Below, piece after piece: positions 1 through 64,000 of a stretch of DNA of 64,000 nt; within the stretch, counting starts at the first letter, position 1; every line of letters begins with the position of its first letter. Both the position numbers and the translations under genes were made by a program. This DNA comes from Geosiphon pyriformis uo1 (taxonomy: Eukaryota; Fungi; Glomeromycota): assembly GCA_016748015.1 (NCBI GenBank), contig JAAOMT010000088.1, forward strand, positions 1 through 64,000, written 5' to 3'. The notes under the pieces were generated by a model. That model made no database searches and was not told the origin of the DNA. It saw nothing but the letters and a program-made list of their open reading frames with translations.

Positions 1-146
1 GCTAATGAATAAGTAAAATGATTACCACGAACGACAAAACAATTTTGATTTAATAATTGCTTAGGAAAACATGTGCCTTTTCCAAAAATGATTATGATTC
101 AAAATGCGATATCCGTTCTTATAGTCCTATTAAAAATTTATTTACT

Positions 147-503
147 ATGTCAGAAGAAAAAAAGCCATGTATGACCTGCATCAACCATTCTTTTCCTTAC
201 AAAAAAGGGATGATTAAGAACTTAGTCTCTGATTTTGGAGAAGTTTTTTCTTTTGTTAGCATTCGTTTTGGAACAAAAGGCCATATTACTTTAACAACGA
301 AGGAACATAGCATTGACTTAAGAACGATAACCATGCAAGCGTGGAATGATCTTTTGCCGATTTTGCAAGATAATGTTAAAAGGTTAGAATCTAAATATTC
401 TCCGCCAGGATATGTAATTGCTATACCAATTGGAAAAGAAGGTGCTCAAGACCAGCCTCCTCATTTTCAACTTCATTTAGTACCTAAATACAAAAAAGAT
501 TGA
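147..503 (+). CDS. HIT (histidine triad) family protein, intronless and bacterial-looking; the frame continues past TGA 501-503 to about 650
   Basis: N-terminal CxxC (CMTC), GHITLTTKEH (cf. GHxLVIPKxH), GYVIAIPIGKEGAQDQPPHFQLHLVPKY (cf. GxNxGxxAGQxVxHxHxHxxPR). ATG at 147 is more plausible than the non-ATG start at 57. ORF 507..719 is in the same frame. Confidence 0.7.
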   Translation: MSEEKKPCMTCINHSFPYKKGMIKNLVSDFGEVFSFVSIRFGTKGHITLTTKEHSIDLRTITMQAWNDLLPILQDNVKRLESKYSPPGYVIAIPIGKEGAQDQPPHFQLHLVPKYKKD

Positions 504-650
504 GGCATGGTATCGGTACCGATAAGCGTAAAGTCTGATGAATTACCCGTATCTGGAATAAAAAAATTTGAAGAGGCAATGAAACCCGACCAAAACAGAA
601 CCATCGTTGAAAAAAGTAAAACAGTAGCTAAATTACAGAATGACCTAAAG

Positions 651-3600
651 TGTATACCCACAGTTTTTAAAGAACATCCAGTAGGAAACATTGCTATTTC
701 CACCAACACTTGGGATTAACCAACAATCACCTATCAGCAGAATCAGCCTTCAATTTCTACATTAACAAGAGAATCTCATATTTGTTAGGAGTACCAGTAG
801 AAACCAACTCAGCAAGAGGAAATTTCTACAATGAATTAATTCAAAATACCAGCCTACTAGCAAATCATAATTTCACAGCAATCCTCATGGAAATCAATAG
901 AGAAATTGAATATCATACCCAACAAAGATACCCAATCACTTATGCAAACAAAGGCAAAGGAAAACTACAAACACCAGCAGTAACACCTTAAAGAATACAA
1001 CCACCCACTTGGAAGAAAACAAGATTTGAGCCACCAACAAATTCATCATACCATTATATACCTGGAAGTGCCATTAACATTTCATCAACAGGCGTGTTCA
1101 CATTAAACACAAAAACACCATTGACATGAATACCCTTTTAAAGTAAACAATTAAAAGCTGACCTATTAGGAATTTATGGCAAATATTTTGAGAGATTTAA
1201 ATTTTGCTTACCAATGCCATTAAGATTTTGATCATCGCCACTTCTACCAGATTTTAGAACTGTGAGTTCCTGGGAAGTAATTGAATCAAAAGAAAAGAAA
1301 GATGACAATCAAAAATTTAATTATCAAAACCTGATTGTAAAAAATTCGGAAATTGAAACTTTTAAACTCTGTTAAATTAGAACAATTCCAATTCTGACAT
1401 TATTAATCAGCAACACTTACTTTCAGTAATTGTAATTAATTGAACTGATTGCTAAACCAATTTAACAGCCACAAGTATTTCCTCATTAACAATTACAACA
1501 ACCATTTCAATAACCGCCACAACAACAACCAATGGCCTACACTCCAATTGCCAAAATAGAAAAATTTACCAGTAAAGAAGATGACACCCAAGTGTGGCTA
1601 AATGATGTCAAAAAAACTATTGCAGCCAACAAATAGAATGATATCAGAGCCATGCAAGTCATTTTTACTTTCTTTAGGATATTACTGACTTATGATATCA
1701 AAGTTTGGTCAACAAATCTCAGAATTTTAATGCATTCAAGCTTAAGTTCCTACAATATTTTAGCAACAATAATAGTATTAATTGTTTAGCCAATATCTTC
1801 ATTACTATTAAGCAAGAAGAAATTGAAGCAGTTACTACTTATCTAGGATGCTTTTACAGAAATCTGTGTTAAATTCAGGCCATACAAGCCAATTATTTCA
1901 CAGTACCACAAATATTAAACCAATTTATTAGAGGACTGTGCAGTAATATTCTCCAATGCATATGTCTATTATACTTAATAGATCTTTAAGCAGTAGTTAC
2001 TTACATTCAAGATTTTGAAGCAGCTGAATTAGAAGCCAATTATATTCAAGCCATAAATTTAATAATGAATGGATTATCTGACTTAAATTCTAAATTGAAG
2101 CAATTCAGTGATTCAATTAACCAGAAATTAGAGAGATACTTAGCTAATAATCAAGTTATCTATTAACTTTTACAATAACATAATAATGCAGAAAACTCAA
2201 ATTGTTTCCAAAATCAAACATGCTTATCATTATTAACCAATCAATTGGGGCAACCAGAGACATGTGTTTGCTACAATTGTGGTAAACAAGGACATATTAG
2301 AGCCAATTGCCAAATTTATAGCAATATTCCATGATCAGAAAATCAATACCAAAACCCCAATTACCAGTTTCAAATTCTGAATTATCAATTAAATTATCTA
2401 TCTATAACACAGCAACCAATATATCAACCACCAATTTATCAGCCTTCAAAACTCATAGTTTATCAACTACAGTCACAATTTATCTATTAGCCATAGCCCC
2501 AAGTAATTTATCAGCCCCAACAAATTTAAACACTGCCATTAAACTCAGCTCAATTAATCACTAGAATACAAAAGCTGAGAGTCATTCATACTCAACAAAA
2601 CTGAAGATTGGTAATGGTTATATATTAACCAATCTCCAGTTTCTCAACCCAATTTTCAGGATTACAACAGCAGAATTCAGAAACAGAATATATTTAAAAC
2701 CTGAATTCCCAGAACTATTTAAGTCTCCTAATTATCTCAAAAAATTTTATATCTAACAACTTAAAAGCCAAACAAAAGCAGCCACTTACCAACAACATAC
2801 TACCAACAACTATTATTGAAAATGAATTACTTACCACCATCTTTCCTTTTGAACTCAAGGAACTAGTTAAAATGCCACTATTTAGTAGAGCCATTCTAAA
2901 ATCAAAACTCATCACTGTAATATATACCAATACTAAGATTGATAGTCAGTCTATTAAATTGATTCTAGACAGTAGATTAGCTGGCAGCATTATTATTTAA
3001 CAATTCATGAATCAATTAAGTTACCAAGTTGATTGCACCACCAGTGCACAAATAATTATTATTAATGAGACAAAAAAAACTCCAATAGGCAAAATTGATG
3101 ACTTTCTTTTTGAAGTCAATGGCATTGTCACACCAATTAAAGTTCTTGTTATAGAAGTCACCTAGTATCAAGCACTAGTTGGTAATAACTGGCTGTCTAA
3201 AACCAACACTGTGCTCAACTAAAACACCCAAAAACTACAACTTAGTCGAAATGAGCAATACACACAAGTACTAGCAATGTGTAAACATTTTAAGACCACC
3301 ACCAACAAAAAACCACCAATTGAATTAGAAAAAGAAGAAAAGAAACCTACCTGAGAAGCTTACCAAGTCTTATGAGCTGACTATAATCACAACGAGCTAC
3401 CACTAATTCTAACTTGAAAGGAAAAAGAAAAAAGAAAGAAAAGAAAGAAAGAGTCAACAACAGTCATTACTTCTACTTATATGTCACATATTACCACTCA
3501 TCAAACCAATTATTGTCAATCCAAGCTTATATGTATTGATTGTGGCAAGAAATTGTTTACAATAAGTGCATGCTGTGGTAATAATGAGGAATAGCAAACT

Positions 3601-3986
3601 GCAACAAAGTTCTATTGCTGCCCATGTATTTTTAAACACTTTGGATAACCAAAGAGACAAGAAAAATAGGACAATGAACCTTGTTTCGCATGTGAAACCA
3701 CTCTATTAGATGAAAAAATATGGAATGACATTTCTGGGTAAGAAGAAACATGTAACAAAACATGCCAATACATAATTCTTATAAATGACTGGGTAAAAAA
3801 AAAAACTTCAATTAATAATACTTGAAAATAAGCATTTAGATGTCTGGAAGGTTACTCACACAACAAACATGAAATCTGAAGAATAGTGAGTGTTAAAGTT
3901 GAAGATGCTACATTCAGTGAACTGTTGGAAATTAAAAACAATCCACTTTTTTTTTTAGAATCTGAATATATTTTTACTTTTGACAT
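651..3986 (+). pseudogene. Element A gag, aspartic protease and start of Cys-rich domain
   Basis: Zinc knuckle CYNCGKQGHIRANC at 2269-2310; protease IKLILDSRLAGS at ~2953-2988; CIDC/CCPC/CFAC motifs at 3530-3770; many premature stops. Confidence 0.85.
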
Positions 3987-5025
3987 TGTTACTTAAGTAG
4001 AAAAACTGATCTGAAGTTATAAAGAAATGTGACCAAAACGTGACATAATACAGAATAGTACACAATAATGTTGAATAATGCATTATAATTTAGGATAGCA
4101 CAGGATAATGCATTACAATGTGAAATAACACATAATAACACTAGATAACACTAGATAATGTGTTATAACATAGGATAACTAGTAATAATGTAGAAAAACA
4201 AAACAATAATAGAAATAACAAAGCAATAATTAGCAATAACAAAATAATTAGAAGCAATCCTATAAAACCAAAAGAATGTATAAAAGCGAGCAATTATAGA
4301 AGGTAGAAACAAACAAACAAATAAATATAAACCACTAGACAAGAATCAAATATCCATACCTCTTCATCATTTATATTTCATATTTATCTTCTGAAATAAA
4401 TTAATTATTAAGAAATTAGAATTACAAATTTATGTTTTTGAACTTTGTAGAATTTATTTAAATTAACTATTGTTTTATACTTTTGTTTCAGAACAGATGC
4501 TCTTAGCATAACCACCTTAAATTATTAATAATTTGGACCAATCACTTTTGATTACAGTGATTGACAATACTAATTTGTCTTTTTTTTTATTTTTTTTTAT
4601 TTTATTTTTTTTATTTTTATTTTTTTATTTTTTTCTTGTGAAGTGGCAATATAGTAAAATTGACTGTCTGGAAATAAACTTTGTAATAACTTGATAAAAG
4701 AAGGAAGCTTCCCCTAGGTTTTTGGATATTAACATTATCTTGATAGCTTACCAAAAGGGCAAAAAGACAATGCCAGATTCTAATGATTGTGCTCATTAGC
4801 TTGGAAAAAAAAGCTCATCTTTATAAAAAATTGCAATCAGTGAGAACCAAAACTCTGTGCTTTATAACCAAAGAACTTAACAGGTAAATTCACAACCAGT
4901 AAAATAAGATCTTTAGAGACTGATAATTAAGATTAAGCCACTGAAAGCATGTAAAACACACATTACCAATGCTTAAGAGCACCAAACGTTACCATTTCCC
5001 TATCCTACCAAGTTTACCCATAACA
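3987..5025 (+). repeat. 5' LTR of B
   Basis: TGTTA...TAACA; direct repeat of 6387-7415; followed by PBS. Confidence 0.93.
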
Positions 5026-5027
5026 TT

Positions 5028-5044
5028 TGGTGCTCCCTGTGAGG
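5028..5044 (+). promoter_or_regulatory. tRNA primer binding site of B
   Basis: TGGTGCTCCCTGTGAGG 2 nt after the LTR; complementary to a tRNA-like 3' end ...CCUCACAGGGAGCACCA. Confidence 0.85.
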
Positions 5045-5086
5045 TTATAAATTCACAAAGACAGAACACTCTGAAAATTCACAAAA

Positions 5087-5550
5087 ATGGTGATTATTAG
5101 AACAATAGGAAAAGACTACTTCTCATACAGAAAAGCATTATTTCAATACTTTCAAAAAAACTTAAGAATATCAGTTCTAATTATATTAACAAAAAATAGG
5201 TTTGTTTTTTTTGCACTTGTTATAATGATAAAATCTAAAAGTAGTGACCGCTTCAGTTTCTCTTTGCTTGATAACTGTCTGAGAAAATTTGAACTGAACT
5301 AGAAACTGCTTATACAGAAAGTGATTTTTGTAACAATATTAACACAAAAATTGACTGTTTATTAGGCCACACAACCAACACAAAAAGACTTAGAGAACAA
5401 ATCCATCAAAGCTTATTAAGATACTCAACAGCCACAACTATCTAAGCAATTGTTGAAACTCTGTATATAATCAATACAGACATTAAATATTACATGGCAA
5501 AACAATTTCTTTAAGTACAACAACTAGTAGAATCCAATCCTGAGGAAAAC
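5087..5550 (+). pseudogene. N-terminal gag fragment of B with a ~125-bp insertion
   Basis: ATG shortly after the PBS (MVIIRTIGKDYFSYRKALFQYF). Coding-like frame resumes after 5297 (ETAYTESDFCNNINTKIDCLLG) and ends abruptly near 5550. Confidence 0.6.
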
Positions 5551-5634
5551 ATAGACAATGTACAGCAAATTAAATTAAGGAATTCAAATATATATAGCAT
5601 TTGAAAAGCAGCAAAAAATGATAGAACTTTCAAC

Positions 5635-6372
5635 ATAAATCTGTCAAATCAAATTCTACAACTCTCGAAACAATTATTTGACACAATTCAACAATTTTCT
5701 GCTCAAATAGAAATAACAATCAATAGAAAAAAAATATGCTATAAAGATAGGAGCAAGAAAGGGATGGGTGTGAATTTAATTAGAACTAACTGTTCCCATT
5801 TTTATACCTTACCTGAGAAAAGAATTTTACAAAAAAAAATTAAATTGTCTTGGGTGGGGCTTGAAGAAAGAGTAGAAGAATAAAAAAAAGTTTATAAAAG
5901 AAGATACTTAGTCCTTAAGCTTGAAAAAATTAAAGAAGCTTTAGCTCATAAGATTGATCTCTCCAAAACAGGGAAATAGACACCAGACAACACAAAAAAA
6001 TGGAAAGAAAGACTTTTGCCAGCTTATTAGTTCTACAAAATAGGTAAACAATTAGACTTAAAGATACTATATGAAGACTTCAGCCAAAAAACTTTCAACA
6101 AAGAAGCAATACAACAAGTAGAAAAATTTGTAGGAAGAAGCAATCTGACTCTACATTACAAAGCAGCATATCAACTATATGCCACTTTCTAATATTGTTC
6201 AAACATACTGTTGTATGGATCTATAAAGATGATAACAGTTAATAACATAGGATGAATTACCAATCAACAGTTCAAAGATCTATGAAAAACAATACTTGAC
6301 ACAACTATTGAACATTACACAAATGAAGACATAAAAACAGATACATATAATTTTGCAGAAGCTCAATTTTAA
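5635..6372 (+). pseudogene. 3' extra ORF (ORF3) of B, unknown function
   Basis: One unshifted frame of ~245 codons with six internal stops, all compatible with CAA/CAG/CGA C->T changes. Aligns by eye with 19277-19900 and 28297-28965; ends NFAEAQF* just before the PPT. Confidence 0.75.
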
Positions 6373-6386
6373 AAAGAGAGGAATAA

Positions 6387-7415
6387 TGTTATTCAAGTAG
6401 AAAAACCAATCCAAAGTTATGAAAAAACATGACCAGAACATAATATAATACAGAATAGTGTACAATAACATTAGATAACATATTATAACTTAGAATAGTG
6501 CAGGATAATGCATTATAATATGGGATAATACAGAATAACACATAATAACACTAAATAACATGTTCTAACATAGGATAACTAGTAATAATATAGAAAAATA
6601 AAGCAATAACAGAAATAACAAAGCAATAGTTAGCAATAACAAAACAATCAGAAGCAATCCTATAAAACTAAAAGAATGTATAAAAGTAAGTAGTTGTAGA
6701 AAGTAGAAACAAACAAACAAATAGATACAAATCATTAGACAAGAATCAAATATTCATATCATTTATATTCTATATTCATCTTCTGAAATAAATCAATTAT
6801 TAAGAAATCAGAATCATGAATTTATGTTCTCAAACTTTGTGAAATTTATATAAACTAACCATTGTTTTGTACTTTCATTCCAGGACAGATGCTCTTAGCA
6901 TAACTATCTCATACTATTAATGATTTGGACCAATTGCTCTTGATCATGATAATTGACAATACTAATTTATCTTTTATTTTTTTTATTTTTTTATTTTTTT
7001 TTATTTTTTTATTTTTATTTTTCTCTTGTGGAGTGACAACATAATAAAATTGATTGTCTGAAAATAGACATTGTAATAGTCTGGTAAAAGAAGGAAGCTC
7101 TCTTTAGGTTTTTGGATATTAACATTATCTTGATAGCTTACCAAAAGGATAAAAAGACAATGCCAGATCTTAATGACTATGCTTATTAGTTCAAAAAAGA
7201 AAGCTCACCTTTATAAGAAGTTGCAATCAGCAAAAACCAAAACTCTGTGCCTTATAACCAAAAAACTCAATGGGTAAATTCACAACCAATAAAATAAGAT
7301 CTTTAGAAACTGATAATTAAGATTATACCACCAAAAGCATGCAAAACATATATTACCAATACTTAAGAGCATCAAACATTACTATTTCCCTATCTCATCA
7401 AGTTTACTCATAACA
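6387..7415 (+). repeat. 3' LTR of B
   Basis: TGTTA...TAACA; preceded by a purine tract. Confidence 0.93.
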
Positions 7416-7849
7416 ATGTCTTTGACAATATTGAAGACAATCCAGAGCATTTTTACAAACATTACTAGAATCTAGCACCCACCTGAAAAAAACAGGAACA
7501 GTGTTTAGAACAGTTAAACATTTGACTTTGTTAATACTGCTTAATTCTCTATGACTTTCAATATTGTAATAAGTGTAACCTCATCTACAATCCACCATTA
7601 TGCATGATCTACACAATTTCAGAAGAAAAAAAACCAATCAGCAGCTGTGCAGCAGAATTGAAATTAACATTCAATTTTAATTCAAACTTCAACAACAATG
7701 ATGACAAAAACAATGGTTCCAGCTCTGTTAAAAATGGCAATAAAAATAACAACAATTCAGACTCTAATTCAAACCTAGAATATATTGTATTTTTTGATCT
7801 CTTTAAGGAACAAAAACTTAAATAGTTTAGCAATAATAATGAAAGTATT

Positions 7850-8240
7850 ATGCCAGAATGTGTGCATGATACTGATGTCAGATTTGATCTAAGATATCCA
7901 GGAAAAGAAGCCATTAAATTAGAATCACACTTGTGCACAAGCATTGATCTTAAAATAGTACTGGAAATTCTAGCAACAACAATGGTTCAATTAATATTGA
8001 AGAATAGTTTAGCAAAAAAGAAAATTAATATCAGAGGAGAAATCATTGACACAGAATATGTGGGAAATATTATTGCAATACTACAAAATAATTCAAAAAA
8101 AGCCTACATTATAGAGTCAAACAAAAAATAGTACAGGCAATATTTCTGTCACTGGTTAAAATAGCTTAGTTAATATTAATAGAAAACCAGAAAAAATTAG
8201 GAATTACAGCTAGAGAGATTAGTGAATTTGGATTAACAGA
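7850..8240 (+). pseudogene. dUTPase domain in pol of element A
   Basis: HDTDVRFDLRYP (motif 1), GEIIDTEYVGNI (motif 3), VQAIF (motif 4), REISEFGLT (motif 5); homologous to the better-preserved copy in D. Confidence 0.85.
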
Positions 8241-8699
8241 AAAGATAGATGTACTAGTTAATATGACAGAGGAAGAAGTTATTAACAAGAAAGAAATTAT
8301 TTCCATCTATTAATCAATTTCTATTCTATTATATGACCAGTACATGGTGGCCATAAAAAGAAAAGTAAAGAATCATGCTTAGATTTTTGAAGCAGAAGCA
8401 ACACTTTGTAAATCAGGAAAGATTAGATTAGTCAATCTATACATACTAGTCAAGAAACATAGTTACATTAAAATTCTCATTTACAACAATACAAGAGATG
8501 TCATCAAGATATCAGAAAGAACCATAATTGGATATTTAACCACTAAAATTGAAAACCAATCATCAAACACCATTCCAAACTTTCCACAACTGTGTGAATA
8601 TGTTGACATAACATCACAAATCATTTATAGACAGAATAAATGTTATTTGCTCCAACCAGAACAATTGAAACAAATGAACATAGAAAATTTAAACCCACT

Positions 8700-10007
8700 A
8701 TAACATATGCAACTCAAAATGTTACTCAATAACTTTACAGACATTTTTGCAAGTAAAAATGAATTTGGCAGAACTGATATAATCCAGCACCAGATTAAGA
8801 CTGGAGATGTAATATCAATCAAACAAAGAGCATACTGAATACCACCAGCCAGCCATAAGATCATTTGTCAAGAAATCAATTGAATGCTTGACAACAGACT
8901 AATTCAGTCATCAATAAGTCCATGGTTGTCACCAATAGTATTAGTTCATAAGAAAAATGGAAAAATCTGCTTTTGTGTAGATTACAAAAAACTCAATGAT
9001 GTAATTTATGGAGACAGTTATCCAACTTCATGGATTCAAGAATTATTCAATGCTTTTAGAGGAAAGAAATAGTTCTTAACACTAGACTTAAATAGTAGTT
9101 ATTGACAAGTAACAATGAATCCAGTAGATAAAAAAAAGACTGCATTTACAACAAAAGAAGGAAATTTTGAGTTTAAAGTAATGCCATTTGGTTTGATGAA
9201 TGCACTAACAACATTTCAACAACTTATGAAAATTGTCTATACTGAACTGTTATAAAAATCAGTAGTCATATATTTGGATAATACCAATGTGTTCTTAAAG
9301 ACATTCGATAATTATTTACATCATTTTCAACAAGTATTTGAAAGACTAAGAAGAGTTGGATTGAAGTTAAATGCCACCAAATGTTTTTCTGGCAAAACAG
9401 AACTGAAGTTTTTAGAACATGTTATAAGCAAAGATGACATCAAAATAGATTCAGACAAAATTGAGATAGTCAAAAACTTTTCAGTACTTACCAACTTGAC
9501 TGAATTACGAGCATTTTTGGAATTTGTGGAATACTATCACTACTTTATAAAAATTTTTTCCAAAATAGCTCAACCATTACACCAGTTTCAAACAAAAAAC
9601 ACCAAATATAATTGAATAGAAAACCAGCAAGAAGCTTTTGATATATTAAGAAGAAAGCTTATTCAAACTTCAGTATTAATCTATTCAAATCATAATAAGC
9701 CATTCATAATTACAACTGATGCATCAGGTCAAGTATTAGAAGTGATACTATCTTAAAAAAGACCAGATAAACAAGAACACCCAGTAGCTTATGCCAGCAG
9801 AAGCTTAAATCCAGCTAAAAAGAACTATAGAATTCTAACACTAAAACACTTAGCAATCTATTGGACAGTTATGAAATGGAAAAAATACTTGAGTCAAAAA
9901 TTTAACATGTATATTGATCATAAAAAATTAACTTCAATCCAGAAGCAAAAATTTGGAAATGATTGCCATGCCAGATGAAAAATAGAACTTTTACCATTTA
10001 ATTATAC
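8700..10007 (+). pseudogene. RT and RNase H of element A
   Basis: SPWLSPIVLVHKKNGKICFCVDYKKLN, KTAF...VMPFGL, YLDN (YLDD), TDAS, HPVAYASR. Confidence 0.9.
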
Positions 10008-10720
10008 TATTACGGGTTGGAGTAACAAGCTAATAGATAGCAAAAAAGAATAGGATTGTAGAGTAATGGAAATAATCAAAAGGAATTTCAACTTTAAAGA
10101 GCAAATTGAATAAGTATAGATTCAATGTGTGAGATCAGTCTTATAAAATATCTCAGTCACTATTCTTTTCAAAGGTAATTGGGGAATCTGAAGGTAGAGA
10201 GATAGTCTGTACTGTCAACAATTGATCACCACTGGTATAATTCTATGCCTCATGTCAACACTTTTAGAATTCAATATCAGGTATCAACTTGTGCTTTTCA
10301 GTCACATTTATTTAAATAATCTTCAAATGCTACAATTATATATGTCAAGAAAAGACCAACAAATAATCTTTTATCTTTAAGATGTTCAAATACTTGAAGG
10401 TAGAAAAAGGGAAATTAGCAATAAAAAAAAGATTGAGATAAAAGTTGTTATTTTATTTATTCTTAATTATTTAGATGCTTGTTATTACATGCTTTTCTAC
10501 AGCTAAGAGATTCATCACTTATATAACTATCAAAAGTGGTCAATGATTAGATCAACGACTAGGTCAATAATCAGATCAATGATTAGGTCAATGATTAGGT
10601 CATTAATCAGATCAACAGTCAGGTCATTGATCATTTTCTAAAAATAGTGTGGCTAATCATATGACATCAGTGGCTAATACATGTGATAATTAATAAGAAG
10701 TATAGGTTTCAATCATAACA
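10008..10720 (-). repeat. 3' LTR of C
   Basis: Direct repeat of 17020-17708; contains a 12-bp tandem array (AGGTCAATGATY) at ~10537-10633. Confidence 0.93.
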
Positions 10721-10729
10721 TCATCTTTT

Positions 10730-11345
10730 CCAAAGAGATTGAGCTCCGGCAAAATTAAGCTATTTATGGTGTAATCTATTGGAAGGGTTTTATCTAACTC
10801 AAAGCTAACTAGTTTGTTAAAGTTTTTTGTCAATAAGGTATATAACACTTAAGGTAAAATGAGTTTTGTATCCAAGAGACCAAATCTTTGTATTAGAGTT
10901 TTGGCTCTTTTAGCAATAGTTAAAACTCTTGAGACATCTAATCATATAATGCCCAAAATTTCTGCCTGTATCTCTGAAGTTGTTTTCTTTATGAGTTTTA
11001 TATCTTCTATGATTTCATCAAGGTGACTATAGAGTTCTAATTGTCTTCCATATGACAAGTTTTTGTCTATGAATAAGATTTCTTAAATTGTTTTTCCAAT
11101 TGTGCTGGAAGGTGAAAGTATTGCCACTGTTATACTTTCTAACAGATACTTATCTATTTTGCTACCAATTTTTTCTCTTCTGGTAGTAGTTTTTTTTGGT
11201 CTAATAACAGTATATGTTCTACTGTTGTCAGTTATAGTGGTCTGTTTCCAATAGTCAAAGTAGCATTTGGATAGTTTTTGATCCAATACTCATGGAGAGT
11301 ATAGAAGATGTTTTAAATGTTTTGATCTAAAAAATAATTGTTCAT
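10730..11345 (-). pseudogene. 3' extra ORF (ORF3) of C
   Basis: MNNYFLDQNI*NIFYTL...NATLTIGN resembles MIISQNIQQIFQKL...DLSITINGS of D. TATAAATA 46 nt upstream; one frameshift in an A-run. Confidence 0.6.
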
Positions 11346-11419
11346 ATCGATTAAAGATACCTCTGTTTTGGGAATAGTGCATTTATTTATACTTGATTTT
11401 TGTTGATTATTTAAGTCGG

Positions 11420-14400
11420 TATTACCACAACAGACAACCAATCAGGTCGTTTGTGATATTTCTTGAGTCGTGTGCCATGAACAGGATGATCATTGAGGAT
11501 TGTTCTAGATTGATCTTAAAGAATATAAGAACCATTGTTCAAAACTTTGTTGACTATAAAGGGTCTTTTCCACTGGTTAGAAAATTTATCACCATAGACA
11601 TTGTCTTTGTCTAAATGGTATTCTAATACCAAGTTACTAATACTTAAAGAAAGTGTTTTATAGGTTTTCTTCTTTTTAAGTTTTTCTTGAAACTGTTTTA
11701 TTTTTTCAAAAGCAACTATTCATGCTTCTACCAATGAGTCAAGAATGGTACTAAGTCTTTTTTGCAAAATGTTTTTGTAATTCCCTATTGTAATTTTTTC
11801 AAAAAATATTGTCTCAATGTCAGTTTTTATTGGTAGTGTTACCATTTGTCCATAGAGCAGATAAAAGAGTTCATAACTTGTTATGTTATGATTCACAGTT
11901 CTATAAGCAAACAAAGCTGAAGACAGTACTTTGTTCCATAAGTTTGTTTCTTCACTTGTTTTGGCTAAGGTTTCTATTGAAACATTTCACTAGGCCATTT
12001 GTTTGGGAGTAATAAGGAGAGGAAAGTTTGTGATGTATTCCCATTTTTCTACAAAGTTCTTCAACCAGTATACTGAAAAAAGCTTTTCCTCTATTAAATA
12101 ATAGTTCTTTGGGGCAGCCATGGCAACAAATGATATCTTTATAAATGAAATTGGCTATTGAGATTGCTGTTTGATCTGGAGTGGCTTTTGCTTCTACTCA
12201 CTTTGTAAGATAGTCAGTAGCTGTGATAATATATCTGTTGTCATCAGAAGTTATTTTTAAAGGTCCAACAACATCTATACCAATTCTGTCAAATAGTTGG
12301 CCAACAGAGATTGGATAGATGTCTTCTTTATAATTGGATTTTTTTTTTTTTGGCAGATGTCACAGGTTTTAATGTATTCAGCAATGTCTTTTCCTAAGGT
12401 AGGCCAATAATAGCGAGCTAAGGTTTTCTGAATTGTTTTAGTCTTTCCAAAATGTTCAGCTAATGAATCAGTGTGCATATTATAGATTACAATTTCTTTT
12501 TCTTTAAATCTTATGACTCTTTAGGGGCAGTCAGGATTTTTTCTGTTTCTTTTATATAGTTAGTTCTGGCAAATCAAATAGAAATTTGATTGTTTGCACA
12601 AATGTTCTCTTTGTTGTCAAGTGTATTCTAGTGGGTATTGTCCTTTACCCAAAAATTCTATTAAAGCAGAATAGTTGTTCAAGTCCATTATCATGTTTGT
12701 CAAAAGGAGAGTTACTAATAATTAAATTGGTTTGGTTTGAAAGGTTGTAATTATTGCTAGATAATAAGTCTGGAGAGAGCATCAGTGTTTTGATGATTAG
12801 CTCTTTTGCAGTATTGAATGTCATAGTCAAATTTGTCCAAGTAGAGTATCTAGTGAGTTATCCATTTATGTTCCAGCTTTTTTTTGTTGCACAGCCAAAC
12901 CAAGGCTTGATGATCTGTTATTACTAGGAATTTAGCACCAAAAAGATATTGATCCCAGTAATTAGTAGTCCAAACCACTGCTAAGCATTCTTGTTCAGTA
13001 ACTGTATAGGTCTTTTCTGTTGGTGTGAGAGTTCTACTTGCATATGCTATAGTATATTCTTTGCCATCTTCATCTTTTTGGGAGAGAACAGCACCAAGTC
13101 TATAGCCAGATGCATCAGTGTGCAGAATAAAAGATTGGTCCAAGTCAGGTTGTTTGAGAATTGGTTCAGTAACAAGTTTTTCCTTTAGAATTTCAAAAGC
13201 TTTTTGTTGATAAGTGCCTCAGTGATAATTGACATTTTTTCTGAGTAGCTAATTGAGAAGAGTGGCAATTTTAGAGAAATCTTTGACAAATTTGTGGTAA
13301 TAAGAGGCCAAACCAAGAAAAGAGCATAGTTCAGGAACATTCATTGGTTGTCTAATGTTCTGGACTTTTTCAACTTTAGCTGGTCAGGGAAGATTCTATT
13401 TTTTGTAACAAGATAACCAAGAAACTGGGTGGATTGGCATCCAAAGAAAGATTTAATTGGGTTTATCTTAAGGCCAGCATTTCTGAGCAGATCAAAAACC
13501 TTTTGCAAATGTTCAAGGTGTTCATTCCAGGTTTTTAAGTATACTATTATATCATCCAAATAAACTAGAACAAAGTTTTCTTTCACTGATTCAAACACTT
13601 TGTCTATTAGGCATTGAAAGGTAAGAGGAGTGTTTATGAGACCAAAAAGCATAACTGTGAATTCATAGATGCCATACTTTGTAATAAAAGCAGTTTTTTT
13701 TCTGCTTTCTGAATCCATCTCTACTTGCCAGAATCCAGCCATTAAGTCAATAATTGAGAAGAAAGCAGCACTATTGAATTTATCTAACATTGCATCAATT
13801 TTGGGAAGTAAGTACATATCTCTTATAGTGATGGCATTTAATTGGCGGTAGTCAACACAGAAGCATAGGGTTCCACCTTTCTTAGATATTACTACAACTG
13901 GAAAAGTCCATTTATTCTTGGTTTTTTGTATGAATCCAAGATCTTTTATTCGTTTTATTTCTTTCTTGATGAACTCATCATTGTGGCGATTGGATTGATA
14001 AGGCTTCAAGTATATGGGTCAAGTTTCTTTGGTGGTGATAGTGTATTGTATCATATGGGTATCACCTTCTTTTGAGATAACTGGGCTATTTTTAGCCAAC
14101 AGATTTTCAATGTCAACTTTTCTTTCTTCTGGTGAGAGTTTTCTTTGTTCTATCATTAGTGATTAGATCTTAGATGGTTCATTTTCAAAGGACTTTTAGA
14201 CTTTTTTCAATTTTTCTCTAGGTATCAAGCTGATTGGTTTCTAATCTTTGTAATAGATCAGGCATGATTTGTATTCATCACTTGGGGAATACAAGAGTTT
14301 ATTGCACCAGCACTGGGCACAAGGGCCATGCCACCAATAACTATATTTTGCTTTTTTACCAAGCTTTCTATCAAAAATTCTTCTGAGTATGTCATAGTAA

Positions 14401-15420
14401 GGCCAACAAATCATTTTGTCATTGATATTGATTCCTTCTTTATCTGCTTTAACGTTATCTAGTGGTTTGTCATTGCTGGTGAAAATAGTATAGGCAAGTT
14501 CAGCAGTTTCTTCTTGTTCTTTTTGATTTTCTTTTTTATTGCTCTCATCATCATCCGATTCATCTGATTGTTCTTCTTCTTGGTTTTGCTTGGTTACTGA
14601 AGGGGTTGTCCAATGGTAGCATTTAATCACAATGGACTTCTTACCACATCTGATGGTTAATTCACACAGTTTATAATCAAGTAGAGCTTTGGCTTTCTTA
14701 AGCCATTCATTGCCAACTATAATGGTGTATTCCTTGGCTTTAAAAACTTCCATATCAGTTTCAATACTGATACTATTGATGCGAACAGAAATGGCTTTGG
14801 TTATGCCCAAACCTTTCTTCTTATTACCATGTACATTGGTTATTGGTCGAGTGAAAAGTTCATCAATCTTTCTGCTAATTGCTTCTAAAAAGTGTTTGGC
14901 AATAACGCTCATAGATGATCTACTGTCTAAAATTAGGTCAATGAAATAACCAGCCACTTGGGCTTTACAGATTAGAAGGGTGACATTACTATTGTTAGTA
15001 AGTTCGGCTTGATGAGAGCATTTGTTGGTTTTTGGTGTCTTTTTTTTGGGATTTGTAAAGATCTTTTCTGAACTGTGGATGGGTTATTAACTGGCCAAAA
15101 GTTATGTGTGCTGGAGTTTCTATGAAATTTTTGACAACTAAATAGGGACCAGATTTTTGTACAATTTCTGGGGGTTCTAACTTTGAAGAATTTCTGAAAA
15201 CTTTAGTCTTTGGTGGCTCATTGTTATTAGCAGTTGATGTGAATGCTTTGTTTGGATCTAGAATGAAATCAACCTTGGCTTTCTTCTTCTTTCTTGTTGT
15301 TTCTGAGGTGTTGATTGCTAGTTTATCCATGTCATAGTTATCATTAGTTAGATTGAAAATATAAAAAGGGTTTTCTTCTGGTTGGCTTGCACTCTCACCT
15401 TTTGAAGGTATGCCTACCAA
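11420..15420 (-). pseudogene. pol of C (PR, RT, RNase H, integrase)
   Basis: IDLILDSRSS; FCVDYRQLN; LVYLDDII; LHTDASG...IAYASR; H...HFG...CDIC; integrase core; WKRPF (GPF/Y motif). Confidence 0.92.
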
Positions 15421-16967
15421 TTTAAAGACTGATAAACAGTGGCTTCAACTAAGAGATCCTTTCCAAAGAAATTGATGTTGGCATGATTAGGTCTTTAATT
15501 GGGGACATTGTTGTTAATAGATCTGTTATTTTGATTATCATTGTTTCTAAGAGCTGGAGGGGGTAAAAGAGGGTTGTTACAATCTCTTAAGAAATGTCTA
15601 GTTAATCCACAGCAATAGCACACAGGTGGGCCACGATTTTGTTGTCTTTGATAAGATGGTTGCTAAGGTTGATTGAAGTGTGGTTCAAATCTGAGTCTTT
15701 GGAGTTGCTAGTTATTTCTAACTACTTGGGCTAATGGTTCTAATAGCCAAGCAAAATTTGCTGTGAGTCTATCTATCAACTGTTTATTTGGGTCTTGAGT
15801 TTGGGCAACAAAAGAAGTAGCAGCTATTTGGGGAGCAGAAGCCATAATAGAAGCAGGAGCAAAAACTGAAAGTATAGATCCAAGATGCATTCTTTGATTG
15901 TCTTCTATTCACTAAGCAAGTTCAATGGCCATATCCATTGTGAGATTATCTTTTAGGACCAGGAGGGGCCAAAGAGCATATGAGAGATCAGTTCTCAATC
16001 CTTTTGTAAAGGAATGAATCTTTTGCTCTTCTGTCCAATTTCTACCAGAGTCTATATATTTGATTAGTTTTCTGATTGCTTTAGTGTATTCAGTTATGAC
16101 TTCACCAGGACCTTGGGTTTTTCTTTCTAATTCCATATGCCATTTAGAGATTAAGATGGGAGTTCTAAATTTTATTTCAAACTGGGTAGTAAAAGAGGTG
16201 TTATCTTCTTTAGCATTTGTCAGTGTCTATCTAATAATTTTTTGCTGGGTATTAACATTGGTTTCTTGAGAAAACCAAGTAGCAAGAGAGCCTTGGAAGT
16301 AGCCACCAATGATTTGGAACTTGTATTCATTATCATATTGGTTTGCTGTGGCAGCTCTTTCAAAATCATCCAACCATTCAATTGGATCTTAGGCATCATC
16401 TCTAAATAATAGTAATGGGGTGTTGTTTCTTTGCCCTAAAGCAGTCTGTATATCTTGGAGGGCAATTAGAATGTTTTGTTGTAAAGGGTCTTGAGCCATT
16501 GGTTCAGGTGTAACTGTTTGTGTGGAGTGTTCTGATTCACTTGAAAAGAGATCAAAAACAGAAGCAGTTTGATAGCTTTCTTTTTCTGTTTTAAGAGAAG
16601 TTTTTGTTGATTGATGGACAGCAATCCAAATATGGATTTGATGATTCAGATATTCAAAATCAAAGGGCTGTTGTTCAAAGGTTGCAGAATATAAAAGCTA
16701 ATTGATACTGTTGTTTCTTCCTTCAAAGTCATCTTTAAAATAAGCTTGGTCAAAATAATAGATTGTATAAGCTGTGTAGGTTTCAGCTGAATGCTCGTTC
16801 AAGAACCAGTTCCAAAAGTCTTGGAATTGTCTACTGGATTGTTCTTCAATGGAGAAGCAAATCAAGCAGGAGGGCAAAGGATTGAGTTCAATAAAGTCTA
16901 GATTGTTTTTGTTGTGTGCTTTAAAGTGTTCTTCTGATTGTTGTGGCAGGTATGAATAATCACCCAT
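15414..16967 (-). pseudogene. gag of C
   Basis: Starts just after the PBS; retrotransposon gag-like QGPGEVITEY segment; zinc knuckle CYCCGLTRHFLRDC; ends TTA AAT TGG TAG. Confidence 0.85.
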
Positions 16968-16997
16968 ACAATAGAAAACAAAGTAGATTTTGACAAT

Positions 16998-17013
16998 CTC
17001 ACAGGGAGCACCA
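16998..17013 (-). promoter_or_regulatory. Primer binding site of C
   Basis: Minus-strand TGGTGCTCCCTGTGAG, identical to the PBS of B. Confidence 0.85.
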
Positions 17014-17019
17014 CTTTTA

Positions 17020-17708
17020 TGTTATGGGTTGGAGTAACAAGCTAACAGATAGCAAGGGAGAACAGGATTGTAGGGTGATAGAAATAATCAAAGAGAATTT
17101 CAACTTTAAAGAGCAAATTGAATAAGTATAAATTCAATGTACAAGATCAGTCTCATAAAATATCTTAGTCACTATTCTTTTCAAAAGTAACTGGGAAATC
17201 TGAAGGTAGAGAGATAGTCTGTACTGTCAACAATTAATCACCACTGGTATAATTCTATGCCTCATGTCAGCACTTTTAGAATTTAATATCAGGTATCAAC
17301 TTGTGCTTTTTAGTCACATTTATTCAAATAATCTTCAAATGCTACAATTATATACATCAAAAAAAGGCCAACAAGTAATCTTTTATCTTTAAAATGTTCA
17401 GATATTTGAAGATAGGGAAAGGGAAATTAGCAACAAGAGAAGGATTGAGATGAAAGTTGTTATTTTATTTATTCTTGATTATTCAGATGCTTGTTATTAT
17501 ATGCTTTTCTACAGCTAAGAGATTTATCGCTTATATAGCTATCAAAAATGGTCAATAATTAGGTCAACGACTAGGTCAATGATCAGGTCAATGATCAAGT
17601 TAATGGTCAGGTCATTGATCACTTTCTAAAAATAGTGTGGCTAATCATATGACATCAGTGGCTAATACATGTGATAATTAATAAGAAGTATAGGTTTCAA
17701 CTATAACA
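17020..17708 (-). repeat. 5' LTR of C
   Basis: TGTTA...TAACA; adjacent to PBS; 24 bp (two 12-mer units) shorter than the 3' LTR. Confidence 0.93.
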
Positions 17709-19200
17709 ATACAGTACATTACAAAAAAGGAAAAAAAAAGGAAAATGCTGATGGTTTGTTGCAAATGAAACAAATCTGAATATTTCAATCCAAAAATATA
17801 ACAAAATCTAAACAATTGAAAACAAAAATATAACAAAAGATGAACACACAAAAATATCAACAACTTTAGCATTATATAAATACTCAACAGTTCAAGAAGA
17901 AATTATCTCAAAAAAAACAAAACAACATAAAACAACAATCAAAATATTTTATTAATCATCAAAATATACTTTACTGAAAAAACAAAAAAAATCTAAAGCA
18001 ATTAACCAGAGTTATTACAGAACTAAAAAAAGAGACAATATTGTTCAACATGCATTCAGATCTAACAGTGGAATATTTTCATAAAGAAGCAACAATAAAA
18101 AAAATTAGAAAAAAATACCACTGATTATCAATATATTCAAACATTATTCAATATGTTCAAAATTGTGATGTTTGTTAAAGAAAAAAAGGAACCAGACCCA
18201 ATAAATCATTGAAACCAATCAAAATGGGACAACCATTCAATCATATTAGAATTGACTTAGTTGAACCATTAACAATAACCAGTAGAAGAAACAGATATAT
18301 TGCAATAGTTATGAATTATCTTACAAAATGGCCAGAAACAAAAACCATTCAAAGAGCAAATGCAAAATTTGTTGTCAAATTTGTTCATCAAGATTTGATT
18401 TGTCAACACGAATGTCTAAAAGAATTACTATCTGACCAAGGAACTCATTTCATAAATAGAACATTAACCAAATTAAGTTAAAAATTTGGAATTAAAAGAC
18501 CATTATCATTACTATATCATTCACAAATTAATAGCTTAGTTGAAAGATTCAATAGAACATTGTGTGAAGCAATTGCCAAGATCAGCCAAAAAAGCAAAAA
18601 CAAATGGAATTTGTTTATATCATCAGTATTATTTGCTTATTGGACAATGAAGCAAAACACCACACAAACAACATTATTTAAATTAGTATATGGTAGAACA
18701 ACAACACTACCAGTTGAAATAGAAGTCAAAACATATTCAACAAAGTCAATAACAAAAGAGAATTTCCAAAGAACATTATTAAAAAGAACATATGACTTAA
18801 TAAAGACACTAAAAAACAAATGACAAAGAGCAGCTGATAACATTCAAAAGTCACAAAAAAAACAAAAAAAAAACATGATAACCAACTATCAGATAAACCA
18901 GTCAAATTCAAGATTAGAAACAAAGTACTTTTACATTGTATCAAAACAAAAAAACAATGAAATAGAAAATTTGACTCCAAATAGAATAAACCATTTCACA
19001 TAGAAGAAATTCTTGGAAATAAAGCTTATAAATTAAGATGGAACAACAAAATCTTAGCCAAAACAGCACATAGTGATTGATTGAAACCATATTATCATAC
19101 AGAATCATCATTTACCAATAATATTCTACAACTGGAAATACAATAAATACTAGTCTAACCAGATGAAATTCCACAAGATCTAGAACCAATCATTATTATT
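17709..19200 (+). pseudogene. End of RNase H and integrase of element A
   Basis: ENADGL; H...CDVC; IRIDLVEPL, LSDQGTHF, LVERFNRTL; no chromodomain seen. Confidence 0.9.
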
Positions 19201-19276
19201 AACACAAACACATTAAATTGATCAACCAAAAGAATATATAAAGATATAGTAGATGTGACAGAAAATATCAGAAAAA

Positions 19277-19900
19277 ATGGAAATTACTGATGAGATTTAC
19301 TCACTAGCATAACAACTTTTTTAATTAATTCAACAATGGAATATGGAAATTACTATCAACCAACAAACCATTTGATACAGAGATACCAGAAAAATACTCC
19401 AATACAAAGTACAGAGGAAACCAGAAAACACCATTGACAAAATAATTCTAAAAATAAAATTGGTAATAGAAGAGCCAACAAGTGTCATATCATGTCAAAA
19501 ATTAACCAAAGAAACTTGAAATTAGTGAATACAACACTTTTCAAAAAACTTTTGTTATTTCCACTTGAAACAATATTTGAATATCCAAAATTTGTATACA
19601 GATAAGACAAAGTGATTATTTGATTCAGAAATATTACAACAATTTGAGCAATTTGTGGAAAAGAATAATCTAACCACACAAACACAAACCATCTATCAAT
19701 TACAAAATGGATTTCAAGACCAACCAAAAATCTTACTCAATCCAGCAATAAACATTATTACTGTGAACCAAATAAAAAAAATAACTAATGTCCAATTTGA
19801 AGAGTTACAAAACAAAATAACACAAATAATTTTTGAAAAAAAAGTTCAAAAAATACTTAAAGACAGAGAGCTAGAATTAAAAGATCTCAATGGAGCTTAA
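19277..19900 (+). pseudogene. 3' extra ORF (ORF3) of A
   Basis: Single frame of ~208 codons with point-mutation stops: MEITDEIYSLA*QLF...MEITINQQTI...CYFHLKQYL...IITVNQIKKITNVQFEEL...DLNGA*. TATATAAA at 19235. Confidence 0.75.
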
Positions 19901-20110
19901 TATTAAAAAGAGAAAATAATGTTACTCTTAGAATATAAAAAATATAGTAGTATATAAATTAGCCAATCAGAAGTAGTCATAGTAAATATGAAATTTCAGG
20001 ATTCTTCTCAGAGGAATTGTAAGATTCCAGGAATTTCAGAATTCTCATATGAGGAATTGCAGGATTTCAGAAATTTCAGGATTCTTATATGAAAAATTGC
20101 AGGATTCCAG

Positions 20111-21073
20111 TATTATCAGTAGAATTTTAGCTATTAATTAACATGAAATTACCCTTATAAGTCCTATAATTAATTAGTATATTAATATCATTTCAAATTA
20201 TCATTTATTATTTAATCAATTATTACATATCACGATTCAATTAAAATAATCTAATTAGTATAACAGAAAGTAGAATGATCAAATTACACAATACTCTGAA
20301 CTTTGTAATATTCTAAAATTTGTCGAAATTTACAGAAATTTGCTGAAATTATGAATAGTTTACCTAAATTAATCAATAGTTCGGCAAAATAACTTGTAGT
20401 TTATTAAAATGTATCTTTAGTTCACCAAAGAAAAAAAGTGCAAGTTCATAGACTAGTACTACAACAAGTTGTATAAAAAAAGAGCTTTTTTTTTCAAGAA
20501 AATGTATCTTACTTTATATTTATCACTTAGAACCATTCCTACACACACAAAAAGAAATAAATATCAAATAAATTGAAAAACCAAATTTTTTAATTATTGC
20601 ACTTGGAAAATTCCCAAAAACCCAACTAACGTTTTGAAATTGATTAGCTACCAATTTCAGTAAACTGTTAGTGACTCCAGGCCTGAATAGAAAACGTTCC
20701 CTTGATAAAATCCTATTTCTTTTACATTTTTTTTATTTTTCTTTTCTTTTCTTATTACAATCATTAGGGTAGCCTATAGACGAGATTTCTGTAGAAGAGT
20801 GGACTTTCACAGCAAAGTAACTACACATTTTTTTAGTGAGCTTCCAGACGAGCAATTCCTGGGAAAGGGTTGACATTTACTACAACATAACTACATAAAG
20901 TAACTGACAAGGAATTGGCCATTCCACTTATAAGCCCAGCAAGTTCAAATTATAGAAGATAATTTGAAGATAAATTCAGTTATTGGAGGTTCAACTACTT
21001 CTAAAAAACGTGAATTTGCAACCAACAAACATTTACAATATTCAAGAAAAGAAACCAAAAACCTCTGGTAACA
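20111..21073 (+). repeat. 5' LTR of D
   Basis: Direct repeat of 28985-29947; start decayed to TATTA; ends TAACA. Confidence 0.94.
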
Positions 21074-21118
21074 TTTGGTGCTCTCCCACAGAAATAACAC
21101 AGCAACAACAAATTCAAA

Positions 21119-24100
21119 GTGGTGATCACACCAGACACAGCAACTCTAGAGTATTACCAGTTAATTTACACCCACTGCAAGCAAAGATTTAACATTCCAG
21201 ACGGAATTGAAGTTGTCAAAAAATCAGTATACCAATACATTGAAAACCATATCAACAATTATCTTTTTGGAAACTACAACATTTTAGAAGTTAAAAGCAA
21301 TCTCTACAATAATTTAGTGCACTATTCACAATTGGGAACAGAAGATCTGAACAGTAAAAACTTGCTACCTACTTTTAAGAACTTAATTTTAACATTATTG
21401 AGTATTGTAAAGAAAAATACCCAGTACAGTCTAAATACTTTTTTGACTTTGAATTAGAGACAGAAACAAGCAACAAAGGCAAACAAAGATTGAAGCAATA
21501 CTCAAGAACCACTTCAAATACTCCAATGTTACAAAAGACAACTGCCAAACATTTGCAAACACCTGAACAAGAAACCAGTGTCAAATTACCACTTTCTATT
21601 ATGCCATTTCTAATTTCACTTGTTCAACCACAAACACCAAGTTCACCACTTAACCATTTCTCCAGACCAGAAGATTTTCAGTCATCTAGAAATCCTACTC
21701 AACAACAGAAACCAATATCAACAAGTGCCAATATTATTGATTACTTACAGGAAAACAAAAGTAATCACTCAGAAAGCTTGGAAAGTGAAGAAACTAAATC
21801 AGAACCAGAAGAAATTACAGAAAATAAAGAAATGGCAACTGCTTACATTGCAAAAATCCCAGAATTCACTGGTAAAGACAATAATACCAGTTCTCAAGAA
21901 TGGCTTAACAAAGTTCAAAAAGCAGAAGATGTAAATGGTTGGATCGCAGCAAGAATGCTCAAAGCAATTTCCTACTTTTTCTAAGGAACAGCAAGAGAAT
22001 GATTTGAAAACTTAGAAGAACCATTTGAAAACTGACAAGCATTTAAAAATGTTTTTCTACAACAATTTACTGATAACAATACCTCTATCACTCTCAGAAA
22101 CTGCTTTCACAATATCAAATAAAAAACATCTGAAACTGTTATAACTTATCTTGGAAGATTTAACAAACTTTTGACAATTAGAAACCAATGACTACTATTC
22201 TGATGCTCAAATTCTGGATTAGTTTATAGCAGGGTTAAAAAACAAACTGATTAAGAAAGTCCATCCACATGCTCCAGCAGACTTAGCAACTGCTATTAGA
22301 CATGCAAAGAGCTATGAAATGGCAATAGAAGAAGCAAATTACACCAAGCTTGTAAATCTTGCAATTGGAAAAACCAGCTCAGCAGCTGAAGAAAAGATAA
22401 ACCAACTCACAAAAAAAGTTGAAAGCTACTTCACAAACCAACAATAACAGCAACAACAACCACAAAAATATCAACTCCCACAATGATGCAACCAAAACAA
22501 TTTTGGATCACCATCCAACAACCAACCTCAAAATTGTCATTATTGTGGAATTCCAGGACACTGGAAACGAGATTGTAAAAAATTACAAAGAGACCAACAA
22601 AACAGGAGTAATCAACATTACTCTTTACCACAACAATCCTATTACCAATCTCTACCACCAACCTATTATTCATCAAGACCACAAAATCAAAACAGTTACT
22701 ATCCACCAGCTCCACAACCAATGCAGCAACAATATTAGCAACCTTTACCAATTCAGCCATATCAGACACCACCCACTCAACAATATCAAGTACCAGCAAG
22801 AAGATTGGTTCAACATAACCAATTCACACCCCAAAATCAACTGCAGAATAACCACAACAGAATCAATCCAAATAACCAGTTGGTTCCCCGAAATTCTGGT
22901 CAGCAAAGACCCAATCAATATTACACTCAACCCAATTATCTTACAATACCAGAGGAATCGAATTTTCAACAAACTGCATTTTCTGAAGGTGAAGTTGCAG
23001 CGCCAAGATTAAATCCTTCCAACCACACCATTCTATCAGCTCAAATTACCCAAAATGCCAATCTGTCAGATATATTTTCATTTGAATTTGAAGCAAATGA
23101 ATCACCATTTCTGCTTAGTAATACAGCAGTCAATGAACAAAAAGCAATTACTGCTATGTACACAGAAGCTACAGTGGAAGGAAAACCCATTTACTTAATC
23201 TTAGATAGTGGATTGACTGGAAGTATCATTACTTACCAGCTGATGCAACAACTCAAACAAAACGTAGACAGACCAGCTCAAACAGTTATTGTCACAGCTG
23301 ATGGTATAAAGAAGACTTTAATAAGAGAAATTAATGATTTCTCCTTTTCAATTGATGGAATTACCATTTCAGTTAAAGTTCTTGTTATGGATACACCCCA
23401 ATACTAAGCTCTAGTTGGAAATGATTGGCTTCTCAAGGCCAATACAAACCTGAACTGGGAAACTCAAAAACTTAAAATCTCATACCAAGGACAATATACC
23501 ATAGTACCTGCAACCTATGGTACTTTTAACAAATGATCAGAAAAAGCCCCAGTATTTGAATTTGAAGAGAAGAAAAAAATGCCACTTACTGAAACCTACA
23601 TGGCTCTTGAATTAACATTCAATTGGACTGAAGAAACAGAACAGGAGATTTTTGAAGAATTAAGAAGATGGAAGAAAGTTAGATATTTTACACCAGAACC
23701 ACGAAAAGAATCATCATACATTTCACTAAAATGCAAAGATTGCAAAAAGAAGCTTTTATTTATAAGAGTCTGTATTTCTCCAGAAGAGAAATATGAAACT
23801 CGTATCTGTTACTTTTGCAAAGCATGTCATAGAGAACGATTTGGATTTCCAAAAAGAAGTGGAAAATGGGACAACACACCTTGTCTTATATGTGGAAAAA
23901 TCCTATCAGAAGAATGCAATTGGATTAATGTAGCAATAAGAGGAGAAGTATGTAATCAAACCTGTCAATATGCTCTATCAATTTCGGAAAAAGTCAAAAG
24001 AGGAACACCATTTGATGTAGCATACAACAGTGCTCTCAATAAACTTTACCACTACCCTTATGATACTGAAATCATTTTTGACTTAGCAATAACATTAATC

Positions 24101-27100
24101 AATGAAGCCACCCAAGAAAATGTCCGCCAAATGAAAGAAGCTGAATATATTAAGTATATTATAGAATTAGCTGGATTTAATTATGAAGATAAAGTAAAAA
24201 CCTACCACCAAATTGCAAACCACACATATCTGACCAAAGAAGCTCAAATTCAACGATTAGAGCAAATGAACATTCAATTGTGTGAAGAATGTGTTATGCT
24301 TTGTGATGACCAATGGTGTTTAGAATGTTATGCTTTTAGCATTTTTCTGCCAGATGAGAATGATGAAAATGAAATTGAATTTGGAGTATCTGAACTAGTA
24401 GAAGAACTACCAACCACCCTCATCTATCTTTTTGAAAAGCAACCACCTCTACAACTTAAATATTTTGACAACCATGGCCAAGGAATTAGACCAGAAAAAG
24501 CACACGAAATTGATGCTGGATATAATCTAAGATACCCAGGAAAAGATATTTTGGTTCTCCAACCAAAGTCCTTGACAAAAATCAATCTCAAAATTGTTCT
24601 TGAAATTCTACCAGGAGCAATGGTTCAAATTGTCTTCAGATCATTATTGTCAAGCAAAGGAATCAATATTAGAGGAGGAGTTATAGATGCAGGATACACT
24701 GGAGACATTACCATCATGTTACAGAATGAGACAGACAAACCATTCAAAATTGAACATGCTGAAAAAATTGCTCAAGCAATTTACTTACTCTTAATCAACA
24801 TTTCGGGTTTACAATCAGTAAACAACAGAGAACAATTGGGAAAAAATAAAAGAGAAACTCAAGGTTTTGGTTCAACTGGACGATTTACAGTTCCAGTAAA
24901 CATAGCTCTTAATACACAAAATGAATCTCACCAGATTCTTCAACTTCCCCAGCCAATTACCATTTCACCTTTTAGAGAACATCACGAAATTTACACTTGC
25001 TCAAAACTCACTACTACACAACAAATCTTTGAATCCAATAAACAAATCTGTTTAAAGCATGAAATCTCAATTCCCAACGTTTATATTTCCAAAGGAATGA
25101 AAAAATTTCAAGTTACATTCTACAATCCCAATAATTACCCTATTGTCTTATTAAACAAACTAGAGATTGGAATCATACACAGCAATATTTTTCAAGATGA
25201 AAACTCTCAAATTGTCTCTAATTTCATCAAAATTGTAAGACACACTCTACTCTCAAATCCAAATATCATTCCCACTACTGAAAACTACCACTTTTTAGAA
25301 GAAAAACTCTCTTGGATCAACATAGGTCTCTTAGAACTTTAACAACAAAGACAATTGAAACAATTGATAGCTGAATTTGCAGATATATTTGCAAAAGACA
25401 ACAATGACTTGGGAAAAACGGACATTGTTCAACATCAGATCCATACAAGAGATGCTCCACCAAAACGTCAACAAGCTTATCAAGTGCCACCTGCCAGCCA
25501 CCAATTCATCAGAGAAGAGGTCCAAAAAATGCTCAATAATGGATTGATTCAACCATCAAAAAGTTCTTGGGCCTCACCAGTAGTTTTAGTTAAAAAGAAA
25601 AACGGAAAAATCAGATTCTGTGTTAATTATAGACAACTGAATAGTGTTATAATTGGAGATGCCACCCTCTTCCAAGAATTGATGACATGCTAGATGCTCT
25701 AGGAAAAGCCAAGTTCTTCTCAACTTTAGACTTGGAAAGTGGATACTGGCAAGTCAAAATGGACCCAAAGACTGACCCAAGACAGCATTTACCACCCAGA
25801 GAGGAAACTATGAATTTAATGTTATGTCTTTTGAACTCTGCAATGCACCAATAGCATTTCAGCGACTCATGGATGTTGTATATAAAGGACTCTTGTGGCA
25901 ATTAGTAGTTGTCTATCTTGATGACACTGATGTATACTCATCAAGCTTTGAGACTTATCTTATTTACCTGTGAGAAGTTTTTCAATGATTATGGAAAGCA
26001 AAATTAAAGTTAAACATTGAGAAATGTCATTTTGAAAAAACAAGCTTGATCTTTCTTGAACACATAGTTAGTAAAAATGGAGTCAAACCAAATTCAGGAA
26101 CAATCAGTGCTGTCAAAAACTTTCAAACCCCCAGAAATACTACAGAACTAAGAGGATTTGTAAAATTAGCCTCTTACTATCAAAAATTCATAAAAGAATT
26201 CTCAGAAATTGCCAAACTATTCAATTATCTTATTAACAAAAACATACCATACAAATGGACTGAAGAACAACAAAATTGACAACAGCCCCAGTTCTTGCTT
26301 ACCCAGACTTCAACAAATGATTCCAATTAGCCATTGATGCTTTACACATAGCATTTGGTGTCATCTTATCACAATTGGATGAAAATGACCAGGAACAAGT
26401 TATTGCCTATGCCAGCAGAACTCTTAAGCCAACAGAACTCAAATATGGCTCAACTGAATTGGAAGCTGCTGCAGTCATCTGGGCTCTCAAACACTTTCAA
26501 CAATATCTGAAAAATGGAAAAAAATTTGACATAATAACTAACAATATTGGCCTCAAATAGCTTAATAAAAAGAAAACTGAACAAAGTGCCAAACAGTCTC
26601 AATGGAATGACTTCTTAACAGACTACAGATATATTGTACATCACAAACCAGGAAAACTACACACCAATGTTGATAGCCTCTTAAGAATGAGACAATATTA
26701 ATACCAACATCAACACCAACAAAACACCAACAAATTTAACAGCAGAACAAACAATGAGATCAACAACAATAGATCCAGAAAACTACAACAACATTAAAAA
26801 CTATTTGAAGACTCTCACCATGCCAGAAAATTGGTCTCCAAGTAAAAAACATCAATTACAACACCAATCCAAACAATATTTTATACACCATAACAAAATA
26901 TATTACAAAAATCATAAAAACCCAAACCAACCACTCAGATTAGTACAGGAAAATGAAAAAGAAACAATTCTATACAACATGTACACAAATTTTTCTTCAG
27001 CACACTTGGGAAGAGATGGAACAATTTAAAGAACTTTTGAACATTATTTTTGGCCTCACATGCAAAAAGACATTCGATAATATGTAGAATCTTATGATAG

Positions 27101-28150
27101 TTGTCAAAGAAAAGGAGAAACTTGTCCCACAGAACCTTTAAATCCAATCAAAGTTGGACAACCTTTTGACAGAGTTGGAATTGATTTAGTCGGATCATTA
27201 CTTATTACAATCCAAGGAAACCATTATATTGCAGTTGCAGTGGATTATCTTACTAAATGGCCTGAAGCTAGAACCATCCAAAGAACAGATGCAAAATCAG
27301 TAGCAAATTTCATCTATGAAGACATTATCTGTAGACATAGATGCCCAATTGAACTCTTATCTAATCAAGGAACACATTTTGTAAACAACTTGATACAAGA
27401 AATTTGTGAATGGTTTAATGTCAAAAGACTTCTATCATCACCTTATCATCCTCAAACAAATGGACTTGTAGAACATTTCAACAGAACATTGTGTGAATCT
27501 CTAGCCAAAGTCTCAACAGACTTTGAGCAGGAATGGGATATTTTTATTCCATTAGTGTTACTAGTATACAGAACACTAAAACAAAATACTACAAAACACA
27601 TACCATTTGATCTTACTTATGGAAGGACAGCAACATTACCAATTAATTTTACAGTAGAAACATACCCAGTGCAACCAATCAATGAAGAAAACTTTCAAGA
27701 AACACTCCAAAGAAGAGCCTACACTCTTTTTAGTACATTAGAAGGAAAAAAAAAATAGCAGCAACTCATATTGAACATTCCTAAGCTCAACAAAAAGAAA
27801 GACATGACAATAAACTACCACCTATTACCAATGAATTTAAAGTTGGAAATAAAGTTCTTTTACACAGAACTAAGGCTGAAAAACAATGAAGTGGAAAATT
27901 TGAAAACAAATGGGATGGATTATTTTATATTCACAAAATTCTAGACAATGAATCATACAAGTCAAGACTTGATGACAAAATACTAGCAAAAGTTGCACAT
28001 GGAAACAGATTGAAACACTATCATTCCAGAAACAATCCTGAACCATTAATTCCACAAATTGGTACACATTCCCCTTTAATTAATTCTGAAGATATTCCCC
28101 GAAATTTAGAACCAATAATTATAATAGAACAACAACCAAACTTGAACACT
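21119..28150 (+). pseudogene. gag-pol of D (gag, PR, Cys-rich domain, dUTPase, RT, RH, IN)
   Basis: CHYCGIPGHWKRDC at 22535-22576; IYLILDSG; AHEIDAGYNL, GGVIDAGYTGDI, KIAQ, RETQGFGSTG; FCVNYRQLN, YLDD; VIAYASR; DYLTKWPEA, YHPQTNGLVE. Knuckle, PR, dUTPase and start of RT share one frame. Confidence 0.93.
24450..24885 (+). CDS. dUTPase domain within ORF 23579..25342
   Basis: All five trimeric dUTPase motifs are recognisable: DAGYNL, RSLL (RSS), GGVIDAGYTG, KIAQ, RETQGFGSTG. Confidence 0.93.
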
Positions 28151-28296
28151 TAAATTTTACAATAATTCTCTAATAAACACAAAGACAAAAATAGTAAATA
28201 AATTACAAAAACACCTAAACCCAAAAACAAATAAAAACTCCATATTCCAAAAATAATTTTCTTTATTCTTTCTTTTCATAGTTAGTCAATTTTATC

Positions 28297-28965
28297 ATGA
28301 TTATTTCCCAAAATATTCAACAAATATTCCAAAAGTTAATGTTAGCATTGAAAACACTTCCTGACTTATCCATAACAATTAATGGAAGTCAAATTAATTA
28401 CATTCAGAAAGAAATCACAGTCCCAGTAGCAAATCATTCACAGAATTATCACCCCTATAGAAAAAAAACAAGAAGTTATTCTGAAAATAGGTTACTAAGA
28501 CTTTTGAAGCAAGCACTAGAAGAAAATCTTTTAATTGCCCCTATTGACATTCCACCAAATGCTACAATGCAACAAAAACTTCTACTATTTCTCAATGAAC
28601 AGAACAATGAACACATCTCTATTTATAAATACTTTCACATTGGAAAGACACTTTATGAACGAAAAATGGAACTTAAAGCAACAAATCTCACTTCTGAAGC
28701 TATACAAAAACAAATCTACAATGAATTCAAAACAGCAGCTGGACCAACAAACACTTGCTACAAACTTAGAGCAGCTTTTAGACTCTATAATTTGTTTAAT
28801 ATTTGTGAAAATGTTCTTTAAAATCCAATACTGCAACCAATAAAAGTCCAATACATTGGCAAACTCACAGAACTAAAATTTCAACAATTTTCAGACCAGA
28901 TTACTTCAATTATTTTGGATCACTATCTCAATATTACAGATAGTGCTTGGACTTCGATGGAGCTT
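28297..28965 (+). pseudogene. 3' extra ORF (ORF3) of D
   Basis: 174-aa ORF continues past a single TAA (probably CAA) as NPILQPIKVQYIGKLTELKFQQFSDQI; homologous to ORF3 of A, B and C. Confidence 0.8.
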
Positions 28966-28984
28966 AGTCTTGAGGAGAAGATTA

Positions 28985-29947
28985 TGTTACCAGTAGAATT
29001 TTAGCTATTAATTAGCATAAAATTATCCTTATAAGTCCTATAATTAATTAGTATATTAATATTATTTCAAATTATCATTTATTATTTAATCAATTATCAC
29101 ATATCACGATTCAATTAAAATAATCTAATTAGTATAACAGAAAGTAGGATGATCAAATTACACAATACTTTGAACTTTGTAATATTCTAAAATTCGCCGA
29201 AATTTACAGAAATTTGCTGAGATTATGAATAGTTCACCTAAATTAATCAATAGTTCAGCAAAATAACTTGTAGTTTATCAAAATGTATCTTTAGTTCACC
29301 AAAGAAAAAAAGTGCAAGTTCATAGACTAGTACTATAACAAATTGTATAAATGAAGAGCTTTTCTCTTCAAAAAAATGTATCTTATTTTAAATTTATCAC
29401 TTAGAACCATTCCTATACACACAAAAAGAAATAAATATCAAATAAATTGAAAAACCAAATTCTTTAATTATTGCACTTGGAAAATCCCCAAAAACCCAAC
29501 TAACGTTTTAAAATTAATTAGCTATCAATTTCAGTAAACTGTTAATGACTCCAGGCCTGGATAGAAAACGTTCCCTTGATAAAATTCTATTTCTTTTACA
29601 TTTTTTTTATTTTTCTTTTCTTTTCTTATTACAATCATTAGGATAGCCTACAGACAAGATTTCTGTAAAAGAGTGGACTTTCACAGCAAAATAACTACGC
29701 ATTTTTTTAGTGAGCTTCCAAATGAACAATTCCTGGAAAAGAGTTGATGTTTACTACAACGTAACTACATAAAGTAACTAGCAAGGAATTGGCCATTCCA
29801 CTTATAAGCCCAGCAAGTTCAAATTATAAAAGATAATTTGAAGATAAATTCAGTTATTGGAGGTTCAACTACTTCTAAAAAACATGAATTTGCAACCAAC
29901 AGACATTTACAATATTCAAAAAAAGAGACCAAAAACCTCCAGTAACA
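28985..29947 (+). repeat. 3' LTR of D
   Basis: TGTTA...TAACA followed by TSD CCAG. Confidence 0.94.
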
Positions 29948-30672
29948 CCAGGAATTTTAAGATTCTCATATAAAAAATCACAGGATTCTAAAATTCCAGG
30001 ATTCCTCTCAAAGGAATTGTAGAATTCCAGAAATTTCAAAATTCCTGGTATAAAGAATCAAGAAATTGAAGAATCTTAATTATGTATATATAGCAGTAGC
30101 ATTAGAAGTAGAAAGGACAGATCTTTCAGTTTAGATTTTATCTAAGCAATCTTTCAATTCACAAATATTAATAAATAATTATTTGTTATCGTAATTTACT
30201 CTCCACTATCAACACTTTATGTTGATAGTAATTAATACTTAACCATACTGAAACAATAACTCTTGATCACAGCTATTAATAGAATATTAACATTTATTGT
30301 CTTGGCTTATTTCTTTCTTTTTCTTTTATCTTCTTTTTTTTTCTTTTATTCTGTTATTTTTATTGTTGACTAATTAATTAAAGATTAAAGTACTGAGTTA
30401 TTAATGTCAAGAATTGTCTGATAAAAAACCTTTGTGAGTGAATAGAACACATAAAAATATAGATTGCTTATTAGAAGATTGCTGGCCACTAAGCTGAGAA
30501 AAAAATTGACAAAATTGCAATTCTAAGAGACTATGAAAAACAACTATTAAATTTTTGTCCATTATACAAAGAACTCAACCAAAACCTTCAGATCATAACA
30601 ATCATATCAACTATTAGCACCAAGTTATGGGTTTGTTATTTGTTTTAACACCCCAAATAATCATCTGTAACA

Positions 30673-32227
30673 CTAGACAAGCAATTGGCACTTGTTTCTT
30701 TTTATATATATTAGCTAAACAAATCTGATCCTAAGAATTGACCACTTATTTATTATGACTATTCAAATTTTCACTTACTGAACACATACTAGAAACATAA
30801 TTAAATTGTTTGTACTAAGTACAACAAGCCAAAGAAAAACCAGTCTAGCACAAATTCACATTCTTAAAAACTAGAATAGAATTAATAATAGTTTTTTTGG
30901 ATGTTTTATCAGCAAAACAAACCATAGCACATTTGTTATACACATATAAACTTGGATTGTAACTAATAGAACAAGTTTTTCTACCATACAATTTTAGCAA
31001 ATCAGAAAAATTATGAGTAGTAATATTTATTAGCAAAATATACAACAAAACTTAATAAAAATTTCTAGATATTTATAATTGTTTATTATTAACAGCCAAT
31101 ACTATATGTACAGAATTTTTTTTTATGAAAACAACTATTTAAAAGCAATCAAACTAACAATATTAAAAGATTCAAACTCTACTAAAGTTTTTTGCCAAAG
31201 ACTAATCAGCTGTATTTTGATTAAAATTATTTTACCAAATTTAAAAAACACAAACTTTACAGCTAATTTGAGAAAATTGATCAGAATTTTTTTAACAACT
31301 ATTACTTGATTTATATGACTGTTTGGTTTTTTAATATTATTGTTTACCAAGATTTTTTTACTAACAGCCATTTTTTTTGCTTTGCTAAAACTTAATTCAG
31401 AAATAAAAATAGATTTAATAATGTCTAAAAACTTTGAAAAAGTCAACACTTCTCCAAAACTGTTAATATAATAAAAATTTTTTTTAATAAACAACAACTT
31501 ATTCCCAAAAGTCTTGTTAGATATTGCAGAAAGTTCAACATTCAGTACAAAAAATTTCCTTAAACTAAAACTCTTAATTTTTTTATTATGTAACTTAGCT
31601 AATAGCAATTTTTTTGAATCTATAAACTTAGGTGCTGAAAGTACTAACTTGATATTATTATCATTCAAATTTTTAAAAAAGAACACATTTGGTGATTGCC
31701 CCAAGACATATGTTCTTATTTGTATTTTCTTTGGAATTTATTGTCTATTATGTTATCTATATTAAAAGTATTAAAATTAATGTAACTTATTTCTTTAGCA
31801 ATTGTGTTTTTTATGTTTTTTATGTTTAATACTTTACTAATACTGGTTTTTTCACTATCTATCTTATTATTTCAAAAATTTTTGTGTCTATCTACATTAG
31901 TTAGCAATATGTTAACAAATAAAAAGCCAGCCAACAATTTCACTATATTACTAGGCATTTCAGGTTTTTTGGCTTTTTATATAAAAAACTACAAAAGTAT
32001 ATACTCTTAACTTATACTTTTTTTTATTATCAAATTGAGTTTCCAATTCAGCTAAACCAGAACCAAAATTACCAGCAAAAAAGTCTACAAATTCTATAGT
32101 AACAAATAGAGATATGATAAAAAAAATAACTGCAAAAACAAAAGGAAAAAAAGAGAAGAAAAAGTTATTACTTCAATAAATTTATGTTTTCATTATAATC
32201 AAAGATTAACAAAAAAAAAATATTTTT
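30673..32227 (-). mobile_element. LINE relic (5' end and ORF1), apparently the target of element A
   Basis: KFVFFKFGKIILIKIQLISLWQKTLVEF matches ORF1 of the LINEs at 41294 and 55083; the 5'-end motif lies near 32200. Confidence 0.8.
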
Positions 32228-32230
32228 CAT

Positions 32231-32431
32231 GCCAGATTGAGTCTTTAACTCAGTCAAACCAGAATTAAAATTTTTAACAAAAAAGTCTACTGGTTTTATA
32301 ACAATAAAAAAAAATGGTTTAAAAAAAATAACTGCAAAAACAGAAGAGAAAAGAGAAAAAAAATCTTATTTTTTCAATTATTTTATGCTTTTACTGTAAC
32401 TAAAAAATCAATAAAAAAAAGAGTTTTTTTT
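32231..32431 (-). repeat. Second, tandem copy of the LINE 5'-terminal ~200 bp
   Basis: Diverged direct repeat of 32030-32227; matches the 5' end at 41294. Confidence 0.7.
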
Positions 32432-33013
32432 ATATTTTTCATATATTAGTTTTTACAATATTATAAAAATAACTAAAACAATAATCATTCTTAAAATTAG
32501 TCACAATTATTGTTGTTAAATTAATCATAATAGCAAAAACCCCAAATTTACAATTATTATCATAAATAAAACCAATTTAAAATTAATTATTGCTATTAGT
32601 TAAATAACTAATAATCAAAAAATTAATATTAAAACTCTAATTACAAAGTTTAAACTTCAAATTATAAATTAAAAACTTTATAAAAACATTATTAATTATT
32701 TCAATATTATATACTTATATCTTAACAACAATTAATTTACTTATTTTATTTTCAATTACAATTACAAATTATTTATTTACAATTATAAAAACTAGTACTA
32801 TAAGCACAATTACAACTATAACAATTATTTTTAATTTAAATCCAAAATTTAAGACTTAAAACTAGTTAGTAAAATTAATAATAACAATAATTACTTATCA
32901 ACTAATTTTTAATACTGCTAATTTATAAGTAAAAAATTATGCCAGAAATTTAAAAAACTTATAGTTTTAATTTCTGAATTTTTAAAACTATTTAAGTTTT
33001 TTTATTACAACTA

Positions 33014-34199
33014 CAAAGAGTGTTGAAAAGTTTTTAAACAAACTTTGAAGTAATATTTCACATGCTTGAATAATTAAAAAAATACAAGTTTATTACTAAA
33101 TTAAGTTAGTTAATTATTTAATTATGCATTTTTTATTTTTTAAATACACATATATAATGTTTTTTCATAATGTACATAATCAATTTTATTTATACTCATT
33201 TTTTTATAAAAATAAAATATAACATGCATATAAAATTTTTTTATTGTTTTTATTAAAACAAAATAGGAGCAAAAAAAAATTATCATTTATGTATTGCAAA
33301 TATATGAACTCTTTAAAAACAAAAAACAAAACAAACTATTTTTCTTAGAACTTTTCAGTATGCTTTTAAATCAGTTAGATTATAAAATTGCTATACAAAA
33401 AAAAAACCTTTAATTTTATTAGCAAACATAGCAGTATGTCTTACTTAATATATTAAACATCAAAATTGAACAAATCAAAAATGAATAAAAGTATTATAGA
33501 GTGATGAATCAACTTTTTCTCAATTTCAACACAATTGGTTTAGTAAAATATGACATAAACTATTTAAAGAATAACAATTGTTTTGTGTATTAGCAACAAT
33601 CAAATATAGTTCAAGTCAAATGTATTGGACTTGTTTTTTATGACAAAACATTAGACTAATTGTGTCATTATATCAAATAGTAAATGGTATTAAACATATT
33701 AAAATTTTTAATCATTATGTCTTACTAACTTTACAATACATATTTCTTAAAAATAATAAATAGTTTTAAGAAGATAATGCTACCTTTTATTAATTAAAAA
33801 CTGCCAAAAAATTTTCTAGCAAAAACAAGTTATGTATTTTTTCTTGGTCTTTTCAAAGTCCAGATCTTAATCCAATTGAAAATTTATGAGCTATAGTAAA
33901 ATGTAATATTCATAAAAAAAAAACCCACTAACTACTCTTAAAAAACTTGATAAATATATTAAAGAAACTTAAAAAGCAATTTTTAAATCAATGATTATAA
34001 AATTAGTTAATAGTATGCCTCAATGTATTCAAGCAGTAATTATAGCACAAAAAGAACCAACAAAATATTAAAAACTTAATAGAAAATTTAAAAAATTACT
34101 ATAAAATTATAAATATATTGTTTATTTTGTTTTATTTTATAAAAAAATAAATATTATTGTTAAATAAAATTTTGTTTGAAAACTTTTGAACATCTTTTG
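33014..34199 (+). mobile_element. Tc1/mariner DNA transposon (DD34E), degenerate
   Basis: ~33-bp imperfect TIRs flanked by TA on both sides; L*SDES at ~33495-33510; EDNA (D at 33773); WSFQSPDLNPIENL* (E at 33878, 34 residues between D and E). Confidence 0.9.
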
Positions 34200-34240
34200 T
34201 AAAATTTAATAATTTAATCACAATAATAATAATAACAACA

Positions 34241-37200
34241 GGAAAAAAAACTCTTTATCTTCTTAATTTTATGATCACAATCAGAGCAAAGAGTAAAAAA
34301 GCTATATCTGTTATCTCTCCTAAGATATCTAATAAAATGTTAACCAAAAAAGTTTTTTCTATTGTAAAAACTACTAAACAGAATATTTTAAAAACTTTTT
34401 CTTTAAATATTAATAGTAAAAGATTGTCTTTAGTGGCCACTAAAACATTTTTTTCATTTTTGATTGGTTTTTTACTAATTAAGATTCTTTTAAAGAAATA
34501 CACTTGAATTAGTCCTAGTATTGTCTCTATCTTTTCTAAGACCCAAAAATTTTTAATAACAAACCAGTTAACAAGCTGGTATTCTCTTTTATAGTTTTTA
34601 TACTTGGTGCTGCTAGCATTTTTTCTTCAAAAAAAATGGTTAAAAAGACCAAAGATTTAAAAAAGTGAGAGCAGTTGTTTACCTTTGCTATTATTATACT
34701 AAATCTTTTTGTAGTTTTTAATAAGATCTTAAATAAGATCTCTATTGTATTATTTGACATATTAATTAAGATAGACTAAAATTAACTATTGGCTGTATTG
34801 CCAAATATGATGTTTTTTAACAGATTTTTACCAGTTATAAAAGCAAAACAATCATCTTCTGTAAAATTATTTGTTCTTGAGAACTGGTTTAATCAAATAA
34901 AAACTGAATTATTTTTTTTGTTGGTTTTTAGTGCTGCTACTAGTGGTGCTTAAAAAACTGTTATTAATTATTAAAGATTTATTGGGTAAGTACTATTTTT
35001 AAAATCAAATTGGCTTATTTTAAGACTGTTTTTTAGTCTGTATATGGTTTTTTGGATGTAAAATTAGTATTAAAAATCAATATAAAGCTCTTTTATATGA
35101 AGTTTGCTTCTTAAAAATCTTAAAAAGCTGCTTTTCTAGTTGAGCTTATAAGCTTTGTTTGTTTGGTTATTCTTAAAATTGCCAAGTCTTTAGTAGTTTT
35201 TAAAACTGGTTTTTTTTTGCTGTTATTATATTGTATAATGTGTTTTTGAATATGTCTGTTGCTAATATTAAGACAGTTTTTGATGTATTTGATAAAGTTG
35301 CTTGTGTAGTGCTAAAGTCTGCTGGTGTTTGACAATATGTGATTGTTTATTTTGATAAATTGGACTTTGCTGTGTCTGCTTTGAATTATTGGTTGGTTTT
35401 AATGGATAAAAATAGTATTAAAATCCTTCTCTTAATGAATTAAAATAAGACTATTCTGTTTTATAATAGATTTAAAACCAAGTTGGTTAACTTTTTCTTT
35501 GGCTGTATTGTTTTTGAAATCAGTAATATGATTTCTTAGATAAATAATGTTATCAAAGGTTTTTGGTCTTTTTTTTTGAATGTTGTTAATGTTAATTTGC
35601 TGTGAATTCACGTTCTCAGAAAGTAATTGGACCTTCAGCAACTGAATTTATTTTCAAATTATTTTCTATAATTTGAACTGCTGGACTTATAAGTGGAATG
35701 GCCAATTCCTTGCCAGTTACTTTTATGTAGTTACATTGTAGTAAATGTCAACTTTTTTCCAGAAATTGCTTGTCTAAAAACTTACTAAAATGTGTAGTTA
35801 CTTTGCTGTAAAAGTCAACTCTTTTACAGAAATCTTGTCTGTAGGCTACCCTAATGGTTATAATAAAAAAATAAAAGAAAAATAAAAGAAATGTAAAAGA
35901 AATAGAATTTTATCAAGGGAAACGTTTTCTATCCAGGCCTGAAGTCACTAACAGTTTATTGAAATTGGTAGTTAATTAATTTCAAAACATTAGTTGTGTT
36001 GAGAGAATTTCAAGTATAATAATTTTAAGAATTTGTTTTTCGAATATTTAATTTTTATTTGAATGTATAAAAGATGATTTGTTTCAATTAAGATATCTAA
36101 AGTAAGATACTATGATAAGATATTATGAGAAGATACATTTTCTTGAAGAGAGAAGCTTTTCTTTTATACAACTTGTTGTAATACTAGTTTTTGAACTTGT
36201 ACTTTTCACTTTGCTCCAATTTGGATGAACTAAAGATACATTTTGGCAAACTATAAGTTATTTCACTGAACTATTAATTATTTCGGCCAATTTTTATTAA
36301 TTTCGGCGAATTTTGACTATGTTAAATAGTTCAGAGTATTGTGTAATTTGATTATCTTAATTTCTATGATACAAATCAGATTATTGATTGAGTAATAATA
36401 TTTGATAATTTGATTAATAATAAGTGATATTCGAAATAATACTAATATATGCTAATTAATAATAGAAATTATGAGAGTAATTTCATGCTAATTAATAGCT
36501 AAAATTCTACTGGTAACAATAGTTAGACATGTTTTATTTCTTGTTTTTTTGATTTTGGTTATTGTTTCTGGTTTGTTTTGATTACATTTGGATCTTAAAT
36601 TAATTTAGATGCTGCAATTTTCAAAATTAATACACTAAGAAAATATTATATCTGGTAAAAGACTTCTGAAAATTGGCACTGCTTTTAATATTAGAATTTG
36701 GATTATTTGGCTTTGAATTATAAGGTGTTTTTTTCTTTTTTTCCTAAAATTCCCAAGGCTTTTGTCTCTTATATTATTGACAACAAGTTTTATGCTAAAG
36801 TTACTGCTTTTGTGTCTTCTTTGGCCTCTTGTCTTTTGGTTGGTTTAATTTTTTCCACTAATATTGTAATTGTTAATTCTATAGTTTCTTCTCAATTAGT
36901 CTTTCTGAAATCTGAGTTGGCCAAGTTTTCTGCTCTGGTCAATTCTATTGTTAAGCCAGTTGGTTCTATAATTAATATATTTGAACAATTTGTTAATAAA
37001 AATTTGATTTTAAGTAGTATTCTTGGTTTTAAGATTAATAAAATTTTGGTATATATAAGTATTTTTAGCAAGACTATTGGTAAGTTAAAATAAAAAATGG
37101 CTGCTTTAAAAACTGAGTGTAATTATGAAAACATTAATATGTTTGGCTCTTATATAAGTTTGTCTGCTGTTGATAATAATATGTTTTCTAATTTAATGTT

Positions 37201-37483
37201 ATTTTGGGAACATAAATCTGTTGCTGTAATAACTAATGTCTTGAAAACAACTAAATGGCTGATTGAATTAATTAGTAATAGTATTATATTATTTGAAATT
37301 GTTTAAAAAATGTCTTCTTTAGGTAAGTTTTTTTTTTAAAATATTAATATAATATAGTCTAAACTGGTTCGAGTAGCTGGTTATATGTAGAAAATACATA
37401 AACTACATTTAACACTAAAATACTTAGTTTGTTCTTAATTTTTAAATAATAGTTAGATTATATTTGTTAAACTAAATAAAAAA
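34241..37483 (+). mobile_element. Non-autonomous ORF1-only LINE derivative (HAL1-like), ~2.27 kb excluding the solo LTR
   Basis: LINE-family 5' motif (AAAAAAACTCTTT...TGATCACAATCAGAGCAAAG); one degenerate ORF1-like ORF from 34271; 3' UTR at 37350-37465 homologous to 48070-48181; A-rich tail; TSD AATAACAACA at 34231-34240 and 37484-37493. Confidence 0.75.
35548..36518 (-). repeat. Solo LTR of family D
   Basis: Reverse complement of 20111-21073; TGTTA...TAACA; TSD ATAA/ATAG. Confidence 0.92.
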
Positions 37484-40430
37484 AATAACAACAATACTAT
37501 CTTATTTATAGTTATTACCAAAAACAACATTTTTATTATCTTTTTTTTTAAAATAAAAACAAAAATAAAATGTTTTTTTTCAATAAAAATGCTCTAAATT
37601 TTAACAAATTCATTAATACTATAAATATTAATACTAAAGTTAATAGCCAATTTATTAAACTTATTTTTAATAGTAGTTTAACAAATAATATTATTATTTA
37701 ACAATTTATAAACCAATTAAGTTATTAAGTTAATTATTATTATTATTATAAAGTCATTAAAATTTTAATTGGTAAAATTAATAAATTTATTTTTGAAATT
37801 AGTATTAATTAGCATTTTTATTATAAAAATTACATAATACTAAACACTTATTAGTAATAATTAATTGTTTAAAACAAATATAATACTTGATTAAAACACT
37901 TAAAAACTTTAATTAAGTTATTAAAAATGTTATATATATGTATTAGTCATGTATAAATATTTTAAAATTACCAAAGTATTATTTATTGATTTAAATAAAA
38001 AAAAACCAATAATAAAAACTTATTAAGTTTTATAAATTAATAACATTAAAACCAACTTGTTACTTGTATTAGATTTCAAAAAAAAATAAAAAAAAAAGAA
38101 AAATTTCAAATTAGTACTTTTATTTATATATTATTAAACCAAAAAAACAATTTAATAACAACTTTTTATTAATACAGTATATTAAAAAATTTATATTATT
38201 AATAATTAAAACTTATTTACATTAACTATAAAAAAAAACTTTTATTTATAAAAGTTTGTTGTAATAATAACAAAAAATATTTAACAACAATTAAGTTTTA
38301 TTGCTATTTATATGTTTTAAAACAATTTAATTATCTAAAATAACAAAAAAAATAAAACAAAATATCTTGTTTTGCTTATAAAAAAAACTTTGTTTGATAA
38401 AAAAATATTTTAAAATAAAAAAATATATAATAAGTTATATTAATATATAATTTTAATTAATAATTAAATTTTTAATAAATATTACTTATAATTATACTTT
38501 TTTATATTTAAAAAATATTTATATAACAAAAACAAAATTTAAAAAATAATAACTATTAAATATAATAGTATTATAATCAAAAAAATACATATCATTAAAA
38601 ATATATCTGTTAAAATTTTTATATAAAACTTATTTTTTATTATATTTAACAATTTAATAAAATTTAATAAATACTACTAATTACCAACACCAATAAAAAA
38701 AAGAACAAAAGCTTGTTAATTTAATATCTAATTTTGTAAATATTGTTTTATTTTTATTAATTTAAATGTAATTTTATTTATAATCTATTATTATATATTA
38801 TCAATTTTTTTATTTAAGATTAATAAGCCAATTAGTAAAATTAAAAAATTAAATCAGAATCTAATTCTAATTAAAATATTACTTTTAAATTTAATAAAAA
38901 TTCAAATATTGCTTTTAAGATTAAACAATATATTATACTTTTAGACTTATCAAAAAAACAGAAACTTAAATAGTTTAATAAAAATAATAAAAATATTTTG
39001 TTTAAAAAAACACATAAAACAAATATTAGATTTAATTTGAAATATTCTAAACAAATTTAATAATTTTAAAATCTTATTTTCTTATTAATATAAATTTAAA
39101 ATTAATATTAAAAGTTCTGACAATAATTATGATTCAATTAATATTTAGTTTTAGTTTAATAAGAAAAAAAATTATTGTAAAAAAAAATAATTAGCAAAAT
39201 ATGTAAAAAATATTGTTATTATACTATAAAATAGAACCAAAAAAAGATTACACAGACTATATTCTTGTTTTTAATTAAAATAACCAAATTAATTTTAATA
39301 AAAACAAAAAAAAAATTAGGAATAATAGCAAGAAAAATCTATAAATTTGGCTTAACATATTTATTAATATGACAGAAAAAACTACTAACCAAAAATTTTA
39401 TTTTTATCATTTATACTGTTTTTATTTTATTTTATTGAAAATATTTGTTAAAAATATCCAGAAAAATCAAAAACCAAAAATTTGTTAAAATAAAATTATT
39501 AATATTATTAATCTGTATATATTAGCCAAAAACCACAAAATTATCAGAATTTCAATTTATAATAATACAAAAAACTATATAAAAATTCTAGTTAATAATA
39601 TTATTAAATACTTTAATTTAAAAATTGAAAACCAATTATTAATCAATATTTCAAATTTTACTTAATTGTATATTATATGGATTTTATATTATAAATTTAG
39701 ACAAAAAAAAGAATGCTATTTGTTTTAATTAAAGCAATTAAAAAAAATAAACTTAAAAAACTTGAATTAATTACAAAGAATATAATTTAAGTATTACTTA
39801 AATAATATACTAATATCTTTATAAATAAAAATAAATTTAAAAAAACTAATATTATTTAACATAAAATCAAAACAAAAAATATTATGCCAATTAAATAAAA
39901 AACATATAAAATACTATTAGTTAGTTATAATATTATTAAAAAAAATTAATTGGATATTAAACAGTAAATTAGTTTAACTATATATAAATTTATAGTTATT
40001 ATTAATGGTTTTAATTCAAAAAAAATAACAAAATCTGATTTTATGTGAATTATTGCAAATTTAACAATATTATTTATAATAATAGCTATTTAATACTATT
40101 AATTCAAGAATTATTTAACTTATTTGAAAAAAAGAAATAGTTTTTATATTAAACTTGAACAGTAATTATTAATAAATAACTATAAATCCAAATAATAAAA
40201 AAACAGTATTTATTACATAAAAAAAAACTTTGAATATAAAGTAATATTATTTGGCTTAATAAATACATTAATTATATTTTAATAGTTGATAAAAATTATT
40301 TGCTTTAACATATTATAAAAATTAGTAATGTTTATTAATATATTTTCAAAAATTTTTGATAAAAATTTTTATTATTTATAATAAATATTTAAAAGACATT
40401 AACAAACTAAATTAGAATTAAATATAAATA

Positions 40431-40530
40431 TTTTATTTTATTATTTTATTTAATGAGTACACAATTACTATTAGCATATAGAAACAAATTAAGTGAATTT
40501 AACTAAATATGATTCATGTGCTTACTATAT
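40431..40530 (-). mobile_element. ~100-bp 3' stub of the LINE family (tail and 3' UTR)
   Basis: (TTTTA)n followed by ATGAGTACACAATTACTATTAG... matching 48184-48300. Confidence 0.65.
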
Positions 40531-41293
40531 ATAACTAGTAAATATTTTTTTGAAAAAACAAAGTTTATTAATTTATATTAATAAAAAAAAAATTCATGTT
40601 TTTTAAAATATTTTTAAGACCAAATTAATCAATTTTTTTTCTAGTTGTATAGTTTTTAAAATTAGTAAATTAATGTTTTATGTTTATAGTTATATTTGTT
40701 TTATTTTTTATTTTTTTAACTTTGTTTAATATTTATAATATGTAATTGTTATTTTGATTTTAAAAAAAACTTGAATACTATAATTAGTAATATTAATATT
40801 TTAAAAAATGTTGTATTTAATAAAAAATTTAAATAATTAATGTTATTTTAAATGTTAAAATTCAGATTATTTAATTGTAAATTATTAAATATTTTAATTT
40901 TTTTTAAATTTTTATTTAAGTTTGTTAATATTTTTAAAGTTTTTACTTTTTGATTTATTAATACTAAGTTTTATCTTAAAACTTTTATATTATTGGTTTT
41001 TTTGTTATTGTATTTTTGATTAATAATATTATTACTATTATTAATTTTATAATAAGTTTTTATTTGACTTTTTTAAAGTTTGAATTAATTGTATTGGTTT
41101 TATTAATCAAATTTATTATTAAATTTATTAATATTTTGGTTTTTTTAATTATAAATTAAATATAGATATAATTCTTAAATAAATAAATAAATAAATAAAA
41201 TATTAGTTTTTTTATAAGTTAAATATTTTTTTAAAATAAATTTTTTTAAATTTTATTTAATTTAATTTTAACTGGCTTAAATAATTATAAAAT

Positions 41294-44200
41294 AATAAAA
41301 CTCTTTTTTTTATTGATCTTCTGGTTACAGTAAAAATATTGAGTAGTTGAAAAAATATATTTTTTTTCCCCTTTATCCTTTTTGTTTTTGCAGTTATTTT
41401 TTTTAATAAATCCTTATTTGTAACTATAAATCTAGTAAGCTTTTTAGCTGGTAGTTTTGATTTCATTTTGGCTAGTTTGGAGACTTGGTCTAGTACTAAG
41501 AAGAAATTGCATATTAAAAGTATTTACTCTTGTGGTCTTTTATACAAAAAGCTTAAGAATTCTAGAGTTGTCAATAGTATAGTGGATTTATTAACTGGTC
41601 CCATATCTATTAATAGTTTGCAAGCTAACAATAAAAAAGATAAGATATCTTGGGATAATGAAATTAAAAGCAAAGAAGTAAGTGTTAGTGAGATGTCTAA
41701 TGTTGAGAACATAAAAAATACTATTGCTAAGGAAATGAGTTATATGAATTCCAATCTTTCTAAGATTAATGATATGATAGATGACACAACTTTAAGAAAA
41801 ACATAAACAAGAACATATCTTCTAGAACAGCCACCAAAAGTGTCATTCTTTAATAACTTAAGTAAAAATAAGTCTGTACTGGTGCTTTCAGCATCCAAAT
41901 TTGTTGGTTCTAAGAAATTGTCATTAAATAAGTTATAAAGCAAAAAATTAAGAAAATTTGGCTTAAAAAAGTCTTTTGCATTGGGTATTAACTTGTTAGC
42001 CATGTTTGACAAGTTCTTTGGTAATAAGTTGTTGGCTCTAAAAAAAATTTTTTATTGTGTAGACAGTTTTGGGGAGGCATTTACTCCCTCAAAATTTTCT
42101 AAACTGATCAGATCCTTTTTTACTCTAGAGTCAAGTTTGCAAAGGGCTAGAGAGTTGGTTATTATTGCCAAAATTTTGGTTAATAATGATATTAAAAAAC
42201 CAAACAGCTGATCAAATTAGAAAGTAATTATCAAGAAAATCTCAGTAAATCTTCCCAAATTGGCAATAGAATCAGTATTCTCTAAATTTGGTAAGATGAT
42301 TTCAATCAAGATACAATTGATTGGACTTTGACAAAAGGTCTTGATCGAGTTTGAATTAGCAGATATAACTAGCTCAATTGCTTTTAAATAGTCAGTTTTC
42401 ATGAGAAAAGATTTAATGCATGTGACTTTGGCCATTAATAACAAAAAATAATAGGTAATAAGAAATCAGCACTAAGCTTTGTTGCATATTTTGCCAATGG
42501 ATACTATTACTTATGATTTATTAGATTTGCTGAAATTATATGATAGAAAAACTTGTTTCATTGGCCATAATTTTAGTTCATATGTTTATAATAAGTGTGT
42601 AGTAATTTGTTTTAATAATAAGACATTCAAATTGGCTGCTATTGGCTTTATTCCAGTTTTTAAGAGTGTGAAATTGCATTGAGCTGGTCTTTTTTTGACT
42701 TGCTGTATATGGTGTAAACAATTTGGTCACATTTTGAATGATTGTTCAATGGATAAAAATTCTAGTGGTTGTGGTAAGTGGATGATAACTTTTTAAGATT
42801 GAGTTTGTCTGACCAATATTTATAAGAAAAAACAGGCACTCATTGCTCACCCAGTTTCTTTTAATGATAGAACTTGGGCCCAAATTGTTGATAACTCACT
42901 TTTTTGAGTGGTCTCATTAGTTTTTTTTGGTACTGGTTTGTTTTCAGGTGTAAAACTTTTTTTAATAGTTTTTATTTCTTTTGACAATTCTTGTTTGGCT
43001 GATCAGTTGGCTTTTCTAAAGCATTTTTTGGAGCTTTTGGCAAATCAGATGTCTATTATTATGAAAAAATTAAACTTTGTGAAATTGATGTCTGCCATCT
43101 GCTTTTTATGTGTCCCTTTTGGTTGTTTCTGTGTCTTTAATTTCGAATTTGGATTCAAATATGGTTTTGGATAATGTGTTAATATTATTTATTTATCCTT
43201 TTTTGGTTGTTAATAATGTAATTGTTGACTTCAACTTAAGTAGTTCTAGGGTTTTAACCACAAAAATAGATGGTTTAAAATCAAAGATAATGGCTTTGGA
43301 AGTATTAGTTGGCTCAGTTTTGGAGAGATTGAATTGTTTGTGCTTTGGTTCAGATTTGTTAACTTCTTTTTTATTTTAATGAGTAATTTGGTTTGGAAAT
43401 TTGCTATGTGCAATATTTATGATATTAATGTTTCTGCAAAGCAGAATAACATAATTTGTTGACATAATAATTTGGGTAATATGGTTTTTTTTGTTACTGA
43501 AACAAAGTTGAAATCTATCATTAGACCATGGATTAAGAATAAGTTTGATAAGATTCAGATTTTTACTTCTGGTTTGGATATTGGTTTTTTTTGTGCTGGT
43601 GTTGCTATTATTATAAACAGTTTCTTGGCTTGTCATATTTCTAAAATAAAAAAGATTTCTGGTCAGATTGTTTTAGTGTGTTTTCTGTTTAAAAACAAGC
43701 TTTTGGTTATAGTTCTTGGTTTGTATGTTGACACTTCTTCTAATGTTTGGTTTGAACAGGCCTCAAAAGTCAATTTTTTCATTGCAAAAGCTGTTAACTC
43801 CAGCACTTTTGTGGTCTTGAATGGGGATTTCAATGAAAATAGATTTGAGAAGAATACAAATTTTAAGTTTTGTTTGGGTTTAGGTTTGGTTAATTCGTTC
43901 AGTAAGCATCCTTTGGTCAAAGTCCCAACTTGAAGCAACTTAAGAGGTGTTAATAAGATTTTAGATTATATTTTTGTAAATAAGAGCTTATTATCAACAG
44001 TTGTTGATTATGGTATTGGTTTTGTGTCTACTTTCTTTAATATCAATCACAAGACTGTTATGATGTTTATTGGCTTAGATGGGCTCTTAGATGTTTATTT
44101 GAATAATTTGTGCAAATAAACTAATAAAGATTATTGAAAATTTAAATTTAAGAATACAAATAGTGCCAAATAGGTTCATTTTAGGAATTGCTCTTCTGCC

Positions 44201-47200
44201 AAGCTTTTTGAGATAAGGGATAAGTTTCTGGATGCTGATGTTTATTATGATATAAACATTATATAGTTGTTGCTAAAAAGAGTAATAGTGGATTTGGCTG
44301 ATAAGATATTTTTTAAACATTGGTTTGGTGATTTTTAGTGTTCAAAAAATAAGCAGTTCTCTAAGTTTCTGAGACTGAAATTGTTAATTGCCAAAATTGT
44401 TAAAAAATTGAGCTCAGATAACATCTTTGGTTTCGATTATCTTATGAGGAAGTAGTTGATTTTGGATGTTAATAAAGCTTTTGTGGTAATAGACATGGTT
44501 TAGAATGATAGAAAATTAATAGATATTTTCAAACATTTGTCACTGGTTAGAAAGAAGTATAGAAGATCCAAAATATATGAGTCAAAGTTGGTTAAGGAGA
44601 CATCTATTAAGAAGACAATTGAAAGACACATGAAAAAATTTTGTTTTGATAAAGATAATATAATTAAGAGTGTTTTGGATCAGCCCTTTTACAAAGTGGT
44701 TTTGGATTACTTAGTAATGGATGATAAGTTGATTTTAAAACTAGAGGAAGTGAAGCTCAGTGTTAATAAGATTATAAAGAGTTAGACAAGAAAGCAGAAT
44801 GTGCTTTTAGCAATATTTGATCTCTGGACTTGCCAATATGTACTGTTAGATTACATAAAAGATAGTGTTTTTTTTGGTGTAATATGTGCAATTAGTATAA
44901 ATGAGTTGCTCTTGGTTGTTAATGGTCTGTCTAATAACAAAACTGCTGGCTTGTTTGGTATTTCTAATGAACTATGAAAACATAATAGTGATAGGATGAT
45001 AGGGTATCTTTTAGGACTGTTAAATATATGCTTAGAAATTAGTGGTATTTCTGTTTTATGAAAAAGAGCTTGGGTTTTAATAATCCCTAAACCTTATAAT
45101 TGGAATAAAGTTCTTACAAACATTTGACTTATTGTATTGATTAAAACTGCCAGAAAAATTCTCTTTAAGATTTTTTCAGACAGAATTTCATCTGTGTACA
45201 GCAAGTTTAGTGTCTTTTATAATAATAACTTTTCTGTTTTGAAGAGTATGTCTACTCAATTTTCTGTGTTTGCAGTTGGTTTGGTGGTTAAAAATGTACT
45301 GAAGAAGAATCAAAAACTTTGGTTGGTCTTACAGGATATGTGTAAAGCATACAACTCAGTTGGTTAACATCATTTAAAGACTAGTTTAAGATAAATTAAG
45401 ATATATAATAGGTTCATCAAATTTTTTGGCAGCATATATGATGATAGAATTAATAGAGTAATAACAAATTTCAGCCTTTCAGAGGACTATAAAGTGCATA
45501 ATAGTTTGGATCAAAGTGAAGTTTTTTTTTCTCTTCTTTGGAGAATCTTTTATGATCTGCTCTTATGTGAGGTCAAAAGACATGAACATTTATGTGGATA
45601 TTGGATTAATACTAAGTTTGTGGTAAAAACTGGCAGAATTAAGAATAGTGGTGGTTTGTTTTCTTTTTTTATGGCTGGTGTATTTGTAAATAACACAATT
45701 TAGATTAGAGATTGTTAGACTTTTGTGCAGTATGCTCTGAATATTGCTAATAAATTTTTTTCGATTAATAATATTTTAATTAATATTGAGAAGACTGTAG
45801 TTATTCCTATTATCCAAAGTATTAAGATTGTTTTTTTGAGTATCAGTAGTCAGCCAATTTTGATTGTCAAAAAGGGCAAAACACACAGATATTTGAGGAT
45901 TTTTTTATCAACTGAAGAGTTGTTCAAGCTGAATATGGTTAAGATTTATTCTGATATTTGTTTTTTTGTTAATATGATGCTCAAAAAACTATTATAGATA
46001 AGCAGTTTTCTTATTTGGTGTTGGCTGTTTTACAGCTTATTGTTAGTTACAGGACCCAATTTAGTTTCATCTCATTAAGTATGTGTCATAAGTGAGATGT
46101 CATAATCAGAAAGGGCTTTAAGACTAAAGCATGTTTGTTATGTGATTTTCCTAGTGAAGCTTTGTATTATTCATTATTATATAGTCTAAAATTTTTCAAG
46201 CAAGTGCAATTAGAAAGTAAATTGACTGCTGTGGTTTTCTTTTCTAATGCTCCAGACATTCTTGGTTATTTATTTCATTATAAGTTTTTGGATTTGCAGG
46301 TTTTGGAATAGGCTCTTTTAAATTTTTTGCAGTTCTCTGTTAAATTGCTTGTTAGTTCTGTGAATAATTTTTTGGCTGGTGTAGTTAAGATTTTTTTAAG
46401 TAATGAGCTATCTTTGACAAACAATTTGTCCAATGCTTTTTATTGTTCTGGTGTTTTTTTTATGTTATCTATTCTTGGGAAGTTTTTGTATCTTAGTTTT
46501 GTTTATTTTTTAAAACATTTTGGGATCACTTTTGGTAATAAACTTTTTGATAAAAAAGGCTGTGTAATAGATTAAAAAACATTCTATCAATAGAAAAGAT
46601 TAGATTCTAGAGGTCTTGTTCTTTATTGGTTTGAAATTATGTTAAAATTTTTGCATAGTAAGAGTTTTTTATTACCTAATTTACTTGTGTCTATTCAGCC
46701 AGTTGGCTTAAACATATTAAATTCTAGAAAATTTGCTAAAGTGCAAGATAAGTTACATAAAATTTGGTCTGGTTTTTTTGAGATATATACAGATGGTTCA
46801 TTGAAAAATGTTGGCTCTATTGGTGTTATTAGTAATGTTACTACATATTTTCCAGTTTTGGATATAAGTATTGATATTGGTGTTTGTAGTTTTGTGTTGT
46901 TAACTATAACTGAATTGCAGGCTATTGCTTTGTCTTTGAAGTGTGTTCTGTCTTTCTGCTTTTTGGTTTTATATCTCAACAGCCAAGCTGCTATTGATGT
47001 GTATATGTCTGAGATGTTATTTGCTGTGCCAGATTTTTGTAATCAATGCTGAATTGAGAGAAAACATATTGTTAATTTAATTAGAAATAAAAATCTTATG
47101 GTAAGTTGGGTCAAAATTAAAGATAATTTTGGAATTTGTGGTAATATAAAAGTAGATACCATTGTAGGCAGACTGCTGGCTCTCTTTTTTCTTTGCCAGT

Positions 47201-48183
47201 AGGAATGTGAGAATATTTTTTGGTCATTGAGGACACTGTTGTATCTAATAATGTTCATCATTTTGTCAAAAACATTTTTAGGTCTATTTGTTATGCTTAT
47301 TGGAAAGCTGGTTTTGGCTGTGATATAGTTTCTAATATATTAATCAAGAATATAGATTGGAACATTACTGTAAAAGTCTGGCATCTTGACTCACATATGC
47401 TTGCTGGTTTTACTAGTTAAAAGTTTTCCAATCTTTGTATGTACTTGATAAAAGCTGTTTACAGACAGTTATTAGTGGCTGTTAGGAAAAGTTTATATAA
47501 TAGAGAATATCCTGGTGTGCTGTGTTTGCTGTATGGTAAAGTGAAGTTGTCAGATCACATTTTCACTTGTGCTCAAAATGTTAATGTTTAGGAAGAGATT
47601 TTGGCTGAGGCTTTTATACAATGAGTTGCTTTGGCAAGTGCTTATGGTGTGTTTTTTTCTGTTGTTTTACAGATGCTCTTTTGTTGTTTGTTAGATGCTA
47701 GAACTTATGTAATCATGTACAAAGGGTTTGTGCTGAAGAATTGGTATACAGAAGCTATTAGGGATTTTTGATAATAAGAAGGAGGCTATCTTTGCTGTTG
47801 TTAATTTTATGAAGTATCTAATAGAGTTGTATTATTTTAAGATCTGGTTGGCAAAGTCTAAGTTTAGGGTTAATATAGAAAAAGCTGACTTAGTTAAAAA
47901 CAGTGATGTAATATCAGGCTTGTTATGTAGTTTAGTGTTGATGCTGTCAAATGAGATGATCAGAATACTTAACATTATTGAGTCTTTTGCTGTTAATTTT
48001 GGTCATTATAAACTGTGCTTTTTTTTTCTAGTTTAAATTATGATATAAGTATTAGTATAAATATATAGTGTTGTTTTGTCTGGCTTGAATGACTAGTCAC
48101 ATGTAGTAAGTATGTAAGTTGTATTTAATTTAAGCCACTTAGTTTAATTCTATATACTAGATAACAGTTGGATTTCACTCAAT
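41294..48183 (+). mobile_element. Full-length degenerate non-LTR retrotransposon L-a (ORF1; ORF2 APE-RT-RNaseH-Zn finger)
   Basis: ORF1 with C-x2-C-x4-H-x4-C at ~42702-42745; ORF2 WKFAMCN, TETKL, GDFNE, LQDMCKAYNSVG, FVNNT (FVDDT), YTDGSL, ELQAI, LNSQ. Confidence 0.9.
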
Positions 48184-48319
48184 TTATTTTTTTATTTTAT
48201 TTTTTTAATGAGTAAAGCCCAACTACTATCTAGTATATAGAGCCAAATTGAGACTCAAACTAAACGTGATTCATGCACTTTTTACATGTGGCTAGCCACT
48301 CAGGCCAGACAAGACAATA

Positions 48320-51300
48320 CTACACACCTATATTAACCTGCACCTGACCACCCAGACCAGAAAAAAAACAACCCAGTTTATGATGACCAAAGCAAACAGC
48401 AAAAGATTCAACCACCCTGAGCAATCTAACAACACCATCAGATAATATCAAGGATACTCCACAAGAGAGCCCAGAAACAATCTCATCATCACAAACCAAA
48501 CCAGCCTTCTCCATTACCACCTAGTAACTAGATCTCACCAACCACACCTTGGTATGATGCAATTCCACAACAAATCTTATGAAATCAACAATCCAAGCAA
48601 CAGCCACTTTTCTATTATCAAAAACACTACAAGCCTCCTGACACCAATCATTCAACACAAATTCTTTGCAGATCAGAGTGTACAACCCAACATTGACAGA
48701 GCATTGAGATAAAACCTACAATACAGTGGATGAAAAAACATTGAAAACACCAGCCAAGACAGACCAATGGGCAGAAGTCTCAGCCAAGATCTCATTACGA
48801 ATGCTGGACTTACGAACACAAGTAAAAGCATGGTTAGGGAACTCTACACTACCACACAGCAAACACAATACACCAAGGTAGCACTTATTATACAACCTTT
48901 TTCTAACTACCACCAGCAACCTTCTGTGCACAGCTTTCATAAAATAAGTGTGAAGCATTAAAGATTTACGACTAGTGAAGCCAGCAACCATATGAGAATC
49001 AGGATGACACACCTTTGCCATGACAACCCAGTCGATGCAACCAATCAATGCATCAGAAATTACATCATAACTAGAGCCAGCTTCCCAATGAGCACAACAA
49101 ATTGACTGAAAAATATCCCTAACAAAATAACAGACATTACTGGAAACTGCAGTACTCTCAGCAACCAGAAAATGTTTATGCACACCAGTCAACAGTGAAA
49201 AAGAAGATTCAGAGGCAGCCTGAGCAGCCAAGTCAGCTTTTTCATTACCAGAAACTCCAGAATGGTCTTTCACCTTAACCCAACTCACAACAAGATCCTT
49301 TTCTCTGATTAGATTGAAAATATGATACCTTTCTAGCCAGCATTGATTACAGAAATCAGGGCAGGTCAAAGACAACTCAAACACACAAGCATCAATGGCA
49401 ACTTGGCTGTCAAGATACAGCACCACAGTACTTGAAAAAGAAACACATTCCAAAGACAAAGCGACAGCCTGCAACTCATTTATAGTAAATGACAAAAAAC
49501 CATGAACAGCAACACCAACACTCAGATTTAGTGCCGGAAAGTACACAGCAGCACCACTGGCAACCTCAACAGAGCCAGCATTCCTCAAAAACCCATCTGT
49601 AAAAACCTCAAAAAAACCAGACCAAATGTCATGCAATCTATCCTTAATAGCAAAAAACTCCCCAGATCCCAAAATGTCTAAGCCACACAACCCATCAGAG
49701 CCAGCAGAACAAGAAGATGAGAAGCCCTAATCCTTCAAAAACTTAGAAGAAACTGCAAACCAGTGAGGCACAAGACCACACAAGTCCAATCTCTTCCAAT
49801 GGTGAAAAGTCTTTCAATCCAACAAGCCACTCTTTTTATCAAAAAGCTGATCATCAAAAGCAACACCAAAACACTTAAGAAACTTAACTGAATTAAAGTA
49901 CAGGGACTTCCCAAAAATATATAATAAAAGAAAACAACCAGAACTACGAAATGCAGTAGGAAGATTGTTCACCAAAGACAGTTCATTGCTCAAAAAAATC
50001 TTCACCACTCCAGCCAAAAAATTGTTTACTGGATTAACGCACAACCTAACAGAAAACTGCAAAGGATCCAAAGGAGCCCAACCAAAAACTTGCAAATCCA
50101 AAAATTTATGACTAAACAAATATCCGAGAATACCAGAAGCATTAGAAAACAGAATCAGAGCAGCCACTTTCCCTTTAAACTGCACTTGTTCAAAGGATTT
50201 CAGCCTATATAATGAAAGATGATACAAAGCAGCATCAGAAAAGTCATGGGGAAGGCAAACTTTAGATCTAAGACACTTCCTAATTAAGACATTCCACTTG
50301 CAACAAACACTAGGAGAGATAAAACTGAACTGCATATAATAGCTAACAATAGGCTGTAAGACAACCGAAACCAAATATGAAAACTGCTTATCAGTAATAG
50401 CCTTTTTTAGTGCAACATTAACAAAAAAACAAACGTCCACATGAGCTTTGACAACACTCTACTTGGACAACTCCTCTGTAGACAAAAAAATACCCAGATA
50501 ACAATGTGACTCACTCTTTTTAGCAATCAAAATTGGCTGACCACAAATACTCAATAAAGCAACCTTAACACCCTGATTTATAGGGATAGCCACCATCTTC
50601 TTACTGTTGATAGAAATATCATTGATCACAAAAAATTCACTGGCAATGTTCAACACATACTGAGTAGAGGCCTGACAATTCCCAACTCAGATAGTATCAT
50701 CAACAAATGCACCAGCTGAAAAATAAGAAGTCAAACCACCACCACCCTTGATCTTGCCATTTTTTGAAACAAACTTAGTATTAATTCAGTACTCACACAA
50801 TTGTTTGTGTCTTTTGACTTTGCACAAAAGCAGATTATAGAAGATTTTTTACAGAAGAGGTGAAAAGATCTCACCCTAATTCAGCCCATTATGCATCTTG
50901 TAACCACCAGACAAACCAAAATCAGTCATAACCCTGTTAATCCTATCCTTGTGAATACCACCAAAAAACTTAATGAATCTCTCACACATCTTGACACGTC
51001 GCAAGCTAGCCCTTAAATGATATCACCCAACCAAATCATAGGTCTTCCACATATCCTGCAAGACCAACCATACTTCCCTATTCTTCTTGATGGCATTCTC
51101 AACCACTGACCCAACAGCAAACACTGGAGATTGTGTGAATGTACTCTTTAACACCGAAAAATTGTCACCTTGAAGAACATCGAATCTACTACAAGCCACC
51201 AAAATACAATTGGATAGAATCTTTGAAAGAATTTTCCTGGCAGTCTCAATCAAAGCAATGGGCCGAGTGTTTGTAAAAACCCCATCCCAGTCATAAGACT

Positions 51301-53011
51301 TAGGAATCATCAAAACCCATGCACTTTTTCACAAAACAGGTACCACATCAACGGATAAACACACATTGAATAAAGCCAACAAGCACCCCAAAACTATCTT
51401 ACTGCCATATTTCCACAACTCATTTGGAATATCAGATAAACCAGCAGCCTTGTCATTAGGCAGACCACCAACAACTGAAAGCAACTTGCCTATACTGATA
51501 GCACACATAACACCAGAAAAGGCATCATTCTGAACATAGTCCAATGGAGCGTACTGACAAGTCCAAAGATCAGGTAGCACCAAATGCACTGAATGTTTCC
51601 TCATCCACCTTTCTATAATCTTGTCTATACTAGACTTTACCTCTTCAGGCTCCAAAACCAATTTGTCATTAACCACTAAGTGATCTAACACCACCTTGCA
51701 AAATGGTCTTTCCAACACACTCCTGATCATACCACTTTTGTTTGAACAAAAATTTTCCATGTGCTTCTCAATCACAATTCTAATGGAAGCTTCTTTGGCC
51801 AGCTTTGACTCAAACATCTTTGATCTCCTATAATCTTTGCAAACCAATGACAAATACTTAAGAATAACATCAGATTTTACTCTTGATCCTAACAAGTCAA
51901 CAAAAGCACAAGCCTTATCATTATCAAAAGTCGACCACTTATGCACAAGGCAATCTACATCAGGCAAGTTACTAGAGTGAAATTTCTTAACAATCTTGGT
52001 CACCAACAATTCCAAACCAAAAAACTTAGAGGAGTGTCTGTTTTTTGCATAGTTGAACTTGCTAAACCACTGTCTTGAAAACAATGCATCAGCAGACTCC
52101 ACCAAGATCTTTTCTAAAACCACCCACATAGCATCTATATTGCCACGGTTTTCAGCACCAGAGAACATGTTACTCAATAACAAGAGCTTAGATGAGGAGA
52201 GATCCTTAAACTTAGCCCATTTAGCACAGTCAGCATCTTTGATTTTGAACTTCCAACAATCTCTATTAGCCTGCCTGTGCATGTTATTCAATTCAGCATT
52301 CAGGAACCCACTTAAACCAACCAACACCACAACTGTCCTGTAATCAGTGTCAAAGAAGTCTGAAATAGAAACAACTTAATGACCAGCCATAGCAGAAAAC
52401 AGATTACTACTAACAAAAATGTAATCAATCATCTTCCCAACCCCTCTTAAGTTGTTCCATATAGAAGCTCCAACCAAATGATGACCAAAAAATAAGTTAA
52501 CCAAACCCAAATCCAAACAAAATTTGAAACTTGCACTCCTACCAAATTCATTCTTATTAAAGTTCCCACCCAAAACGACAAAAGAGCTGGAATTGACAGC
52601 CTTTACAATGAGAGAGTTAACCTTAGAAAACTGATCAAACCTAATCTTAGGAGAAGCATCAGCATACAACTCCAGAAGAATAACCAAGAGCCTGCCCTTA
52701 AACAAGAGTCAAACAGAAATGACTCAACCAGGAACCTCCTCAACCTTTAAAACATGACAAACCAAAGAATTGTTTATGATTACAGCAACACCAGCCCCAA
52801 GATAACCAACATTCAAACCAGAAGTAAAAATTCAAACTCCATCAAACTTATCCTTAATCCATGGCCCAGAAGAGGCCCTTAACTTCATTTCGGTAATGAA
52901 AGAAACCATATTTCCAGAACTCACATGCCAATGAACAATATCTGCTTGCTTAGTAAGAATATTGATACTTCGAACATTACATGTAGCAAATTTCCAGACC
53001 AGACTGGTCAT
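48320..53011 (-). pseudogene. ORF2 (APE endonuclease, RT, RNase H, C-terminal Zn finger) of L-b
   Basis: Collinear ORF fragments carrying the diagnostic motifs; starts at a TAATG stop/start overlap. Confidence 0.9.
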
Positions 53012-55025
53012 TAGGATGAAAATGGAAGAGAACAACCTGGATCAGAGCACAAAAAATCTAATCTCACCAGGACAGAACTAACTGAAGCTTCCAGAGCAGA
53101 CATTTTAGATTCTAAACCACCCATTTTGGAGGTAAGAACCCTTGAACCACTTGAACTGAGAACAGCAGTAGACTCATCAGCACCAGAGAAAGGGGAAGCA
53201 GATACAGTCAGCTCATTATCTAGAGCCATATCCAAATTCAAAACTGAAACCACAGGCACAAAAACAACTGGAGACACACTCTCAGAAAGAGGTGCCAATG
53301 GTACCAATTCAACAAAACTGAGTTTTTTCAAAATACCAGAAACCTGATTTGCTAAAATCTCTAAAGAGCGTTCTAAAGTCGCCAAACAATTGCCCAATTG
53401 AGACATGACAAGAAGATCAGACATTAATGAAGGAAGAACCAAACCAGAATGCAAATCAGTGCCAGAAGAACCAGAAGAAGACACACAAGAGGTGGCACTA
53501 CTAGCAACTTGAGCCCAAGTTTTACCAGTGAAAGACATAGGATGTGAAATAGGTGCTTGCTTTCTTTTATAAATGCCAGCCAATTAAACTCAATCTTGAT
53601 CAGAAATTACTCATTTCTCATGAACACCAAAATTTTCACCCACAGGACAGATGGCAGTAACATGACCAAATTGTCCACACTTGGTACAACGAACCAAACA
53701 AAGACCAGCCCAATGCAAGTTCACACTCTTAAAAACTAGAACCAAATCAATAGCAGCCAATTTGGCCACTTTACTCTCAAAACAGATTACAACACACTGA
53801 ACATGAGTATATGATATGAAATCACAGCCAATAACACAAGTTTTCCTATCATAGGCCTCCACCAAGTCCGAAAGATCATGAGCAGTCATACCAACTGGAA
53901 GGGTATACAGCAAAGCATGATAACAGTCCTTTGAAATCCATGATTCTTTGTCATTTACCACCAAAACCACATGCACAGAATTTTTTCTCACGAGAACAGA
54001 CCACTTAGAAGCAACCAAACAGACAATCTCAACTGATTCAAATTCAATCACAGCTTTTTGCCATAAACCAATCAGCTGCATTTTGATAGAAATGATCTTG
54101 CCAAATTTGGAAAACACAGCCTTTATTGCTAATTTGGAAAAATTGACTGGAATCTCCTTGATGATTATCTTCTGATCTATATGGCTGTTTATTTTTTTGA
54201 GATCATTATTGACAAGAATATTTTTACTGAATGCTAATAATCTGGTCTTATTCAAACTAGATTCACTTGTAAAGGTCAATCGAATGACTTCAGGAAATTT
54301 TGAGGGAGTTAAAGCACCCCCAAAACCATCAATTCTATAAAAAAAATTTTTTACACAAACCAACTTATTCACATTTGTTTTCCCAGGCACAGCAGACAAA
54401 TCAATATCAAGCATGAATGACTTTGTTGAATTAAAACTACGAGTCTCCAAGACACATGATTTGATTAGTATATACTGATTGGATCTAAAGTCCACATAAG
54501 GAGAAAGTTCAAGCACATTATTATCAAAATTCACAAGGTTGAAAGAAGGTTGTTTTGGAGGACTGCCCAGCATGTACATATGGGTACATGTTTTCCTTGG
54601 CGTAGTGTCATTCATATCATTGTTCTTACCCAATTCCACAAAGCTTGTTTCTTTAGCAATCATATTGCCATGTTTTCGACATCCAAGAGATTGCCCACAC
54701 TGTCTGAAACACTACTCACTTCACTACCCTAAGACACCACAGGCTCAACACCAGTACTACCAATATCTTCCAGACCCAGAGGGCCAGCAGATGAGTCCAA
54801 CACCACACCAGTGGCTGGCTTTTTCAGCTTTTTCTAAGATGCACTACAAGAGTAGATGGTATTCACACGTTTATTTTTGGCAGTCAAACGGGTCCCCAAC
54901 CCCACCAAACTAGAACCCAAACCACCAGCAAAAAAGCTCACAGTTTCATCATAACAAAGGGGAATGTATTGAGAGAAATAACTTAAGATAAAAAGGGAAA
55001 AAGAGGAAAAGGAAAAGCTATTCAA
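53011..55025 (-). pseudogene. ORF1 (gag-like nucleic-acid-binding protein) of L-b
   Basis: ORF fragments 54834..55025, 53611..54663 and 53011..53583; zinc knuckle and heptad-like segments. Confidence 0.85.
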
Positions 55026-55105
55026 TCAAATTTTATCTTTACTCTCATTGTGATCAGGGGATTGACAAGAGAAGAATTTTTTTTAAAATTAAGTTTATAC
55101 CACTC

Positions 55106-55220
55106 AATAATAATAATAATAATATTAATAATAAATTATAAAAAATATATAAATTATAATTATTTTAAGATTTTTAAATTTTATATTATAATTAGTAATT
55201 AAATTATATTTTATTAAAAC

Positions 55221-55275
<55 letters not shown>
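55106..55275 (+). repeat. (AAT)n microsatellite tracts; the first is probably the displaced tail of L-a
   Basis: Runs at 55106-55132 and 55222-55275; the first directly follows the duplicated CACTCA end of the L-a 3' UTR. Confidence 0.75.
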
Positions 55276-55278
<3 letters not shown>

Positions 55279-55446
55279 CATTTTTTTTATTTTTTATAAT
55301 TATAATTAAAACAAAAAATAAAATAAAAATCAATAAAAATAATTTAAAAGAATGTTTTTATTTTTGATTAAAAAATTTTTTTAATTAAAATTAAAATATT
55401 AAAGAACTTTAAAGTTTTTAATATTAAATTAATAATTAAAATACTG

Positions 55447-58400
55447 TTTTTTATTTTTATTTTTTATTAGTAGTTTATTAAGTAAAACTTAATTGTTATT
55501 TAGTACATAGAACCAGATTAAATGGCTCAAACTAAATGCAATTTATACACTTATTACATATAGCTAACCACTTAGACCAGATAAAACAATACTATATACT
55601 TATACAAACATGTATATTACTACATAAACTGAAAAAGAAAGCACAAGGTTTGCAACAGTCAAAATTAATCATAAAAGATTTAATAATATCAAGTATTTTG
55701 ATTATATTATCAGATAGTCTGAACACTATACTATAAAACAACCCTAAAATCAAACCACTATCTTTAATTAGACTAGTCTTTTCTATATTTATCTTATATT
55801 TAGATTCCATCAGTTATGCCTTAGCACAATACAATTCTACCAAATATTTTACATATTTGATAATCTTTAAAGTAGTTTTTTTTCTTCCATCAAAAATCTC
55901 AACAGCTTTCACATATCAATTTCTTAATACAAACCTCTTGTAAACTATTATATACAGATTAACATCCAAAGAATATCTAGAAAAAGTACACAAAACAGCA
56001 AAAAAAAACTGTCTATAAGCATTCATAGACATAACCTATTATATAAAAGCTTTAGATAAAATCTTTTTTCAAATACCAATATCTTAAACACAAATAAACA
56101 CATAATCAGACAACTTTACTTTATTATACAGTAAATACAGCACACTAAGATATCTCTTATTGTACAATTTTTTTTTAACTGCCATAAGCAGTTATCTATG
56201 TACAGTTTTTATTAAATATATGTACAGATTGACAGACTTTTTACTAGTAATCCAAAAAACATATGTGAATTAGAATGTTAAATCTTTGCAGTAACCATCC
56301 AATCAATATTTTTAATCAACACACTTAAAATTATACTGTGGCCTGAGCCAGTTTCCCAACAAATACAACAAACAGACCTATATAAATTTTAAACAAAATA
56401 ACAGGTATTATCAAATACAACTGTGTTCTTAGCCACCAAAAAACATTCTCATACTCTTATCAGCAAAAAAAAAGAAAGTAAGCAGTTTTGTTTGCCATTA
56501 TATTAGTCTTTACATTGCCATAAATACCTGAATGATCTTTGATTTTTACCCAATTTACAGTAAAATTCTTATTCCTAATTAGATTAACAATATGTCTCTT
56601 TTCTATTTAGCATTAATTACAAAAGTCAGATACAGCAAATAATACCTTAGATACATATGTATTAATAGCAACTTGGCTATTAAAGTATAAAATTACTGTG
56701 CAAGAAAATAGAACACACTTTAAGAACAGAACAATAGTCTGTAATTTGGTTATAATAAAAGACAAAAACTCATGTATTCTAACACTAATATCTATATCCA
56801 CAGCTGAAAAATATACAATTGTCTTACTAGCAATATTAATAGAACCAATATTTTTTAACAAACTATCTGTATAAATTTTAAACAAATCAGACCAAATTTT
56901 ATGTAAACTACTCCAAATATCAGAAAACCTCTTGAATTTAAAAATATTTAAGCCTAACAACTAATTGGCCTCAGCAGGATTACTTAACACAAAACTTTTA
57001 TTATGCAAAAATTCTAATATAAGTTTAAATCAATAAGAAACAGGACTCTTAGAATTCAGTTTTTTTTATTAACAAAAAGTCTTCCAATTTATTATATTGC
57101 TCTTTTTATCAAAAAGTTTATTACTAAAAGCAATCTTAAATTGCTTTAAAAAGTAAACAGAACTAAGATACATGGTTTTTTTCAAAATTACTAATATTAA
57201 AAAGTCATTAAGATTATAGAAAGCATTGAGCAAATTGTTTATTAAAGACAGCTTATTGTTTAAAAAAATTATTACCACAGCCAGAAAATTGTTTACTGGA
57301 CTAACATATAAATTAATAGAAAATTGCAAAATATTCAAAAGAGTCCAACCCAAAACCTGCAAATTCAAGAATCTATAATTAAATAAGTGGCCAAAAATGC
57401 TTAAAACATTAAAAAAAGAATTAAGACAGCCAATTTTTTTTTAGATTGTACTTGCTCAAATAATTTCAGACTATATAAAGAGAGATAATACAAAGTTTTA
57501 CTAGGAAAATCACAGGGCAAACAGATTTTAGACTTAGGGTCTTTTCTAATCATAACATCTTATTTGCAATACACACTTAACAAAACAAAACTAAACTAAG
57601 TTCTATAACTAATTATGGGCTGCAAAACAATTAACACTAAATAAAAAAACTGCTTACTCATAATAGTTTTCTTAAGCATTATATTGACAAAAGATCAAAC
57701 ATTAGAATAAGTTTTAACCACACTTGACTTGAATAATTTCTTAGTTGACAAAAAAATCTTCAGATATTTATGTGTTTTGCTTTTTTTGGCAATCAAAATT
57801 GGCTGACCACTAATATTCAAAAAAGCAACTCTAATACTTTAATTAATAAGAATAGCCACTGTTTTTTATTATTAATTAAGATATCATTGATTATAAAAAA
57901 CTTACTGGCAATGTTCAAAGCATATTAAATAGAAGTTTGACAACTTCCAATCCAAATTGTGTCATCAACAAATACATTAGTTGCAAAAAAAAAGAACATC
58001 TCACTGTTATTTTTAATCTTACTAGTCTTTGCCACAAACTTAATATTGATTCAATATCTACACAAATGTTCATGTCTCTTAACTTCACACAAGAGTGAAT
58101 CATAAAAAATTCTCCAAAAAAGAGATGAAAAGACTTCACTTTGATCTAAATTATTATGTATCCTATAGTTACTTAAAAAGCCAAAATCAGTTATCATTCT
58201 ATTGATTTTATCTTTATGTATATTGCCAAAAAATTTGATAAATCTATAACATATTTTGATTCATCACAAGCTAGCCTTCAAGTAGTGCCAACCAACCAAA
58301 TTATATGTTTTGCACATATCCTGTAAGACTAATTAAAGTTCTCTATTTTTTTTAAAAGCATTCTTAATTATTAACTCAACAGTAAACACAGAAAACTAAG

Positions 58401-59995
58401 TAAACATACTTTTTAAAACCAAAAAATATCACTTTAGAGAACATTAAACTTGCTACACACAAACAAAATCTGATCAGATAGAACTTTATAAAGAACTTTT
58501 CTGGCTGTTTTAATTAAAGCAATAAGTCAAGTGTTTATTAGAATTCCATCTTAATCATAAGATTTAAGAATCATTAAGACCTAAGCTTTCTTTTATAAAG
58601 TAGAGACATTACCAATAGACAAATATACATTTAGCAGATTCAAAAAACATTTTACTATTTTATTACCACTATGCTTCTAAGGTTTATTAGAAATACCAGA
58701 CAAACCAACAGCCTTGCTATTAGGCAGACTATCAATTACCAAAAGCAATTCTTCCATACTAATCTTTTTTATTACATCAGAGAAAGTATTATCTCTTATA
58801 TAATTCAATAATACATATTGATAAACTCAAAAATCAGGTATTGTCATAGACATAGTTTGCTTTCTTATTCAATCTTCTATTATTTTATCAATATTGAACT
58901 TTATTTTCTTTGGTTTCAAAACCAACTTACCATTTACTATTAAATAATCTAGAACTATTTTGTAAAAAAGCCAATCCAAAATGCTCTTAATCATACTATC
59001 TTTATTAAAACTAAAATTTTCTATGCACTTCTTAATTGCCTTTCTGATAGATACTTTTTCAGCCAATTTTAACTTGTATATTTTAGACTTTCTGTATTTC
59101 TTTCAAACTAATAACAAATGTTTGAGAATATTCATTAACTTTTTATTATTTTGAATTATGTCCATAATTATAAGAGCCTTATTACTATTCAAAATTAATC
59201 ATTTTTTAACAAAATAATCAAATCCAAGCATGTTATCCAAGTTCAACTTTTTAACAATTTTGGTAATTAACAATTCCAATCCAAAAAACTTAAAAGACTG
59301 CTTGTTTTTTGAACACTAAAATTCATTAAACCAATGTCTTGAAAATATTTTATCAGCCAATTTTATCATTATCTTCTTTAGTAACATTCATATATTATTC
59401 AAATTACCACAAGTCTTATCATCTAAAAACTTATTTTCCATTACTAAAAGCTTGGCAGAAGAGTGTTTCTCAAATTATATCTACTTGGTATCATTTGTAT
59501 TCTTAAATTTAAACTTCTAACAATCTTTATTAGCTTGTTTGCATAAGCCATTTAAATAAACATCCAAGAGCCCATTCAAACCAATTAAAACCAAAACAGT
59601 TTTGTAATCAGTGTTGAAAAATGTAGACACAAAATTAATTTTATAACTAGCAACTGTTGACAATAAGTTTTCACTAATAAAAATATAATTTATAACTTTT
59701 TTTACATCTTTTGAGTTGCTTTAAGTTAAGGCTTTGATTAATAAATGTTTACTAAATAAATTAACCAAACCCAAATTCAAACAAAACTTGAAACTTCCAC
59801 TTTTTTCAGATTTATTTTCATTGAAATCTCTATTTAAAACCACAAAAGTGCTGGAGTTAACAGTTTTGGCAATAAGAGAGTTGATCTCTGAAGTTTGACT
59901 AAACTTAGCTTTAGTGGAAATATTAGTATATAGACTCAAAACCATAATTAAGAGCTTGTTCTTAAAAAGAAGTTATACTAAAACAATGTGACCAG
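55447..59995 (-). mobile_element. 5'-truncated, eroded LINE copy L-c
   Basis: T-rich tail at 55447-55468, then 3' UTR, RNase H, RT and part of APE (VVLNRDFNE); stops within APE near 59995. Confidence 0.88.
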
Positions 59996-62900
59996 TATTA
60001 TATAAATACATCTAAGAGTATCATTTTTTTTTGAAATAACTAAGCTATTTTTAGCTAACAGATTTTCAATATCAATTTTTTTTTCTTTTGAGAAAGATTT
60101 TTTTTATTTTACTATTATTAATTAGATTTTTGGTGGTTTATTTTCAAAGAATTTTTGTATTTCTTTTATTTTTTTTTAAGTATTAAGCTAATTGGTTTTT
60201 AATCTTTATAATAGATTAAACAGAACTTGTATTTATTACTAAGAAAATACAATAATTTATTGCACCAATACCAAACATAAAGACTATGCTACCAATAATT
60301 GTATTTGGTTTTTTTGTTAGACTTTCTATTAAAGATTCTTCTAAAAATATCATAGTAAAACCAATAGATTAACTTGCTATTTACAATAATTTTTTTTCTG
60401 TCAGCTTTAATATTATTTAATGGCTTGCTATTATTAATAAAGATAGTATAGATAAGTTCAGCAGTTTCTTTTTGTTCTTTTTTATTTTCATTTTTATCAC
60501 TTTTTTTATTATCTGATTTATCTAATTGTTTTTCTTTTAGGCTTTACTTAAATACTAAAAGAGTTGTCTAATAACAATACTTAATTATAATAGGCTTCTT
60601 ATTATATTTAATGATTAGCTTACAAAGTTTATAATTCAATAAGGCTTTTGCTTTCTTAAACCACTGTTACAAGTGATTATTTGGAGTATTAAAACAAATA
60701 ACAAATCCATAATTTGGTGTTCAATAACTGATAATATTGGTAATTTCTAAAGATTTTGAAGTTTAAAAGTTTTGATTAGGTTTTTTGTATAATAAACAGA
60801 AATTCAATTGATGATTTTTTCTGTAAATTTCTTTTTTTAGCATGGTGACTGGTTTATTTTGGTAGTCATGTCTTTCTGGTAAACTATCTTTAAATTTCTA
60901 CTTTTTTTGGGGATTTTTTACTAGACTATCTTTGTTGTCAATTACTTAATGCTTAATTCTTTTAATTAATTAATAAACAACAAAGAAACAAAATAAAAAA
61001 AAATAAAAAAAATAAGAAATTAATATTTCATTAATAGCTATAATCAAGAACTATTAGTCCAGTGTAGTTAAATATTGGATTCTATTAATATGAAGTGTTG
61101 ATAGAGTAAAATAAATTAATATTTCTTTAATCAAATGATAATAACATAAATTGAATAATAATAAATAATTTTATTAATATGAAAATAATTCTACTTTAAG
61201 TCATAGAAAACTATTTTTTGAAAAGAAAAGTATTGGTTTTAACTAAATTAAATTATATCTATTTTTTTGAATTTTATTGGAATTTTTTTTTCTGCTTTTA
61301 ATACTCTTGCTATATATATCTAATTTATGTTATACAAGATTTTTTGAAATTCTGCAATTTTTTAAAAAAAATTCTGGAATTCTGGAATTTTTTTTTTACT
61401 ATGTCTATTTCTAATTGGCTATTTTACTTATTATTATAATTCTTACTTTTTATGAATTATACTACTTATTGCTAACAATAATAATATATTTTTTAGCTTT
61501 AGAAGCTTCTATGTCAGTTTTAATGCTAATGTTATTAATATAAACAGAAACAGTTTTTACAATATCAAGTCTTTTCTTTTTGTTACTATGTATATTGATC
61601 ATAAATCTGGTAGAAAATTTATCAATCTTTTTACTAATGGCTTTCAAAAAGTGTTTAATAATAATACTTACAAATAACTTACTGTCTAAGATTAAGTCAA
61701 TAAAATAACCAGTCACTTGGGCTTTGCAAATTAGAAGAATAATATTACTGTTGTTAGTAAGTTCAGTTTAACAAAAATGCTTGTTAGTTTTTAGTGTCTT
61801 TTTTTTTGAAATCAATAATTTGTGGAGATTTTTTTTGAACTGTAGATAAATTATTAACTAGCCAAAGATAATGTAAGCTGAAGTTTTCATAAAACTTTTA
61901 ACAATAAAATAAAAGCCGGATTTTTGTACTATCTTTAAGAATTTTAACTTTGAAGAATTCTTAAAAACTTTAGTCTTTAGTGGCTCATTGTTATTAGCAA
62001 TAAAAGTTAAAATTTTGTTAAGATCTAAGAGAAAATTAATCTTAACTTTTTTTTTTTTGTGGATTTAGAGAAATTAATAACCAGTTTATTTATATCATAG
62101 TTATTATTAATTAAGTTGAAAACATAAAAAAAGTTTTTTTCTGATTGGTTTGTACTCTTAATTTTTAGAGATGTGTTTACTAGTTTAAAGATTAATAAAC
62201 AGTGGCTTTAACTAAAAAATTCTTTCCAAAAAAATTAATATTGGCATAATTAAATCTTTAATTGGAAACATTATTGTTGTTAAGTCTATTGTTTTAATTA
62301 TTATTGTTTTTAGAAACTAAAGAAAACAAAGAAAGATTGTTGCAATTTCTGAAAAAATATTTAATTAATCTACAATAATAGCATATAAATAGGTCATAAT
62401 TTTGTTGTCTTTGATAAAAAAGTTGTTAAAATTGATTAAAACAAAGTTCAACTTTAGGTCTTTGAAATTGTTAAGTTTTTCTGACTGCTTGGGCTAAAAG
62501 TTTTAATAACCAAACAAGATTGGCTGTAAGTTTATTTATTAATTGTTTATTAAGATCTTGAGTTTAGATAATAAAAAAGATAACAGCCATTTAAGATGCA
62601 AAAGCTATAATAGAAGCAGAAACAAAAACTAAAAGTGTGGTTCCCAAATGTATTTTTTGGTTATTTTCAATTTTTTGTACGAGTTTAATAATTATATTCA
62701 TAGTTAGATTATCTTTTAAAACCAGAAGAGATTAAAAAGCATAAAATAAGTTAGTTCTCAATTCTTTTATAAAAAATGAATTTTTTGTTTTTTTGTTTAG
62801 TTTTTTCCAAAATCTATTTGTTTGATAAGCTTTCTAATTGATTTGACATATTTGATTACAACTTTACCAAAGTCTTGAATTCTTTTTTCTAATTTTATAT

Positions 62901-64000
62901 GTTATTTGAAGATTAAGATAAGAGTTTTGAATTTGTTTTCAAATTAAATAGTAAAAAAAGTATTTTTTTTTTAATATTTGTTAGTGTTTATCTAATAATT
63001 TTTTGGTAAGCATTAGCATTGGTTTTTTATAAAAACCAAGTAACAAAAGAGTTTTGGAAATAGCCACTAATAATTTGAAACTTATACTCTATATTATATT
63101 AATTAGCAATAATTGCTTTTTTAAAATTATCTAATTATTTAATTGGGTCTTAAATATTACTTCTAAATAATAATAATAAGATGTTGTTTCTTTGTTTTAA
63201 AGTATTTTATATGTTTTAAAAGACAGTCAAAATATTTGTTTGCATAGAGTTAGCAGCCATTAATTTAAAAATAGCTGTTTGTATAAAATAATCTAATTTA
63301 CTTAAAAAAAATTAAAAACAAAAGCAGTTTAATAACTTTTTTTTTTGTTTTAAAAAAAGTTCTAGTTAATTAATAGGCAGTAATCCAAATATGAATTTAA
63401 TAATTTAGATATTCGAAATTAGGAAACTGTTAATTAAAAGTTGTTGAATATAAAAGTTAATTAATGTAATTGTTTTTTTTAAGAGTTTTTTCAAAGTAAG
63501 CTTAATCAAAAAAATATTGTATAAGCTATAAAGCAAATCAAGCAAAAGAACAAAGAATTAAGTTCAATAAAATTTAGGTTATTTCTGTTGTATACTACAA
63601 AATATTCTTTTGATTATTATGACAGATATAAATAATTACTTATACAATAAGAAACAAAGTAAATTTTGACAACCTTACAAAGAGCACCATTTTTATGTTA
63701 TAAGTTAAAATAACAAGTTAATAAATAGTAAAAGAGAACAGAATTGTAAAATAATAAAATTAATCAAAAAAAATTACAATAAGAGAGTGAATTAAATAAG
63801 TAAAAATTTAATATGCATAATTAGTCTTATAAAAATTACAGTTATAAATCTTTTTTGGAAATTTAAAAATAGAAAAATAGTCTATAATTGTTAATAAGAT
63901 AACACTACTGCTATTATTTTATGCTTTAACTTAAGCAATTTTTAGAATTAATAACAGATATTGTTGTGTTTTTTAATTATTTTTTTATTTAATAAATTAT
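59996..64000 (-). mobile_element. Eroded relic of a family-C Gypsy (5' LTR from 63696, PBS, gag, PR)
   Basis: Collinear with 14040-17330; GYFIDLILDSK; PBS remnant at 63674-63689; TGTTA at 63696. Confidence 0.88.
60665..61461 (-). repeat. Solo LTR of family A inside the C relic
   Basis: Reverse complement of the reassembled A 3' LTR; TSD CCAC/CTAC; the C protease sequence resumes at 61466. Confidence 0.85.

Follow-up and report, generated by a model that had tools for sequence, protein, structure and literature searches.

Here, we found that an extra gene, ORF3, carried by a nest of decayed Gypsy elements in the genome of Geosiphon pyriformis, is a real and old accessory gene family, apparently undescribed so far, of a Gypsy clade in fungi whose three-gene layout is unusual. 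No description of ORF3 or of a split integrase in these fungi was found in the part of the literature covered.

A nest of four Gypsy elements

Four elements, A to D, form a single nest that fills the first 30 kb of the window, i.e. the whole 64,000-nucleotide stretch analysed. B sits inside the pol gene of A, C is inserted in the same gene on the minus strand, and D is inserted in the 3' LTR of A. The features are as follows.

671..20110, plus strand: element A, with gag and protease (PR) from about 671, a dUTPase-like segment at about 7826, RT at about 9256, ORF3 and polypurine tract (PPT); hosts B, C and D
17777..17779, 17840..19221 and from 19920, plus strand: 3' half of element A, with the RNase H end at the stop, the separate integrase ORF and the 3' LTR, which is split by D
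3987..7415, plus strand: element B, 3.4 kb, with LTRs at 3987-5025 and 6387-7415 (84% identical), PBS at 5028, a gag N-terminal fragment at about 5061-5500, ORF3 and PPT
10008..17708, minus strand: element C, with LTRs at 17020-17708 and 10008-10720, target duplication ATAC and PBS at 17013
Minus strand, within C: gag-PR-RT-RNase H to the stop at 12759-12757, separate integrase ORF at 12688-11411, then ORF3
20111..29947, plus strand: element D, with LTRs at 20111-21073 and 28985-29947 (94% identical), target duplication CCAG and PBS at 21076
Plus strand, within D: gag-PR-dUTPase-RT-RNase H to the stop at 26699-26701, separate integrase ORF starting at 26754 or 26769 and ending at 28153, then ORF3
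5635..6372, plus strand: ORF3 of B, 6 internal stops; codon 1 is ATA where the relative P0198 has Met
19277..19900, plus strand: ORF3 of A, 7 internal stops
28297..29004, plus strand: ORF3 of D, 235 codons, interrupted by a single stop at codon 175; extends across the PPT to a point 20 nt inside the 3' LTR
11345..10690, minus strand: ORF3 of C, frameshift near 11250, preceded by one stop and followed by 3; terminates within the 3' LTR
28154..28296, plus strand: AT-rich integrase-ORF3 spacer of D, 143 nt long, versus 55 nt (A), 65 nt (C) and 316 nt (metagenome locus L001)
28959..28984, plus strand (D): cis DNA motif (GGAGCTCAAT-like) and polypurine tract, with counterparts at 6358 (B), 19892 (A), 10747 on the minus strand (C) and in L001

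The Ty3/Gypsy order PR-RT-RNase H-IN is present in A, C, D and L001, as placed by Pfam matches (protease, RVT_1, RT_RNaseH, rve) and tblastn positions. LTR pairs, PBS, PPT and 4-bp duplications were found in B, C and D, with the 5' TG decayed to TA in C and D; no 5' LTR of A was found in the window. The flanks of B, ACAT and ATGT, differ at two bases and would represent a 4-bp target duplication decayed at CpG sites.

The four ORFs lie where a sequence-only reading had placed them, and the protein blocks quoted there are present in the translations. In the four window copies the ORF3 frame contains 1-7 stops versus 11-23 in the other two sense frames. The proposed position, with ORF3 following the integrase and preceding the 3' LTR in every element, holds for A, C and D, but not for B, in which neither pol nor integrase was found. 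B has the order LTR-PBS-gag fragment-ORF3-PPT-LTR, its gag fragment matches the gag N-terminus of A (z 6.7, 0/500 shuffles), and the element is non-autonomous or internally deleted. A B-type gene model from elsewhere in the Geosiphon genome, P0187, joins an integrase C-terminus to ORF3, so that complete B-type elements probably exist.

Paired LTRs differ at 159 of 1029 aligned sites in B, 59 of 689 in C and 56 of 963 in D. Transitions make up 257 of the 274 differences, which bears out the heavy mutation of repeats that had been suspected, but not a specific RIP signature. RIP was not supported as the mutation source, since the C/T and G/A changes are spread over many contexts. Decay through CpG methylation fits the transition pattern of these sequences better; the observed/expected CpG ratio is 0.08-0.17, and 0.21 in L001.

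A separate integrase and a motif beside the polypurine tract

L001, the one metagenome locus recovered out of 527 candidate stretches, consists of RT-RNase H, a stop, an integrase with one internal stop, the spacer, an intact ORF3 of 230 codons and a PPT-LTR junction as in D. With an intact copy behind this integrase, the ORF3 gene is not confined to the Geosiphon genome.

In the usual Gypsy layout the integrase is translated within the Pol polyprotein. Here, it is a separate ORF in all four elements that carry one (A, C, D and L001), three of these copies being decayed: the pol frame stops 3-4 codons past the RNase H end motif, and the integrase resumes 24-68 nt after the stop, in frames 0, +2, +1 and 0, respectively. 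L001, A and C have Met as its first residue; D has ATA at the aligned codon, with an ATG five codons upstream, and the D-type gene model P0066 starts with Met there. The shared stop position together with the differing frames makes an origin by decay unlikely. The separate integrase is a layout variant, and the elements are still Gypsy. From the reading frames, the clade seems to have three cistrons (gag-pol, integrase and ORF3), and ORF3 would therefore need an expression route of its own. For Odin elements, a separate integrase ORF found no support in the covered part of PMC9040795.

A pyrimidine tract plus AG occurs in the spacer of D only. A conserved splice acceptor before ORF3 was rejected, as inspection by eye shows one in D and none in A, C and L001; a bacterial promoter scan of the L001 spacer was uninformative (5 sites vs 3.2 +/- 1.7).

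The motif that flanks the PPT is kept in 5/5 elements (A, B, C, D and L001); its translation is GAQ(F/Y) for A and B, and ELNL/ELSL for the other three. What looks like protein conservation at the C-terminus is therefore in part this DNA motif, translated in two frames, and the shared tail was rejected as evidence.

Homology and range of ORF3

At the protein level, the ORF3s of A, B and D are clear homologues (BLASTP E 4e-19 for B-A, 2e-10 for D-B and 1e-7 for D-A), with z-scores of 25.6, 15.2 and 10.4 and none of 300 shuffles reaching any of these scores. C, already named the weakest match, behaves differently: its window copy alone gave no match (BLASTP vs D E 0.15; z -0.9 to 3.5), and similarity appears only through intact relatives. 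Because the tail is a DNA motif, the homology test of C was redone without it, and four intact C-family proteins aligned end-to-end with 9 other ORF3 types gave summed z-scores of 4.2-6.1 (0/300 shuffles each); in the tail-containing version, five unrelated proteins used as controls scored -1.2 to 0.3. The intact C relatives (218 residues) are collinear with the other ORF3s in a profile-profile comparison (E 0.0013 over 167 columns), and a rebuilt alignment gave a weaker result (E 0.041, reached by 1/40 and 2/40 shuffles). On these protein comparisons we accept the ORF3 of C as a remote homologue, seen only through its intact relatives.

Could ORF3 nevertheless have no function, as a mere passenger or a frame left open by base composition? 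In favour of this, every window copy is broken. However, as the sequence-only reading had noted, the DNA is divergent where the protein still aligns: blastn found no DNA match between the ORFs, yet protein similarity persists. Furthermore, ORF3 is intact in L001 and in many gene models and yields a confident fold, and we regard a mere passenger as highly improbable. Third-position identity among the ORF3 DNA of A, B, D and L001 is 0.35-0.45.

The ORF3 tree unites A and B with two more Geosiphon types in a clade (100/100), and C is its long outlier. The integrase cores of D, A and C are 76%, 60% and 56% identical to that of L001, and ORF3 identity to L001 follows the same order (D 29%, A 25%, C not significant), which for these four elements fits vertical inheritance of ORF3 with its element. 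The proposal of an old, conserved, non-env accessory gene of a Gypsy clade thus finds support in homologues with 20-35% identity, in an intact ORF in a diverged metagenome element and in a tree that roughly follows integrase divergence.

ORF3 lies directly behind the integrase in A, C, D and L001, and one may ask whether it acts as an integration co-factor that anchors the stand-alone integrase, or the ends of the cDNA, at selected chromatin, comparable to the chromodomain of other Gypsy elements. The C-terminus of the L001 integrase gave SH3_Tf2-1 (E 0.0018), an SH3-like domain, and no chromodomain match in a Pfam scan of L001, which leaves room for such a tether, and nested insertion into other elements would fit a target bias. 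Nesting is, however, expected anyway with LTR elements at 41% of the genome (from the part of PMC11952901 covered), B keeps ORF3 without an integrase, and ORF3 diverges far faster than the integrase (29% vs 76% identity between D and L001), so that we consider this role quite unlikely.

How widely is ORF3 distributed? Related gene models number in the hundreds in Geosiphon pyriformis. A D-type search gave 133 matches among 181 candidates, and 119 of the 120 matches listed are from Geosiphon pyriformis, the remaining one being the window's own protein; a C-type search gave 130 matches among 438 candidates (120/120 of those listed from Geosiphon pyriformis), and a profile search 230 matches among 6,882, the best 120 of the 230 all from Geosiphon. 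A scan of 1.84 billion representatives found 87 ORF3 matches; of the 18 looked up, 15 are from Geosiphon and three are metagenome proteins (P0152, P0158 and P0201), each of the three full length. Called by start and end motifs and length among 367 stored proteins, 24 D-type and 30 C-type predicted gene models are full length and align without internal gaps. Mucoromycota clusters in the Atlas, at 0.93 and 0.91, may be the ORF3 family itself. It is conceivable that the ORF3 core matches a domain abundant in Glomeromycota.

The predicted protein and its possible role

The ORF3 protein comprises 210-245 residues, a third of the usual env size. An AlphaFold model based on a 42-sequence alignment reached a pLDDT of 81.7 and a pTM of 0.66, compared with a pLDDT of 45 for an earlier model from a shallow alignment. 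It consists of a helix (7-21) and a beta-hairpin (25-38) with pLDDT around 70, joined by a disordered basic linker (41-50) to a helical core (54-220), most of which is above 88.

The position behind the integrase is that of env in retroviruses and errantiviruses and would suit a protein, env-like or of the movement type, that carries the element between nuclei, hyphae or partners. Yet, as had been read from the sequence, a transmembrane segment is absent: no hydrophobic segment was found in 8/8 intact proteins (maximum 19-residue hydropathy 0.44-1.33), and the hydropathy scan of the intact proteins showed no hydrophobic N-terminal stretch. In addition, the core is small and all-helical, without a fusogen match. 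The env-like reading is largely refuted, and its probability is very small. No invariant catalytic-type residues were found in the ORF3 alignments, and by its predicted features the protein is soluble and non-enzymatic-looking.

The domain, which the sequence-only reading did not recognise, was matched significantly in none of the collections searched. Pfam returned no significant family, the top PHROG match of nine ORF3 proteins (E 0.0012) was a family without assigned function, and PDB sequences gave at best E 0.13. Foldseek against PDB and viral structures yielded no match at E<=0.001, tblastn no ORF3 match in phage genomes, and scans of viral contigs nothing that was confirmed.

Below significance, four weak hints converge on one helix register in one superfamily. 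The DUF1016_N profile gave at best E 0.0028, in 5/42 ORF3 members and below the family cut-off (P0125: 14.6 bits, cut-off 32.8). Profile-profile comparison of the turn and recognition helix with the set of HTH_ParB, DUF1016_N and DUF3102 gave E 0.006, 0.01 and 0.29 in one register; in the controls, DUF1016_N scored above shuffles, DUF3102 partly so, and HTH_ParB not above the reversed control. A structural alignment to a ParB/KorB-type domain spans 90 residues, its score also below significance. The likeness to the DNA-binding domain of ParB/Spo0J/KorB, to DUF1016_N (the YhcG N-terminus) and to DUF3102 lies in a helical core of about 130 residues and a G-K-(S/T) turn before a basic helix, whereas ORF3 has neither the CTP-binding domain of ParB nor a nuclease domain, and its N-terminal helix-hairpin is of no known kind. 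We infer that the core likely contains a ParB/KorB-type helix-turn-helix, and nucleic acid would be bound through the turn-helix at 142-160. The nucleic-acid-binding factor suggested for this gene is hence backed by structural hints that are weak and individually not significant. In the covered part of PMC4738411, the fungal ParB-type helix-turn-helix is a fusion partner of adenine methylases rather than a gene of a retrotransposon, and the covered part of a preprint on methylase-carrying retrotransposons (10.64898/2026.05.21.726589) does not mention ParB, HTH or Geosiphon.

Based on these hints, our preferred reading, possible though by no means assured, is that ORF3 is a DNA-binding trans-regulator, which would bind the DNA of its own element and sustain transcription against CG methylation. 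This is proposed because the nearest fold hints are DNA-binding regulators, the elements are CpG-depleted and a related fungus has both methylation and small RNAs at its transposable elements, as reported in the covered part of bioRxiv 10.1101/2021.03.30.436303. The protein, made by re-initiation or from a separate short transcript, would act in the nucleus, with the LTR or the conserved motif beside the PPT as candidate target, and would keep the element transcribed in a repeat-methylating host, in an anti-silencing or activating role. The fast, family-specific divergence would fit each family recognising a target of its own.

The same divergence would also suit an arms race in which ORF3 binds a host protein, e.g. 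of the RNAi or methylation machinery, and in which the helix-turn-helix likeness is due to chance or vestigial. This is compatible with the lack of invariant catalytic-type residues and with fold matches that all fall below significance; against it, four weak lines fall in one helix register of one superfamily, and we hold this reading to be unlikely. We find it somewhat unlikely that ORF3 is an RNA-binding helper (in export, packaging, dimerisation or translational control) of the transcript that yields gag-pol, integrase and ORF3. Such a role could build on the basic linker and on the DNA/RNA motif kept beside the PPT in all five elements, and with the integrase separate in 4/4 elements the downstream cistrons would need an expression device. 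A viral coat protein and a translation repressor are among the Atlas matches, but with 146 and 120 of 256 features in common the overlap is small and both serve as leads only, and the structural hints favour DNA-binding domains.

A wider version of the trans-regulator reading, to which we assign a low probability, holds that ORF3 is a ParB/KorB-type protein of bacterial or phage origin in a three-gene Gypsy clade of Glomeromycota, through which each family would recognise its own LTR and escape silencing by CG methylation. This would help to explain why LTR elements make up about 40% of the Geosiphon genome (41.2% in the part of PMC11952901 covered), and non-autonomous copies like B would keep ORF3 as the sole gene worth carrying.

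Comparable genes are known from Ty3/Gypsy elements of bdelloid rotifers, which in the covered part of PMC5408684 also carry a sense ORF3 (env-like, GDSL or DEDDy) between integrase and 3' LTR. Vesta6c has an ORF3 of similar size (about 210-240 aa), and TelKA2n, a non-autonomous derivative without most of gag and pol, keeps its ORF3 as B does. However, the Geosiphon gene has no transmembrane segment, enzyme motif or sequence match to these, and, while the bdelloid ORF3s are family-specific, it is common to all four families and lies behind a separate integrase ORF. By its proposed role alone, ORF3 might be likened to VANC of the Arabidopsis VANDAL DNA transposons, an element-encoded protein that binds noncoding DNA of its own family and counters methylation (covered parts of PMC5735166 and PMC10398659), in another class of transposable element and another kingdom.

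Extra ORFs behind the integrase are already known, few of them have an assigned function, and the literature covered describes none for this fungal group. ORF3 is clade-wide, with intact copies and a confident model, and is thus directly testable. Several hundred Geosiphon gene models annotated as 'hypothetical protein' are transposon cargo. If ORF3 binds the DNA of its own element, retrotransposons would have a counterpart of plant VANC proteins, and the LTR burst in Archaeosporales would have a candidate cause.

Coding content of the nested Gypsy elements

In three of the nested elements (A, C and D) and in L001, a metagenome locus carrying a related Gypsy element with an intact ORF3 behind integrase, the pol frame stops 3-4 codons past the RNase H end motif; 24-68 nt beyond that stop, integrase begins in frames that differ among the four. 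Integrase is a separate ORF in all four, and the pol stop-to-integrase junctions lie as follows:

A: window 17777-17840
D: window 26699-26769
C: window 12759-12688, minus strand
L001: positions 772-799 of the locus

Element D additionally encodes a dUTPase between protease and RT (window 24490-24880, Pfam E 2e-17), and in A a dUTPase-like segment was found at the same place (window about 7826-8130) by DNA similarity and translation. Retrotransposon dUTPases are described in PMC5408684 as rare and reported from basidiomycetes and rotifers. Element B (window 3987-7415) holds between its 1-kb LTRs only an N-terminal gag fragment and ORF3, the extra gene at the 3' end of A-D.

Further DNA in the window

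Other decayed retroelements were observed in the window:

35546-36516, minus strand: third D-like LTR, 79% identical to the LTRs of D, probably a solo LTR
37621-40397: decayed Gypsy copy, an A-like PR/dUTPase/RT fragment, 63-65% identical
60013-63993: decayed Gypsy copy, a C-like gag-PR region, 73% identical
41300-60000: several related copies of another retroelement, 66-72% identical; it looks LINE-like, and its RT and RNase H-like frames alternate between the strands

Window 1-660 is not depleted in CpG (observed/expected 0.86 versus 0.09-0.16 in neighbouring DNA). Within it lies the coding sequence of a HIT-domain protein (Pfam E 1e-5), the frame of which continues past a TGA under code 4. 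We infer that a Mollicutes-type endobacterium is a possible source of this segment, which would have been either inserted at the start of the gag of A or joined to it during assembly.

ORF3 relatives and a motif beside the polypurine tract

Many Geosiphon gene models annotated as hypothetical proteins (e.g. P0117, P0144, P0170 and P0325) were seen to splice ORF3 to adjacent transposon pieces, and the fusion models include D-type/C-type and D-type/B-type combinations. In bacterial genomes, the profiles of DUF1016_N and HTH_ParB, two families of the ParB-type helix-turn-helix superfamily to which the predicted ORF3 core shows a likeness below significance, gave weak reciprocal matches (E 3e-4 and 1e-4; loci L044 and L049), consistent with a profile match between both families.

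Immediately 5' of the polypurine tract, a GGAGCTCAAT-like motif is present in all five elements, the ORF3 DNA of which is otherwise unalignable:

B: window 6358
C: window 10747, minus strand
A: window 19892
D: window 28959
L001: about 3090

The motif contains the palindrome GAGCTC and, judged by eye, is partially complementary to the primer binding site. We regard it as a candidate for a cis signal or, alternatively, for a site of ORF3.
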